Source: Candidatus Latescibacterota bacterium
GTDB lineage: Bacteria; Latescibacterota; UBA2968
Assembly (NCBI GenBank): GCA_965208125.1
Contig: OZ242320.1
Coordinates: forward strand, 1,696,001-1,760,000
Reading direction: 5' to 3'
Length of the DNA: 64,000 bases
In this document: positions 1 to 64,000 of the stretch, one piece after another
Numbering within the stretch: position 1 is the stretch's first letter
Layout of the letters: each line of letters opens with the position of its first letter
Made by a program: the position numbers and the translations under genes
Notes under the pieces: model-generated
The model's database searches: none
What the model was told of the DNA's origin: nothing
What the model saw: the letters and a program-made list of their open reading frames with translations, nothing else

Positions 1-3000
1 TAGTGCAACGGTTGAACACACGGTCAGTGGAGCGGACTATGCAGGTGAAGATGCTTCAGATGTGGATGTGACTGTGACTGATGACGATGCAGCACCTACC
101 TTCTCTATCGCAGATGTAAGTGTCACCGAAGGCAGTGCAGCCACATTCACCGTGACCCGCAATGGTGCGACAGGCACGGCGGTCTCTGTCAAATGGAACA
201 CCGCCAATGATGCAAGTGGCACAGACCCGGCAGAATCGAATGACTACACAGCACAAACAACGAAGCAGACATTGAGCTTTGGTGTGGGTATAACGAGTCT
301 AACGTTTAGTGTTCAGACAACGAATGATTCTGTGGATGAGGATGATGAGACGTTCCTTGTGGAACTGAGTGAGGCCAGCGCAGGCACATCAATCACCGAT
401 GCAGAGGCCGTAGGCACCATTACCGATAACGATACAAAAGGAGTGACGGTAACACCTACAAGTGTGACTGTGACGGAGGCAGCGGGCACCACGCGCACGG
501 CAACTTATACGGTGGTGCTGACTTCGCAACCTACGGGCAATGTAACAGTAGAAGTCGCCAGTGACGATACAGACGCAGCGACGGTGGATAAGTCCCGTTT
601 GACCTTCTCGACAAGCACCTGGAGCACGGCGCAGACAGTGACCGTGACAGGTGTGGATAATCAGCTTGATGATGGAGCCAGTCGCAGTGCGACGATTGAA
701 CACATGGTCAGTGGAGCGGACTATGCAGGTGAAGATGCTTCAGATGTGGATGTGACTGTAACCGATGATGATACGGCTCCCGCGTTTTCAATAGGTGATG
801 TGAGTGTCACCGAAGGCAGTGTAGCCACATTCACCGTAACCCGTTCAGGTGCTCTTGGCAGTGTTGCATCCGTGAAGTGGAACACAGCCGATGATGCCAG
901 TGGCACAGACCCAGCAGAATCGAATGACTACACAGCACAGACGACGAAGCAGACATTGAGCTTTGGTGCGAATGATGCGATTAAGACCTTCACGGTTGCC
1001 ACGACGAATGATGCTGTGGATGAGGATGATGAAACCTTCCTTGTGCAACTGAGTGAGGCGAGCACAGGCACATCAATCACCGATGCAGAGGCCGTAGGAA
1101 CCATTACGGATAATGATACAAAAGGTGTGACAGTAGCTCCGACGAGTGTGACCGTAACAGAAGCGGCAGGCAACACACGCACGGCGACTTATACGGTGGT
1201 GCTTACGAGCCAGCCTACTGGCAATGTAACAGTAGAAGTCGCCAGTGATGACACAGACGCAGCAACGGTGGATAAGTCCCGTTTGACCTTCTCGACAAGC
1301 ACATGGAGCACAGCACAAACAGTGACCGTGACAGGTGTGGATAATAATGTAGATGATGGAGCCAGTCGTAGTGCAACGGTTGAACACACCGTCAGTGGAG
1401 CGGACTATGCTTCTGTAGATGCTTCGGATGTGGATGTGACTGTAACCGATGATGATGCGGCACCTACTTTCTCTATCGCAGATGTAAGTGTTACAGAAGG
1501 CAGTGCTGCCACATTCACCGTGACACGAAGTGGTGCAACGGGCACGGCGGTCTCTGTCAAGTGGAACACTGCCAATGATGCCAGTGGCACAGACCCAGCA
1601 GAAGCCAATGACTATACGGCGGTTTCTACGAAACAGACATTGAGCTTTGGTGTGGGTGTAACGAGTCAGACGTTTAATGTTCAGACAACGAATGATTCTG
1701 TGGATGAGGATGATGAGACGTTCCTTGTGCAATTAAGCGAGGCGAGCACAGGCACATCAATCACCGATGCAGAGGCCGTAGGGACAATCACGGATAATGA
1801 TACAAAAGGTGTGACAGTAGCTCCGACGAGTCTGACCGTGACGGAGGCAGCAGGCAACACACGCACAGCGACTTATACGGTGGTGCTGACTTCGCAGCCT
1901 ACTGGCAGCGTGACCGTGGCAGTAGAAAGTGATGACACAGATGCAGCAACGGTGGATGAATCAACATTGACCTTCTCGACCAGTGATTGGAGCACGGCGC
2001 AGACAGTGACCGTGACAGGTGTGGATAATCAGCTTGATGATGGAGCCAGCCGCAGTGCAACGGTTGAACACACCGTCAGTGGTGCGGACTATGCAGGTGT
2101 AGATGCTTCAGATGTAGATGTGACTGTGACTGATGACGATGCAGCACCTACCTTCTCTATCGCAGATGTAAGTGTCACCGAAGGCAGTGCAGCCACATTC
2201 ACCGTGACACGAAGTGGTGCAACAGGCACGACGGTCTCTGTCAAATGGAACACTGCCAATGATGCAACCGGTGATGATCCAGCAGAGGCCAATGACTACA
2301 CAGCACAAACAACGAAACAGACACTGAGCTTTGGTGTGGGTATAACGAGTCTAACGTTTAGTGTTCAGACAACGAATGATTCTGTGGATGAGGATGATGA
2401 GACCTTCCTTGTCCAACTGAGTGAGGCGAGCACAGGCACATCAATCACCGACGATGAGGCCGTAGGGACAATCACGGATAATGACACAAAAGGTGTGACA
2501 GTAGCTCCGACGAGTCTGACCGTGACGGAAGCGGCAGGCACCACACGCACGGCGACCTACACAGTGGTGCTGACCTCACAGCCTACTGGCAATGTAACAG
2601 TAGAAGTCGCCAGCGATGATACAGACGCAGCAACGGTGGATAAGTCCCGTTTGACTTTTTCGACAAGCACCTGGAGCACAGCACAGACGGTTACAGTCAC
2701 GGGAGTGGATAATAATGTAGATGATGGAGCCAGTCGCAGTGCAACGGTTGAACACACGGTCAGTGGTGCGGACTATGCAGGTGTAGATGCTTCAGATGTA
2801 GATGTGACTGTGACTGATGACGATGCAGAACCTACCTTCTCTATCGCAGATGTGAGTGTTACCGAAGGCAGTGCAGCCACGTTCACCGTGATACGAAGTG
2901 GTGCGACAGGCACGACGGTCTCTGTCAAGTGGAACACTGCCAATGATGGTGATGGGGATGATCCGGCAGAAGCCAATGACTATACGGCGGTCTCTACGAA

Positions 3001-6000
3001 ACAGACACTGAGCTTTGGTGTGGGTGTAACGAGTCAGACGTTTAATGTCCAGACGACGAATGATGCTGTAGATGAAGATGATGAGACGTTCCTTGTGCAA
3101 CTAAGTGAGGCCACTGGTGCGACCATCTCCACAGCGACAGCGACTGGCACTATCACGGATAATGATACGAAAGGTGTGACGGTAGATCCTACAAGTGTGA
3201 CCGTGACGGAAGCGGCAGGCAGCACACGCACAGCAACCTACACAGTGGTGCTGACCTCACAGCCTACTGGCAATGTAACAGTAGAAGTAGCAAGTGATGA
3301 CACAGACGCAGCAACGGTGGATGAATCCCGTTTGACTTTTTCGACAAGCACCTGGAGCACAGCACAAACAGTGACCGTGACAGGTGTGGATAATCAGCTT
3401 GATGATGGAGCCAGCCGCAGTGCAACGGTTGAACACACCGTCAGTGGTGCGGACTATGCAGGTGTAGATGCTTCAGATGTAGATGTGACTGTGACTGATG
3501 ACGATGCAGCACCTACCTTCTCTATCGCAGATGTAAGTGTCACCGAAGGCAGTGCAGCCACATTCACCGTGACACGAAGTGGTGCAACAGGCACGACGGT
3601 CTCTGTCAAATGGAACACTGCCAATGATGCAACCGGTGATGATCCAGCAGAGGCCAATGACTACACAGCACAAACAACGAAACAGACACTGAGCTTTGGT
3701 GTGGGTATAACGAGTCTAACGTTTAGTGTTCAGACAACGAATGATTCTGTGGATGAGGATGATGAGACCTTCCTTGTCCAACTGAGTGAGGCGAGCACAG
3801 GCACATCAATCACCGACGATGAGGCCGTAGGGACAATCACGGATAATGACACAAAAGGTGTGACAGTAGCTCCGACGAGTCTGACCGTGACGGAAGCGGC
3901 AGGCACCACACGCACGGCGACCTACACAGTGGTGCTGACCTCACAGCCTACTGGCAATGTAACAGTAGAAGTCGCCAGCGATGATACAGACGCAGCAACG
4001 GTGGATAAGTCCCGTTTGACTTTTTCGACAAGCACCTGGAGCACAGCACAGACGGTTACAGTCACGGGAGTGGATAATAATGTAGATGATGGAGCCAGTC
4101 GCAGTGCAACGGTTGAACACACGGTCAGTGGTGCGGACTATGCAGGTGTAGATGCTTCAGATGTAGATGTGACTGTGACTGATGACGATGCAGAACCTAC
4201 CTTCTCTATCGCAGATGTGAGTGTTACCGAAGGCAGTGCAGCCACGTTCACCGTGATACGAAGTGGTGCGACAGGCACGACGGTCTCTGTCAAGTGGAAC
4301 ACTGCCAATGATGGTGATGGGGATGATCCGGCAGAAGCCAATGACTATACGGCGGTCTCTACGAAACAGACACTGAGCTTTGGTGTGGGTGTAACGAGTC
4401 AGACGTTTAATGTCCAGACGACGAATGATGCTGTAGATGAAGATGATGAGACGTTCCTTGTGCAACTAAGTGAGGCCACTGGTGCGACCATCTCCACAGC
4501 GACAGCGACTGGCACTATCACGGATAATGATACGAAAGGTGTGACGGTAGATCCTACAAGTGTGACCGTGACGGAAGCGGCAGGCAGCACACGCACAGCA
4601 ACCTACACAGTGGTGCTGACCTCACAGCCTACTGGCAATGTAACAGTAGAAGTAGCAAGTGATGACACAGACGCAGCAACGGTGGATGAATCCCGTTTGA
4701 CTTTTTCGACAAGCACCTGGAGCACAGCACAAACAGTGACCGTGACAGGTGTGGATAATCAGCTTGATGATGGAACCAGCCGCAGTGCAACGGTTGAACA
4801 CACCGTCAGTGGTGCGGACTATGCAGGTGTAGATGCTTCAGATGTAGATGTGACTGTGACTGATGACGATGCAGCACCTACCTTCTCTATCGCAGATGTG
4901 AGTGTCACCGAAGGCAGTGCAGCCACGTTCACAGTGATACGAAGTGGTGCAACAGGCACGGCGGTCTCTGTCAAGTGGAACACTGCCGATGATGCAAGTG
5001 GCACAGACCCAGCAGAAGCCAATGACTATACGGCGGTCTCTACGAAACAGACACTGAACTTTGCGATAGGCGATGCCAGTAAGACGTTTAATGTTCAGAC
5101 AACGAATGATGCTGTAGATGAAGGTGATGAGACCTTCCTTGTGCAACTGAGTGAGGCCACTGGTGCGACCATCACCGATGCAGAGGCAGTAGGGACAATC
5201 ACGGATAATGACACAAAAGGCGTGACAGTAGATCCGACAAGTGTGACCGTGACGGAAGCGGCAGGCAGTACACGCACGGCGACCTACACAGTGGTGCTGA
5301 CCTCACAGCCTACTGGCAACGTAACAGTAGAAGTAGCAAGTGATGACACAGACGCAGCGACAGTGGATAAGTCCCGTTTGACCTTCTCGACAAGCACCTG
5401 GAGCACGGCGCAGACGGTTACAGTGACAGGTGTGGATAATCAGCTTGATGATGGCACAAGTCGTAGTGCAACGGTTGAACACACCGTCAGTGGTGCAGAT
5501 TATGCAGGTGAAGATGCTTCAGATGTGGATGTGACTGTGACAGATGACGATGCAGCACCTACCTTCTCTATCGCAGATGTGAGTGTCACCGAAGGCAGTG
5601 CAGCCACATTCACCGTAACCCGCAGTGGTGCAACAGGCACGGCGGTCTCTGTGAAGTGGAACACCGCCGATGATGCAAGTGGCACAGACCCAGCAGAATC
5701 GAATGACTATACAGCACAGACGAGCAAGCAGACGTTGAATTTTGCGATAGGTGATGCCAGTAAGACCTTCACGGTTGCCACGACGAATGATGCTGTGGAT
5801 GAAGGTGATGAGACGTTCCTTGTCCAACTGAGTGAGGCTACTGGTGCGACCATCTCCGATGCAGAGGCCGTAGGAACCATTACGGATAATGATACGAAAG
5901 GAGTGACGGTAGCTCCGACAAGTCTGACCGTGACGGAAGCGGCAGGCAGTACACGCACAGCAACCTATACGGTGGTGCTGACTTCACAGCCTACTGGCAA

Positions 6001-9000
6001 TGTAACAGTAGAAGTAGAAAGTGACGATACAGATATAGCGACGGTGGATGAATCAACATTGACCTTTTCGACAAGCACCTGGAGCACAGCGCAGACGGTT
6101 ACAGTGACGGGAGTGGATAATAATGTAGATGATGGCACAAGTCGTAGTGCAACGGTTGAACACACCGTCAGTGGAGCGGACTATGCAGGTGAAGATGCTT
6201 CAGATGTGGATGTGACTGTAACCGATGACGATGCAGCACCTACTTTCTCTATTGCAGATGTAAGTGTCACCGAAGGTAGTGCAGCCACGTTCACCGTAAC
6301 ACGAAGTGGTGCGACAGGCACGACGGTCTCTGTCAAATGGAACACCGCCAATGATGCAACCGGTGATGATCCGGCAGAGGCCAATGACTACACAGCACAA
6401 ACAACGAAACAGACACTGAGCTTTGGTGCGAATGATGCGATTAAGACCTTCACGGTTGCCACGACGAATGATGCTGTGGATGAGGATGATGAGACGTTCC
6501 TTGTCCAACTGAGTGAGGCCAGCGCAGGCACATCAATCACCGATGCAGAGGCCGTAGGGACAATCACGGATAATGATACGAAAGGTGTGACGGTAGATCC
6601 TACAAGTCTGACCGTGACGGAGGCTGCTGGCACCACACGCACAGCAACCTATACGGTGGTGCTTACGAGCCAGCCGACGGGCAACGTGACAGTAGAAGTA
6701 GCAAGTGATGACACAGACGCAGCGACAGTGGATAAGTCCCGTTTGACCTTCTCGACAAGCAACTGGAGCACAGCACAGACAGTGACCGTGACAGGTGTGG
6801 ATAATAATGTAGATGATGGCACAAGTCGTAGTGCAACGGTTGAACACACGGTCAGTGGAGCGGACTATGCAGGTGAAGATGCTTCAGATGTGGATGTGAC
6901 TGTGACTGATGACGATGCAGCACCTACCTTCTCTATCGCAGATGTAAGTGTCACCGAAGGCAGTGCAGCCACATTCACCGTGACCCGCAATGGTGCGACA
7001 GGCACGGCGGTCTCTGTCAAATGGAACACCGCCAATGATGCAAGTGGCACAGACCCGGCAGAATCGAATGACTACACAGCACAAACAACGAAGCAGACAT
7101 TGAGCTTTGGTGTGGGTATAACGAGTCTAACGTTTAGTGTTCAGACAACGAATGATTCTGTGGATGAGGATGATGAGACGTTCCTTGTGGAACTGAGTGA
7201 GGCCAGCGCAGGCACATCAATCACCGATGCAGAGGCCGTAGGCACCATTACCGATAACGATACAAAAGGAGTGACGGTAACACCTACAAGTGTGACTGTG
7301 ACGGAGGCAGCGGGCACCACGCGCACGGCAACTTATACGGTGGTGCTGACTTCGCAACCTACGGGCAATGTAACAGTAGAAGTCGCCAGTGACGATACAG
7401 ACGCAGCGACGGTGGATAAGTCCCGTTTGACCTTCTCGACAAGCACCTGGAGCACGGCGCAGACAGTGACCGTGACAGGTGTGGATAATCAGCTTGATGA
7501 TGGAGCCAGTCGCAGTGCGACGATTGAACACATGGTCAGTGGAGCGGACTATGCAGGTGAAGATGCTTCAGATGTGGATGTGACTGTAACCGATGATGAT
7601 ACGGCTCCCGCGTTTTCAATAGGTGATGTGAGTGTCACCGAAGGCAGTGTAGCCACATTCACCGTAACCCGTTCAGGTGCTCTTGGCAGTGTTGCATCCG
7701 TGAAGTGGAACACAGCCGATGATGCCAGTGGCACAGACCCAGCAGAATCGAATGACTACACAGCACAGACGACGAAGCAGACATTGAGCTTTGGTGCGAA
7801 TGATGCGATTAAGACCTTCACGGTTGCCACGACGAATGATGCTGTGGATGAGGATGATGAAACCTTCCTTGTGCAACTGAGTGAGGCGAGCACAGGCACA
7901 TCAATCACCGATGCAGAGGCCGTAGGAACCATTACGGATAATGATACAAAAGGTGTGACAGTAGCTCCGACGAGTGTGACCGTAACAGAAGCGGCAGGCA
8001 ACACACGCACGGCGACTTATACGGTGGTGCTTACGAGCCAGCCTACTGGCAATGTAACAGTAGAAGTCGCCAGTGATGACACAGACGCAGCAACGGTGGA
8101 TAAGTCCCGTTTGACCTTCTCGACAAGCACATGGAGCACAGCACAAACAGTGACCGTGACAGGTGTGGATAATAATGTAGATGATGGAGCCAGTCGTAGT
8201 GCAACGGTTGAACACACCGTCAGTGGAGCGGACTATGCTTCTGTAGATGCTTCGGATGTGGATGTGACTGTAACCGATGATGATGCGGCACCTACTTTCT
8301 CTATCGCAGATGTAAGTGTTACAGAAGGCAGTGCTGCCACATTCACCGTGACACGAAGTGGTGCAACGGGCACGGCGGTCTCTGTCAAGTGGAACACTGC
8401 CAATGATGCCAGTGGCACAGACCCAGCAGAAGCCAATGACTATACGGCGGTTTCTACGAAACAGACATTGAGCTTTGGTGTGGGTGTAACGAGTCAGACG
8501 TTTAATGTTCAGACAACGAATGATTCTGTGGATGAGGATGATGAGACGTTCCTTGTGCAATTAAGCGAGGCGAGCACAGGCACATCAATCACCGATGCAG
8601 AGGCCGTAGGGACAATCACGGATAATGATACAAAAGGTGTGACAGTAGCTCCGACGAGTCTGACCGTGACGGAGGCAGCAGGCAACACACGCACAGCGAC
8701 TTATACGGTGGTGCTGACTTCGCAGCCTACTGGCAGCGTGACCGTGGCAGTAGAAAGTGATGACACAGATGCAGCAACGGTGGATGAATCAACATTGACC
8801 TTCTCGACCAGTGATTGGAGCACGGCGCAGACAGTGACCGTGACAGGTGTGGATAATCAGCTTGATGATGGAGCCAGTCGCAGTGCGACGATTGAACACA
8901 TGGTCAGTGGAGCGGACTATGCAGGTGAAGATGCTTCAGATGTGGATGTGACTGTAACCGATGATGATACGGCTCCCGCGTTTTCAATAGGTGATGTGAG

Positions 9001-9655
9001 TGTCACCGAAGGCAGTGTAGCCACATTCACCGTAACCCGTTCAGGTGCTCTTGGCAGTGTTGCATCCGTGAAGTGGAACACAGCCGATGATGCAAGTGGC
9101 ACAGACCCGGCAGAATCGAATGACTACACAGCACAGACGAGCAAGCAGACATTGAGCTTTGGTGCGAATGATGCGATTAAGACCTTCACGGTTGCCACGA
9201 CGAATGATGCTGTGGATGAAGATGATGAGACGTTCCTTGTCCAACTGAGTGAGGCCACTGGTGCGACCATCTCCGATGCAGAGGCCGTAGGCACCATTAC
9301 CGATAACGATACAAAAGGAGTGACGGTAACACCTACAAGTCTGACCGTGACGGAGGCAGCAGGCAACACACGCACAGCAACTTATACAGTGGTGCTGACT
9401 TCACAGCCGACTGGTAGTGTGACGATTGGTGTAGAAAGTGATGACACAGATGTAGCGACAGTGGATGAATCAACATTGACCTTCTCGACAAGCACCTGGA
9501 GCACAGCACAGACGGTTACAGTAACAGGTGTGGATAATCAGCTTGATGATGGAGCCAGTCGCGGTGCGACGATTGACCACGCGGTCAGTGGTGCAGATTA
9601 TGCATCTGTAGATGCTTCAGATGTGGATGTGACTGTAACCGATGACGATGCAGAA
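1..9655 (+). repeat. About 14 tandem 681-684 bp units (227-228 aa, two Ig/Calx-beta domains each)
   Basis: A(P)T/AFSI motif recurs at about 92, 776, 1460, 2144, 2828, 3509, 4193, 4874, 5555, 6236, 6920, 7604, 8288 and 8972; identical antisense ORFs recur at the same periods. Confidence 0.95.
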
Positions 9656-12600
9656 CCTTCCTTTACGATAATTGAACCCATGCCAGTGGTCTCGATATCC
9701 CCTACGAGCCAGATAGAATCTGCGGGTACGATTGTGTTCTCAGTGCAATTGAGTAGAGCGAGCCAGCAGATCATAAAAATGTTATGCACGAGTGTAGATG
9801 AGACAGCAGTAGCTGGCGAGGACTACGAGGCAGCGATGGACACGCTGAAGATTGCTCCAAACACGATGTCTGGAGAGATTGAGATGCGGCTGTTTGACGA
9901 CGATGAAGTGGAGGGGGATGAGACCTTCAAGATGGTGCTGAGCGATTTGATGAATGCCGAGTTTGCAGGGAATGCACAAACAATATCTGAAAGGGCAACG
10001 ATAATAGATGACGATGAGCCTGATGTGATGGTTTCGTTTTACCAGTCGCATTATACTATCTCAGAAGGTGGCAAGGCAGTGCAAATACGTGTGGATATAT
10101 CTTCTGGCCTTGAAGATCGCGTGGAACTTCCGTTGTCGGTAGTACATCGCAATGGTGCGACAAAAGCGGACTATTCGGGCGTACCTGAAAAAATTGTCTT
10201 TGAGACATGGGATGATTTCAAGACATTTGAGGTTAGGGCAATTGATGATGACGATGACGATGACGATGAGGTCGTGATACTGGACTTTGACGCGCCGCTA
10301 CCAGATGGAATATCTACAGGCGGTTCCACTACCATAGAGATTATCGACAATGACGACCCCCTTGTGACTGTTTTTTATGGAAAAGAAAACTATGAAATCG
10401 TCGAGGGTGGCACCAAAAAGTTACTGAGTGTGCATTTGAGTGCAGCCCCTCTGCGCCGCGTAGAAATACCTCTGTTGGCGGTACCTGCCAATGGTGCGAC
10501 ACAGGCAGACTATTCACCTATACCTGAGCGCATCATTTTTATGCCTGACCAGATCGAAAGAACGTTTGTGGTCAGTGCGATTGATGATGATGACGACGAT
10601 GATGGTGAGACCGTGAGTCTGGGCTTTGGTCCACTACCAGATCGGGTGAATGAGGGCAGTTTATCTACTTTACATATCATAGATAATGACAATCCTGTTG
10701 TGACTGTTTCGTTTGACCAGTCACATTACATAGCAACAGAGGGTGAGGGTGCAGTGACAATCACAGTATCCCTGAGTGCAGACCCAAAGCGCCGTGTAGA
10801 GATTCCACTATTGGTAACACCTGACAATGGCGCAACACAGGCAGACTATACAGATGTGCCTGAGCAGATTGTCTTTGATCGCGGAGAAACAAAGAAGACC
10901 TTTGACCTGATGGCTATTGACGATAATGTAGATGATGACGGCGAGACCATAACCCTCAACTTTGGCACATTGCCGGATGGGGTGAACAACGGTGGATCGG
11001 CATCTGTGGCTCTTGTCGATAACGATGACCCGGTTGTGACTGTTTCGTTTGATCAGTCGCATTACACGGCAACAGAAGGTGAGGGTGCAGTGACAATCAC
11101 AGTATCCCTGAGTGCAGACCCAAAGCGCCGTGTAGAGATTCCACTATTGGTAACACCTGACAATGGCGCAACACAGGCAGACTATACAGATGTGCCTGAG
11201 CAGATTGTCTTTGATCGCGGAGAAACAAAGAAGACCTTTGACCTGATGGCTATTGACGATAATGTAGATGATGACGGCGAGACCATAACCCTCAACTTTG
11301 GCACATTGCCGGATGGGGTGAACAACGGTGGATCGGCATCTGTGGCTCTTGTCGATAACGATGACCCGGTTGTGACTGTTTCGTTTGATCAGTCGCATTA
11401 CACGGCAACAGAAGGTGAGGGTGCAGTGACAATCACAGTATCCCTGAGTGCAGACCCAAAGCGCCGTGTAGAGATTCCACTATTGGTAACACCTGACAAT
11501 GGCGCAACACAGGCAGACTATACAGATGTGCCTGAGCAGATTGTCTTTGATCGCGGAGAAACAAAGAAGACCTTTGACCTGATGGCTATTGACGATAATG
11601 TAGATGATGACGGCGAGACCATAACCCTCAACTTTGGCACATTGCCGGATGGGGTGAACAACGGTGGATCGGCATCTGTGGCTCTTGTCGATAACGATGA
11701 CCCGGTTGTGACTGTTTCGTTTGATCAGTCGCATTACACGGCAACAGAAGGTGAGGGTGCAGTGACAATCACAGTATCCCTGAGTGCAGACCCAAAGCGC
11801 CGTGTAGAGATTCCACTATTGGTAACACCTGACAATGGCGCAACACAGGCAGACTATACAGATGTGCCTGAGCAGATTGTCTTTGATCGCGGAGAAACAA
11901 AGAAGACCTTTGACCTGATGGCTATTGACGATAATGTAGATGATGACGGCGAGACCATAACCCTCAACTTTGGCACATTGCCGGATGGGGTGAACAACGG
12001 TGGATCGGCATCTGTGGCTCTTGTCGATAACGATGACCCGGTTGTGACTGTTTCGTTTGATCAGTCGCATTACACGGCAACAGAAGGTGAGGGTGCAGTG
12101 ACAATCACAGTATCCCTGAGTGCAGACCCAAAGCGCCGTGTAGAGATTCCACTATTGGTAACACCTGACAATGGCGCAACACAGGCAGACTATACAGGTG
12201 TACCTGAGCAGATTGTCTTTGAAAGTGGCGAGACGGTCAAAACATTTGCTCTGCTTGCAACGGACGATGATGTAGATGATGACGGCGAGACAATAACCCT
12301 CAGATTTGGCACATTGCCGGATGGGGTGAATAACGGTGGATCGGCATCTGTGGCTCTTGTCGATAACGATGACCCTGTTGTGACTGTTTCGTTTGACCAG
12401 TCACATTACATAGCAACAGAGGGTGAGGGTACAGTGACAGTCACTGTATCCCTGAGTGCAGATCCCGAGCGCCGTGTAGAGATTCCACTATTGGTAACAC
12501 CTGACAATGGCGCAACACAGGCAGACTATACAGGTGTACCTGAGCAGATTGTCTTTGAAAGTGGCGAGACGGTCAAAACATTTGCTCTGCTTGCAACGGA

Positions 12601-15600
12601 CGATAATGTAGATGATGACGGTGAGACAATAACCCTCAACTTTGGCACATTGCCGGATGGGGTGAACAACGGTGGATCGGCATCTGTGGCTCTTGTCGAT
12701 AACGATGACCCGGTTGTGACTGTTTCGTTTGATCAGTCGCATTACACGGCAACAGAAGGTGAGGGTGCAGTGACAATCACAGTATCCCTGAGTGCAGACC
12801 CAAAGCGCCGTGTAGAGATTCCACTATTGGTAACACCTGACAATGGCGCAACACAGGCAGACTATACAGATGTGCCTGAGCAGATTGTCTTTGATCGCGG
12901 AGAAACAAAGAAGACCTTTGACCTGATGGCTATTGACGATAATGTAGATGATGACGGCGAGACCATAACCCTCAACTTTGGCACATTGCCGGATGGGGTG
13001 AACAACGGTGGATCGGCATCTGTGGCTCTTGTCGATAACGATGACCCGGTTGTGACTGTTTCGTTTGATCAGTCGCATTACACGGCAACAGAAGGTGAGG
13101 GTGCAGTGACAATCACAGTATCCCTGAGTGCAGACCCAAAGCGCCGTGTAGAGATTCCACTATTGGTAACACCTGACAATGGCGCAACACAGGCAGACTA
13201 TACAGGTGTACCTGAGCAGATTGTCTTTGAAAGTGGCGAGACGGTCAAAACATTTGCTCTGCTTGCAACGGACGATGATGTAGATGATGACGGCGAGACA
13301 ATAACCCTCAGATTTGGCACATTGCCGGATGGGGTGAATAACGGTGGATCGGCATCTGTGGCTCTTGTCGATAACGATGACCCTGTTGTGACTGTTTCGT
13401 TTGACCAGTCACATTACATAGCAACAGAGGGTGAGGGTACAGTGACAGTCACTGTATCCCTGAGTGCAGATCCCGAGCGCCGTGTAGAGATTCCACTATT
13501 GGTAACACCTGACAATGGCGCAACACAGGCAGACTATACAGGTGTACCTGAGCAGATTGTCTTTGAAAGTGGCGAGACGGTCAAAACATTTGCTCTGCTT
13601 GCAACGGACGATAATGTAGATGATGACGGTGAGACAATAACCCTCAACTTTGGCACATTGCCGGATGGGGTGAATAATGGCGGATCGGCATCTGTGGCTC
13701 TTGTCGATAACGATGACCCTGTTGTGACTGTTTCGTTTGACCAGTCACATTACATAGCAACAGAGGGTGAGGGTACAGTGACAGTCACTGTATCCCTGAG
13801 TGCAGATCCCGAGCGCCGTGTAGAGATTCCACTATTGGTAACACCTGACAATGGCGCAACACAGGCAGACTATACAGGTGTACCTGAGCAGATTGTCTTT
13901 GAAAGTGGCGAGACGGTCAAAACATTTGCTCTGCTTGCAACGGACGATAATGTAGATGATGACGGTGAGACAATAACCCTCAACTTTGGCACATTGCCGG
14001 ATGGGGTGAATAATGGCGGATCGGCATCTGTGGCTCTTGTCGATAACGATGACCCTGTTGTGACTGTTTCGTTTGACCAGTCACATTACATAGCAACAGA
14101 GGGTGAGGGTACAGTGACAGTCACTGTATCCCTGAGTGCAGATCCCGAGCGCCGTGTAGAGATTCCACTATTGGTAACACCTGACAATGGCGCAACACAG
14201 GCAGACTATACAGGTGTACCTGAGCAGATTGTCTTTGAAAGTGGCGAGACGGTCAAAACATTTGCTCTGCTTGCAACGGACGATAATGTAGATGATGACG
14301 GTGAGACAATAACCCTCAACTTTGGCACATTGCCGGATGGGGTGAATAATGGCGGATCGGCATCTGTGGCTCTTGTCGATAACGATGACCCTGTTGTGAC
14401 TGTTTCGTTTGACCAGTCACATTACATAGCAACAGAGGGTGAGGGTACAGTGACAGTCACTGTATCCCTGAGTGCAGATCCCGAGCGCCGTGTAGAGATT
14501 CCACTATTGGTAACACCTGACAATGGCGCAACACAGGCAGACTATACAGATGTGCCTGAGCAGATTGTCTTTGATCGCGGAGAAACAAAGAAGACCTTTG
14601 ACCTGATGGCTATTGACGATAATGTAGATGATGACGGCGAGACCATAACCCTCAACTTTGGCACATTGCCGGATGGGGTGAATAATGGCGGATCGACTCT
14701 GGTATCTCTTATGAATAACGATGAACGCGGTGTGATCGTGTCTGTAGCAGCGTTGGCAATTTTCGAAGGGGATACTGGCACTTACACAGTGGTGCTACTT
14801 AGCGCGCCGACAGCACCTGTGACGCTACAAATATCTGGGATGGAAAATACAGATTTGTCAGTTGATATGCCACAGATCACATTCACAGCAGCAAACTATA
14901 ATATACCACAGGAAGTGGTGGTACGTGCATACGCAGACGATGATGCAATCGTAGATGATGGTGTGACCCTGCATCATGCGATAAGCGGAGGAGACTACGA
15001 CGAAGTGGTCGTAGCCCCTGTTGCTGTGGCGATCATAGAGAAGGATGTCCCTGTGTTGCGTATTGAGGATCAACGCGTGAGAGAAGATGCAGGAGAGATG
15101 GTGTTTACCGCGACGCTCAATATGCAAAGCAACCAGGAAGTACATGTGTCTTATGCGACTTCAAATCTTACGGCAGATGCGGGCAAAGATTATGAGGCGA
15201 CGCAGGGCACTTTGAACTTTGCAGCCCTGCAAACTCAGCAGACGTTCAGTGTGCCGATCATTGACGATGATCTGGACGAAGGGGATGAGACATTTACAGT
15301 AATTTTAAGCACACCGATGCATGTGACCATAAGCGAGGGCAAGGCGCGTGTATTTGGCACGATTGAAGAAGACGATACCCTACCTCGGTCAATGGAATTG
15401 TTTCTATCGAGTGTTGGGCGAATAGTGGCGACACAAACGGTAGATAACATCAGTCGGCGGTTTGAGGATCAGCGGTCAGGGATTCGGCCTTCGTTCACGC
15501 TGGGCGGACGCCCCCTGATACAATATGATAGCACGGAAAAATGGCACGCTGTGGCGGCACTGATACACAATTTTGCAGCAGCACTGGGCGCAGATATATG

Positions 15601-16894
15601 GATACCATCTCTCACACAGGGTCAGGGGTCTGCGAAGGCCATAGAGACGATGCCCCTGCTCGGCGAGAGTGGTCAGTTTGATAATATGGACACTTTATGG
15701 GATTCTCCGCTGCGTTTGCGGCGGGTTACACCGCGAGAAGTATTGTCGCGCAGCAACTTTGAACTGCCGCTAAATCGCTGGTATAAATGCAGCGGTTGGA
15801 CCCTGTGGGGACAAGGTGCAGAGAACGAGATTTCAGGTCAGCTGAATACTGCCCGCAGGATAAAGACCAATAGTGTTAGCGGATATCTCGGCATTGATTA
15901 TCGGTTCCGCGCAAATACGCTGGTCGGGCTGGCACTCACACACAGTGTGGGCAACTTCGACTACAATAAGGGTGCTAATCCCCCGCTCGTTCTATCCGAT
16001 TATAGTCTGACGAGTCTGGTGCCTTATGCCCACTATCAGATGAATCCAAAACTTGGATTTTGGGGGCTGTTGGGCCTGGGGCGAGGCAACGTTAATGTAA
16101 AACACGATGAAGAAACCGTCAACACGCCGCTGACCTTGCTGATGAGCGCAGCCGGTACCCATCATGATCTGGCTACCTATCGGCATATTGATCTGGCGAT
16201 CAAAACCGATGCCTTCTTTGTGACTGTGGCATCTGGGGCACATGCGAGTTTGCCAGAGATGCGGGAGAATGTAGAACGCTTGCGCGTGCTGTTAGAAGGG
16301 CGCAAGAGGCATGAGGTTGGTTCATCGTCTCAGCTTATCCAGAGTGTGGAGTTTGGAGGTCGTTGGGATCAAGGGCGCGTGGTATCCGGTGCTGGCCTGG
16401 ATGTTGGTGGCAGCGTGAAGTATGCACACACACGCGGCTTGAACCTGGAAGCACGCGGGCGATATTTGTTGGTGCATGAGCAGGCTCGCTATAAAGAATG
16501 GGGGGCGAGTCTGTCACTGCGGGTCAATCCAGGCTGGGACAAGCGCGGCCTGCTGTTGTCAGTAGCTCCTGTGTGGGGGGTGTCATCGCAAAGTGCCGGG
16601 GCCATGTGGAATAACACATCGAATTTGGGTGGTGGAACTGCATACAGGTCATCACAGGCACCGGGGATCAGACCTGACCGCACAGAAGTGAATTTGGGAT
16701 ACCGTTTTGTGAGACACACCAGAAGCGTGCTCATTGAGCCTTATGGTGGTTTGTCGCTTGATCGTCAGGGCTGGCGAAGGTATCACATGGGCTGGCGAAT
16801 AGAGCTGGATGAGCGAGCAAATATGAATTTTGAAGGCGATCAAAGCGCACAGGGACAAACTGCTATCCGACTTCGCGCCCACTTGATTTGGTAA
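2..16894 (+). CDS. Giant Calx-beta repeat adhesin with C-terminal autotransporter-type beta-barrel (5' end outside window)
   Basis: Frame open from base 2 to TAA at 16894. Repeated Calx-beta motifs (FSIADVSVTEG...T(T)NDxVDEDDETFLVxLS...GTITDND). C-terminal ~370 aa has amphipathic beta-strands (WTLWGQG, GYLGIDY, SLVPYAHY) and ends in W. Confidence 0.9.
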   Translation, partial: SATVEHTVSGADYAGEDASDVDVTVTDDDAAPTFSIADVSVTEGSAATFTVTRNGATGTAVSVKWNTANDASGTDPAESNDYTAQTTKQTLSFGVGITSLTFSVQTTNDSVDEDDETFLVELSEASAGTSITDAEAVGTITDNDTKGVTVTPTSVTVTEAAGTTRTATYTVVLTSQPTGNVTVEVASDDTDAATVDKSRLTFSTSTWSTAQTVTVTGVDNQLDDGASRSATIEHMVSGADYAGEDASDVDVTVTDDDTAPAFSIGDVSVTEGSVATFTVTRSGALGSVASVKWNTADDASGTDPAESNDYTAQTTKQTLSFGANDAIKTFTVATTNDAVDEDDETFLVQLSEASTGTSITDAEAVGTITDNDTKGVTVAPTSVTVTEAAGNTRTATYTVVLTSQPTGNVTVEVASDDTDAATVDKSRLTFSTSTWSTAQTVTVTGVDNNVDDGASRSATVEHTVSGADYASVDASDVDVTVTDDDAAPTFSIADVSVTEGSAATFTVTRSGATGTAVSVKWNTANDASGTDPAEANDYTAVSTKQTLSFGVGVTSQTFNVQTTNDSVDEDDETFLVQLSEASTGTSITDAEAVGTITDNDTKGVTVAPTSLTVTEAAGNTRTATYTVVLTSQPTGSVTVAVESDDTDAATVDESTLTFSTSDWSTAQTVTVTGVDNQLDDGASRSATVEHTVSGADYAGVDASDVDVTVTDDDAAPTFSIADVSVTEGSAATFTVTRSGATGTTVSVKWNTANDATGDDPAEANDYTAQTTKQTLSFGVGITSLTFSVQTTNDSVDEDDETFLVQLSEASTGTSITDDEAVGTITDNDTKGVTVAPTSLTVTEAAGTTRTATYTVVLTSQPTGNVTVEVASDDTDAATVDKSRLTFSTSTWSTAQTVTVTGVDNNVDDGASRSATVEHTVSGADYAGVDASDVDVTVTDDDAEPTFSIADVSVTEGSAATFTVIRSGATGTTVSVKWNTANDGDGDDPAEANDYTAVSTKQTLSFGVGVTSQTFNVQTTNDAVDEDDETFLVQLSEATGATISTATATGTITDNDTKGVTVDPTSVTVTEAAGSTRTATYTVVLTSQPTGNVTVEVASDDTDAATVDESRLTFSTSTWSTAQTVTVTGVDNQLDDGASRSATVEHTVSGADYAGVDASDVDVTVTDDDAAPTFSIADVSVTEGSAATFTVTRSGATGTTVSVKWNTANDATGDDPAEANDYTAQTTKQTLSFGVGITSLTFSVQTTNDSVDEDDETFLVQLSEASTGTSITDDEAVGTITDNDTKGVTVAPTSLTVTEAAGTTRTATYTVVLTSQPTGNVTVEVASDDTDAATVDKSRLTFSTSTWSTAQTVTVTGVDNNVDDGASRSATVEHTVSGADYAGVDASDVDVTVTDDDAEPTFSIADVSVTEGSAATFTVIRSGATGTTVSVKWNTANDGDGDDPAEANDYTAVSTKQTLSFGVGVTSQTFNVQTTNDAVDEDDETFLVQLSEATGATISTATATGTITDNDTKGVTVDPTSVTVTEAAGSTRTATYTVVLTSQPTGNVTVEVASDDTDAATVDESRLTFSTSTWSTAQTVTVTGVDNQLDDGTSRSATVEHTVSGADYAGVDASDVDVTVTDDDAAPTFSIADVSVTEGSAATFTVIRSGATGTAVSVKWNTADDASGTDPAEANDYTAVSTKQTLNFAIGDASKTFNVQTTNDAVDEGDETFLVQLSEATGATITDAEAVGTITDNDTKGVTVDPTSVTVTEAAGSTRTATYTVVLTSQPTGNVTVEVASDDTDAATVDKSRLTFSTSTWSTAQTVTVTGVDNQLDDGTSRSATVEHTVSGADYAGEDASDVDVTVTDDDAAPTFSIADVSVTEGSAATFTVTRSGATGTAVSVKWNTADDASGTDPAESNDYTAQTSKQTLNFAIGDASKTFTVATTNDAVDEGDETFLVQLSEATGATISDAEAVGTITDNDTKGVTVAPTSLTVTEAAGSTRTATYTVVLTSQPTGNVTVEVESDDTDIATVDESTLTFSTSTWSTAQTVTVTGVDNNVDDGTSRSATVEHTVSGADYAGEDASDVDVTVTDDDAAPTFSIADVSVTEGSAATFTVTRSGATGTTVSVKWNTANDATGDDPAEANDYTAQTTKQTLSFGANDAIKTFTVATTNDAVDEDDETFLVQLSEASAGTSITDAEAVGTITDNDTKGVTVDPTSLTVTEAAGTTRTATYTVVLTSQPTGNVTVEVASDDTDAATVDKSRLTFSTSNWSTAQTVTVTGVDNNVDDGTSRSATVEHTVSGADYAGEDASDVDVTVTDDDAAPTFSIADVSVTEGSAATFTVTRNGATGTAVSVKWNTANDASGTDPAESNDYTAQTTKQTLSFGVGITSLTFSVQTTNDSVDEDDETFLVELSEASAGTSITDAEAVGTITDNDTKGVTVTPTSVTVTEAAGTTRTATYTVVLTSQPTGNVTVEVASDDTDAATVDKSRLTFSTSTWSTAQTVTVTGVDNQLDDGASRSATIEHMVSGADYAGEDASDVDVTVTDDDTAPAFSIGDVSVTEGSVATFTVTRSGALGSVASVKWNTADDASGTDPAESNDYTAQTTKQTLSFGANDAIKTFTVATTNDAVDEDDETFLVQLSEASTGTSITDAEAVGTITDNDTKGVTVAPTSVTVTEAAGNTRTATYTVVLTSQPTGNVTVEVASDDTDAATVDKSRLTFSTSTWSTAQTVTVTGVDNNVDDGASRSATVEHTVSGADYASVDASDVDVTVTDDDAAPTFSIADVSVTEGSAATFTVTRSGATGTAVSVKWNTANDASGTDPAEANDYTAVSTKQTLSFGVGVTSQTFNVQTTNDSVDEDDETFLVQLSEASTGTSITDAEAVGTITDNDTKGVTVAPTSLTVTEAAGNTRTATYTVVLTSQPTGSVTVAVESDDTDAATVDESTLTFSTSDWSTAQTVTVTGVDNQLDDGASRSATIEHMVSGADYAGEDASDVDVTVTDDDTAPAFSIGDVSVTEGSVATFTVTRSGALGSVASVKWNTADDASGTDPAESNDYTAQTSKQTLSFGANDAIKTFTVATTNDAVDEDDETFLVQLSEATGATISDAEAVGTITDNDTKGVTVTPTSLTVTEAAGNTRTATYTVVLTSQPTGSVTIGVESDDTDVATVDESTLTFSTSTWSTAQTVTVTGVDNQLDDGASRGATIDHAVSGADYASVDASDVDVTVTDDDAEPSFTIIEPMPVVSISPTSQIESAGTIVFSVQLSRASQQIIKMLCTSVDETAVAGEDYEAAMDTLKIAPNTMSGEIEMRLFDDDEVEGDETFKMVLSDLMNAEFAGNAQTISERATIIDDDEPDVMVSFYQSHYTISEGGKAVQIRVDISSGLEDRVELPLSVVHRNGATKADYSGVPEKIVFETWDDFKTFEVRAIDDDDDDDDEVVILDFDAPLPDGISTGGSTTIEIIDNDDPLVTVFYGKENYEIVEGGTKKLLSVHLSAAPLRRVEIPLLAVPANGATQADYSPIPERIIFMPDQIERTFVVSAIDDDDDDDGETVSLGFGPLPDRVNEGSLSTLHIIDNDNPVVTVSFDQSHYIATEGEGAVTITVSLSADPKRRVEIPLLVTPDNGATQADYTDVPEQIVFDRGETKKTFDLMAIDDNVDDDGETITLNFGTLPDGVNNGGSASVALVDNDDPVVTVSFDQSHYTATEGEGAVTITVSLSADPKRRVEIPLLVTPDNGATQADYTDVPEQIVFDRGETKKTFDLMAIDDNVDDDGETITLNFGTLPDGVNNGGSASVALVDNDDPVVTVSFDQSHYTATEGEGAVTITVSLSADPKRRVEIPLLVTPDNGATQADYTDVPEQIVFDRGETKKTFDLMAIDDNVDDDGETITLNFGTLPDGVNNGGSASVALVDNDDPVVTVSFDQSHYTATEGEGAVTITVSLSADPKRRVEIPLLVTPDNGATQADYTDVPEQIVFDRGETKKTFDLMAIDDNVDDDGETITLNFGTLPDGVNNGGSASVALVDNDDPVVTVSFDQSHYTATEGEGAVTITVSLSADPKRRVEIPLLVTPDNGATQADYTGVPEQIVFESGETVKTFALLATDDDVDDDGETITLRFGTLPDGVNNGGSASVALVDNDDPVVTVSFDQSHYIATEGEGTVTVTVSLSADPERRVEIPLLVTPDNGATQADYTGVPEQIVFESGETVKTFALLATDDNVDDDGETITLNFGTLPDGVNNGGSASVALVDNDDPVVTVSFDQSHYTATEGEGAVTITVSLSADPKRRVEIPLLVTPDNGATQADYTDVPEQIVFDRGETKKTFDLMAIDDNVDDDGETITLNFGTLPDGVNNGGSASVALVDNDDPVVTVSFDQSHYTATEGEGAVTITVSLSADPKRRVEIPLLVTPDNGATQADYTGVPEQIVFESGETVKTFALLATDDDVDDDGETITLRFGTLPDGVNNGGSASVALVDNDDPVVTVSFDQSHYIATEGEGTVTVTVSLSADPERRVEIPLLVTPDNGATQADYTGVPEQIVFESGETVKTFALLATDDNVDDDGETITLNFGTLPDGVNNGGSASVALVDNDDPVVTVSFDQSHYIATEGEGTVTVTVSLSADPERRVEIPLLVTPDNGATQADYTGVPEQIVFESGETVKTFALLATDDNVDDDGETITLNFGTLPDGVNNGGSASVALVDNDDPVVTVSFDQSHYIATEGEGTVTVTVSLSADPERRVEIPLLVTPDNGATQADYTGVPEQIVFESGETVKTFALLATDDNVDDDGETITLNFGTLPDGVNNGGSASVALVDNDDPVVTVSFDQSHYIATEGEGTVTVTVSLSADPERRVEIPLLVTPDNGATQADYTDVPEQIVFDRGETKKTFDLMAIDDNVDDDGETITLNFGTLPDGVNNGGSTLVSLMNNDERGVIVSVAALAIFEGDTGTYTVVLLSAPTAPVTLQISGMENTDLSVDMPQITFTAANYNIPQEVVVRAYADDDAIVDDGVTLHHAISGGDYDEVVVAPVAVAIIEKDVPVLRIEDQRVREDAGEMVFTATLNMQSNQEVHVSYATSNLTADAGKDYEATQGTLNFAALQTQQTFSVPIIDDDLDEGDETFTVILSTPMHVTISEGKARVFGTIEEDDTLPRSMELFLSSVGRIVATQTVDNISRRFEDQRSGIRPSFTLGGRPLIQYDSTEKWHAVAALIHNFAAALGADIWIPSLTQGQGSAKAIETMPLLGESGQFDNMDTLWDSPLRLRRVTPREVLSRSNFELPLNRWYKCSGWTLWGQGAENEISGQLNTARRIKTNSVSGYLGIDYRFRANTLVGLALTHSVGNFDYNKGANPPLVLSDYSLTSLVPYAHYQMNPKLGFWGLLGLGRGNVNVKHDEETVNTPLTLLMSAAGTHHDLATYRHIDLAIKTDAFFVTVASGAHASLPEMRENVERLRVLLEGRKRHEVGSSSQLIQSVEFGGRWDQGRVVSGAGLDVGGSVKYAHTRGLNLEARGRYLLVHEQARYKEWGASLSLRVNPGWDKRGLLLSVAPVWGVSSQSAGAMWNNTSNLGGGTAYRSSQAPGIRPDRTEVNLGYRFVRHTRSVLIEPYGGLSLDRQGWRRYHMGWRIELDERANMNFEGDQSAQGQTAIRLRAHLIW
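10690..14720 (+). repeat. 12 near-identical 336 bp units (112-aa Calx-beta-like domain)
   Basis: PVVTVSFDQSHY...ALVDNDD repeats every 336 nt; two diverged copies precede the array (about 10018-10690). Confidence 0.95.
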
Positions 16895-16930
16895 AACATC
16901 ACTCAGAGGAACATTTTGTCGGTTTCTCAA

Positions 16931-17905
16931 CTACGCGCGGGACGCGCCCAGAGTTTCGAGAACTTGCTTGGGAATTTTGCAAACAAAAGTATAAGCGGGA
17001 TCGTACATATTGCCCATATCGTATTCGACCGCCTCCCCCAGCAACACATGCACGGTGCGCTCATCCAACCCAAAATCCGACACGAGCCAGCGGATCATTT
17101 CAGTAGTCGCGTGCTCCACGCACTGATCGAGCGGACGGGCATTGCCCACCGTAAAAATATGCGTCTCATTTTCACCCCGCGGCCAGTTAATCGTCTTGCC
17201 CTTGTGCAGATGAACCGTAAAACGGACATCAAAAGAAATTTCAACACCCGTACCTACAATTTCACCATCGCCCTGAAGCGCGTGCCCATCGCCAATGTGA
17301 AAAAGCGCGCCCGCGACAAAAACCGGCAAATAAACCGTCGTACCCTCGTTGAAACGCTTGTAATCCATATTCCCACCGTGCGTGGATGACGTCGCAGTCG
17401 AAATCGCCTGACCCCGCGGCGGCGCAACCCCAAAACATCCGGGATGCGGATTGAGTGGCAAAATCAGATCGCTCAACGGACGGGGCGCTGGGCTGCCATA
17501 ACCGGGCGTGGTATGATCGCGGTTGCGGGAAACCTCTACCGGGCGTGCCGTGCGATTTTCAAAATCCATCTCCCACAAAACCCGCGAAATATCATCCTCA
17601 AACCTGGGCACATAACCCGGATCGAGCACATTGGGCGCAACGCGCGCAGACGTATAACCATGCGAGCGATTGGGCATCAAATAATCAAACACAACCGAAA
17701 TCGAATCCCCCGGCTCTGCACCCTCAATATAAAAAGGTCCCGTCTGGGGATTGCCGCCCTCCGTCACTTGCTCACCCGTCATATCCCTCCCACCCGCACA
17801 AACCGTCGTCGTCGAAAGCGTATCGCCACTTGCAATGGTAAGAACCGGGTCGTGTGATCCGATGGTCGTGTGATAATGCGTAGGGCTAAAGTTGTGATGT
17901 GCCAT
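16931..17905 (-). CDS. Acetamidase/formamidase family protein
   Basis: NPQTGPFYIEGAEPGD, HGGNMD, GDGHALQGDGE motifs; ATG at 17905 has an AGGAG SD. Confidence 0.9.
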   Translation of the reverse strand: MAHHNFSPTHYHTTIGSHDPVLTIASGDTLSTTTVCAGGRDMTGEQVTEGGNPQTGPFYIEGAEPGDSISVVFDYLMPNRSHGYTSARVAPNVLDPGYVPRFEDDISRVLWEMDFENRTARPVEVSRNRDHTTPGYGSPAPRPLSDLILPLNPHPGCFGVAPPRGQAISTATSSTHGGNMDYKRFNEGTTVYLPVFVAGALFHIGDGHALQGDGEIVGTGVEISFDVRFTVHLHKGKTINWPRGENETHIFTVGNARPLDQCVEHATTEMIRWLVSDFGLDERTVHVLLGEAVEYDMGNMYDPAYTFVCKIPKQVLETLGASRA

Positions 17906-17921
17906 AAATGCTCCTAAGTCT

Positions 17922-18833
17922 TCATGCAATCATCCGTATCTTCTCCTGCGCCTCCCATACACCCACCCATGACTTACCCCGGTCCTCACTGGTATAAAGC
18001 ATCTTATCCACAGCAGCCCATGCACACCCATCCTTTGAAAACGCGATATGGAACGTATCGATATTGTGCGGAACCGTACCTGGAAAACCCTCAGTCACAT
18101 GCTCCCATGTACTCCCCGCATCATCCGATCTGTAAAGCTGTCCCGAAGCCTCTCCATGTGGACCTCTGCTCACCGTAGCCAGCACACAATCCGGATCATC
18201 GGGATGCACGGCAATAGCGCGACCGTAATAATAGGGAAAACCCTCAGACCGGTGGGACCACGACCTCCCGCGATCATCGCTCACAAACACCGCACGCGCC
18301 GTATTCGCATACACGCGGTCGTCATCCCGGGGCGAAGTAGCCACCTGGTGAACATCATCGTGCAAATCCGGCGTCACGGGTTCCCATGTCTCACCGCAAT
18401 CTGCCGAACGCATAATACTACCCACGTGAATATCGGCATAAACCCAGCCATCCGTTGTCCTGGCAAAACTGCGCACATCTGGCGGACCGCCCCAGGGCGT
18501 GTACCATTTCTCGCGCACCGGCAACTGGTCAAAACACTCAACCCGATGCGTCTTCCCATCATCATAACAATAAATACGAGATTCTCCCGTACCGATAAGC
18601 AAGCGCAGGGGTTCTTCGTCAACAATAATCAAACACTCAATATCCTCTTCAATACCCGTAGCAACCGTCTGGGACTCCGTTTCGGTACACACAAACAAAT
18701 CGCCACTCTTGAGAGCGACAACGCGATAAACCTCGCCTTTGGCAAGCGCGGCAACATCGCCCTCTACAATCTGCACAGGAGCGTCCTGCTCCTCAAAACC
18801 CGCATGCACTGTTCGCGACGTAGCAATCAACAT
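17922..18833 (-). CDS. BNR/Asp-box beta-propeller protein
   Basis: Repeated SxDxGxTW boxes (RSADCGETW, SDDRGRSW, RSDDAGSTW, SEDRGKSW); GGAGG SD. Confidence 0.8.
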   Translation of the reverse strand: MLIATSRTVHAGFEEQDAPVQIVEGDVAALAKGEVYRVVALKSGDLFVCTETESQTVATGIEEDIECLIIVDEEPLRLLIGTGESRIYCYDDGKTHRVECFDQLPVREKWYTPWGGPPDVRSFARTTDGWVYADIHVGSIMRSADCGETWEPVTPDLHDDVHQVATSPRDDDRVYANTARAVFVSDDRGRSWSHRSEGFPYYYGRAIAVHPDDPDCVLATVSRGPHGEASGQLYRSDDAGSTWEHVTEGFPGTVPHNIDTFHIAFSKDGCAWAAVDKMLYTSEDRGKSWVGVWEAQEKIRMIA

Positions 18834-18980
18834 AACGCACCTCCATGTTTAAGTTTAAAAGCAATTTAACGGATCGCCCCACCACTGTAAACCCCAAAAT
18901 CCATAGCCTAGCAATTCTAAAAACTTGACAAACACAGAAATGTCGGATTATTTGTATTCTACATAAAGGAGATCAATACC

Positions 18981-19829
18981 ATGAATAATTGGAAACCCTC
19001 CGCTGAACAAAAACACCAATGGGAAGAAAAGGGATTCTTTATCGAGCACAACGTCGTCCCAGAAAGCATTGCTTTTGACATGCGCGGCGTCATAAAAAAC
19101 GAACTGCTCAAACCCGAACCAAGTGGCAACCCCAATCCAGACCCCATGGACCCCATGGGTGACACCCCCGAAGCGCGCGCCCTGAGATTTCGGAAATTGG
19201 GCAATTTCTGCGTCGAATCCCCCCTCATATGGCACACATTTCACGCCGGACGAGAAATGCTCGCCATGGCGCGATATTTCCTGGGCAACGACATCATCGT
19301 CAAGTTCAACAGCGTATTTGTAAAACCCGCCAAAACGGGTAGCGCAACACCCTGGCATCAGGACAACGGCCTCTGGCGCGACGGAGAAACCGAACCCTTT
19401 AATGCCTGGATGGCTCTCGACCCGGCAACCCGCAAAAATGGGTGTATGCAATTTATTCCAGGCAGTCACAAAGGCGAGATCATACAACACGTCATGTACG
19501 AAGACAGCATTCACGGTGAACTGCCCCGCGACCTCGTAAAAACGCGCATAGAACAATGCGACACAGAACACATCGAACTCAACCCGGGCGACGTGGTCTG
19601 CTGGCACAGCAGCCTGTGGCATTACAGCCCGCCAAACCCCAGCCCAAACAGCCGCATAGCTATTGCGGGCGTATGGACAAACCCCAAAATCAACGCCGGA
19701 CGCATGCGTCCGCTACACCGCTGGGGCATGAAAAACGGCGAAATATGCACCGCATTTCCCCCCGAATTCGTCCAGAACGAAAACGGCAAGCCCCACCACC
19801 CAGGAGACTTTCCCAAAGCCTCACAATAA
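18981..19829 (+). CDS. Phytanoyl-CoA dioxygenase (PhyH) family 2OG-Fe(II) oxygenase
   Basis: TPWHQD, WMALD, NGCMQFIPGSHK, PGDVVCWH..LWHYS.PN.S..SR; AAGGAG SD. Confidence 0.92.
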   Translation: MNNWKPSAEQKHQWEEKGFFIEHNVVPESIAFDMRGVIKNELLKPEPSGNPNPDPMDPMGDTPEARALRFRKLGNFCVESPLIWHTFHAGREMLAMARYFLGNDIIVKFNSVFVKPAKTGSATPWHQDNGLWRDGETEPFNAWMALDPATRKNGCMQFIPGSHKGEIIQHVMYEDSIHGELPRDLVKTRIEQCDTEHIELNPGDVVCWHSSLWHYSPPNPSPNSRIAIAGVWTNPKINAGRMRPLHRWGMKNGEICTAFPPEFVQNENGKPHHPGDFPKASQ

Positions 19830-19833
19830 AACA

Positions 19834-22050
19834 ATGAACAAACAGGGAACCATAGACCGTTCCATAGGTCTGGCAGGCGCAACAGGCGTGGGCATTGGCG
19901 CCATCGTCGGAGGCGGCATACTCGCACTTGCAGGCGTGGCCTATGCGACCACTGGACCGGCGACACTGCTCGTCTTCGCAGCCAATGGTGTGATAGCCGT
20001 ACTGACAGCATTGAGCTTTGCCGAAATGTCAACCGCATTTCCCCAGTCCGGCGGCACCTATACATTTGCCAAAAACGTATTATCCGTACGCGCGGCTTTC
20101 GCTTTTGGATGGGTGGGCTGGTTTGCATCCATCGTCGCCGGCGTACTCTACGCAATGGGCTTTGCATCCTATGCTGCCATAGCACTACAAGAATGTGTGC
20201 GTCTTCTCTTTGGCGTCGCACCAGAATGGCTCCTTGGACATGCGATGGTCGCAACGCTGGCCATAGGCGCAACCGCCTATTATACCTTTGGCCTCATTCG
20301 CACGAGCGGAGGCGGGGACAACTGGATCAACTTTGCAAAAATGGCTGTCTTCGCCGTGCTTATCGGCGGCGGTCTATGGGCACTCACGGGCAAAAGTCTG
20401 ACGACCATACACACCAGCCTGACCCCATTTCTCACCCATGGTACAGCGGGATTTTTCAAAGCCATGGGATATACCTTTATCGCCCTCCAGGGTTTTGACC
20501 TCATCGCCGCCGTCGCTGGCGAAGTACGCACCCCCGAACGCACATTGCCGCGCGCCATGCTCTTGTCTCTGGCAGCGGCTCTGGCCGTCTATTTGCCCCT
20601 GCTCTTTGTCATCGCGACTGTGGGTGTCCCACCTGGACAGACCATAGGTGGCCTGAGCACCAACCATCCCGAAGTGGTAGTGGCTCTCGCAGCGCGACAT
20701 TTTTTAGGTGAAACGGGTTTCTGGCTCGTGCTAATCGCCGCCATCTTGTCCATGCTATCGGCACTACAGGCCAATTTGCTGGCCGCCTCTCGCGTGGCCC
20801 TCACCATGGCGCAAGACCGCACCCTTCCCGCACCCATTGGGGAAGTACACATTCGCCATAAAACGCCCATAACCGCAATCTGTGTCAGTGCCCTGACAAT
20901 GGCAACCCTGCTGATGGTCGTGCCCGATGTAGCGGCGGCTGGCGCTGCGGCCAGTTTGATCTTCCTCATCTCTTTTGCCATGACGCACTGGACCAGCATC
21001 CTGGCCCGAACGCGACGGCGAACACCCGCACCATTCCACACGCCATTATTTCCCCTCATTCCCGTCACAGGCGGTCTGTGCTGCGCCGGATTGGCACTCT
21101 TTCAGGCCATATCCGTACCAACCGCCGGCTTGATCTCGGCGGTATGGCTCGGGCTGGGCGGATTATTGTACTGGGCATTGCTGGCGCGCCGCGCCCGCGT
21201 CGTAGATGCCTCTGCCGAAGCCCTCGACCCACAACTGCTCCAAATGCGCGGTCGCAGCCCCCTGGTCCTCGTACCCGTGGCCAATCCTCAAAATGCCTCT
21301 GCCATGGTCGCGGTTGCCCACGCGCTCGCACCACCGGGCGTAGGACGGGTATTGTTATTATCCGTAGTAGCTACCCCAGAAGAGGGATGGCGCGAGGAAG
21401 AACCACCTCATACCTTGCGCGACACACAAACAGTGATAAGAGAAGCCGTAACAGCCTCGTTTGCCTCTGGAATGGAACCCGAAGCACTGATGACCATCGC
21501 GCCGCAACCCTGGCCCGAGATTGTGCGGGTCTCCCGCATGCACCGCTGCGAGAGTTTATTATTGGGTTTGAGCGACGTCAACAGTGCCCACCTGGAAGAA
21601 CTCATCAGTTCTGTGGCATGCGACGTGGTGGTATTGCACGCGCCATCGGGCTGGCACTTAAAGAACGTACATCGCGTACTGGTACCCACGCGAAGTCTCG
21701 GTGCCCACGACAAATTTCGCGCCCGCTTGCTGGGCAGTCTGTGCCGCACGGGCAAACGCGAAGTCACATTTTTGCAGGTATTGCCCGAACACACCAGTGA
21801 TTTTCAGTGTGACCGCGCACAGCGCAGACTGACGCAATTTGCAAATGAAGAAGTCCCCACCAGAGCCGATGCCCTGGTCGTGCGCCACAACAAACCCCTC
21901 GAAGCAATTACGGATATGGCGAATAATCACGACCTGGCGATTTTGGGACTGGAGCGCATTGACAAAAACCGCAGACAATTTGGACAACTCGCACCGGTTC
22001 TCGCACAAAATATCACCTGCGCCACCATCATGATCAGCAGGCGAGGGTGA
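19834..22050 (+). CDS. APC-family amino acid permease with C-terminal USP-like domains
   Basis: GAIVGGGI, ALSFAEM...P.SGG.Y, GFDLIAAVAGEVRTPER, about 12 TM segments, then VLVPVANP and VLVPT USP-like regions. Confidence 0.88.
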   Translation: MNKQGTIDRSIGLAGATGVGIGAIVGGGILALAGVAYATTGPATLLVFAANGVIAVLTALSFAEMSTAFPQSGGTYTFAKNVLSVRAAFAFGWVGWFASIVAGVLYAMGFASYAAIALQECVRLLFGVAPEWLLGHAMVATLAIGATAYYTFGLIRTSGGGDNWINFAKMAVFAVLIGGGLWALTGKSLTTIHTSLTPFLTHGTAGFFKAMGYTFIALQGFDLIAAVAGEVRTPERTLPRAMLLSLAAALAVYLPLLFVIATVGVPPGQTIGGLSTNHPEVVVALAARHFLGETGFWLVLIAAILSMLSALQANLLAASRVALTMAQDRTLPAPIGEVHIRHKTPITAICVSALTMATLLMVVPDVAAAGAAASLIFLISFAMTHWTSILARTRRRTPAPFHTPLFPLIPVTGGLCCAGLALFQAISVPTAGLISAVWLGLGGLLYWALLARRARVVDASAEALDPQLLQMRGRSPLVLVPVANPQNASAMVAVAHALAPPGVGRVLLLSVVATPEEGWREEEPPHTLRDTQTVIREAVTASFASGMEPEALMTIAPQPWPEIVRVSRMHRCESLLLGLSDVNSAHLEELISSVACDVVVLHAPSGWHLKNVHRVLVPTRSLGAHDKFRARLLGSLCRTGKREVTFLQVLPEHTSDFQCDRAQRRLTQFANEEVPTRADALVVRHNKPLEAITDMANNHDLAILGLERIDKNRRQFGQLAPVLAQNITCATIMISRRG

Positions 22051-22144
22051 TCCGCAGATGGCGCAGATGGGGACGCAGATAAACTTTCGCCCCCATCCAT
22101 CGTAGGGGCAACCCTTGTGGTTGCCCTGTGAAAAGGAAAACATC

Positions 22145-22987
22145 ATGGACGCAAAAAAATGGTTGCAACACTGCGCGACAGAAGCACAACTCAGGCAATT
22201 TAACGACGAGGGATATTTGATCGTCGAAGACGCCCTATCGCCCGACCTGCTCGCGCGATTGAATGACGCCGTCGATCGGGTAGAAGCGCGGGAACGCGAG
22301 ACAAAGGGAATGAAATCAGATGCATTATTGAGCAAATTTCGAACTGTTGTGGAAGACGATATCTTTCTGGAATTACTCGATAATCCCAAAACATTCCCGC
22401 TATTATGGGATATTTTGGGATGGAATATCCAGCTCTATATCTCCCATCTAATCGTATATCCACCCGAGCAAAAGAAACGCGAAATTAACCCGGGTGGCTG
22501 GCATCAAGACGGCGGGCGACCCGTGCCCGAGATGGAACGCCCCCACCCGCGCCTATCCCTGAAGATCAGCTACTGGTTAAGCGATGTTAACACCCCAGAA
22601 CACGGCGCAATGCAAATTGTACCGCGCAGCCATAAACTGGACACAAAACCCGAAGGCTCCGATGCTGGCGAAGGCGTGTTACCCGTATGTGTCAAAGCGG
22701 GAACAGCCGTCCTCTTTGACCGCAGAATGTGGCATCGGCGGGGGATTAACACATCCGACGTCACGCGCCGCGTGCTATTCTTTGGCTACAGCTATCGCTG
22801 GCTGCGGGGGCTGGATTACAACCTCATGCCCGAAAATATCCTGAGCAAATGCGACCCCATCCGCCGCCAGCTACTCGGCGATGGCACAGACGTCAAAGGA
22901 TGGTGGCAACCCACAGAAGCCGACGTCCCCCTCAAAAGCTGGCTGCGCGAACACAAAGGCGAAGACTATCTCGAAGCACTGGGATAG
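22145..22987 (+). CDS. PhyH family 2OG-Fe(II) oxygenase
   Basis: F.DEGYLIVEDAL, WHQDG, GAMQIVPRSHK, AGTAVLFDRRMWH; ATG at 22145 after AAAGGA. Confidence 0.9.
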   Translation: MDAKKWLQHCATEAQLRQFNDEGYLIVEDALSPDLLARLNDAVDRVEARERETKGMKSDALLSKFRTVVEDDIFLELLDNPKTFPLLWDILGWNIQLYISHLIVYPPEQKKREINPGGWHQDGGRPVPEMERPHPRLSLKISYWLSDVNTPEHGAMQIVPRSHKLDTKPEGSDAGEGVLPVCVKAGTAVLFDRRMWHRRGINTSDVTRRVLFFGYSYRWLRGLDYNLMPENILSKCDPIRRQLLGDGTDVKGWWQPTEADVPLKSWLREHKGEDYLEALG

Positions 22988-23002
22988 CGACTGACCACAA
23001 TA

Positions 23003-23046
23003 CAAAAAAGAGCCATAACATTTATCTGTTATGGCTCTTTAATTTT
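23003..23046. terminator. Bidirectional intrinsic terminator
   Basis: aaagagccataaca-tttatc-tgttatggctcttt perfect stem flanked by A and T runs, just after the PhyH stop; marks the left edge of the accessory region. Confidence 0.8.
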
Positions 23047-23069
23047 CTGACCACTTACTTTTTGCAGGA

Positions 23070-23290
23070 GGTGCATCCAGAAGAACGTGGCCGAAAAAGC
23101 GCAGATAGATGTTACCGGAATTTCAGGGCACTCTTTTCGAGTCGGCACAGCGCAAACACTCGTGGAGAAAAAGGCGACAATGCCACAGCTTCAGACGGCT
23201 GGACGCTGGAAGGATACCAGGATGCCGGCCAGATATACGGGGAAAGAAGAACTCGCTCACGGGGTTATCGCTACCATCCTGGGCAAGTAG
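23070..23290 (+). pseudogene. C-terminal remnant of a Cre-like tyrosine recombinase
   Basis: GISGHSFRVGTAQ (HxxR), AGRWK (W) and MPARY (catalytic Y); the N-terminal catalytic half is missing. Confidence 0.85.
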
Positions 23291-23390
23291 ATAATCAACA
23301 CCTTCGCCAATTAAATGGGGCGAATAGCCCCTAATACGGTAAATTTGAAACAGGAGTATCCGTAGATTCACTTTCAGCAGGAGGGGCATT

Positions 23391-24077
23391 ATGAAGCAAA
23401 AGAATAACGCGATTCAAGAAGAAAAAGATTACCAAGCAATATTCCGTCCAAAAGAAGAACCAAATGACCAGGAAGATCTGAAAACTGATGAATGGATTGA
23501 GGCAGTTTCGGATTTCGAGATGTTCTCAGAACAGCTACAACGGGTCATATATGATCTGCACCAGTGGAAGTGGGCGGTTATCGCTCTGCATAGCGGCATC
23601 CAGGGCATGATGATCCTTGCACTCAACGTAGGTGATGGCTTGAGTGTTCTCCAAAAAAAGGATGCGGAGCAGTATTTATGTTGGAAGAAAGGTGATAGAA
23701 GCGAGCCAGTGCCGCGCGGGAAACTCGTTCCCTTCCTCGACCTTTACAAGAACATCAAAGACGATAAGTCCCCAATGAACAGGTCTCCGGATACCCAGCA
23801 TTTCGTCCCCAAAGGGACGCAAGACAAATCTATCAAACTATTACACCATTTGAGAAACGAGTTCATGCACTTTACGCCTAAGCGCTGGATACTTAATCGC
23901 GAGGGCCTCCCCGCTATGGCATCAGATTGCCTTGAAATAGCTGAATTTCTGGCTTGGGAATCTGGCAATATAATCTGGTATGAACATGACTTGAAGAAAA
24001 GACTAAAGATTGCCTTTACATCTGCCCGTAAGTCTTTGTCTGCTGTAGAGAAAGAGTATAATGGAGGTACGTCTTGA
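23391..24077 (+). CDS. Putative HEPN-domain RNase
   Basis: LRNEFMHF gives an Rx4H motif in a helical protein; WKWAVIALH N-terminal helix; GGAGG SD. Confidence 0.6.
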   Translation: MKQKNNAIQEEKDYQAIFRPKEEPNDQEDLKTDEWIEAVSDFEMFSEQLQRVIYDLHQWKWAVIALHSGIQGMMILALNVGDGLSVLQKKDAEQYLCWKKGDRSEPVPRGKLVPFLDLYKNIKDDKSPMNRSPDTQHFVPKGTQDKSIKLLHHLRNEFMHFTPKRWILNREGLPAMASDCLEIAEFLAWESGNIIWYEHDLKKRLKIAFTSARKSLSAVEKEYNGGTS

Positions 24078-24499
24078 ATCGTGAGTAGGATATCATCGCC
24101 TTGATTTCAGCGGACTACCTATGATGTGGCCGAATGGTCATCTGCGATCTGTGGACTTCCCGAACGTCGTATCTCCCCAACTGATGTTATACAGGCTTGA
24201 GGATATAAAGAAGACGATTATATACAATAGTGCCGAAGTGATTAAAAACGCTCCCAAAAGTTTTTCTTTTGGATGAATAAACTATCTGACAAAACTGGTA
24301 CATAGAATCAGATGTACAATAAAATTGCCTGATTAGGGTATAATCAGGAAATTTGTATATAGCAAATTTCTGGTACAGATTAGTATTGGGATAGCCCGAT
24401 ACTTCCTAAAGGACTACCCCAACTTTACATCTCTCCGTTCCTGCCTTGTATTTGATCGTAGGCTTTTAATAACCTTTCTTCAACAGGAAGCATTAGGCA

Positions 24500-24778
24500 T
24501 CACCTCCTTGCACGATGATCTTTGCCCATCTTGTAAGCTGTTGCTACGGATATTAACCACACAATAGCCCAAGTTACATTGTCCTCGCCAAACACATCAC
24601 ATAGTGTACCAAACATATCTAAATAAAACCAAAAGAACACGCCGATATGAGCCACGACATTCCATAGAGTATTCTTTACTCTTTTCGAGGGATGTGAAGC
24701 CATGACAAATATTGCACTGACAAAGAAAAACGGCAGATTTATACAAAATAACGTGATAAGTATTTCACTCATATCCAT
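24500..24778 (-). CDS. Small membrane protein (about 3 TM), unknown function
   Basis: Three hydrophobic segments; TTGACA-18-TATTTT promoter-like site upstream near 24988-25017. Confidence 0.5.
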   Translation of the reverse strand: MDMSEILITLFCINLPFFFVSAIFVMASHPSKRVKNTLWNVVAHIGVFFWFYLDMFGTLCDVFGEDNVTWAIVWLISVATAYKMGKDHRARR

Positions 24779-25307
24779 AAAGAAAGGGGGTTGTGTAGCA
24801 CAGTAGCATAAGCCAAAAGAGCCGAGGCAATGGCCTATATGTCTGAAATATAGGCCATTGCAATTTCAGCTAGGTTTACGCTTTATTTTTTCAAACTCTG
24901 GTCTTTTAAAAACAATGATACACAGATTTGAAAGACGATCCGATGAAAACAGGACGAACCCCAATAATGCCCTGACCGTTCCTCTAAAAATACGCGCCAG
25001 TTGTCCCATTTGTCAAGGTCTGGTCGAAATAAATTAGCCCGTCAATCTCATTTGATCAACGGGCTTTGTCTTATGCCTGGTCGAGCACCACAACCACAAC
25101 ATTTTGACGCGCCAAGGACATAGCCAGCGACAATGTGCGAAGTTCCACATGTGTATCCCCAGGAGAAATTGAAATACAGCGAATAGACTCGCCCGCGCCC
25201 GCCTCGAGTACAACACAAAAGCCCGCCGACCATTGCGATCAGTGGGCTTTTTCTATTCGCTTTACATCTTTTTGAGGATGTGTTTGGCTATCTGATAGCT
25301 TGACTTG

Positions 25308-25766
25308 TCATTGCTGTCTATCATTGCCTGTGTCATCATCAACAAAGGGCGGCAATGGAACGTCGGGATGGTTTTCCTTCAACCAGCTACGCCACTGGGC
25401 ATTATTTTCTTTAATACTATCCCTGAGCTTTCGATCCTGCCGCTCGCGGTATTTTTCGACTAAAAGTGTCCTCATACCTACCCCCTGTATAACTAAAAAG
25501 GCAAAGACGACAGCAAAAATACCCACATGCCCTATGGAGATAGCCAATTCAATGAGACCATCTCTATCGAGTCCGATAATTTTGTCCCAGTCACGCCAAA
25601 GAACCAGACCTAACAAGGGCACAAAAAACACGAGAGCCAACCCAATGATCCACTCTCTTTCCTCTGGCGTACAACTCCAAATATCTACTCGATCATCTGC
25701 GGGGCTTTGCCTCTGCTCCATTTGTTCCTTACGCTCCATTTCTCTGGGGAAATTTCCCACCTTCAA
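25308..25766 (-). CDS. Two-TM hypothetical protein with charged C-terminal tail
   Basis: Two hydrophobic helices, then a helical charged region; true start may be a downstream ATG. Confidence 0.55.
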   Translation of the reverse strand: MKVGNFPREMERKEQMEQRQSPADDRVDIWSCTPEEREWIIGLALVFFVPLLGLVLWRDWDKIIGLDRDGLIELAISIGHVGIFAVVFAFLVIQGVGMRTLLVEKYRERQDRKLRDSIKENNAQWRSWLKENHPDVPLPPFVDDDTGNDRQQ

Positions 25767-25990
25767 AAAAGGTAACGAAATAGAAATCTAACAGCAAGAA
25801 TAATCCTCTCCCCAAAAGGCCATTGGTTGCTACCAGTAGCCTTTTTCTTTTGTGCGAATATCGAAATTTCCTGGCACAAATACAATGATGGGGAATTTGC
25901 CCGCCCGAAACGGGTCAAGTCCATTTGACGGGTTTTAAAAAAAAGAAGAAGTGCCCCGCCAAACATCGCCAGGGCACTTTCTTGTGACAT

Positions 25991-27583
25991 TTACGCAATC
26001 AGCACTGGATGTAACAACTCAGGAGACTGACGATCCGGGACAAAAAACTCTTTCCAAGAGTATTTTAACGACAAGTGAAACACCTTTTCGTTTATCAGTG
26101 TCATCTTTTCCGTGCCGAACCACATCTCGGCCAATTCCCATACGCGAAATGGCCCCTTCTCTCCCGCTTCTATCAGATAGTCATACAACTCGGAAATCCG
26201 TTGGCGACAAAATTCTCTTCCGTCGGCGATGCCTGCTCGCTTGGTATAGGTATATTCGCCGCCATTCTTGGGGAGTTGCACATCTACATTCAGAGCCCTT
26301 TCTCTCACAGATTCAGCCAATTTCTTCCTCGCACAGTCATCGCCGTGTACAAGAAAGCATGTATGCGGCTTCAGTCTCTCGACCAAATTCGCCAGTTGTT
26401 TCTGATCCGCATGCGCGGAAAGCGAATATCGCTTCACATCGCACTCTACATGTTCCTCCTGTTCATCAAGGTTCAGGACGCGATCATCCTGCAACTTGCG
26501 CCCAGGAGTTCCTTCAGCCTGATAGCCCGTAATTGCGATCAGGTTCTTTGGATCACCAGCTAATTTCTCGGCATAAAAACTCGATCTGCCTCCGATCAAC
26601 ATCCCCGAAGACGCCACAATACAGCACGGCTCCCACGACGCAACGCTATCGCGGTCAAATTTGCGCGGCACTGGCTTTATGGTATCCGAATAGAAAATAT
26701 CCTCGTCTCGTTCTACCCTGCCCCGCATCGCTGGTGCAAGATTATCCCCAAAAGTCGCATACACCTTATTGACCGACTGCACCATCCCATCAATCCATAT
26801 GGGAAACTCGGGAATCTGCTTGCGCCGCATAGCCCGCGCCAAAATCAGAACAACCTCCTGTGCACGCCCCACGGCAAAGGCCGGTATTAACACTTTTCCG
26901 CCAGATTCAATCACCTTAGCCACGTCCGATACAAGCCGATCTTTTTCATTTGCGCGATCCTTGTGACAACGATTACCATACGTGGATTCCATCACCATCA
27001 CATCGGGACGGCACTGCGGCACAACCATACCCGGAATCGTCAGTTGATTGGCAACCGACACATCGCCTGTCATCAGAATACTTTCCCGTTTGCCCTCAAT
27101 ATAGATCATTGCTGCGCCCAAAATATGCCCGGCACGAATCCACCTGGCGGTCAACGCGCCATCACAGACCGACACGGGTTTATCCCACGGCACATCCACC
27201 ATGCGTTCCAAGACTGCGGCGACATCTTCAGGAGAACACAGAGGCAACTTACCGTCTTGTTGCTCACGCTGTCCCCGGTTCGCAGTATCTTCTAACAATA
27301 CCCGTGTAATCGCCTTTGTTGCTGGCGTACAATACATCTTCACATCTGCGGGCAAACCATTCACCAACACCGGCAGAGCACCCGTATGATCGGTATGCGC
27401 GTGTGTAATCAGCACCTCATCGGGCATACCCACATCGTCCGGCACAGAAAAATTGGGCAACTGTTTATCCTGATGGACGCCCATTCGAATGCCCGCATCT
27501 ACCAGAATGCGTTTTTCTTCTATTTCAATCAATGTGCAGGAAGCACCGACCTCGTCGGCACCACCCAAAAAATGGAGTTTCAT
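25991..27583 (-). CDS. Metallo-beta-lactamase/beta-CASP nuclease (CPSF73/Ysh1-like)
   Basis: FLGGADEVGASC, HAHTDH, AGHILGA, TGD, ESTYG, IPAFAVGRAQE, ASSGML, GYQAEGTPG, SAHAD, LVHGD all intact; ATG at 27583 with GAAAGGA SD. Confidence 0.93.
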   Translation of the reverse strand: MKLHFLGGADEVGASCTLIEIEEKRILVDAGIRMGVHQDKQLPNFSVPDDVGMPDEVLITHAHTDHTGALPVLVNGLPADVKMYCTPATKAITRVLLEDTANRGQREQQDGKLPLCSPEDVAAVLERMVDVPWDKPVSVCDGALTARWIRAGHILGAAMIYIEGKRESILMTGDVSVANQLTIPGMVVPQCRPDVMVMESTYGNRCHKDRANEKDRLVSDVAKVIESGGKVLIPAFAVGRAQEVVLILARAMRRKQIPEFPIWIDGMVQSVNKVYATFGDNLAPAMRGRVERDEDIFYSDTIKPVPRKFDRDSVASWEPCCIVASSGMLIGGRSSFYAEKLAGDPKNLIAITGYQAEGTPGRKLQDDRVLNLDEQEEHVECDVKRYSLSAHADQKQLANLVERLKPHTCFLVHGDDCARKKLAESVRERALNVDVQLPKNGGEYTYTKRAGIADGREFCRQRISELYDYLIEAGEKGPFRVWELAEMWFGTEKMTLINEKVFHLSLKYSWKEFFVPDRQSPELLHPVLIA

Positions 27584-27631
27584 CTTGATTCCTTTCACGA
27601 ATGACGTTTGCTATCCCAGTTGTCTTGAAAG

Positions 27632-27698
27632 GATGCGTCGTATGCACAATCCAGAGGGATCATCGTGAGGCTATAGGAGCCTCGAAGTGCGACGCATC
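27632..27698. other. Multi-stem structured element
   Basis: Outer stem gatgcgtcgta/tgcgacgcatc encloses hairpins atcc-agag-ggat and gaggct-atagg-agcctc. Confidence 0.5.
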
Positions 27699-27776
27699 GG
27701 GAGGGAATACTTTTGAAGCTATTTGTAGGCGGAGGTGTTGACGGGCAAAGGAGATACCGCGATCTGCACCTGCCAA

Positions 27777-27929
27777 TTACTTGCGTTTTGGCGGGGCGTT
27801 ATAGCGGCCACGTCCAGACTTGTTGCCTGTTGTGGCGGGCCAACCTGCGCCTTTTCCACCGCCACCGCTTTTACCGCTACCTCGGGTGCTACCTCTACTG
27901 CCACCGCGGTTACCACTTGATTTAGCCAT
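27777..27929 (-). CDS. 50-aa Gly/Ser/Arg/Lys-rich peptide
   Basis: Strong AAAGGAGGTGA SD before the ATG; MAKSSGNRGGSRGSTRGSGKSGGGGKGAGWPATTGNKSGRGRYNAPPKRK. Confidence 0.7.
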   Translation of the reverse strand: MAKSSGNRGGSRGSTRGSGKSGGGGKGAGWPATTGNKSGRGRYNAPPKRK

Positions 27930-27974
27930 TTTCTCACCTCCTTTCTTGTTGGTATCCATCGCCTCAGGGGGGCA

Positions 27975-29753
27975 CTATTCTCCCCAATCGAGGCGATCAT
28001 TTTTCTCTCGTGTTCGGTGCAATTCTGTTCGGCGCGTTCGTATCGCCCCTGCTTGATCAATCTCTTTTCCCAGCGTCAAGAGATGTGACTGGCGAAGCCA
28101 CCAAAAGGCTTCAAATAATGGTCGGCGAGATGAGGCACCGCGCTCTAAATTCGGCTTGTTGCGGTTGAGATGCCGGATTTGTCTGTGCGCTCTTTTTGCA
28201 AATTCGCGGACATTTTTATCGGGATCGTTTTTAGACAGCCAAAACAATGTTCTATGCGCTCGCCCACCGGGATTCACGCGCAAAGCTGTCAATGCCTGCA
28301 CATAACACTGCCGCCACGTCCGGCGCGGTTCAACAAATTCTTCATCTGCGTCATCAGACACGTTACTCTTTGTCCGGGTGTCAGTTTTTTTTGTCTTAAG
28401 CCGTTCAAGACAAAATTTGGCAAACTCTTCGCGCAAGCCCTGTAAGTGCGGATCTCTATCCAGTTCATCCCGAAGATTCTGAGGATACATAGAGATTCCG
28501 ATCCAGGAAGGGATTCGACTATACGGATGAGGGGGAGGCTCTCTATCTGATTCTGGCCAGTAGCGAAGATCCGAGGCAACGGCTGGCACAGTCATCTCTG
28601 TGAAAGCAAGCAATAAGGACTTCAAACATCGCCACGGGGCGGCAAAGATGCACAACACTTCAAAAGCCTTATCGTAAAAATCATCAACGTCCTCACCTGT
28701 CGAATCCTCACGCGCAAAGTCCTCGGGCGTCTCTCGCAACACTTTCCGCAACATGCCCATGTGTTTCGCAGCACTTGCGACCAGCCGATCTCTCAGCTCA
28801 TCAGACAGACCAGACGCCAAACCACCCATACCGCTATAGTAAATCGTCACAGATAACCGCCACCAGGCTTTGAGCAAAGATGCGCGTTCTCGGCTTAACT
28901 CGGGCTGTTTCTCATCCAGAAGTTCCATGAAGGGAATTAACTCATCTGCAACAATTCGCCATCCGTCACCCACGGGATTCAAACGTTCCGTACCCAATGC
29001 AAAGCCAGTATTCATAGCATATCCAATGGCATGCAAAAGGCCGAGAATTTTGTCGCCCAAAACGTCTCCAGAAAAATCAGAAAACGCTTGTAGCAGGGTG
29101 TCCAACCTGATGATGTCACAACGCTCTGCGTTATCCCGGAATCGCCAGATTAACCAAAATTCAATCTGTTCAGGATCTCCAAAATCATTTTTGGACCATT
29201 CTTTTCGCTGAATCGGATTCAACAACTCGAAATTGGCGACCTGGCCTAAAGGCACGCCTTCTGGAAAGAGAAATGGAATCAGGTCAAAGAATCGGTACTC
29301 GTCCCAAATTTCAATGAGCTTGTGCAAATCCAAACTTTTCACACAAAAATCCGCATGCCTTTGGAACGCACCAACCCACTCGGGAATGACCTCATTTGGT
29401 ATATCGAGCTTTTCGTTGGGCCCACTCTTTTCACCGTGATAAATAGGTCCAAAGCCAAGCAGAAAGCTAAAAAGCAGTGCCAGACGGAGTTGCCGATCCT
29501 TCTCGGTTTGATCTGGTTCTCCTAACTTTTCCACAATGTCAGGTAGGTCACGCTCAAAATAACTCGCAAACTCGTCTTTGAATACAGCATCCCCACTGGT
29601 ATCACCAAAACAGTCTGGACGTTCAAAAACGCGAATGAGCCATTCCTGGTCATCACGGGAAAAACCAGCGTCCTGAAGGCACTGTTTTACAGAAGATACT
29701 TCTGAATCATCAGGGAAAACAAGGCCAGAACGGCCATCTTCAGCTTCGCTCAT
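27975..29753 (-). CDS. 592-aa helical hypothetical protein with HEAT-like C-terminal segment
   Basis: Long ORF with AGGAG SD; WRQCYVQALTAL...LSKNDPDKNVREFA resembles a HEAT repeat. Confidence 0.75.
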   Translation of the reverse strand: MSEAEDGRSGLVFPDDSEVSSVKQCLQDAGFSRDDQEWLIRVFERPDCFGDTSGDAVFKDEFASYFERDLPDIVEKLGEPDQTEKDRQLRLALLFSFLLGFGPIYHGEKSGPNEKLDIPNEVIPEWVGAFQRHADFCVKSLDLHKLIEIWDEYRFFDLIPFLFPEGVPLGQVANFELLNPIQRKEWSKNDFGDPEQIEFWLIWRFRDNAERCDIIRLDTLLQAFSDFSGDVLGDKILGLLHAIGYAMNTGFALGTERLNPVGDGWRIVADELIPFMELLDEKQPELSRERASLLKAWWRLSVTIYYSGMGGLASGLSDELRDRLVASAAKHMGMLRKVLRETPEDFAREDSTGEDVDDFYDKAFEVLCIFAAPWRCLKSLLLAFTEMTVPAVASDLRYWPESDREPPPHPYSRIPSWIGISMYPQNLRDELDRDPHLQGLREEFAKFCLERLKTKKTDTRTKSNVSDDADEEFVEPRRTWRQCYVQALTALRVNPGGRAHRTLFWLSKNDPDKNVREFAKRAHRQIRHLNRNKPNLERGASSRRPLFEAFWWLRQSHLLTLGKEIDQAGAIRTRRTELHRTREKNDRLDWGE

Positions 29754-29909
29754 ACCAACTCCTGTTAAGCATCAAGCCATATCCTTTTGGCGCAATCAAC
29801 TCAGGATTTTGCGATCCTGTTTCAGATTGTGAACCCGCAGGATTCCCGACTGAAGAAGTATCGAGATCGGAAGAGATGCAAATTGCATCAAAGCACGAGG
29901 TTCAACGAA

Positions 29910-29938
29910 AGAATATTCAATTTGTTCAGATGTGTCAA
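29910..29938 (-). promoter_or_regulatory. Sigma70-like promoter for the 29753 gene
   Basis: TTGACA-17 nt-TATTCT on the minus strand, implying a ~150-nt 5' UTR. Confidence 0.65.
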
Positions 29939-30203
29939 CCCCAAATTTGGAAAACTCGGTCTAATCCTATTGTGTTCTTATCCACATTCTTATGATGTAA
30001 AAATCTCCGTTAAACCCCACCTTTTGTGAGTGATTAGATTACAACCCGCCCTCCATGTCCTTTCCGATTACAAAACCCCGCGTTATTCGTTTCAGAGGGC
30101 GCACTCTTATTGATGGTGTGCCCGCCCGCAGGTCTTCAAACGATATGCGACACCCCACAGCGCAAGTCCAAGACAAGCGCCGCTTCGGGGGAGCATCAGT
30201 TTT

Positions 30204-30935
30204 TTGCCGTCTGGGGCGTTGCTTTCGGTTGCTCGGTTCGGCCGTTGGGTGGGGCGTTCTCGTCCTCTTTGGTCCGGTGGGGCGTTGGGCGTTGATAGTG
30301 CTGCGTCTGCTGGGGCGTTGGCGCAGGGTGGTCAGGTGTGCTGGTGGTTGCCGGCTGGGTTTGGCGAGTTGGCCGCTGGGTCTTCGTCGCCTGTTGTTCG
30401 TGGTCCGGGTGGGGTCTTTCCGGTTTCGGCGCCCCGTCAGTTGGCGCGTTCTGTTCGGTGTGTTGCCTGGTCGGGTGGGCCGTCTTCCGCTTCTGTGCCT
30501 TTCAGCGAGCGGTTGTTCCAGCGGTCTGTGTCGCTTCTTCTCTCGCTTCGTGGTGCGGGTGGTGGGTCTGTGGTCTGCTTCACCTCTCAGGTTGCTCTTT
30601 CGGCTCGGCGTGGGGGGTCCTATTTCACTGTCCGTCGTGCGTTGCGCCTTGGGTTCCGGCCCGGTGTGTCGCTGTTTGTCGTGCTTGTTGGGGAGCCTGC
30701 TGGCTTTCAGCTTTTGTCGCCGGGGGCTGTGGTGTCCGCCTTTTCTGCTCCCTCTTCCTCTCAGCAGTCTCTCTTCACTCCCGAGCAGCTTGTGGGTGCG
30801 CGTCCGTCTCTCTTCCCGCCGGTGTCTCCTTCTGGGTCTCGTCGCGATCCGCATGGCGAGCGGTTTGATTCTCAGTCCGTGTGTGGGCCGTTGTCTCAGT
30901 CCTTCTGGCTCGGTTTCCGGTTCCGGTCTGGTTAG
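30204..30935 (+). CDS. Adenine-depleted DprA/SLOG-like protein (5' end possibly damaged)
   Basis: WSGGALGVDSAASAGAL matches the SLOG/DprA SGxAxGVD loop; ERLFQRS is at the RN position; GGSYFTVRRA matches GS..T...A. Confidence 0.65.
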   Translation: MPSGALLSVARFGRWVGRSRPLWSGGALGVDSAASAGALAQGGQVCWWLPAGFGELAAGSSSPVVRGPGGVFPVSAPRQLARSVRCVAWSGGPSSASVPFSERLFQRSVSLLLSLRGAGGGSVVCFTSQVALSARRGGSYFTVRRALRLGFRPGVSLFVVLVGEPAGFQLLSPGAVVSAFSAPSSSQQSLFTPEQLVGARPSLFPPVSPSGSRRDPHGERFDSQSVCGPLSQSFWLGFRFRSG

Positions 30936-30973
30936 GGTTTCTGGCCCTTCGTCCGCGGTCCATTAGATAGAAG

Positions 30974-31190
30974 TTTGATTTGACCACTTTAAATTTGGCG
31001 AAATCTGAATGCCTCAACGCACAAAAAGGGATGCCTCGCGCCTCTGGTCTATGGGCCGTGTGAAAATCCTCGCGTTCAATCAACATTATCTGAACCGAAT
31101 TATTCGCATCTTCGGATTGGACGAGACTTGCATCAAAAAACGACACGAATATCAAATGCTTAAGGATTATGGCGCGCCGTTTAATTCTGT
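30974..31190 (+). pseudogene. C-terminal remnant of a DDE (IS4/ISH3-like) transposase
   Basis: FDLTTLNLAKSE, then after a frameshift WSMGRVKILAFNQHYLNRIIRIFGLDETCIKKRHEYQMLKDYG; resembles the C-termini of such transposases. Confidence 0.55.
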
Positions 31191-31218
31191 TCACTCTAAC
31201 GATATGGCTGGCGACATG

Positions 31219-33258
31219 CTAATGAATATGAGGTTGCAATAGCCCATGGTGGTCAATCTCGCATTCTACGATGGGCGGTGGCGTTCCATACGAACTCGGC
31301 ACCAGTCTCTTTCCGGCACCTCGGCGTTTGAGACTCGACAGGCCGTCCATGGTGATTGTAGCCCGGCCACCGGTTGCTTCGTAAAAATTGTAAATCTCGT
31401 CGTTTTGATCATAACCCGCATGGCTCATAAAGGATACGTCTTCGCTCAGTATATCCAGCGTTCTTGTATCTGTCGGATAGTCCCCACTAATTAGCAGAAT
31501 AACGGCTGCACGAAAATTCTTCTGCGATTGCGTATGATCGGGAATGCGGGGGCCATGCTCGGCGATAATGTCCTCGATAGTATATGTCTTGACTCGATTT
31601 GCGGTGAAAGACTTAGCATCCCAAAAGCCGTCTTTGTCGAGCACTGCTTTACCGTCCTCCGCAACCCAGATATCCGGGACTTCTTCTGGTGGTATCAATC
31701 CCGCAAGATACAATTCTATCGGACTGTAGGGTATGTAGTTGCCTGCCCATCCGCCGTTAGAGAAGCCATCGTAGCTCGGTACATTGCCAATGGCACTGTA
31801 CCGCCCGTCTCCGTGATCCACAAGGGTGGCGATGTCAAATCCACCAAGGATGCCGTTGGCACTGTTCCATGTCCAATGGGCCTTGGGCTCAATGATGAAG
31901 TTTGCCCAGCGATGCATCACCTCATGCAGAAAAGGTCCGGAATACAATGTGGTACGGGGTTCCGGAAAACGGGTACTACCAGGGGACAGGTGGAAGCTAT
32001 CGACGTTATTCATAATAACCGAGAATGCAATTATACCTTGAAGTTTCTGCGCGGACCCATACGTAGAGCTGAAATAAGACAACGTGCCAATTCCTTTCAC
32101 GTCGTTATACACGCTTAAATATCTACCTTGGAACGAAATGGACGAATAAACCTCTTGATGAGCTTGGTAGTGGTAATATGCCACATTTGGAATGAAGATC
32201 AGGAAATCGAACTCATCGCTAAAATGCTCATAGAAGCGCGTCGAGTAATCTGCCAGTGACCAATTCTTGGAGGCGAAAAGGGTGAGAACATTTTCGGCGA
32301 TGGGTAAGACAAACACGTTATCGTTGTATATTTGTTGTGAAGATACCAGTGAGGAAAACTCAACTGTGACTCCCATATTTCGCAGTGCTGGAATATGTGT
32401 GTTTATGGATTCGCGGCTGAGGGGGTTTGCATAGAAATGAACTGCGCTGCCAGAGGTCATGATTTTCAGCAGAGGTGCTATATCAAAGATTTTGTTAGAG
32501 CTAAAAGAAGCACTTTGTAGCTGCAAGCCGACCAGCGGTGACAAATCAGAGATTTTAGTTCTATCAAGATATACGTGAGACAGCTTGCTTAAACTGGCCA
32601 ATGGCGACAGGTCGGCCTCACTCAAGTCCACGTCCTTGAGCCAAAATAACTCCAAGTTGGTGGCATGCTCGATACCCGTCAAATCCTTAATACCGCTTTC
32701 ATGTATCTGATCCCATTCATCCTCAGTTATCAGCGTCAGCGAATAGGACGAGGGGACATGTGCGTAAAAATCGTAATAGAGGTTCTTCAACTTTTCCATT
32801 TCAGCCTTGAGGATTGGGGCACCTCTCGCTTTCTGCCGCCCCGCTCCGCCTCTCTCAGGCTCCAAGCGAAGGTACGCCTCAATGAGCAACCGCAAGTTGG
32901 GGTCGGGGATGGCGACAACTGAGGGAGGTACTTCTTTCCCAAAGTGCTGAACAAAAATAAAAAAGTCGGAAAGTCCAATTGTTCCATCCGCATCCAGATC
33001 ATATCGGGCTTCGTATTTTCCATCACCTTGGCTTGACCCAAACACGCGCGTAAAGATCAGAAAATCGGAGAACCCGACTGTCCCATCGTCGTCGAAGTCG
33101 GGAAGAGACGCGGTATCATCTCCATCGGTATGGGATGTAACCGCAAGTGTTGTCGTAGCATCCTTATCCATACTGGAACCCATCGTTTGTTCACAGACAA
33201 ATACCAGCAGCACCAGCGTGAGGAAGGTTATATATTTCAAACACTTTTGATAGGGCAT
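31219..33258 (-). CDS. Secreted dockerin-like EF-hand + LRR + HExxH metallopeptidase-like protein
   Basis: Signal peptide; paired DFDDDGTVGFSDF / DLDADGTIGLSDF; IPDPNLR cap and internalin-like LRRs; FLHEVMHRWAN zinc motif; YSPIELYLAGL. Confidence 0.8.
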   Translation of the reverse strand: MPYQKCLKYITFLTLVLLVFVCEQTMGSSMDKDATTTLAVTSHTDGDDTASLPDFDDDGTVGFSDFLIFTRVFGSSQGDGKYEARYDLDADGTIGLSDFFIFVQHFGKEVPPSVVAIPDPNLRLLIEAYLRLEPERGGAGRQKARGAPILKAEMEKLKNLYYDFYAHVPSSYSLTLITEDEWDQIHESGIKDLTGIEHATNLELFWLKDVDLSEADLSPLASLSKLSHVYLDRTKISDLSPLVGLQLQSASFSSNKIFDIAPLLKIMTSGSAVHFYANPLSRESINTHIPALRNMGVTVEFSSLVSSQQIYNDNVFVLPIAENVLTLFASKNWSLADYSTRFYEHFSDEFDFLIFIPNVAYYHYQAHQEVYSSISFQGRYLSVYNDVKGIGTLSYFSSTYGSAQKLQGIIAFSVIMNNVDSFHLSPGSTRFPEPRTTLYSGPFLHEVMHRWANFIIEPKAHWTWNSANGILGGFDIATLVDHGDGRYSAIGNVPSYDGFSNGGWAGNYIPYSPIELYLAGLIPPEEVPDIWVAEDGKAVLDKDGFWDAKSFTANRVKTYTIEDIIAEHGPRIPDHTQSQKNFRAAVILLISGDYPTDTRTLDILSEDVSFMSHAGYDQNDEIYNFYEATGGRATITMDGLSSLKRRGAGKRLVPSSYGTPPPIVECEIDHHGLLQPHIH

Positions 33259-33280
33259 GTTATCATCTCCTCATTTGCCA

Positions 33281-34087
33281 TTACTTCAGCAACATCATGC
33301 GCTGAACTTGTGAAAAATCGCCCACACTCAGGCGATAAATGTAAATCCCACTGGCCACTTGCTTGCCAAATTCATCTGTGCCATCCCAAACGACTGAGTG
33401 AAAACCCGCATCCATTGTCTCTTGAATCAGAGTGCGGACTTCTTGTCCGAGCAGGTTGTAGATCACCAGTTGGACATCACCCGCTTCGGGCAAACGATAT
33501 GCAATCGTCGTGGACGGGTTAAAGGGATTGGGGACATTTTGTTCAAGGGCGTAATCTGTGGGCATAGGCTTGAGGTTCCCAACTTCAATATTCGTTATGG
33601 CATCAATACCACCAGCCAGATCAACCATCACACCGTCGAGAATCTGAAAATCAGAGGCAAGGGGTGTCTGTGTGGTTCTAAACACAAACTCAACCAGAGC
33701 ACCATCGCCACTGACAGCCTGACCATCAACCTTCATCGCGCCAACCGCCACTTGCCCGGGCGTCTTGTTAGACGCGAGAAAAAGCGCGGGCTGCCCGCTG
33801 TTCGCATCGAGTAGATTTTGATCGACCTGACGTGCTTCGACAAACTCGTACTTCGATTGATCGTATTGAAGCACAAAACCATAGCCCTTCAATTTCTGCG
33901 CGTGATTAATCGCGACCTGCAACTGCAAAACACCATCTTCAGCAACAATATTTTGCGTGCGCTGCAGCACCAGACTTGCCAAGCTATTTTCACCACCTGT
34001 AAATTCTATCCCCTGCGTCAAAGGGCCAGCAATGACCGAGCCAACCAACCCCAGTCCCAAACATGTCGTAAGAATCAAACGCTTCAT
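33281..34087 (-). CDS. Secreted cohesin-like protein with C-terminal FlgD-Ig/T9SS-type sorting domain
   Basis: Signal peptide; LKGYGFVLQYDQSKYEFV...SGDGALVEFVF cohesin-like signature; LEQNVPNPFNPSTTIAY...WDG.D..G..VASGIYIYRL...RMMLLK. Confidence 0.8.
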   Translation of the reverse strand: MKRLILTTCLGLGLVGSVIAGPLTQGIEFTGGENSLASLVLQRTQNIVAEDGVLQLQVAINHAQKLKGYGFVLQYDQSKYEFVEARQVDQNLLDANSGQPALFLASNKTPGQVAVGAMKVDGQAVSGDGALVEFVFRTTQTPLASDFQILDGVMVDLAGGIDAITNIEVGNLKPMPTDYALEQNVPNPFNPSTTIAYRLPEAGDVQLVIYNLLGQEVRTLIQETMDAGFHSVVWDGTDEFGKQVASGIYIYRLSVGDFSQVQRMMLLK

Positions 34088-34224
34088 AACACGTCCTCCT
34101 GTTGAAAAATATTCTATGGAACAGTTCTGAAAATTTGCGATTTACCTGAGGGGTGTGCATAAAAGGAGATTGACACAGTCGGTAAAAAGTCGCCACTAAA
34201 TAATTACGATTTTAGAAACTTATC

Positions 34225-34630
34225 TCAAAATTCTCCCGAACAGCTTTGTGACCCATCTACGGCACTGACGAGCGTTATTCCTCCATTAGCTGATACTGCC
34301 CCCCAAAATCCTGCCCACTCTCACATCGGCTCCTCGTGTCGCTATCGAGATTAAGTTGAGAACACGCGATTTTGTTTTGAGCGCAGCACGCAAAGCTTCC
34401 TCTTGAGTAGCACCCGTGCCGCTACCACTCCCCGATCCAGAGGGCGAACTAACATTTCCCAATGTCGATGGCATAAGGGTCAACGTCACGTCACATGACC
34501 ATGCATTCGATCCACTCGCATTGTCCTTTCCACAGGCAGAAGCAAAGCACAGAATCATCAGAATGGCTCCAAAGAAAAGAGACAGCTTAAATTTATATCC
34601 GATGTCCCTTTTTTTACACGTTGGTTGCAT
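34225..34630 (-). pseudogene. Small Cys-containing lipoprotein, probably frameshifted
   Basis: Hydrophobic signal with ASA|C lipobox-like site. The ORF as read ends at 34286; plausible C-terminal sequence continues in other frames past a (TTTTG)2 duplication and a C6 run. Confidence 0.45.
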
Positions 34631-34706
34631 AGCATTCTCACTTTTTTCAGGTCAAGGTTATTATTGGATACCTCAATTCAGGACAATGTCTCGATGATTT
34701 CAACGC

Positions 34707-36524
34707 CTAATACGCAGTATAAATCGTCCAACTATTGCTGCCACTATTTCTCGAAGCATGAAAATTCCAGCTTACACCATTTATCGATGTATTGTTGATG
34801 ACTATGCTGTTTCCAGAACTGAAAAACAGGATAGATCCCCTTCCAGAACTGGAAACCGAGAAGGTATGGCCTTTGTAAGTACAACTTCCATTAGGATTTA
34901 CGACCAGCCCAGCAGTACAGGCTCCACCGCTACCACTGCTACCACCACCGCTACTGTCAAATTCTACTGTAACGCCTCTGCGCTGAAGGGTTGGAATGTG
35001 CGTATTGATGGATGTACTGCTCAACGGATTGCTTTTCAAATCAACTTCGTCACCACTGCCCAATCCCGTATTTGCCACTAATGGCGAAATATCAGAGATA
35101 CTGTTGGTGTAAAGCTCCAGCGTTTCCAGATTGGTCAAGTTGGACAGCGCGGATATATCAGAGATACTGTTGGTGTGAAGAGACAGCGTTTCCAGGTTTG
35201 TCAAGTTGGACAGCGCGGATATATCAGAGATACTGTTGCGCGAAAGATACAGCCTTTCCAGATTGGTCAAGTTGGACAGCGCGGATATATCAGAGATACT
35301 GTTAAAGTCAAGATACAGCCTTTCCAGGTTTGTCAAGTTGGACAGCGCGGATATATCAGAGATACTGTTGGAGATAAGCCACAGCGTTTCCAGATTGGTC
35401 AAGCTGGACAGCGCGGATATATCAGAGATACTGTTAAAGTCAAGACCGAGGTATGTCAGATTGGTCAAGTTGGACAGCGCGGATATATCAGAGATACTGT
35501 TGTTGCGAAGCCACAGCCTTTCCAGGTTTGTCAAGTTGGACAGCGCGGATATATCAGAGATACTGTTGGTGTTATTCGCCCCCACAGAACCAAGATCCAG
35601 CAATTGCAAATTGGTTGCATGCTCAAGCCCTGTCAGATTGCGAATGCCCTTATTGCGCGCACGAATGCTTGTCAAGGTCGCCATCTCTGCCCGGGTAATC
35701 GATGCACCCCTCGACTTGCCCAGACTGTCTGCGATCACCGCACGAAGGTTTGCATCTGGAATGTCAACTATCCCCGTACTGCCACTACCGCCACTACCGC
35801 CACCACCGCCACCGCCAGAGGATGGCACCTGACTGCCGAAGCTATCGACAAGGATCAGAAAATCTGGAATCCCGATCGCGCCATTGCTATCCAGATCATA
35901 CTTCGCATCATATCCCGCATCACCACGACTTGTCCCGAAATGATCTACAAACTGCAAAAAATCGGGAATACCAACCACACCATTGCCATCAAAGTCGGGA
36001 GAGGGATTGGTGTTATTGGCATTAAATGAGATCACATCTGTTGTTGTGACATCATCTTTTGATGTGCTACTTGCCTGCAAACTAATCGTCGCAATGCCCA
36101 GGGTAAACGCCCGACCTGTGACATCCACCACAGTAGAAAACTCAGCCCGTGCCAGAAAACCAGACGATGGCAATGTGACGGGTGACAAAGCGAGGAAGGT
36201 CGCGCCCTTATCATCGAGAATTGGGGAAAAGGCACTGTTCTCGACTTTGTCAACTTTCAAAAGGGAAGCATCAAAGTCAAATTTGATGACCACAGCCGGC
36301 AATGGCGTCGTCACACCTTTGGCGAAAACCTCAACCGCAATTTTCGTGCCCTGTCCAGACACGGTTCCCGATGTAACGCCGTCGTCCATCTGATTACCTG
36401 CCCCACCATCCGCAATCAGATCTATCGACACTGTGGCATTGGCATTGGGACCCGCAAATGCCTGACTCGTACAGGCCAGCACTGAAAAGGCGAGTAATAG
36501 ACAGCAGATATTTTTGAAAAACAT
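34707..36524 (-). CDS. Secreted cohesin-like + dockerin-like + internalin-type LRR protein
   Basis: Signal peptide AFA|G; IKFDFDASLLKV cohesin-like domain; DFDGNGVVGIPDF / DLDSNGAIGIPDF; Gly-Ser linkers; 22-aa LRRs; Cys-pair C-terminal domain; AAGGAGG SD. Confidence 0.85.
   Translation of the reverse strand: MFFKNICCLLLAFSVLACTSQAFAGPNANATVSIDLIADGGAGNQMDDGVTSGTVSGQGTKIAVEVFAKGVTTPLPAVVIKFDFDASLLKVDKVENSAFSPILDDKGATFLALSPVTLPSSGFLARAEFSTVVDVTGRAFTLGIATISLQASSTSKDDVTTTDVISFNANNTNPSPDFDGNGVVGIPDFLQFVDHFGTSRGDAGYDAKYDLDSNGAIGIPDFLILVDSFGSQVPSSGGGGGGGSGGSGSTGIVDIPDANLRAVIADSLGKSRGASITRAEMATLTSIRARNKGIRNLTGLEHATNLQLLDLGSVGANNTNSISDISALSNLTNLERLWLRNNSISDISALSNLTNLTYLGLDFNSISDISALSSLTNLETLWLISNSISDISALSNLTNLERLYLDFNSISDISALSNLTNLERLYLSRNSISDISALSNLTNLETLSLHTNSISDISALSNLTNLETLELYTNSISDISPLVANTGLGSGDEVDLKSNPLSSTSINTHIPTLQRRGVTVEFDSSGGGSSGSGGACTAGLVVNPNGSCTYKGHTFSVSSSGRGSILFFSSGNSIVINNTSINGVSWNFHASRNSGSNSWTIYTAY
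35088..35570 (-). repeat. Seven 66-bp LRR-coding repeats plus a partial copy
   Basis: Core tggacagcgcggatatatcagagatactgtt recurs every 66 nt, separated by variable segments. Confidence 0.95.
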
Positions 36525-36603
36525 ATCTCCTCCTTTATGGAATATGTAGCATTTTCATCGCATGCTTCTCAGTTTGCAGACAAAAAAATAGATCGATGTG
36601 AAT

Positions 36604-36632
36604 AAAAAAACCTATCTGGTGAACAGATAGGT
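36604..36632 (-). terminator. Intrinsic terminator in the leader of the LRR gene
   Basis: Minus strand acctatctg-ttcac-cagatagg followed by T7, about 80 nt upstream of the ATG at 36524. Confidence 0.7.
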
Positions 36633-37378
36633 AGCAGACAAGCGACAAGAAAGAGTGACGCGCTCTGATAAGAGAGGGGGTGCCTGCTTGCGCGATAGCA
36701 GGCGCGAAAGGCATGGTTGAGAGAAGGAGCGGTAAAAAGAGGGTTTACCCCCCCCCCTCCCCAATCATCTGATAAATTGTTAAAAGACAACAATTTGTAG
36801 AAATTTTGGGGCGAGCAGAAAAGGCTTCTGCTATATTTTGGGCATGATGAATGGAGAGAAAATTTGAAATCAACCGGTACAAGGTCTTGCCCTTTCGATT
36901 ACGAGACACACACCAAAATCTCGGTACAAAATAGTAAAATTAGTGGAAATTTCCAAATCCTTTTTCTATGTGAAGCCCCCCAACCCCCGCCAGCAAAACA
37001 AGAAACACCGGCTACCCCACCCCATGCCGATCTTACCCGTTGAGGGTAATCTTCGGCGAGAATATACGGTCACTGTCAAGAGGGGCAAGAACGTTCAGAA
37101 ACACAACAAAGTCCGGCGTCTCCGTGCTCCAAACGGGGGCGTCATTTTTTTCGGCTCCTGTAGCCTCTCCCGAGACTACCCCCAAAAAAACGCCTCGGTG
37201 CTGCCACTCTTGACAGCGCCCGTGTGTAAAAGGTGTATTTAAAATCTGTCTGGAAAAGGCAGAACACCATAAAGGCAGATGGCTAATCCGTCAGTCGCCC
37301 TTCTTTGCTTTCCAATCGGGAAGTGAGGAAGGGCTTTTCGTTGCTGGCGGATGGCTGTCATTTCACAGGAGGTTGGTT

Positions 37379-37590
37379 ATGCAGTCTGTCCGTTGTCTTA
37401 CCGTTGGTCGTCGTTCTCGCCGGTGCTATATCGATCTTTCGACCCGTGATATGTCCGGCAATGTCGTTTATGACAAGATGAAGTCTGTCGATAATTCTTG
37501 TCCATTGCTCAGACTCTCTGGGCATTGGCTGGCTGAGGCTGGCTTTGAGATGGGCGCGAAGGTGGAGGTTGAGGTCTCAAAAGGTCAACC
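37379..37590 (+). pseudogene. symE: SymE-family type I toxin, C-terminally truncated
   Basis: PLLRLSGHWLAEAGFEMGAKVEVEVSKG matches SymE; AGGAGG SD; afterwards the frame runs into the antisense strand of the nuclease gene. Confidence 0.7.
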
Positions 37591-37980
37591 GGCTTTTCCT
37601 TCTGCCACCTCTCCCTTTCGCCACATGTTGAAAACTATTGAATTTGGGCATATATCCAGACAGAGAAGATATTCGTATTGACGGTCAAGGCGAACATGAT
37701 TGAACTGAAAGGTGCCATTTGCTCCTAACGATGCAGTCTTGACTTCAAAGTGACGTCCCTCAATAGTCATGTCGGTTCTCGACGTTCGGTTGCCATTTTC
37801 AACGTCAATGCCCTTTCTGGACAAAAAACGACGGACGAATTCCTCTCCAATTTCACCGCGATTCGTATTTCCCAAGTTTCGGTAGCCAGCCAGCGGGGAA
37901 TTACGCCATATATCTTCCGGCGTATGTTCCTCTATGATCGAAGCAAGTAACGCAACAGCATTTATGTCGGGGGTTTCCAA
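37585..37980 (-). CDS. PD-(D/E)xK restriction endonuclease-like protein, probably truncated
   Basis: GEIGEEFV...TDMTIEGRHFEVKTAS; overlaps the MTase stop. Confidence 0.65.
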   Translation of the reverse strand: METPDINAVALLASIIEEHTPEDIWRNSPLAGYRNLGNTNRGEIGEEFVRRFLSRKGIDVENGNRTSRTDMTIEGRHFEVKTASLGANGTFQFNHVRLDRQYEYLLCLDICPNSIVFNMWRKGEVAEGKAG

Positions 37981-38666
37981 ATCGACCGTCCATTTTGTCT
38001 TTTCCAGAAAACCAGGAAATACGAATGGTTCTTGCGCGCGTGAACTTGCCGAACAACTCGGCTTACGCCAGGACGGTTATTGCGAGTTACAACAAACAAG
38101 TCTTCGCAAATAAACCCAATATCCTGATATGCCAACATTATTTCCACATGCGTAAATCTCTGACGGTTGGCGCATACTTCGTCTTGGCACTTTACAATCA
38201 ACACGCCACGGTTTCTTAAAACCCGATGCGCTTCTAATCCACCACTTCGGTACAACTCGACAACCGCATCGTGATATTTCGCCCCGGTATCTGAATGGGT
38301 TTCGTTATTTCGATAATGAGACTCGAACGCCTTATGGGTTCTGTGGGCAGTGCCACCCGGCGTGTGCATGTACGGCGGATCAAAAACCACGCAATCTATT
38401 TCTCCATCTCCATAAGGAAGATTTCGGCAATCTACTCCACACAGTATATCCGTAGCATGCAGTTTATATAATCCATCTGGAACGTGATGCCAGAACACTC
38501 CTTTGCCGTAGGTAACATCAGCAATTTCACTTCCAAGAGACACATAAAGCTTGAGAATACGAGGGAAAACGCGCTCATTACCATCGGTATATGAACTCAA
38601 TACCAGGTCATTTGTTGGCTTTCCATGCTTCACAGATCGTTTTTCAAACGAAATCGCAGACTGCAT
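37962..38666 (-). CDS. Amino (m6A/m4C) DNA methyltransferase
   Basis: ADVTYGKGVFW SAM-binding motif, VVFDPPY catalytic motif, EAHRVLRNRGVLIVKCQD; ATG at 38666 with GAGG SD. Confidence 0.85.
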   Translation of the reverse strand: MQSAISFEKRSVKHGKPTNDLVLSSYTDGNERVFPRILKLYVSLGSEIADVTYGKGVFWHHVPDGLYKLHATDILCGVDCRNLPYGDGEIDCVVFDPPYMHTPGGTAHRTHKAFESHYRNNETHSDTGAKYHDAVVELYRSGGLEAHRVLRNRGVLIVKCQDEVCANRQRFTHVEIMLAYQDIGFICEDLFVVTRNNRPGVSRVVRQVHARKNHSYFLVFWKRQNGRSIWKPPT

Positions 38667-38681
38667 CGTTACCTCTCGCGC

Positions 38682-38830
38682 AAATATCAATGGCACAGCA
38701 ATGCTCGCTCTGATTGCCGTGCCGAGCGAGCCTTTTTTAATCACAACGTGTTCGCCAGATAAAATATCTGTTGCAATTGCGCGGAAAGGCGTTGGCAACC
38801 GATCAAAATCGTTTCGCGCTCGATACGTTG
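38682..38830 (-). pseudogene. Patatin-like phospholipase internal fragment
   Basis: DFDRLPTPFRAIATDILSGEHVVIKKGSLGTAIRASIAVPLIF is a typical RssA/patatin segment; in frame with the MTase. Confidence 0.75.
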
Positions 38831-39102
38831 CGCCAATGGTCAATATTTGATTCTCGGCTTTGAAAGATCGGTTCGTTCTCAGCTAACTTATGGCAAATCA
38901 AATCATTTTATGCACATATCTCAATGAATTACAAAAGTTAAAAAAAAACGATATATCGTTTTAAAGCCAATATATCGCCCTTATTAAAGAGGAACAAGTC
39001 TTATTCGGATTGCGTCTGTAGCAGGGGAATCAGGCCATCAGAAAGTAATTGTGCAGCTATCAGCCTGTGTTTTTGTCTTTTCTGACCACTGATTGCTGAC
39101 CT

Positions 39103-39789
39103 TTATTCCGCTTCCATAACTTCCGGATCCAGTTGATACCAGAACACCTCACCGGATTCAACGAGACCCCGTATCCGGTCATCTCGGCGCAAACCCACAA
39201 CAGCGGAAAATGCCTGCTTACCGGTAAACCTGGTCAGGAACTCGGCATTTCGGAGGGCGCGACTGGTATCCCGTCCATTGGCGGTGAATGAGATTTCCAC
39301 GGCAATGTAGCAGGGATTGCCATTCTGGTCGGTGGTCTCTATAATCAGATCGGCGCGGCGGAAACTTCTCAACTCGTTTGTTGGAATGCCAGACGTGTCG
39401 GCATCGTTAATCATATCCCACAGATCAAACTCAGTGAGGTCTTTGACCCACCGAAAGCCCATCTCACTGGCTATGAAGGGCGTCTCCCGAAGCGCGGCAC
39501 TCCGTGCGTGGGCACCTTTGAGTATGCCGACATCATCCTGGATAGCCGCCACTCTATTTTCGAGCGCGTCAAAGCGTCGGTTCGTAGCCTCGACGAACCT
39601 GTGCATCTCTGCAACAAAGCTATTCATCTCTGCAACAAAGCTATTCATCTCTGCCACGAATTGGTTGAACCTTTCGGGCAGCTCAATCAATTCCCTCGTC
39701 AGCAACCGGGCACGCAGAGCATCCGCCCACTCAGGATGGTCGTCTATGATGCGAATGAGGTCTTCTATTGTATGAATCGTGGTGGTCAC
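39103..39789 (-). CDS. Coiled-coil protein with C-terminal PD-(D/E)xK-like domain
   Basis: HPEW..ALR..LL N-terminus, heptad repeats FVAEMNS, then ADLIIE...AVEIS...D..RA; GAGGA SD. Confidence 0.7.
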   Translation of the reverse strand: MTTTIHTIEDLIRIIDDHPEWADALRARLLTRELIELPERFNQFVAEMNSFVAEMNSFVAEMHRFVEATNRRFDALENRVAAIQDDVGILKGAHARSAALRETPFIASEMGFRWVKDLTEFDLWDMINDADTSGIPTNELRSFRRADLIIETTDQNGNPCYIAVEISFTANGRDTSRALRNAEFLTRFTGKQAFSAVVGLRRDDRIRGLVESGEVFWYQLDPEVMEAE

Positions 39790-40089
39790 AGGATTTCCTC
39801 AGTGGCTGTTTTACCCATCATTCAATTAGCGGGATTAAAAAAATAATTTACTCAACCAAATCAATATATGAAAATTGAGCGTACAGAGCAATATAGCGTC
39901 TGTAAATTTTGTGAGATGGCCATTCAAAAAAGCAACCACAGTATGGAAAAGTCACCGTTGCTGTTGTGAACGGGTAAATCAAAAACGCGATGGATAGAAT
40001 TGCAAGAACTGAGCCCCATTTAAGCATGATGGACTCCTTATACTTTTGCGGTTCGCCCGCTAACGAGGAATCCAGCTACCTGAATAGCG

Positions 40090-41028
40090 TCATCCAAAAT
40101 AAAGCAGATAAAAGGTCCGCGTAGGGTAAATGCGAAGCGCGGGAGTGGGGAAGCGGCTGAGACGGAGATAGGGCATGAACTTACGCAATGCCTCGCAATC
40201 ACGCAGAAGATGGGCGACATCGAAATCCAGAGAAAGCAGAATTTCGCGCTGCGCATCCGGCAAGTTGGGATACCGGCGGTCAGGACCGCGGCTTTTGTGG
40301 TTAAAACCGTGCAGCCCCTGTGCCCCAATTCCCACAGCCACCCCCAGCCAATTGGGCCAGAGTTCGGAGGCAGGCCCCATTAAAAAAGGCTTGGGATTAA
40401 GTACCATCCAAAATGTTATCCCCTCATAATCGTCTATGACCGCATGGACAAATGGACGCCCGCTGACCTGACGTGCCTTTCGATCGCGGTAAAGCGAGGA
40501 TGGAAAATAGCTGAACTTAAATCGCACTGCTTGAGACGCGGGAATATATGCGTGGATCAGGGGAATCAGAGCACCCAACACATCTGCCGTGGCATCGGGA
40601 ATGCTAAATCCCCATTGATCAGATCGCCCATCGCGGAACTCGATATAAAGCAACTCGGCAATGCTGCTCAAAGAACCGAGCAGCATTGCTGTGCGCGGGG
40701 AAAAGCCTATCCAGTGATAGAGATCGCGAGCCGTCTGAGTAAATAAAATTCCTGCCATAAAATGACCGCTTTGATCCATATTGAGAAGGGTATCGCCAGA
40801 CCAATCGTAAACAACACGGAAACGACCTGTATTTTGGCCTTGCCACCAAGTTCTTTCAAAATACCGATAGCCCACCCAATGCACGCCAGCAGCCGCAACA
40901 CCGACATAGGCCAGACGTTTGAGATGGATACCTCGTTGCCGCGTTTTTGACGAATCGGGTTGATCAGCAGCAGCCGAGACGCACAGGAATACAATAAAGG
41001 GAAAAATTAATCGCAAATATCGAAACAC
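40090..41028 (-). CDS. DUF2279/YfiM-like exported or membrane protein
   Basis: Signal peptide; MDQSGHF, IEFRDG...WGFS..D..AD..G, FKFSY, DDYEG.TFW, PNWLGVAVG. Confidence 0.75.
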   Translation of the reverse strand: MFRYLRLIFPFIVFLCVSAAADQPDSSKTRQRGIHLKRLAYVGVAAAGVHWVGYRYFERTWWQGQNTGRFRVVYDWSGDTLLNMDQSGHFMAGILFTQTARDLYHWIGFSPRTAMLLGSLSSIAELLYIEFRDGRSDQWGFSIPDATADVLGALIPLIHAYIPASQAVRFKFSYFPSSLYRDRKARQVSGRPFVHAVIDDYEGITFWMVLNPKPFLMGPASELWPNWLGVAVGIGAQGLHGFNHKSRGPDRRYPNLPDAQREILLSLDFDVAHLLRDCEALRKFMPYLRLSRFPTPALRIYPTRTFYLLYFG

Positions 41029-41072
41029 GGTATTGTCCCTATGTTAGGTATGAGAGGCTTTGATATGTTTCT

Positions 41073-41258
41073 TCAGGTCCACATCAACCTTTGCTCGTTT
41101 AGAGGGTGAATGTGCTCGCCAGGCATAATACCCGCTGAGGGAGGCACCCAGGACTCGGCATTGCGTGGCGATTGGCCAAAGTGCCTATTGAAATACCCGA
41201 CCCCATCCATGGCATTTACCACATCGACAACCCGCAAATAACGGTAGTATTTTCTCAA
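41073..41258 (-). pseudogene. Possible RraA-like/aldolase gene fragment
   Basis: YRYLRVVDVVNAMDGVG resembles RraA-family N-termini; the rest is degenerate. Confidence 0.3.
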
Positions 41259-41290
41259 CTAAAAAGGACCGTGTTCAGTCATTTTTTGTA

Positions 41291-44200
41291 TTAGAAACCC
41301 CCGAATTGATATGTAAGTCCCAGCTTCATCCGCCGCTCTTTGGGGTCGTGCGTGAAGCCATCGTAGGCTTGCTCGATATTCACCAGAGGTGGCCTGGTGC
41401 CGAGCAGATTCATTCCCGAAAACGCAATATTCACCCCTCTGGACACGTTCCAAAGAAAACTCACATCCCATGTGACAAACGAGTCAATAGTACCGAATAG
41501 ATTTCTAATCGTCGTATTATCGGACCCCATTGAGCCGCGGTCTTCATAAGACGAAATATAGTTCAGATAGCTCACCAAACTATAGGTCTTCCAGTGATAA
41601 CCCGCCGATGCCCGCCCCTTCAACTTGGGAAGCGAAGTCGCAATGGGATTGCCAAAATTCAAGTAGCCCGCAGCATCTGCCGCATCCTGAAGCACCAAAT
41701 TACCATGCATCAGAGCCTTTGTCTCATACGACAGCGTATAAGTGCCATCCAGACTCGCCGCGAATTGTCCTGTACCCGCCGGCATCCGCGTGCCCAGATG
41801 TACATCGATTCCCGAAGTCTTGACCCCTGGCCAGTTGACGATATCAACCCGCACCCGCTCAAGCTGTGAGGCCGCGCAGTTGCCAGTACCTATTCCATCT
41901 GGACAGACAATAAACCGCTTCACGGCGTCTCTCACGCTCTGGTCCTCAGATGCGTATAGGCTGGTAATCGCACCATGCGGCATTGAACCAATGACATCGC
42001 TGAAATCATAGCTCCAGTAGTCGAATGTCGCTTCAAATCCAGCCTCTGTAATCAGAGCGAGGCCAGCATTATAGGTAAACGCCTGTTCGGGTTTGAGGTC
42101 CTTGCTCCCAAATCTATCGACCGCCTGATAAGCCCCTGTCTCATTAATCCATTCGAGCGTCGTCAGCGGGCTTTCATTGACATCATCCAGCGATGGCGTG
42201 CGAAATGTCGTCTGCACCGAGCCGCGCATAAACAGGGAATGGGTAGGGGATTGCGAAAGCTGCACGCGCCAGCCGAACTTGGGATCAAAACTGCTTGCCA
42301 CATCGTGAAACTCGTAGTTCGCGGCGAGTTGCAAATCAATGCGCTCTCCCAGACTCAGAGGTATTTCACCAAAAAAGCGATGTACCGTCTGGTCTTCGGA
42401 GTATGGCCGATGCACATTCGTGAACGCATAGGGACCGAACTTATCTTCCTCTGAGCATCCTTTATCCCCCGGAACCGGGCAGGGGTTAATGGTCACATCG
42501 CCCGGATCGTTCGGATCGCCAGTAGCACTGAGCTTGCGGAACTGATATCCAGCGGCATAACTCGCATTGAGCCAGACATTTTCCGTCCACGTTCCCGTCA
42601 ATGTCGCCTCGGCAACCAGCATATCCGCCGTACTCTGTAGATCAACTTCCTGATTGGCGAGCCATTCCCGCAATTCGGGACTGTTCTCAAGACCAGATCG
42701 ATAATCGGGATTCGGCGAGTTCGCAAAATTCGAGCCATATTGATCCGTGAACTCGATGGCATTGCCGAAGGGGTTGTAGTAATGACAGTTGCCCTCCCCT
42801 GCTACCTGGTCGTAGATCCGTCCCAGTCGCATTCCCGCAAGAGACGTCGGATCTGCCTCTACACCAACGCCGCAATCGGGTCCCCCAAAACCGCGGAAGC
42901 CGAGGAACAGCCGCTCAATGTACACCCCCGGCAAATTGTAATTGCCCGCAGTGCGCGAATAAGAGAGACCCACGTCAAAATGGGCATCTCGACCGCCGAA
43001 CGCCTTAAAATCGCCATTTGCCGAAGCCGCCATGCGCAACGTATTCGATTGACGACTCAACGTGCGTCCGGGACCAGAGTTTCCAAAGGGCCGCCCATTG
43101 AAATACCAGTTCTCGCCACCATGGCAAGCGTCGTAATACAGATCGCCGGGATTTGCACCATAATCCTGGCAGAATGCCTGCCGTCCCGGATGATCGGGCG
43201 CGACTTCCATAATACTCGTGTCTGTCAGTGGGAACGGCGGATACGAAGGCGTCGTGTACCAATCGGGGATCTCGGCCTCGGCCCACAGGTACTCCACGTG
43301 ATAATCCGTACCATTGTCCAGAGTGCCATTGAGTTCAGCAAAAGCACGGATATGACTCATTTCTTCGACCAGATTCTCATACTGCTGATAGCGGAAGCGG
43401 CATGTCCAGGATTCCCGGAAACCGCCAAATTCCTCACATCGAGGAGCGTGGATGGCAGCGGTCCAGGGGGCTGGCGCACCAATGGCAAAGGTGCCGGGAT
43501 TCCCCAAACTCGACCATCCCAGGCGTTGCCCACCACCGTGCCACGGCTGCAACAGGTAATCTCTATCTGTAGATGGCAGCGCCTGGCGCCCCATCCATTC
43601 CGCAGAAATAACCACATGAGTTCCTTCGGCGAGTTTTTTACCCCATATCGCGCCTATATTTGTATCGCCTGCGCCTTCGAAATACTCGTGGGCACCCGAG
43701 ACTTCAAAACCCTCAAAATCGGATCGGGTCAAAAAATTGGCAACGCCGGCCACTGCATCTGATCCATAGATGGCCGAGGCCCCCTCCTTGAGCACCTCAA
43801 TCCGGTCAAGGGCGATAGAGGGAATAACATTTACATCGACAAAGCGTCCACCGATCAAGCGCGCAGGGACATAGGTCTGTCGGCGGCTATTGATCAACAC
43901 CAGCGTCCTCGAAGCCCCCAGCCCACGCAGATTCACATTGGCAATGCTCTCCGTAAGCGTGGCAGCCTGACCCGCATTGTACCAACTGCTTCGCTCACCG
44001 ATCACGCCGTGACTCGCACCCAGATTCTTAAAAAAATCAACCGCCTGCGGAGACCCCTGTTCTGCCATCTTTTCTCGTCCAACTACAGCGACCGCATACG
44101 TCATGCTGATGGGCGCTTCCTTAAATGCCGTACCCGTCACCACCACTTCATCCAGATAAAGCGCGGAGGGATTCATCTGTAATGAAACCGTCACGGTTTC

Positions 44201-44485
44201 TCCTGCCGTCACAGTAATAACCGCTGTCGCGGTCGCATAGCCGATCAAATCAGCTCTCAGTTCGTATGCACCAACTGGCACATTTGGAATAGTAAATCGA
44301 CCCTGATCATCCGACACTACACCCAGTTTCAAGGTCGGAATATGAACCTGCACCACTTCCAATTTCTCTCCACTTGTGGCATCGGTCACTGTACCCGTGA
44401 CTGTTCCAACAGATTGCGCCTGGACCACGCCAGAAAGCAACCCCACACATACCAGAATCGGAATAAATCTGCTCAAGAACGCCAT
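41291..44485 (-). CDS. TonB-dependent receptor
   Basis: Signal peptide, CarboxypepD_reg-like N-domain, LDEVVVTGT, NLRGLGASRTLVLIN, IEVLKEGASAIYGSDAVAGVANF, terminal aromatic strand. Confidence 0.95.
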   Translation of the reverse strand: MAFLSRFIPILVCVGLLSGVVQAQSVGTVTGTVTDATSGEKLEVVQVHIPTLKLGVVSDDQGRFTIPNVPVGAYELRADLIGYATATAVITVTAGETVTVSLQMNPSALYLDEVVVTGTAFKEAPISMTYAVAVVGREKMAEQGSPQAVDFFKNLGASHGVIGERSSWYNAGQAATLTESIANVNLRGLGASRTLVLINSRRQTYVPARLIGGRFVDVNVIPSIALDRIEVLKEGASAIYGSDAVAGVANFLTRSDFEGFEVSGAHEYFEGAGDTNIGAIWGKKLAEGTHVVISAEWMGRQALPSTDRDYLLQPWHGGGQRLGWSSLGNPGTFAIGAPAPWTAAIHAPRCEEFGGFRESWTCRFRYQQYENLVEEMSHIRAFAELNGTLDNGTDYHVEYLWAEAEIPDWYTTPSYPPFPLTDTSIMEVAPDHPGRQAFCQDYGANPGDLYYDACHGGENWYFNGRPFGNSGPGRTLSRQSNTLRMAASANGDFKAFGGRDAHFDVGLSYSRTAGNYNLPGVYIERLFLGFRGFGGPDCGVGVEADPTSLAGMRLGRIYDQVAGEGNCHYYNPFGNAIEFTDQYGSNFANSPNPDYRSGLENSPELREWLANQEVDLQSTADMLVAEATLTGTWTENVWLNASYAAGYQFRKLSATGDPNDPGDVTINPCPVPGDKGCSEEDKFGPYAFTNVHRPYSEDQTVHRFFGEIPLSLGERIDLQLAANYEFHDVASSFDPKFGWRVQLSQSPTHSLFMRGSVQTTFRTPSLDDVNESPLTTLEWINETGAYQAVDRFGSKDLKPEQAFTYNAGLALITEAGFEATFDYWSYDFSDVIGSMPHGAITSLYASEDQSVRDAVKRFIVCPDGIGTGNCAASQLERVRVDIVNWPGVKTSGIDVHLGTRMPAGTGQFAASLDGTYTLSYETKALMHGNLVLQDAADAAGYLNFGNPIATSLPKLKGRASAGYHWKTYSLVSYLNYISSYEDRGSMGSDNTTIRNLFGTIDSFVTWDVSFLWNVSRGVNIAFSGMNLLGTRPPLVNIEQAYDGFTHDPKERRMKLGLTYQFGGF

Positions 44486-44681
44486 TGCTCCTCCTTTTTG
44501 TTAGGCTCCTACTTCAAATAAACTTCAGGATATTGGGGAGTTGATTCTGAATCTGACAAAGGCTGCTCACTTGGAGCTTGAGAAGTAAATTTATCTCTCA
44601 TTAAAAACATCCGTGAAGGAAACAACCTCGCACGGAGGATCAAGCCTCTAATGAACTGAACAAACGTTCACCTAAAACCAA

Positions 44682-45083
44682 CTATCTCTTAATGTTTAGT
44701 AGAAACTCTCCAGAAACAGTATGATAGCCACCTCTCTTGCCTCTATGAATAATATCAGAAAAAGAGAAAACAGAACCTGGTGTTATACTTATTTCCTTGA
44801 TCTCAGTAGGATTTCTATCCTTCATAATAAATCTCCTAAGATCTCCAAGAATCTTGTATTGAGAGTCGTATTCTCCATCGCGTAAGTATATAGTAAAGGC
44901 GTAGTTGAAGTGAGCAGTAGCGGGATGGTGCAACTTCGGACGGAGATAGAAGTTCAATAGAGGAGTAGGCAGATTATCAAGACTATTATCCGTGTCTATC
45001 TCACCTCTAACTATTGTAATACCGTCTATATACTTATTCAAGAGACGGATAAAATTGGACTCGAATAATGATCTACTAAACAT
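44682..45083 (-). CDS. AT-rich hypothetical protein, probably leaderless
   Basis: 133-aa ORF; TTGACC-17-TATTCT ends 7 nt before the ATG; hairpin plus T run downstream (about 44604-44637). Confidence 0.55.
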   Translation of the reverse strand: MFSRSLFESNFIRLLNKYIDGITIVRGEIDTDNSLDNLPTPLLNFYLRPKLHHPATAHFNYAFTIYLRDGEYDSQYKILGDLRRFIMKDRNPTEIKEISITPGSVFSFSDIIHRGKRGGYHTVSGEFLLNIKR

Positions 45084-45294
45084 AACTCTTAGAATAAGTG
45101 CTCAGACCCAAATGGTCAAGCCCTGTTTTTAGTTGAAATAATGGAGGCTGTTAGGCTCAGTTAGCAGCATAGGCTTTGTCCAGGCTGCCACTGAGAACCT
45201 GTCGGCAGTTTATACAGTCCCTCATAGATCGTGACCTATCCTATCACAAGGGCCTACTGTGTCTTACTTGATGGCTCGAAGCTGTTTAATACGC

Positions 45295-46845
45295 TTATTC
45301 GCGCGATTTTCGCACTTCCCTGCGAAGCCCCATCCAAACGCAGACAGCCATTCCCAATAGCACAATAGCGAACGGAAAGCCGGTTGTGAGCGAGGCAGCC
45401 TGCAACGCACTCAAACCTCCGCCCAGCAGAAGCGCTATGGCGACTAACCCCTCAATCGTACACCAGAAAACGCGTTGTGCGACTGGTGCGTCAACCCTTC
45501 CGCCAGCTGCGATTGTATCAATAATCAGCGATCCGGAATCCGACGAAGTAACAAAAAACACGATGATCAGAAGCATCGCCACAGATGAAAGCAGTGTTGC
45601 CATCGGCAACTCATCAAACATTTTGAACAATGCGATTTCGAGCTTCCACGCCTCGACATTATGAGTTACACCGGTATAGCCCTCAACGATGTGCTGATAA
45701 AACGCCGTACTGCTAAAAGTACCGAACCACAGCAGACATAAAAGCATTGGCACCAGAAGCACAGAAACGACAAATTCGCGCACTGTGCGCCCCTTTGAAA
45801 TGCGGGCGATGAACGTACCGATAAATGGCGCCCAGGCAAACCACCATGCCCAATAAAAAGTCGTCCAGTCTCGCACGAAGGCGACATCCTCGCGCCCAAT
45901 CCAGTTGCTGAGCGGGACAATATGCGCGAAATAACTGCCGAGACCAGCGAAGATACTGCGAAAAATGTAGAGCGTTGGTCCAAGCGATATAACAGTCAAC
46001 AGCAGCAAAAACGCGAGAATGATATTGAATTGGCTCAAACGCTTGATACCGACATTAATACCCGTCAGCACCGATATCAGAGCGATGGACGTAATCGCAA
46101 CAATCAGCACCACCATAGTGGTATTGTTCGCGGGAATATCAAACAGATAGTTTAATCCGGAAGTCACCTGCTGAACCCCCAGGCCGAGAGAGGTTGCAAG
46201 CCCAAACAATCCCGCAAATATCGCGAAAGTATCAATAATATGTCCAGGCCAGCCCCAGACGCGGTCACCAAATAAGGGATAGAACGCCGAGCGAATCGTG
46301 AGAGGCAATCCCCGATTGTACGCAAAGTATCCCAGAGCGAGTCCAACGACGCCATAGATTGCCCAACCGTGTAGTCCCCAGTGGAAAACCGTCGCTGCTA
46401 TCCCCACGGTAGCGGCCTCATCCGTTCTCGGCGTAATACCGAGCGGCGGATTTTGATAGTAATACACCGGCTCCGCCACTCCAAAAAACAGCAAACCTAT
46501 GCCCACGCCAGCAGCAAAAAGCATGGCAAGATAGGTTAAATAGGTGTATTCGGGTTTTTCATCTGCGCCGCCCAGACGCACCTTCCCAAGGGGCGATAGT
46601 GCGACATAAAGGCAAAAGAGCACAACGAGATTGGCAGCAATGAAAAAAAACCAATCGAGGCTCGTGGTGAGCCACTCGCGGATATTTTTAAACCCTTCAG
46701 TCGCGGCTTCCTGAAAGACAAGAGCACCAGTCACAAATGCGACAATGGTAATACCGGAAATCACAAACACTGGCGTCAGATAGATATCTAAACCGAATAG
46801 CTTGCGATATTCTCGATCATGTATTCCTTCTAAATGCGTTTTCAC
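45295..46845 (-). CDS. BCCT family (betaine/carnitine/choline) transporter
   Basis: AMLFAAGVGIGLLFFGVAEP, FHWGLHGWAIY, WTTFYWAWWFAWAPFIGTFIARISKGRTVREFV, FFVTSSDSGS. Confidence 0.95.
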   Translation of the reverse strand: MKTHLEGIHDREYRKLFGLDIYLTPVFVISGITIVAFVTGALVFQEAATEGFKNIREWLTTSLDWFFFIAANLVVLFCLYVALSPLGKVRLGGADEKPEYTYLTYLAMLFAAGVGIGLLFFGVAEPVYYYQNPPLGITPRTDEAATVGIAATVFHWGLHGWAIYGVVGLALGYFAYNRGLPLTIRSAFYPLFGDRVWGWPGHIIDTFAIFAGLFGLATSLGLGVQQVTSGLNYLFDIPANNTTMVVLIVAITSIALISVLTGINVGIKRLSQFNIILAFLLLLTVISLGPTLYIFRSIFAGLGSYFAHIVPLSNWIGREDVAFVRDWTTFYWAWWFAWAPFIGTFIARISKGRTVREFVVSVLLVPMLLCLLWFGTFSSTAFYQHIVEGYTGVTHNVEAWKLEIALFKMFDELPMATLLSSVAMLLIIVFFVTSSDSGSLIIDTIAAGGRVDAPVAQRVFWCTIEGLVAIALLLGGGLSALQAASLTTGFPFAIVLLGMAVCVWMGLRREVRKSRE

Positions 46846-46858
46846 AATATTTCTTCCA

Positions 46859-47110
46859 TCAACGCCCGAGTTGATATGTAGCCGCCAGCTTGAATCGTCG
46901 GCCTTTGAGATTGTGCGTCAAGCCGTCGAATCCCAGTTCAAAATCGACGAGAGGCAGCACTTGTCCGGTCAGATTCAACGCGGAAAACGTGATATTCATA
47001 CCGCGCTTGGGCAAGTGCCACACTAAATTGGCATCCCAAGTGAGAAATGAATCAATGCGACCATCCAGCGTCCAAACGTCCCGATCTTCATACTTGGCAT
47101 ATAATTCCCA
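46859..47110 (-). pseudogene. C-terminal remnant of a second TonB-dependent receptor
   Basis: YEDR...IDSFLTWD...ITFSALNL.G..LPLV..E..FDGLTHN.K.RRFKL..TYQLG aligns with the C-terminus of 41291-44485. Confidence 0.8.
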
Positions 47111-47238
47111 AAACAAAATATAACAACGATAAAGTTTATCAAGTGCATTCTGCCAAGCAGTAAGGTTTTGATGCCGTAGTTTAAGGGGATCGGGTTGATC
47201 CCGGTCCCCTTTTTTAATATGCCGATGAGAATAGCACG

Positions 47239-47267
47239 TTGACAAAACGCGTAGAACTGAATATACT
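47239..47267 (+). promoter_or_regulatory. Near-consensus sigma70 promoter
   Basis: TTGACA-17-TATACT. Confidence 0.75.
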
Positions 47268-47296
47268 GTCTTTGTCACACATAGAAAGGACACATT

Positions 47297-47530
47297 GTGA
47301 ACATTCCCTCCATTGAAAGCCGAGTCGCCGCTCTTGAAGCGATTGTTGAGCAAATTAACCACCGATTGAATAGCATCGATAGCCGATTGAACAATATGGA
47401 CAGCCGTTTTACGAATGTCGAGAATCGAATCAACAGCAATTTCAAGTGGATTGTTGGCTTGTTGATCACTGTTCTCCTTGCCAATATCGGAACGGCTATC
47501 ACCATCATTTTGACGTTGAGCAAATCTTAA
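47297..47530 (+). CDS. Small coiled-coil protein with C-terminal TM anchor (XhlA/CCDC90-like architecture)
   Basis: Heptads RLNSIDS/RLNNMDS/RFTNVEN, then FKWIVGLLITVLL; GAAAGGA SD. Confidence 0.7.
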   Translation: MNIPSIESRVAALEAIVEQINHRLNSIDSRLNNMDSRFTNVENRINSNFKWIVGLLITVLLANIGTAITIILTLSKS

Positions 47531-47647
47531 CCCTCTGCCCGTGTCGAAGGCAGATAGATTTGATGCAGTAAAGTTTTAAGGGGATCGGGTCATCCGGTCC
47601 CCTTTTTTTATTTATAACGTAAGGTGTAACTCCAAAACCCAGACATG

Positions 47648-48110
47648 TTAAGGGGCTGGTGGAGGCGGTGGATAATCCACCCAACGCCTTATTGACTGGG
47701 GCAGAATATCCCGATTATTAAAAAGGAATATGCGAAGGACATCAGGGTCAATGCATTCGACCTGAGCGTGTTGAGATCCCGTGTACTTGCCATAGGACTG
47801 AAAGAGAAATACCCTTTCTCCAAAGCCTGCAAAATCGTCTCGATTTAGTTGAGTAGTGTTCCCAGTTTTGACCTGGACGACCGCTCTCTCAAATGTCTGT
47901 CTATGAATCAGAATGTACTCATATCCCATCGTATCTGGTTGACGTGATGCTGGTAAGTATAGCCATCCACACATTTGCAGGTAGATAGCCACTGCGTTCT
48001 CTGTCTCTATATCATCGAGAAAGGTATAGATATCAGGGTCTTCCGGAAATTGAGGAGCGTATTGATTGATGCCTGAGATATCATTCCACAGAAGTTGTGA
48101 ATAAATCGAG
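47648..48110 (-). pseudogene. Mrr-like restriction endonuclease C-terminal fragment
   Basis: ETENAVAIYLQ...YEYILI...AVVQVKTG; no convincing start or SD. Confidence 0.5.
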
Positions 48111-48220
48111 CTGCGCTCCGCCTGCAACTGCCCATCCCATTCCCAACACATACTCCTGGTCTAAGCAATTTCGATTAGGCAGACATTTTGGTGTCGATCA
48201 AATCGCTTATTGATCTACCA

Positions 48221-48361
48221 GCTACACGCCTTGGTCACTACTTTGGCATGACGCCTGAGTTCTGGATCAATCTTCAGACCCGCTACGATCTCGATGTCGC
48301 CGAGCACACGGTACGTCGCCAAATTGAGCGAGAGATAGAACCGCTGATTGCATCTCCGTAG
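48221..48361 (+). pseudogene. higA: HigA/VapI antitoxin C-terminal fragment
   Basis: Not in the ORF track: ATRLGHYFGMTPEFWINLQTRYDLDVAE...IEREIEP-stop; the HTH N-terminus is absent. Confidence 0.8.
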
Positions 48362-48536
48362 CAGGACAGACTGGCACAACATAATGTGCAAAGTTGATCC
48401 GCGCAGGCGCCGTAATGATTCTATACGGCATCAAGGGGGTCTCTGTATTGCTGAACTTGAAGGCTGATCTGTAGTTGCTTCCCTTTCATCTGTGTAAAAC
48501 GCTCAAATGAACTGGCTATTGCCCGTTGTACCCCAC

Positions 48537-49361
48537 TCATTCGTGCTCATTAAAAGACCACAGTTTGAGAATCGTCTTACACAAAATCCATTCCAGATCG
48601 TCATCATTAAAGAACATATGATTGCGAATGAGGTCGAGCGACCCTCTGTACCCACAACTCCTGAACACATGGGGAAAATCCGTACCCCACATCAGCCGGT
48701 CGGGGCCGTACACATCGTAAATGCGTTTGATCATATCGTGCGTATCGCGGTGCGGATAGGGCATATTGGACCGCTGTCCCACATTGGAAATCTTGACATG
48801 AACATTGGGATAGTGTCCCCAATTGAGCAAATTGGTCAGCAGTGGTTTGGGATCTGGTTCATCCACGGGAATACCGGCAATGTGATCAACCACAACATTG
48901 ACCTCGGGAAAACGGGCAATAATGGGTTCAACGGGCGCATGATCCTCAGCCCCGCCAAACAGATTGAAACACAGGCCCAGATCTCGGGCACGCGCCCACA
49001 GCGGATCTTTATCAGACGCCGCCAGATCTTTAGGGTCTCCATAACGCGACAAATGAATCCGCATCCCGCCAAACCCCTCTTCCCTATGCAAACGCTCTAA
49101 CTCATCCGCGGCATCGGGTGATGTGGGATCCACAAGCGCCTGCGCCGCGAGTTTATCCGGATACCGCTTGAGACAATCGGCCACATACCGATTATCAAAA
49201 AGATAGTGAATCGGCTGCACAATAACCGCCTTATCCACCCCCGCGTCCGCCATCGTCTCAAACAAAAGCTCGACCGAACCCGCCTCATGGGGTTGGCTGG
49301 GACCATAGGGATAGGTTTCTTCGTCATCGCTCCATACATGGAGATGGGGATCAATAATCAT
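48537..49361 (-). CDS. Amidohydrolase_2 family protein
   Basis: MIIDPHLHVW, VVDHIA, VHVKIS, RLMWGTDFP; AGGAGG SD before ATG at 49361. Confidence 0.9.
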   Translation of the reverse strand: MIIDPHLHVWSDDEETYPYGPSQPHEAGSVELLFETMADAGVDKAVIVQPIHYLFDNRYVADCLKRYPDKLAAQALVDPTSPDAADELERLHREEGFGGMRIHLSRYGDPKDLAASDKDPLWARARDLGLCFNLFGGAEDHAPVEPIIARFPEVNVVVDHIAGIPVDEPDPKPLLTNLLNWGHYPNVHVKISNVGQRSNMPYPHRDTHDMIKRIYDVYGPDRLMWGTDFPHVFRSCGYRGSLDLIRNHMFFNDDDLEWILCKTILKLWSFNEHE

Positions 49362-49371
49362 GATAAACCTC

Positions 49372-50283
49372 CTAAAAGCCACTCGGCGTATCTTGCAAAA
49401 TGTTTTCAACGCGTTCCAATTCATCATCCGAAAATTCGACATCTGCTGCGCCGACGTGTTCTTTGACCTGATCGGAATTTTTCGCACCAACGAGCACACA
49501 GGTAACTTCCTCGCGGCGAAGAAGCCAGGCAATAGCGAGTTGCACCATCGTGATATTTTTATCGGCAGCAACGGATTTTAACTCATCTGCCACTGCGAGA
49601 TAACGGGCGAAGAGATCACCTTGAAAGCGAGGTGAATTCGCGCGCTCGTCGTCTTCGGAAAATACATGGTTGGGCGCATATTTGCCCGTAAGCAAACCTT
49701 TCCCCAGGGGACTGTGCGCGAGAATACCAATACCCGTTTGTCTGCAAAAACCCAGGTCTTCGGCTTCAATATTCCGGTCAAACATATTGTAGCGCGGTTG
49801 ATTCGAGTGAAATGGCGCAATATCGTACGCCTGTTGCATCTGTGCGGCGTTGAAATTGGAAACCCCGACAAAGCGCGTCTTGCCCTGTTCTTGCAGCCGG
49901 GCCATAGTTTCCATGCTCTCTTCAATAGGATACTGCGGGTTCCAACTGTGGATTTGATACAAATCTACGTAATCGACATCGAGATTTCGCAGACTATTTT
50001 CAATCGCGCTTTCAATATCCCCTCGAGAATACTGACGACTGACTTTCGTCGCCAGAAAACACCGCTCGCGATAGCCATCTTTGAGTGCTCTACCCAATGT
50101 GGCTTCGCTGGTGCGATATGCCTGTGCAGTGTCGAGCAGAGTAATACCGCTGTCAATAGCAGTACGCACAGTATCAATACTATCCCTATCGTCCATATTA
50201 CCCATACCGCCGCCAATGGGCCAGGCACCCAGGCCAATAACCGGGATGTCGGCACCGTCTTTGCCTAATTGTCGATGGTTCAT
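49372..50283 (-). CDS. Aldo/keto reductase
   Basis: IGLGAW, DTAQAY, LATKV, DLYQIH, GVSNF, HSPLGKGLLTGKY, QLAIAWLL. Confidence 0.93.
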   Translation of the reverse strand: MNHRQLGKDGADIPVIGLGAWPIGGGMGNMDDRDSIDTVRTAIDSGITLLDTAQAYRTSEATLGRALKDGYRERCFLATKVSRQYSRGDIESAIENSLRNLDVDYVDLYQIHSWNPQYPIEESMETMARLQEQGKTRFVGVSNFNAAQMQQAYDIAPFHSNQPRYNMFDRNIEAEDLGFCRQTGIGILAHSPLGKGLLTGKYAPNHVFSEDDERANSPRFQGDLFARYLAVADELKSVAADKNITMVQLAIAWLLRREEVTCVLVGAKNSDQVKEHVGAADVEFSDDELERVENILQDTPSGF

Positions 50284-50362
50284 ACAGACTCCTTTCAGTG
50301 CTTGATATTAAGCGCGTGATGTGATACCTTGATCTCAACATATTAATCAGAACGGTCTTTTC

Positions 50363-51526
50363 ATGCCACTAATCAATACACCCGACGCACTCGAAACCCT
50401 TGTCCACCGCGCCCTAAACGCGCCCTGTGTGAGCATTGACACGGAATTTGTCTGGGAGCGAACCTATTATCCGCGCCTGGGCATTGTACAGGTGGGACTT
50501 TCAGAAAATGATTGCCACCTGATAGATGCCGTCACATTATCGGATCTATCGCCTTTGGGGATCTTATTATCAGACCCCCACACCGTGAAAATTTTGCACG
50601 ATGCACAGCAAGACCTCTGGATTTTGAGACGCATAACAGATGCTATCCCCTGCAATATATTCGATACGCGTTGTGCAGCGGGCTTCGCGGGTATGAGTTC
50701 AAACCTGTCACTGGGCAATTTATTGCACATGTGTCTCAATATACAACTGCCCAAAACAGAAACGCGCACAGATTGGTTGAGACGGCCATTATCGGATAAA
50801 CAACTCGAATATGCCTTGAATGACGTGCGATATTTGCCCGCCCTTCGCGAACATCTCTTGACCGACATACAGAGACGAGACCGAGAAAACTGGTTGGCAG
50901 AAGAACTCCGCAAATACGATGTTGCCAAATTGTACGATGACCGCACGCCCGAAGAACAATATACGCGCATAAAAGGCACGGGACGACTATCGAGACGCGA
51001 TATGGCCATCGTGCGCGAACTGGCGGCCTGGCGCGAACAAAAGGCTCGACAGGCAGACCGCCCCAGAACCTGGATCATGAGGGATGACGCCATCGTGCAA
51101 ATTGCCCGGCGCAAGCCGCAATCAATTCAGTTGTTAAAACGATTGCGGGGTATCTCAAGATCATCCATAAATCAGTACGGAAATAACCTCCTCAACGCTG
51201 TACAGCGCGGATTGACAATCGACGAAAGAAATTGCCCGCCCATACCGCCACCTGTGCGACCTAATCCCTCTGAAGATGCGCGTCTCGACCTCGCCATGGC
51301 TTTTTTGCGCGGACAGTGTCTATCAGAAGGCATCGATATCGCAATGGTGGCATCTCGATCAGAAGTCAAAGCATTCATTTCAAAAAAAAATGCGACGGAT
51401 AATCCATTGCACACAGGTTGGCGACGCGAATTTTTAGGCGCAGACCTGATCGCACTCTTAAACGGCAAACACGCCATCGGCATCAATCCCAACACGCGCT
51501 TGCCCTGGTTATTGAGGGATACGTAA
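50363..51526 (+). CDS. rnd: Ribonuclease D
   Basis: IDTEF..ERTYYP.LG.VQ, KILHDAQQD, FDTR, TDWLRRPLS..QLEYALNDV, HRDC domain, GWRRE. Confidence 0.92.
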   Translation: MPLINTPDALETLVHRALNAPCVSIDTEFVWERTYYPRLGIVQVGLSENDCHLIDAVTLSDLSPLGILLSDPHTVKILHDAQQDLWILRRITDAIPCNIFDTRCAAGFAGMSSNLSLGNLLHMCLNIQLPKTETRTDWLRRPLSDKQLEYALNDVRYLPALREHLLTDIQRRDRENWLAEELRKYDVAKLYDDRTPEEQYTRIKGTGRLSRRDMAIVRELAAWREQKARQADRPRTWIMRDDAIVQIARRKPQSIQLLKRLRGISRSSINQYGNNLLNAVQRGLTIDERNCPPIPPPVRPNPSEDARLDLAMAFLRGQCLSEGIDIAMVASRSEVKAFISKKNATDNPLHTGWRREFLGADLIALLNGKHAIGINPNTRLPWLLRDT

Positions 51527-51574
51527 ACGACTACTTACTTTTTGCAAGTGGTGTGTCCAGTACGATCGATCTAT

Positions 51575-51928
51575 TTACTCCCGATCAACAACATCTGTTC
51601 CAAAAGCGTTAAGAAGGGCATTAAGCCCTGGGCCGAATGCATTTTCGTGGTCGAGAACCGCTACCTTGCGAGAGGCCATTTCTTCTAAAAGAATAGCCAC
51701 AGGTAGATGGGCGAGTTTTGCGGCAGTCCGCAGGTCAATATGATCTTCCTGATAAGCACGGATAGCTTCTGAAATTCTGAATTGTTTCATACCATCCAAC
51801 ACCCACTCTCGCATAAGTGCGGCTTCAGAATAAGCGGTTTCTCCAACCAGTTCAGACAATTGTTCGGCTTCTTCTGACGTTAGACGAACTGATTTCGTTA
51901 TCCGTTTGGGAGAGGATATAGTATTCAT
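51575..51928 (-). CDS. Putative antitoxin (RHH + UPF0175-like HTH)
   Basis: KSVRLT..E...L N-terminus; AIRAYQEDHIDLRTAAKLA; directly downstream of the PIN gene. Confidence 0.65.
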   Translation of the reverse strand: MNTISSPKRITKSVRLTSEEAEQLSELVGETAYSEAALMREWVLDGMKQFRISEAIRAYQEDHIDLRTAAKLAHLPVAILLEEMASRKVAVLDHENAFGPGLNALLNAFGTDVVDRE

Positions 51929-51935
51929 CTTTCTT

Positions 51936-52448
51936 TCACCTTTCATCGCGATTTTGAGCCGCCACCAGCAATGCCTGTCGGGCAACTTGCATCACATAGT
52001 GTCCAGTATTAGAAGTAATAGCATCCAGTTTACCCAAAGCACTATTGTAGGACAGAATATGTGCATGATAAAGATAGACGACAAATTCAGGCACAGTGAC
52101 TGCCTTGATGTTGTGTTGCCTTGCAAATGTAAGTGCGCGTTGCTCGTTGATAAGCAGCCACCAGTTCATTTCTTGTGCTAATGCAAGCGCAGACGCCTCA
52201 CCAGCATGGAATTGGGACAAAGATCTGGCGGGATTGCGAATTGAAAGCAAGCCCTCGTCTTCTAAAATGGTGAACATTTCCTGATAGCCATAAACTCGTT
52301 GTGGATATTGAAGGTCAGGGGCAAGTACTTCGGAACGGACCTTTTCGGGAACGAAGAGATCAAAAAAACGGAAAAGGTAAGACAGCACATCAATGCGATG
52401 TCCCAAAACCCAGAATGAGGTTTCTATAATTGCTGATTGTTTCTCCAT
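51936..52448 (-). CDS. PIN-domain (DUF3368-like) putative toxin
   Basis: AIIETSF, VPEKVRSEV, HAGEASALALA, LLINE..A..FA. Confidence 0.7.
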   Translation of the reverse strand: MEKQSAIIETSFWVLGHRIDVLSYLFRFFDLFVPEKVRSEVLAPDLQYPQRVYGYQEMFTILEDEGLLSIRNPARSLSQFHAGEASALALAQEMNWWLLINEQRALTFARQHNIKAVTVPEFVVYLYHAHILSYNSALGKLDAITSNTGHYVMQVARQALLVAAQNRDER

Positions 52449-52454
52449 GATGCA

Positions 52455-52483
52455 AATGTAAACATATGCATCATATATGTCAA
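52455..52483 (-). promoter_or_regulatory. Promoter with inverted-repeat operator; leaderless TA transcript
   Basis: TTGACA-17-TACATT ends 6 nt before the ATG at 52448; acatat-N7-atatgt inverted repeat overlaps the spacer. Confidence 0.6.
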
Positions 52484-52514
52484 TAATAAAGGTGAGAGCC
52501 TTTTCATCTCTCGC

Positions 52515-53126
52515 TCACACCTCCTCAACCTGTGCCTGTCCTCTCGTGAGATTCCCCACCGCCTGTTTGAAAGGCACAACCTGTTCTGTGGGCACGGCCA
52601 GTTCGCATGTAATATCGCTCCCAAAATCTTCAGCGACAACACGCACTTCAAAATCCGGAAGCAACCGCTTAAAAGATTCATAGCTCGCATAGCCAATCGT
52701 CGCTAAAACAGCGACGCGCGTCACCCGCTCCGTGCATTGAACCTTCTCAAGCGCGTGTTGAACGCCGCCTGAATAAGCCCGCACAAGTCCGCCCTTACCC
52801 AACTTTGTCCCACCAAAGTACCGCGTGACAACCGCGGTCACATCGCCCAACCTCGAATGCGTCAGCACAGTCAGCATAGGACGACCAGCCGTACCGTGCG
52901 GCTCTCCATCATCGCTCATCCCCACATTGCCAGTCGTGCCTGGTGGCCCGATCAGGAACGCCCAGCAATTGTGTGAAGCGTCTGGAAATTCGGCGCGAAT
53001 TTGATCGATAAACACGCGAGTGTCTTCTCGTGCCGGTGTATGCGCCAGAGTCGTAATAAAGCGACTGCGCTTAATTTCATCCTCTACGCGGCATGTCGCC
53101 GCGGGAATGGGATAGCGATTAGACAT
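52515..53126 (-). CDS. yigZ: YigZ/IMPACT family protein
   Basis: IKRSRF, ASHNCWAF, SDDGEPHGTAGRPM, VTRYFGGTKLGKGGLVRAY. Confidence 0.93.
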   Translation of the reverse strand: MSNRYPIPAATCRVEDEIKRSRFITTLAHTPAREDTRVFIDQIRAEFPDASHNCWAFLIGPPGTTGNVGMSDDGEPHGTAGRPMLTVLTHSRLGDVTAVVTRYFGGTKLGKGGLVRAYSGGVQHALEKVQCTERVTRVAVLATIGYASYESFKRLLPDFEVRVVAEDFGSDITCELAVPTEQVVPFKQAVGNLTRGQAQVEEV

Positions 53127-53231
53127 AGTGGCGACTCACACCTCCTGGATCGCGGCTTTAATCATGCCGCGATGGCGAGGTCGGGAAAAGGATTTTCCTC
53201 TCCCTTCACACTTCCTACTTCACACTTCCCA

Positions 53232-55208
53232 TCACCACCCGTGAACAGAATGCCCTTCTTCCGGAAAAAAGGTAAAATCGACAACAGAAGACACACCAAC
53301 GCCGACGACATAACCGATCACAAGGCCAAAGAACAAAGGGATACAGCGCCGATAGAGCGAAATCCCACCAATGCGCAGAATAATGAGCTTGGACGCCCAG
53401 GTCAGAAAAATACTGAAAGCATAAACCCGAGACCCCGACATCTTCTGAAAAGCCAGACCCAGGGGATGCAAGGGCCACCACGGAACGCGATTGCGAAGAA
53501 GCATAAGCAGACCCGCTTGCCCAAGCCCAAAAATCCAGACCGCTATTTTACCCGGATCAAAAACCGTTTTATCCGCGCCGACAATAGCGGAAACCATGCG
53601 GTCGTACGTGCGAATATTGGACCCGCTAAAACCCGACAGCCCCAGATTTTGACCCGCGTAATTATATCCCAAATGCACAATAAAAAGACAAGACCCGAAG
53701 AACCCCGAGGCAAAAGCCAGCAGAACGATCCAGAAAACCCATCGGCGGCGGACGTCATTTCCCAGAAGTTTGAGGTGATGAGGCAACGCAGGCCATGCGG
53801 GAATGCGCGAATTGCCAAAAAAAGCGCTCGAATTGATCACACCCAGAGCAACGGTATTTTGTTGCGTAAGCGTTGCAGTCCCCGTAAAAATCTCGACAAT
53901 TTGCCCCCCCTTGCCCCCAACCGGAAAAAGATAAGAAAAGCCACTCGCCGCGGTGTATTTTGCCACAGTAAAATACGCTGCATAGAGCAATAAAAGGTGA
54001 AAAAGGGCGAGAAAAGGAGACAAACCCACTGCGATGAACCAGCCAAAAACAAACACAGTCGCCGCAATAAAACCGAGCAAAGATAGACGATACGAAACGA
54101 GACCGTCATCTGCCCCTCCTGTCACCGCTGCGCGAAGAACATGTCGCAAATGGTCCCGCGCGACCCATACCGCCCACACAGCCAGAAAGATAAAAGCACC
54201 GTGAGATTCCAGAATCAGAATCTCACTCGCTTCTGCCTGTTGCCCGGAAAGACCCACATTAAAACCCGTGCGAGCCATCACCCCTTCTTTGACAATGGCG
54301 ATGAGACGAAAAGCCCAGAAACTGAATAGGATATCCAGGTTACACATATAAGTAAGCCCAAAAACAGGTGGCAAAATACGCAAATAAAACGACGGAAAAT
54401 TGCGCGCAATAGGCACCTCTTTGGTCAGGTAACCGTCGTAAATGCCGATTCGAGGCAAGCTAATAGCAAAATAACCGAGGATATTCCAGGCAAAAACACC
54501 GAAAACAATAAAAAAGCCCACCCAGAAGAGTTTATTCCGAAAAATACCGGGTATAACGCGGCCCGGTTCATCAAAGCCCTCGGTCAGTGCAATCGGAAAA
54601 GCCGCAAGAGGAAAAGTGAGACGCTCATTCTCCTCCCATTGCTTTTGAAAAATGACCGCGAGACATAATCCAGCAACAACAAGGGCAATAGACACGGCGA
54701 ACCACCAGTGCAGTGAAGCCAGCCAGCCGCGCCAGGGAATACTCGCGCCCTCGGGAAGCCCTTCGTAATACGTGCGAATAATCTCCGGCGTTGCCTGGGG
54801 CAAACACCACCACGGCAAAATATCAAAAAGGATCTCTTCCCATCGATTTTCGGGCGAGGCGTAATAAAACGGCGTACTGACAATACCGCCCCAGTAGGTC
54901 GTCCATCCACTTGCCGAAACCGTGCCCACAATCCACGACATACTGTAGATGACCAGAAGCTCTGTACTGCGCAAAGCCATGCGCGGCCATGCCAGCTTCA
55001 GAATGAGATTGATCACGAGCCACGCGACAAAGGGCAAAAGCATAGCCATAGACAACTGCGACTTGACCAGCGAAGCAGACCCCAAAATCATGCCCGTGTA
55101 ATCGCTGTAAATATTGAGCAACGCCGCAGTAGCCGTACCCAGTATAATGGACCGAACAGTAATACGTCTCGGACGCGCAGGCTCGGGTTGTGATTGTGCA
55201 AGTGCCAT
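53232..55208 (-). CDS. Polytopic membrane protein (DUF6785/OPT-like putative peptide transporter)
   Basis: Many TM segments; ELLVIY, YYASPENRW, KQWEENERLTFPL, WWPLHPLG, PLFFGLVIG. Confidence 0.75.
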   Translation of the reverse strand: MALAQSQPEPARPRRITVRSIILGTATAALLNIYSDYTGMILGSASLVKSQLSMAMLLPFVAWLVINLILKLAWPRMALRSTELLVIYSMSWIVGTVSASGWTTYWGGIVSTPFYYASPENRWEEILFDILPWWCLPQATPEIIRTYYEGLPEGASIPWRGWLASLHWWFAVSIALVVAGLCLAVIFQKQWEENERLTFPLAAFPIALTEGFDEPGRVIPGIFRNKLFWVGFFIVFGVFAWNILGYFAISLPRIGIYDGYLTKEVPIARNFPSFYLRILPPVFGLTYMCNLDILFSFWAFRLIAIVKEGVMARTGFNVGLSGQQAEASEILILESHGAFIFLAVWAVWVARDHLRHVLRAAVTGGADDGLVSYRLSLLGFIAATVFVFGWFIAVGLSPFLALFHLLLLYAAYFTVAKYTAASGFSYLFPVGGKGGQIVEIFTGTATLTQQNTVALGVINSSAFFGNSRIPAWPALPHHLKLLGNDVRRRWVFWIVLLAFASGFFGSCLFIVHLGYNYAGQNLGLSGFSGSNIRTYDRMVSAIVGADKTVFDPGKIAVWIFGLGQAGLLMLLRNRVPWWPLHPLGLAFQKMSGSRVYAFSIFLTWASKLIILRIGGISLYRRCIPLFFGLVIGYVVGVGVSSVVDFTFFPEEGHSVHGW

Positions 55209-55445
55209 AAGGTGATAATAAGTTGGCGTTCAAGTATTCAATGATATTGTGAGTAATGATATATTCTGCATTTGTCAAGGATGTATTGTACTGAGACAAA
55301 CCCTGAAAATTGGCTTGCACTTCACCGTTTTGATTGCTATTTTTTTCAAAAGTTACTGACGCGGGAACTGTTGGCATTGCCCCAGCTTTTTGCCGAATTT
55401 GCGGCTGAAGGTCATAGCGGACATCCACTTGCAGGAGAAGAATAG

Positions 55446-56876
55446 ATGAGCACACAACCCAATGGCTTAATAGCCGTGGTGAAACAGGACTGCCCGACCT
55501 GCACCCTCATTGCACCTGTGCTCAGACAAATTGGAAAGCGGGACGATTCACTCGCGGTTTACACCCAGGACAATCCCGATTTTCCCACGGGAATTGCAAA
55601 CCTTATTGACGACACCGGTCTGGAACACTCGTATCGCCTCAATATCGAAACCGTGCCAACCCTACTCCGTTTTGAAAATGGCCGAGAAGTAGCGCGGACT
55701 GTTGGATGGCATCGCGGCGATTGGGAATCCGTATCAGAACTCAGTCCCCTCGGCGCAGACCTGCCCGAATCTCGCCCGGGATGCGGATCAAAAAGCATCG
55801 AACCGGGCATAGCGGAAAAACTCGCCGTCCAATTTGGCGAAACCGTACTCGCCGCCCGGCGCATTGAAGTCGGCGCTCTCGAAGACGAAATAGAAACCTG
55901 TTTTGAGCGCGGCTGGAGCGACGGCCTGCCCGTTGTGCCACCCACCGAAGAACGCATCATGCGCATGCTATCGGGAACGACCCGCTCGCCCGACGAATTG
56001 GTGGGCATCGTCCCCCCCAATTACAACAAATGCACCGTTGAAAAAGTCGCCATCAACGCTGTTCTTGCCGGATGCAAACCCGAATATCTCCCCGTCGTAC
56101 TCGCAGCGGTTGAAACTGCACTCACAGAGGCCTTTTGCATGCACGGACTGCTCGCCACCACATTCTTTGCAGGCCCCATGATCGTCGTCAACGGACCGAT
56201 CACACGCGAAATCGGCATGAACGCGCGGGTCAACGCGCTCGGGCAGGGCAACCGCGCCAACGCGACCATCGGACGCGCCCTTCAACTCGTCATCCGCAAC
56301 ATCGGCGGCGGCGTCCCCGGGGGCATTGATCGCGCCACGCTCGGCAACCCGGGCAAATACACCTTCTGCTTTGCCGAACGCGAAGACGATTCCCCCTGGG
56401 AATCCCTCGCCGTCGAAAGGGGATTCTCACCCGACGCATCCACAGTCTCGCTCTTTGCAGCCAGCGGCGTCACCCCCATCATGGATCAGGCATCCCGAGA
56501 TCCCGACGCCCTGTGCCGATCCTTCGCCGCCTGCCTCAAAGCCGATGGCCATCCCAAACATGCAAACAGCCCGCCCCCCGTACTGGTCATATCGCCAGAA
56601 CACACCCGCCGCTATGCAGACGCAGGCTGGTCAAAAATCCGATTCCGCGACACACTAAATCAGTATCTCCAACTCCCCGTCGCAGAACTGCTCTCAGGCG
56701 CGGGCGGCATCCCGGAAGGCATTTCCGAACAGCGGACAAAAGACAACGAAACACGACCCAAATTTCGCAACAACACATTGCACATCGTCCGCGCAGGCGG
56801 AGACGCGGGCTTATTCTCTGCCCTCATCAGCAGTTGGGGAGGCAGCCAACCCATCACAAAGGAGATCACACCATGA
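55446..56876 (+). CDS. Thioredoxin-like (CxxC) + UGSC-associated domain protein
   Basis: KQDCPTC, IETVPTL, then GWSDGLPVVPPT, TVEKVAINAVLAGCKPEY, GNRANATIGRA, GNPGKY. Confidence 0.8.
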   Translation: MSTQPNGLIAVVKQDCPTCTLIAPVLRQIGKRDDSLAVYTQDNPDFPTGIANLIDDTGLEHSYRLNIETVPTLLRFENGREVARTVGWHRGDWESVSELSPLGADLPESRPGCGSKSIEPGIAEKLAVQFGETVLAARRIEVGALEDEIETCFERGWSDGLPVVPPTEERIMRMLSGTTRSPDELVGIVPPNYNKCTVEKVAINAVLAGCKPEYLPVVLAAVETALTEAFCMHGLLATTFFAGPMIVVNGPITREIGMNARVNALGQGNRANATIGRALQLVIRNIGGGVPGGIDRATLGNPGKYTFCFAEREDDSPWESLAVERGFSPDASTVSLFAASGVTPIMDQASRDPDALCRSFAACLKADGHPKHANSPPPVLVISPEHTRRYADAGWSKIRFRDTLNQYLQLPVAELLSGAGGIPEGISEQRTKDNETRPKFRNNTLHIVRAGGDAGLFSALISSWGGSQPITKEITP

Positions 56877-57382
56877 AAATACTCGACCCCACATCCGAGC
56901 AAAAACCAGCACAAAGAGAACGCGTAAAACGCCCGCAATCACTCGACGGACTGACCATTGGGCTTCTCGACATATCCAAAAGCCGGGGCGACGTATTCCT
57001 CGACCGCATCGAAACGCACCTCGCACAGCGCAACCTCAAAGTCAATCGCTACATCAAACCCACATTCACGCGCCCGGCACCCATCGAACTCCAGCAACAA
57101 ATTGCCATTGAATGCGATATCGTCGTCGAGGGCCTGGCCGATTGAGGGTCTTGCACAACGTGCAGTGTGCACGACACGACCAACCTGGAAGCGCGCGGCA
57201 TACCCACCGTCTTTGTCGCATCCGAGCCGTTCCGCGAAGCAGCCGATGCCCAATCGACCGCCCTGGGATTTAATCCCGCTGGCGTCTTCGTCGCCCATCC
57301 TATCCAGGACCGCACCGACGAAGAAATGCAGGCACTCGCCGACGGCGCTATCGAACGCATCTTAAAAAGAATTAGTAAATAA
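56873..57382 (+). CDS. UGSC-family selenoprotein, 169 aa, UGA 57143-57145 read as Sec91
   Basis: ATG overlaps the upstream stop (ATGA) with an AAGGAG SD; frame reads EGLAD-UGA-GSCTTCSVHD...LEARGIPTV through to TAA at 57382. Confidence 0.88.
57148..57175 (+). promoter_or_regulatory. Candidate SECIS hairpin
   Basis: gtc-t-tgcac-aacgtgcagt-gtgca-c-gac immediately 3' of the UGA; the apical loop begins with G. Confidence 0.5.
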
Positions 57383-57394
57383 AAAAGGATCTAC

Positions 57395-57793
57395 ATGAAC
57401 GACGAAAAAATCACCAAAACAGACCGAGAATGGCGGGAACAACTCACGCCCGAACAATACTACGTCTGCCGTCAAAAAGGCACGGAACGCGCCTTCACAG
57501 GCATGTACTGGGACTGCCTTGAAGAAGGCGTATATCGCTGTGCATGTTGCAATGCCGAACTCTTCCGCTCAGACCAGAAATTCGACTCGCACTGCGGATG
57601 GCCCAGCTTTTTTGACGCCATTGACCCCGACCGAATCAACCAGCACGAAGACCTGAGCTTTGGCATGCGCCGCATTGAAGTCACCTGCGCCCGCTGCGAT
57701 GCCCACCTGGGTCACATCTTCGACGACGGCCCCGCCCCCACGGGCCTGCGCTATTGCATCAACTCCGTAGCCATTGATCTGGATAAAAAGTGA
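57395..57793 (+). CDS. msrB: Methionine-R-sulfoxide reductase
   Basis: [50 protein letters not shown]. Confidence 0.96.
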
Positions 57794-57871
57794 GATATTA
57801 GCGACCTCCTCGCCCGCCTCAACGAATGGCACGCCTCTGTAACGCAATAAGCCCAGCGATCAACGATCAGT

Positions 57872-57930
57872 AGTCAGCCGCGCCAGGGAATGCTCGTGCC
57901 ATCGGGAAGACCTTCGTAATACGTATGAAT
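57872..57930 (-). pseudogene. ~59-bp diverged copy of part of the DUF6785-like gene
   Basis: agtcagccgcgccagggaatgctcgtgccatcgggaagaccttcgtaatacgtatgaat aligns without gaps to 54721-54779. Confidence 0.75.
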
Positions 57931-58001
57931 TTTTTTCTTTCCTAAAAACGCGACCTGTTCTACATTAGCAGTCCAACGCTTCATTTCCCCGCAATATTTT
58001 G

Positions 58002-58053
58002 TATATCCCCTATATCCCCTATATCCCCTATATCCCTATATCCCTATATCCCC
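58002..58053. repeat. Tandem repeat (TATATCCC[C]) x6
   Basis: Units of 9, 9, 9, 8, 8 and 9 nt in the AT-rich region upstream of the adhesin. Confidence 0.9.
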
Positions 58054-58302
58054 TCTTGTGGTTTTTATTTCAGCCATTGGTTTGTATATCATCTATCTGT
58101 CATAAAAATTAGACGTTATACCATCTAAGACAAGAATCTCTGTCTGGATTGTTTTTATTATATATTAAATAAAAACAATAATTTATGAATATATTGAGAG
58201 AGTGGGATTGTTCACTCGCGGTTTACACCCAAGACAATCCCAATTTTCTCACTGGTATTACAAACTTTTAGACGACAAAAGAGAGCCTCAAGGACCCAAA
58301 AA

Positions 58303-61300
58303 ATGTTCTCACAAATTGAACAAATCTTCTCGCACATCATCCGCACCCGCCTGACATTCTTTATGCTCATGCTGGCATTGCCAATCGTGGCAAGCGCGCA
58401 GGAAGTTTCAATTACGTCAAGCCCTACCAGCATAATGGAGGGCAAAAAAGCCACATTTATCATATCGGTGACACCAGCCCCGACCAGAAACCTGACGGTG
58501 AACATAGAAGTGAGTGGCAATACCATCTCCACCAGCTACACGAGTCCTACAAGAATCACCGTCGGCACCTCCGGCCAGTACACTCTGACAGTGCCAACCA
58601 GAGATTTCACGGAGAAGCCGAATGACGAAAACTGGGGCAACATACACGTGGATATAAAAGAAGGGGAAGGCTACACGGTCGATGAGGACCAGGATAATGC
58701 ATCCGTGCAGGTGATTGACGAGGATGCGAATGAGAATCCACCAGTGACAAATGCTCCACTTTCGGTAGTAACGCTTCACACAGACCAAACGCGGGTCGCA
58801 ATAGGCGATGAGGTGACGCTCAAAATAAAGCGCACCACACCTTACGACAGGAAGCATCGGGTGGATTTCCGGGTGTGCGGACACTCGCCGGATATTACCG
58901 ACTGGGAACCGATGGTGCAAATGCTTCATCCGAATGGCGGAAGTTTTCATTCGGACACGCCGGAGGAGAGATCGTATTCTTTCCGCGTGGAAGAAGAGGC
59001 CTGTGGGCACACGCAGGGGCGCAAAATTGAAGTCTATCTCTTCGATGCCTTCTACTATGGAGGATCTAATGTTCGCTCCGGAGAAGATGCTTATAAAGTA
59101 GGCGATCCATCTTCGGTGACTATACCTGTTACGGTTCCCCCAAACTGGCGACCGACAGGATCCCCGACAATCAGCGGCAATCTCGACGAAGGTGAAACAT
59201 TAACCGTCTCCCATGGCCTCAGCGGTGTGACAGGCTATCAATGGTACCGGGGTTCAAATCCCATCTCCGGTGAGACGGGTAACACATATACAATAGTGTC
59301 AGACGATAGTGGTCACCGACTGAAAGTTCGGGTAACCTTCAATAACGGCACGTGCTATTTGGAAAGCGCATTGACAGGAGTTGTAGGTGGAGTAATGCCA
59401 GTCGGGACAATTGTAGGGAATCCCTCAACCATCATCGAAGGTCAGTCCAAGACATTCAGAATCACAATGAACCCTGCCCCGACGGCTCCACTAAATGCAG
59501 AAGTGCGCGTCAGCCAGATCGGCGATTTCATCACTGGCTCACCGGGCGTGGGCACGCACACAGTCAACTTCAGCACCAATCAGGCCACCGCCACAATAAC
59601 AGTCAATACTGAAGATAATCAGGTAGATGAACCGAATGGCGAGATAAGCGTGGAACTGTTGAAGAGAACAGGCTATGAAGTAGGCGACCCATCCATCGCA
59701 ACCGTCACCGTTGAGGACAACGACGGATCTGGCGGCGGGGATCAGAACCCGCAGAACCCGCAGAATCCACAAAACCCACAAAACCCGCAGAATCCACAAA
59801 ACCCACAAAACCCGCAGAATCCACAAAACCCACAAAACCCACAAAACCCGCAGAATCCATCGCAACCACCAGTGCCAGGAACTCCACAGGTAACCATCTC
59901 GGCAGGAACCTCACCTGTCACCGAAGGCACGGATGCAACTTTCACAATCACAGCAACCCCTGCACCCACAACAGCGATAACCGTGAGTGTGAACGTCAAC
60001 GAGGACGGCAACTTCATCAGCGGCACACCTTCCTCAACCGTAACCATCGACGCCAACCAAACCTCCGCCACACTCACTGTCGCAACGGACGATGATGGTA
60101 TAGATGAGCCAAATGGATCGGTAACAGCGCAAGTACAAACCGGAACAGGCTATACAGCAGGCTCTCCATCATCAGCGAGTGTCACCGTTAACGACAACGA
60201 CACTTCACCGCCCGCAATCCCACAGGTAACCATCTCGGCAGGAACCTCACCTGTCACCGAAGGCACGGATGCAACTTTCACAATCACAGCAAACCCTACA
60301 CCCACAACTGCAATAACCGTGAGTGTGAATGTCAGCGAGACGGAAGATGTCATCAGCGGCACACCAGACGTAACCGTAACCATCGACGCCAACGAAACCT
60401 CCGCCACACTCACAGTCGCAACACACGACGATAATACAGATGAAGCATCCAGTGTTATAACCGCGCAAGTGCAAACCGGAATAGGCTACACAGTGGGCGA
60501 CCCATCCTCGGCAACCGTCACCGTCAACGACAACGACGCCCCAGAGGTAAAGGCTCCAGAGCCAGAAGTGACAATCTCGGCAGAGACTTCACCCATCACC
60601 GAAGGCACGGATGCAACTTTCACAATCACAGCATCTCCTGCGCCCACAACAGCAATAACTGTAAGTGTAAACGTCACCCAGACCGGCAATTTCATCAGCG
60701 GCACACCGGACGCAACTATCACCATCGACGCCAATAATACCTCTGCCACACTCACTGTCGCAACAGATGACGATAAGGTAGATGAGCCAAATGGTGAGAT
60801 AACCGCGCAAGTACAAACCGGAACAGGTTATACAGCAGGCTCTCCATCATCAGTGAGTGTCACCGTTAACGACAACGACGCCCCAGAGGTAAAGGATCCA
60901 CAGCCGCCAGAAGTAACAATCTCGGCAGAGACTTCACCCGTCACCGAGGGCACGGATGCAACATTTACAATCACAGCATCTCCTGCACCCACAACCGCAA
61001 TAACCGTGAGTGTAAATGTCAGCGAGACGGAAGATGTCATCAGCGGCACACCTTCCTCAACCGTCACCTTCAAAGCCAACCAGACCTCCGCCACACTCAC
61101 AGTCACAACACACGACGATAATATAAGAGAAAACGCCAGTGTTATAACCGCGCAGATCCAGTCTGGAACAGGCTATACAGTAGGCTCTTCATCCTCGGCA
61201 ACCGTCACCGTCAACGACGACGACGCCCCAGGGGTAAAGGCTCCAGAACCGCCAGAAGTAACAATCACAGCGAATCCTACTACCATCACTGAAGGCACGG

Positions 61301-64000
61301 ATGCCACATTTACAATTACGGCGAGCCCTGCGCCTACAAGCGCACTGAAGGTACGGGTGAATGTCACTCAGACCGGCAAGGTCCTCAGCGGCACACCTTC
61401 CTCAACTGTCACTTTCAAAGCCAACCAGACCTCCGCCACACTCACTGTCGCAACAGATGACGATAAGGTAGATGAAGACGCCAGCATGATAACAGCGCAA
61501 GTGGAAACTGGAACAGGCTATACAGTAGGCTCTCCAGCCTCAGCGAGCGTCACCGTTGAGGACAACGACATTCCACAGGTGACAATCACAGCGAATCAGG
61601 CGAGCGTCACCGAAGGCACGGATGCCACATTCACAATCACAGCGAACCCCAGGCCAGCAACCGCACTGACTGTGAACGTGAACGTCATCCAGACTGGCAA
61701 TTTCATCAGCGGCACACCATCCTCAACTGTCACCATCAGCACTACTGGTCAGGCCACACTCACTGTCGCAACGAATGACGATAATGTAAATGAGCCAGAT
61801 GGCGAAGTAACAGCGAAAATACAGACTGGAACAGGCTATACAGTAGGCTCTCCAGCCTTGGCAACTGTCACCGTTGAGGACAACGACATTCCACAGGTGA
61901 CAATCACAGCAAATCGCGCGAGCGTCACTGAAGGCACGGATGCCACATTCACAATCACAGCATCCCCCGCACCGGGAACAGCAATAACCGTGAGTCTGAA
62001 TGTCAGCGAGACGGAAGATGTCATCAGCGGCACACCGCCCTCGACCATCACCATCAACGCCAACGAAACTACAGCCATCCTCCCAGTAGCGACAGAAGAC
62101 GATAATGTAGATGAAGAAGCCAGCGCGATAACCGCAGCACTACAAGCTGGAACAGACTACACAGTGGGCGATCCATCCTCGGCAAGCATCACTGTCAACG
62201 ACAATGACGCTGCTCCCAACTCACCAGCGACAGGTGCCCCAACAATCAGTGGCACACCTCAAGTGGGAGAAACACTAACAGCGGACGTCTCTAACATCCG
62301 GGATGCCAATGGCCTCGAAAATGTAACCTATACCTATCAGTGGATCCGCGTAATCGGCGGTGTGGAAACCGAAATCTCCAATGCCACAGGTGTAACATAC
62401 GAAGTCGCAACAACCGACATTGATTCCCGGATAAAAGTTCGGGTGAACTTCACCGACGATGCGGGCAACGCCGAAGAACTGGAAAGCGAATTGACAGCCA
62501 TCGTCGTTGCACCAGTTGTAATACCAGCCTTAACAATCTCGGCAAGTGCTACAAGCATCACTGAAGGCACGGATGCGACATTCACAATCACAGCGAACCC
62601 CAGACCGGCAACCGCAATAACCGTGAACGTGAACATCACCGAAACTGGCAACACCTTCAGCGGCACACCGGCATCATCAGTCACCATCGGTACCAACGGC
62701 CAGGCTACACTGACAGTCGCAACAGATGACGATAAGGTAGATGAAGACGACAGCGTGGTAACAGCGCAAGTGGAAACTGGAACAGGCTATACAGTAGGCT
62801 CTCCAGCCTCAGCGAGCGTCACCGTTGAGGACAACGACATTCCACAGGTGACAATCACAGCGGATACTTCACCCATCACTGAAGGTGCGCCTGCGACATT
62901 CACAATCACAGCGAACCCCAGACCGGCAGCCGCAATAACCGTGAACATAAGCGTCACCCAGACTGGCGATATTCTCAGCGGCACACCATCCTCAACCGTC
63001 ACCATCAGCACTACTGGTCAGGCCACACTAATAGTAGCAACGGACGACGACGATGTGCGCGAATCCGATGGTACCGCAACGGCGCAGGTAATAGCAGGCA
63101 CGGGCTATACAGTAGGCTCTCCAGCCTCGGCAACCGTCACCGTCAACGACAACGACACACCCCCGAACTCGCCAGCGACAGGTGCCCCGACAATCAGCGG
63201 CAAACCCGAGTTGGGTGAAACACTCACAGCCGATGTCTCTAACATCCGGGATGCCAATGGCCTCACCAACGTGTCATACACCTATCAGTGGATCCGCGTA
63301 ATCGGCAGTATGGAAACCGAGATCTCTGGATCCACGGGTTCGACGCACGAAGTCGTAACAGCCGATAGTGGTTACCGGCTAAAAGTTCGGGTGAACTTCA
63401 CCGACGATGTGGGCTATCCCGAAGAATTGGAAAGCGCGTTGACAGCGATGGTGATCATACCGGGCGTGACGCCGGTAATAACAATCACAGCGGATCCCCC
63501 AGGTGTCACCGAAGGCACGGATGCGACATTCACAATCACAGCAACCCCTGCACCCACAATCACACTCACCGTGAACATAAGCGTGACCGAGACCGCCAAT
63601 ACCATCAGCGGCACGCCACCCTCAACAGTCACCATCAGCGCCGGCCAGACCACCCTGACAGTAGCAACAGACGACGATAAAAAGGACGAACACGCCAGTG
63701 TAGTAACCGCGCAAGTGCAAGCCGGAATGGGCTATACTGTAGGCACTCCAGCCTCAGCCAGAGTACTCGTCCTGGATGACGACCTGCCACCCGCGATAGA
63801 CGCAACCCTGAGCAGCCTGACAATCAACCCCGGCGTAATGATCCCGTCATTCGCCCCGACCACATTGTCCTACACCGCATTAGTGCCCCACGATGCCTCA
63901 TCCGTAACAGTTACAGCAACACCCAATAACCCGGACGCAACCGTAGCCATAAACGGCCAGAACACCACCTCATTGAACATACCATTTACCGGTGACACGA
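58303..64000 (+). CDS. Second giant secreted adhesin (Calx-beta-like, Ig-like and cadherin-like repeats), 3' end outside window
   Basis: Missing from the ORF track because it has no stop. MFSQIEQ...LALPIVASA|QEV signal; repeats VTEGTDATFTITA...TDDDKVDE...GYTVGSP.SA.VTV.DND; ATGAPTISG.P..GETLTA domains; DATLSSLT...FAPTTLSYT cadherin-like domain. Confidence 0.9.
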   Translation, partial: MFSQIEQIFSHIIRTRLTFFMLMLALPIVASAQEVSITSSPTSIMEGKKATFIISVTPAPTRNLTVNIEVSGNTISTSYTSPTRITVGTSGQYTLTVPTRDFTEKPNDENWGNIHVDIKEGEGYTVDEDQDNASVQVIDEDANENPPVTNAPLSVVTLHTDQTRVAIGDEVTLKIKRTTPYDRKHRVDFRVCGHSPDITDWEPMVQMLHPNGGSFHSDTPEERSYSFRVEEEACGHTQGRKIEVYLFDAFYYGGSNVRSGEDAYKVGDPSSVTIPVTVPPNWRPTGSPTISGNLDEGETLTVSHGLSGVTGYQWYRGSNPISGETGNTYTIVSDDSGHRLKVRVTFNNGTCYLESALTGVVGGVMPVGTIVGNPSTIIEGQSKTFRITMNPAPTAPLNAEVRVSQIGDFITGSPGVGTHTVNFSTNQATATITVNTEDNQVDEPNGEISVELLKRTGYEVGDPSIATVTVEDNDGSGGGDQNPQNPQNPQNPQNPQNPQNPQNPQNPQNPQNPQNPQNPSQPPVPGTPQVTISAGTSPVTEGTDATFTITATPAPTTAITVSVNVNEDGNFISGTPSSTVTIDANQTSATLTVATDDDGIDEPNGSVTAQVQTGTGYTAGSPSSASVTVNDNDTSPPAIPQVTISAGTSPVTEGTDATFTITANPTPTTAITVSVNVSETEDVISGTPDVTVTIDANETSATLTVATHDDNTDEASSVITAQVQTGIGYTVGDPSSATVTVNDNDAPEVKAPEPEVTISAETSPITEGTDATFTITASPAPTTAITVSVNVTQTGNFISGTPDATITIDANNTSATLTVATDDDKVDEPNGEITAQVQTGTGYTAGSPSSVSVTVNDNDAPEVKDPQPPEVTISAETSPVTEGTDATFTITASPAPTTAITVSVNVSETEDVISGTPSSTVTFKANQTSATLTVTTHDDNIRENASVITAQIQSGTGYTVGSSSSATVTVNDDDAPGVKAPEPPEVTITANPTTITEGTDATFTITASPAPTSALKVRVNVTQTGKVLSGTPSSTVTFKANQTSATLTVATDDDKVDEDASMITAQVETGTGYTVGSPASASVTVEDNDIPQVTITANQASVTEGTDATFTITANPRPATALTVNVNVIQTGNFISGTPSSTVTISTTGQATLTVATNDDNVNEPDGEVTAKIQTGTGYTVGSPALATVTVEDNDIPQVTITANRASVTEGTDATFTITASPAPGTAITVSLNVSETEDVISGTPPSTITINANETTAILPVATEDDNVDEEASAITAALQAGTDYTVGDPSSASITVNDNDAAPNSPATGAPTISGTPQVGETLTADVSNIRDANGLENVTYTYQWIRVIGGVETEISNATGVTYEVATTDIDSRIKVRVNFTDDAGNAEELESELTAIVVAPVVIPALTISASATSITEGTDATFTITANPRPATAITVNVNITETGNTFSGTPASSVTIGTNGQATLTVATDDDKVDEDDSVVTAQVETGTGYTVGSPASASVTVEDNDIPQVTITADTSPITEGAPATFTITANPRPAAAITVNISVTQTGDILSGTPSSTVTISTTGQATLIVATDDDDVRESDGTATAQVIAGTGYTVGSPASATVTVNDNDTPPNSPATGAPTISGKPELGETLTADVSNIRDANGLTNVSYTYQWIRVIGSMETEISGSTGSTHEVVTADSGYRLKVRVNFTDDVGYPEELESALTAMVIIPGVTPVITITADPPGVTEGTDATFTITATPAPTITLTVNISVTETANTISGTPPSTVTISAGQTTLTVATDDDKKDEHASVVTAQVQAGMGYTVGTPASARVLVLDDDLPPAIDATLSSLTINPGVMIPSFAPTTLSYTALVPHDASSVTVTATPNNPDATVAINGQNTTSLNIPFTGDT
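59743..59859 (+). repeat. (QNP)13 9-bp coding tandem repeat
   Basis: ca[ag]aa[ct]cc[ag] x13, in frame with the adhesin. Confidence 0.95.

Follow-up and report, generated by a model that had tools for sequence, protein, structure and literature searches.

The window analysed here, a 64,000-nt stretch of a Candidatus Latescibacterota genome (G000; contig OZ242320.1, positions 1,696,001 to 1,760,000), carries a region that is almost devoid of adenine on its forward strand (Table 1). Between positions 30201 and 30960, the 760 nt comprise 27 A, 208 C, 271 G and 254 T, with no AA dinucleotide at all, which on recount agrees with an earlier, sequence-only reading of this DNA. G is enriched in the zone and C is not depleted. 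Counted in windows of 80 nt, the A fraction drops from 0.25 (30121-30200) to 0.00 (30201-30280) at the 5' border and rises from 0.03 (30881-30960) to 0.33 (30961-31040) at the 3' border. Both borders are therefore as sharp as that reading had described them, although the one on the 5' side is a deletion junction. At the A content of the window, finding no more than 27 A in 760 nt has a binomial probability of 1.7e-67, and at that of the genome one of 1e-56. Only two regions with less than 8% A in 300 nt exist in the entire 5.75-Mb genome, and both are copies of one element.

Table 1. Features of the adenine-poor locus, in positions of the window
Feature	Position	Strand	Remarks
Leader remnant (upstream part and 5' half; ~25% A)	30047..30198	+	92% identical to the second copy
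Deletion junction	30199..30206	+	Short microhomology of G+T runs; aligned with the second copy, L008 and L009
Adenine-depleted zone, sense strand	30201..30963	+	3.6% A; equivalent to a thymine-depleted template strand
Truncated DprA/SLOG-like reading frame	30204..30935	+	ORF list, PF02481, homology, dN/dS
A-poor 3' tail	30936..30963	+	1 A in 28 nt

Comparison with related sequences shows positions 30047-30963 to be a broken copy of a self-contained cassette of ~1.2-1.7 kb. In the intact form, a rod-like leader of ~230 nt and normal composition is followed directly by an A-poor translation unit, which is made up of a ~65-nt 5'UTR containing a GGAGG, a 188-290-codon ORF and a stop codon. The A-poor zone of the relatives extends from the 3' arm of the helix closing the leader to the stop codon or ~30 nt past it. 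The leader remnant in the window aligns to the 5' half of the leader in the intact loci L008, L009 and L010 and is missing the 3' half; its counterpart in the second copy lies at 1825234-1825353 of the genome. At the junction, ~330 nt of the intact cassette are absent, namely the 3' half of the leader, the 5'UTR with its GGAGG, the start codon and codons 1-30, and a contig from an RNA library (X19, record 13) has ~266 extra bases at exactly this point. The frame behind the junction corresponds to residues 31-273 of the full-length relatives, is 98% identical to the 273-aa protein P0001 and stops with TAG (30933-30935); it has lost the invariant G-S-R motif (G27-R29) of the first strand. The 243-aa product was correctly described as having no Lys, Asn, Ile or internal Met, and the motifs SGGALGVD and GGSYFT are both in frame. 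The TTG start assigned to it is an artefact, since the window copy has neither a start codon nor residues 1-30; full-length relatives begin 30 codons further upstream, with ATG or GTG behind GGAGG. Homology with the second copy stops at 30963, and in that copy, L008, L009 and L011 a conserved 3' tail of normal A content continues for ~45 nt. Without a ribosome-binding site, a start codon, the first 30 residues and half of the leader, the window copy is dead. The second copy (G000:C1:1825328-1826331) is 94% identical to it, and both copies in this genome are probably dead. Besides these two broken copies, G017 has a partial copy and G013 a remnant without the ORF. Copies decay frequently, as selfish or costly cassettes do.

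The sequence-only reading had proposed that homologues be inspected for the same depletion, and they share it without exception: the ORF has 0.2-8.6% A in 14 of 14 homologous loci, where the flanks have 17-26%, and the depletion holds down to 49% protein identity. The cassette has a patchy distribution in accessory islands of sponge- and lake-dwelling Candidatus Poribacteria and Latescibacterota. Relatives of the leader and the ORF were also found in RNA-library contigs of three studies, including one contig with the leader and the start of the ORF; such contigs are no proof of transcription, strand or 5' end, and the parts of the stretch that they leave uncovered are uninformative. Our full-text literature searches found no natural A-free bacterial gene, and we claim the absence for those searches only.

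Stop codons are impossible in all forward frames of a strand without A, and in all reverse frames on its T-free complement, so that an open frame in such DNA is no evidence for a gene. Long ORFs are indeed present in all three forward frames and one reverse frame of the zone, as its composition predicts. This could raise the suspicion of a non-coding low-complexity spacer with open frames as a by-product, or of an assembly or sequencing error. Both are already contradicted and can be regarded as practically negligible, because the element recurs in independent MAGs, metagenome contigs and Logan contigs of 11 studies, matches profiles of DprA-like families and shows dN/dS of about 0.2 in a single frame plus its mirror. 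In seven of seven pairs, dN/dS was 0.19-0.25 in the DprA frame and 0.8-4.5 in the other frames, except for the mirror frame (0.28-0.42). It is on dN/dS and homology, rather than on openness, that the status of the frame depends, and by these measures the DprA-like reading frame is a real gene under purifying selection.

Profile comparisons suggest that the predicted product is a short DprA/SLOG-type Rossmann protein, related to PsyrA, ShosA and short phage DprA-like proteins, in agreement with the assignment first made from the sequence. PF02481 (DNA_processg_A) matched 15 of 15 members at E <= 0.01 (best 2.7e-8), with listed bit scores (26.1 for P0001; 16.5, E 0.0048, for the window copy) that lie below the curated cut-off of 29.6. 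PF18306 (LDcluster4) matched 6 of the 15, and 19 of 33 homologues carry a precomputed PF02481 label. All five members tested were matched by the PsyrA model (E 6e-10 to 1e-5) and by PHROG 768, and the ShosA model matched more weakly; a profile search of the PDB gave DprA chains at E 0.05-0.19 only. Residues G27, R29, G55, G56, A57, G59, D61, A63, R137, G167 and G168 are invariant in A-free members and in those of normal composition, and the invariant columns align to the S-G-x-A-x-G-I-D stretch of the Streptococcus pneumoniae and Helicobacter pylori DprA proteins. The conserved G-S-R, S-G-G-A-x-G-x-D and G-G-S columns, which we take to be the glycine-rich nucleotide/ssDNA-binding motifs of the DprA core, are common to the family, DprA/Smf, PHROG 768 and SLOG cluster 4, but the A-poor proteins differ from DprA/Smf in an extra conserved polar motif at the C-terminus. 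An AlphaFold2 model with alternating strands and helices was poor (mean pLDDT 56), so that little weight attaches to the Foldseek outcome obtained with it, which was no PDB match at E <= 0.001 and a top probability of 0.82 for H. pylori DprA (TM 0.34-0.45). P0043, a relative of normal composition, is nearest to clusters of ~160-196 aa from mostly tailed phages, which is a lead only. Unlike the short phage proteins, the A-poor family has no phage or plasmid carrier in the collections searched.

ShosA is described as a DprA-like type IV antitoxin that acts through binding of ssDNA and RecA and leaves the toxin untouched (PMC11961720; PMC12961424). The cassette product appears to share with ShosA and PsyrA the Rossmann (DprA/SLOG) core, and it shares with them a setting in defence or toxin-antitoxin islands. 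However, only ~60 core residues match, the protein is short (188-290 aa) and by alignment has no SAM domain, and there is no adjacent PRTase or helicase toxin as in PsyrTA and ShosTA. A nearly A-free gene behind a long structured leader also sets the cassette apart. Canonical PsyrA genes in the same genus gave ordinary weak matches only.

The depletion reaches well beyond what the protein could account for. Synonymous divergence between clades is saturated (dS ~1.6), and the A content at four-fold sites is 1.0-1.4% in Poribacteria copies and 3-7% in the Latescibacterota clade, compared with 18.8% in the host genome (499 long ORFs). A has been lost at all codon positions and in the UTRs, both in the 5'UTR and in the first bases past the stop codon. 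For example, L023 has 3 A in a 638-nt stretch that begins with the leader's 3' arm and ends at the stop, namely in GGAGG, the invariant Asp codon and TAG. Generally, A is retained only where it is hard to replace: in GGAGG, the invariant Asp of S-G-G-A-x-G-x-D, the polar C-terminal motif and the stop codon. The depletion of UTRs and four-fold sites places the constraint on the nucleic acid, not on tRNAs or protein, and bears out the earlier suggestion that base composition itself is constrained. No evolved structure could be detected in the A-free zone (z +1.3 against 15 mononucleotide shuffles). If instead the amino-acid bias were itself selected, or if the gene had become independent of tRNAs (Lys, Asn, others) cleaved by anticodon nucleases, one would expect the observed excess of residues from the ten amino acids for which A-free codons exist (85-99% in the A-poor family, 63-67% in its nearest relatives of normal composition, P0043 and P0045, and 57% in the background), as well as the lack of Lys, Asn and Ile in the window copy. 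Synonymous sites and UTRs already contradict such a cause, and the Latescibacterota clade retains codons for Lys, Asn, Ile, Tyr and Thr, which makes it very improbable. The idea that the gene is read independently of the tRNA-Lys targeted by PrrC cannot explain the pattern for the same reasons: the depletion extends to untranslated bases and to synonymous third positions, and Lys, Asn and Ile codons persist in some clades.

Loss of A at every codon position and in the UTRs could also result from a strand-specific, adenine-directed mutator that erases each A not protected by purifying selection on the protein. Candidates would be a reverse transcriptase of the kind found in diversity-generating retroelements, an ssDNA adenine deaminase or a transcription-coupled process. 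Lineage-specific changes to A, of which a neutral spectrum would give about a third, number 5 of 34 in three degenerate copies and 5 of 52 in two intact ones. That they are equally rare in degenerate copies is what a mutational cause predicts, unless the inactivating deletions are recent. Also in line with such a cause, G>A changes, counted per G, are rarer by a factor of ~3.4 than the complementary C>T changes, counted per C, and the G+T excess of the coding strand runs in the direction of transcription-associated asymmetry, which is known to leave G+T in excess on that strand. Against it, the replacements are conservative and go to all three other bases, not mainly to G (Lys->Arg, Ile->Leu, Tyr->Phe, Thr->Ser, AAC->TTC or CGG), which fits selection combined with protein constraint and not an A-to-G signature. 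C is not depleted, contrary to spontaneous deamination, the adjoining leader keeps 13-31% A although it is apparently part of the same transcript, and the A-poor border coincides with the translation unit. To our knowledge, diversity-generating retroelements are the only well-known bacterial process directed at adenines in a defined DNA segment. However, no RVT_1 (PF00078) reverse transcriptase was found in any of four host genomes of the cassette (completeness 91-98%) in a search whose control was positive in 3 of 14 known genomes, and the cassette holds a ~900-nt gene under purifying selection rather than a ~100-nt variable region. Nor do the two copies in G000 form a template/variable repeat pair, since most of their differences fall on sites other than A (an A is present in any of 5 sequences in 19 of 123 variable columns). 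A mutational origin is thus a possibility, but we regard it as rather unlikely.

The leader is under a constraint of another kind. Over 71 pairs, 97.3% of the aligned cells are paired and 16 pairs show compensatory changes; none of 500 shuffles reached this covariation, and slid controls were 39-54% paired. Helices 1-8 account for 61 nested pairs over ~230 nt, and helices 9 and 10 downstream complete the 71. The fold of a single leader sequence is no more stable than those of shuffles (z -0.81). The A content is 16-31% in eight of nine loci and 13% in L023, with many of the A unpaired and with conserved U5-7/A5-8 runs, and the Shine-Dalgarno sequence lies within a small local hairpin. The excess of G-U over C-A cells in the helices (20 vs 8) slightly favours folding of the sense strand. 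In four loci, a ~75-nt module of the leader is common to the leader of a SymE_toxin gene located 3-9 kb downstream; the shared hairpin, consisting of a U-run, a C-rich loop and an A-run, occurs once in G000 under a strict pattern. No Rfam family matched in the window region, in the whole window and L001, or in L008, L009 and L010, and the window contains no tRNAs. We consider the ~230-nt covarying leader a candidate for a new regulatory RNA. The idea that it is a general element was dropped, because a scan of 61 genomes with the covariance model R1 yielded no more than the copies already known (G011, G056) and a single remnant (G013); the SymE leaders and both deleted leaders in G000 escaped the model.

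As the mobile or conflict setting proposed from the sequence would have it, the loci lie in accessory islands with toxin-antitoxin or abortive-infection genes, namely PIN toxins, AbiEii and SymE, and integrase. No neighbouring gene is conserved across 15 loci. PIN toxins occur upstream in L010 and L011 (Pfam-confirmed) and, as judged by eye, in L014, possibly by chance. An E. coli Chi octamer in the ORF was set aside, with an estimated chance of ~0.13.

Such a setting, and a T-free template, would matter directly if the cassette were expressed from, or survived as, single-stranded or damaged DNA. The rod-like leader could then serve as an ssDNA promoter or origin resembling Frpo, and the T-free template would escape DarT or UV dimers. 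Frpo is reported to form a secondary structure that mimics dsDNA (PMC11541004), and the cassette, too, has a long imperfect hairpin (~230 nt) directly upstream of its gene, similar in kind to Frpo/ssi. In addition, the intact copy in L009 has an integrase and an HTH_36+DnaA_N protein as neighbours, folding of the T-free strand is weak (41% paired; -197 vs -336 kcal/mol), and DprA-type proteins are described as binding ssDNA and RecA (PMC12961424; PMC11961720). Other evidence points away from DNA. By an E. coli-type consensus, which may not be that of the host, no sigma-70-like -35/-10 pair lies inside the rod of L008 or L010, and the two matches in L008 are both outside it; a sigma-54-like motif and several -10-like hexamers, noticed by eye in the Poribacteria copies, were discarded because they are not conserved in the other clade. 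Relatives of P0043 or P0001 were absent from 72,556 plasmids and 50,697 phages, no viral contig matched the family alignment, and the flanking ORFs scanned encode integrase and toxin-antitoxin proteins but nothing for conjugation or transfer. A context in a conjugative leading region, for which the sequence-only reading had proposed a test, was not found. The G-U excess slightly favours the sense strand here as well, a lesion in the leader template, which contains T, would still block transcription, and the deep-lake origin of one host clade argues against UV. Taken together, an adaptation at the level of DNA appears improbable.

A further possibility concerns the supply of adenine nucleotides. 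An A-free message could be elongated under ATP depletion, brought about by abortive-infection effectors or PsyrT/ShosT-like PRTase toxins, and its product would be an orphan rescue factor resembling PsyrA or ShosA that is made under these conditions. The matches of the protein to both models fit this idea, as does the description of ShosA as an unstable, continuously needed type IV antitoxin and of ShosT as disturbing purine metabolism (PMC11961720; PMC12961424). The U5-7/A5-8 runs of the leader might act as an NTP-sensitive pause, and PsyrT is common in the genus (7 of 21 genomes). However, transcription would first have to pass through the A-containing leader, the second purine, G, is enriched, and translation itself consumes ATP; moreover, PMC11961720, in the part on which we draw, speaks of "purine metabolism" and not of ATP loss. 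Across 15 loci, the cassette has no linked toxin gene, PRTase-containing or other. G011 and G017 encode full-length PsyrT, which is absent from G000 and G056; two of four host genomes, set against 7 of 21 in the genus, amounts to no visible association with the cassette. In the four host genomes, the matches to the PsyrT and ShosT models lie away from it, and the ShosT model finds only generic PRTase genes (control positive in 13 of 14 genomes). In G017, a canonical PsyrT has a DprA-like ORF alongside, at a different place from the cassette. We found no A-directed system that co-occurs with the cassette. Nucleotide scarcity as the cause is decidedly unlikely in our estimation, and the A-rich, T-containing and apparently co-transcribed leader weakens the ATP-depletion, DarT and UV readings alike.

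We favour the explanation, with a probability of roughly 0.45, that long-term selection has maintained the depletion and acts on the nucleic acid, the sense mRNA of the translated unit being its most likely target. A message of three letters (G, U and C) would offer no target to agents that need adenine in single-stranded RNA, such as A-dependent endoribonuclease toxins, mRNA-modifying enzymes or even the product of the cassette itself, and could still be translated while other messages are shut down. The A-containing leader would then be a regulatory domain, the cleavage of which could unmask translation. Its unpaired A would be a flaw if survival of an A-directed attack were required of the entire transcript; this objection would not apply if, as we assume, cleavage of the leader is harmless or activating. 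ACA-specific escape from MazF, one of the agents named in the sequence-only reading, does not account for the pattern, because ACA codons are present in 5 of 7 aligned sequences, all from the Latescibacterota clade.

The closest parallel to such selection on a message is the engineered one, in which ACA-less mRNAs are used for "single protein production" with MazF (PMC9102682; PMC4775720). The principle, shared with natural avoidance of target sites, is that removal of a nuclease target keeps the message or genome functional. The cassette differs in that a whole nucleotide is excluded, naturally and over saturated synonymous divergence, the UTR included, and in that ACA itself is tolerated in its Latescibacterota clade. 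Type I toxin cassettes with long structured 5' leaders, such as hok and tisB, offer a second parallel. Like those of SymE, the cassette gene stands alone downstream of a long, folded leader, its Shine-Dalgarno sequence is part of a local hairpin, and patchy distribution and frequent decay are alike as well. However, the cassette product is a putative Rossmann protein of ~270 aa (range 188-290) and not a small toxin, it has no SymE domain, and SymE is not A-free.

In a more specific and, in our judgement, somewhat unlikely form of the mRNA explanation, the cassette would provide immunity through composition. The DprA-like protein would act in rescue or counter-defence, its three-letter message surviving an attack directed at A, and the A-rich folded leader would be the sensor: the attack, whether by an A-specific RNase toxin, a CRISPR-associated RNase, ADP-ribosylation of mRNA at adenines or a collapse of the ATP pool, would destroy the leader and thereby unmask the ribosome-binding site. 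If this is true, the immunity would reside in base composition instead of a protein or motif. The cassette would then be a natural test object for A-directed RNases, RNA modifiers and nucleotide-depleting effectors in cells, and would supply a design principle for messages that survive such agents. It would also define a signature for genome scans, namely a single base excluded from one strand within the bounds of a translation unit. A mutational cause, in contrast, would imply an adenine-specific mutator that is new to science and needs no reverse transcriptase; either cause, selective or mutational, would be new. If selection does exclude a whole nucleotide from a coding message, this would add a new layer of adaptation to the conflicts between genetic elements.

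The adenine-poor stretch of the window is as the sequence-only reading had described it. Positions 30201-30960 hold 27 A, 208 C, 271 G and 254 T with no AA dinucleotide, and the edges are abrupt, the A fraction in 80-nt windows falling from 0.25 to 0.00 at 30200 and rising from 0.03 to 0.33 at 30960. No other stretch of the window comes near so low a value (0.028 A over 500 nt; window mean 0.272, sd 0.040), and the binomial p for the depletion is 1.7e-67. Across the whole 5.75-Mb genome (G000), only this region and a second one (copy 2) fall below 8% A per 300 nt, and the two are one element, 94% identical.

All three stop codons contain both A and T, so forward stops are impossible on an A-free strand and reverse stops on its T-free complement. 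An open frame alone is therefore no proof of a gene, and long frames are found in all three forward frames and one reverse frame of the stretch. In codon alignments of seven loci, dN/dS was 0.19-0.25 in the frame first proposed (7 of 7 pairs) and 0.8-4.5 in other frames; the antisense mirror frame gave 0.28-0.42, as expected of a mirror. By this comparative evidence, the A-poor ORF family is a real gene. The 33 relatives found by a protein search share 53-98% identity, and those of full length have ~265-290 residues. Pfam DNA_processg_A matched all 15 aligned members (best E 2.7e-8), the scores given for the 273-aa relative P0001 and for the window copy both lying under the curated cut-off, and SLOG cluster 4 matched six of the 15. 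The PADLOC model for the DprA-like antitoxin PsyrA (6e-10 to 1e-5) and PHROG 768 ("DprA-like") each matched all five members tested. An AlphaFold2 model was poor (pLDDT 56), and Foldseek with that model gave nothing at E <= 0.001, the most probable match being H. pylori DprA. The profiles and conserved motifs point to a DprA/SLOG-type fold, and within this known superfamily the protein represents a new, short branch.

Homologues share the depletion: the ORF has 0.2-8.6% A in all 14 homologous loci retrieved from genome and metagenome collections, against 17-26% in the flanks (a generic DprA match, L012, is excluded from this set, and L013/L014 and L018/L022 are near-duplicates). It begins at the 3' arm of the closing helix of a structured leader, ~65 nt upstream of the start codon, and stops at the stop codon or ~30 nt beyond. 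The extreme case is the distant locus L023, where the 638 nt running from that arm through the stop have just three A, one each in GGAGG, an invariant Asp codon and TAG. At four-fold degenerate sites, A makes up 1.0-1.4% in copies of the Poribacteria type and 3-7% in those of the Latescibacterota clade, compared with 18.8% in long host-genome ORFs (n = 499), and the depletion persists despite saturated synonymous divergence between the clades (dS ~1.6). From 85 to 99% of the residues come from the ten A-independent amino acids (host background 57%), and Lys, Ile, Tyr, Thr, Asn, Glu and Gln of the Latescibacterota clade stand opposite Arg, Leu, Phe, Ser and the like in the Poribacteria clade. 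P0043 and P0045, the two closest relatives whose composition is normal (63-67% A-independent residues), can be aligned over the whole domain, so that the family descends from, or coexists with, ordinary genes.

Taken together, the UTR, the four-fold sites, the replacements and the ordinary-composition relatives exclude a cause in codons, tRNAs or protein composition and indicate that it is the RNA or DNA itself that is constrained. The central idea of the sequence-only reading, that composition as such is constrained, is supported by the four-fold sites and the 5'UTR; its suggestion of translation independent of tRNA-Lys was not borne out, since four-fold sites and untranslated bases are depleted too. 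Between the two clades, each of the other three bases is found in place of A. Spontaneous deamination as the source of the depletion is unlikely, because C is undepleted and the replacements are not mainly to G.

The leader is conserved and of normal composition (13-31% A), and forms a cassette with the A-free translation unit (5'UTR with GGAGG, ORF and stop). Its structure is a long nested rod closed by a G+C-rich helix, with several more helices inside, a stem formed by a U-run and an A-run, and a tip that is mostly C-rich. Pairing holds in 97.3% of cells over ten sequences, against 39-54% in a slid-partner control that is biased in favour of the fold, which was derived from the same sequences. 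Both-sided changes occur in 16 of 71 pairs, a level reached by none of 500 shuffles, and by eye the outer helices of L023 are retained although their bases differ. The single-sequence energy is unexceptional (z -0.81), and an Rfam search of the leader matched no family. The Shine-Dalgarno sequence is predicted to lie in a small local hairpin with a pyrimidine tract. A ~75-nt module (U-run, C-rich loop, A-run hairpin) is common to this leader and that of a SymE_toxin gene, which in four loci follows 3-9 kb downstream in the same orientation; the C-terminus of the window SymE_toxin diverges from the other three. In the Latescibacterota clade (L010, L014, L015, L021), the conserved block reaches ~480 nt further upstream of the closing helix with more G+C-rich inverted repeats, and may be a larger structured RNA or the true left end of the element. 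The flanks beyond it differ among these four loci.

A ratchet by a reverse transcriptase of the diversity-generating type (DGR) would be unlikely to produce this pattern, given that the leader is spared, the two G000 copies do not differ at A positions and the reverse transcriptase family RVT_1 is absent from all four host genomes. Alternatively, the selected molecule could be DNA, with a T-free template and a hairpin like Frpo, the ssDNA promoter of conjugative leading regions. Against this, an E. coli-type consensus gave no promoter boxes within the rod of L008 or L010, and no conjugative context was seen in the flanking ORFs scanned. By our own count, G-U cells outnumber C-A cells in the helices (20 to 8), which slightly favours folding of the sense strand. 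The leading-region or phage setting proposed earlier did not materialise either, no relative being found in the viral contigs, phages and plasmids searched.

Both G000 copies are probably dead. The window copy lacks ~330 nt present in intact relatives, which were lost at a short microhomology and comprise the leader's 3' half, the GGAGG-bearing 5'UTR, the start codon and codons 1-30, among them those of the invariant G-S-R motif. It is a relic, and the TTG start read from the window is an accident of the deletion junction. In copy 2, an inner part of the leader has been deleted between two direct repeats, and the ORF shifts frame by +1 near codon 205. Elsewhere in the genus the cassette is intact in G011, partial in G017 and a remnant in G013, where the 5' half of the leader is joined straight to the conserved 3' tail, the A-free ORF is entirely deleted and the genome is without the gene. 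In L014 and L013, ~110 nt of A-rich sequence ending in inverted repeats sit directly behind the start codon of an otherwise A-poor copy. This is probably a small mobile insertion that disrupts the gene, and it inflates the A count of L014.

Positions of the features discussed (window positions count from its start)
Feature	Location	Score or identity	Remark
Copy 2	G000:C1:1825328-1826331
SymE cassette, ~430-nt leader then SymE_toxin ORF	window 36943-37681; G000 1833815-1834505; L009 ~12320-13167; L011 ~12500-13314	Pfam 39-52 bits	4/4 loci
beta-CASP / metallo-beta-lactamase RNA-metabolising enzyme	window 25991-27598 (-)		upstream neighbour, not conserved beside other copies
592-aa protein, no Pfam match	window 27975-29753 (-)		upstream neighbour, not conserved beside other copies
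Cassette remnant	L053, G013:C2 ~1400-1680
A-rich insertion	L014 ~1640-1750		same in L013
Complete canonical PsyrT, 711 aa	G017:C1:4987716-4990415; G011:C68:30728-32821	~1012 bits
Segment shared with copy-2 region	window 48170-48543; G000 1836175-1838554	97-98%
Segment shared with distant locus	window 41289-46928; G000 4735265-4740246	90-91%
Very long tandem arrays (self-hit ladders)	window 1-9663, 10682-14735, 59884-63998	75-95%	periods roughly 680, 336, 340 nt; continue beyond window

The cassette loci are accessory islands, and no neighbour gene is conserved among those compared. For example, the intact copy in L009 adjoins a tyrosine integrase, an HTH_36+DnaA_N protein, a CoiA_N-like protein, SymE and AbiEii; near copy 2 are an ImmA/IrrE-HTH protein, an HTH-dynamin protein, a protein kinase and a PD-(D/E)XK nuclease; both L010 and L011 have PIN toxins upstream. 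The islands of the two G000 copies are collinear in part. The tandem arrays of the window are presumably giant repetitive surface-protein genes. Strong matches came from 4 genomes in a sample of 168 from the phylum, and 22 proteins at E <= 1e-10 were found among 1.84 billion representative proteins. The carriers are recorded as Candidatus Poribacteria and Latescibacterota MAGs, and sequencing runs with the sequence are mostly labelled sponge metagenomes. RNA-library contigs from three studies hold relatives at 88-99% identity, one spanning the leader and ORF start, which is no proof of transcription or strand.

An explanation through the ATP or purine pool gains some colour from the kinship of the protein to PsyrA and ShosA. 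Two reports describe ShosA as an unstable DprA-like antitoxin whose toxin disturbs purine metabolism (PMC11961720; PMC12961424). However, PsyrT, the toxin of PsyrA, shows no association with the cassette, and transcription of the leader itself needs ATP. Seven of 21 genomes from the genus encode full-length PsyrT, in two cases with an internal TAG, and the DprA-like ORF just downstream of it in G017 is presumably PsyrA.

We favour selection on the nucleic acid, and specifically on the sense mRNA, because the A-free zone matches the part of the message that ribosomes can reach. A message lacking adenine would leave A-dependent RNases or RNA modifiers without a target, and the A-rich leader would serve as a regulatory or sacrificial domain. 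The earlier example of MazF with its ACA site is wrong or unsupported. Against selection on the mRNA, changes to A are equally rare in broken (5/34) and intact (5/52) copies, the unpaired A of the leader would be vulnerable, and no A-directed system was found co-occurring with the cassette. At the level of result listings, full-text literature searches gave no example of a gene in nature that leaves out one nucleotide; engineered ACA-less messages and target-site avoidance come closest. A covarying leader joined to an A-free translation unit, a combination conserved in two candidate phyla, matches no kind of system yet described.
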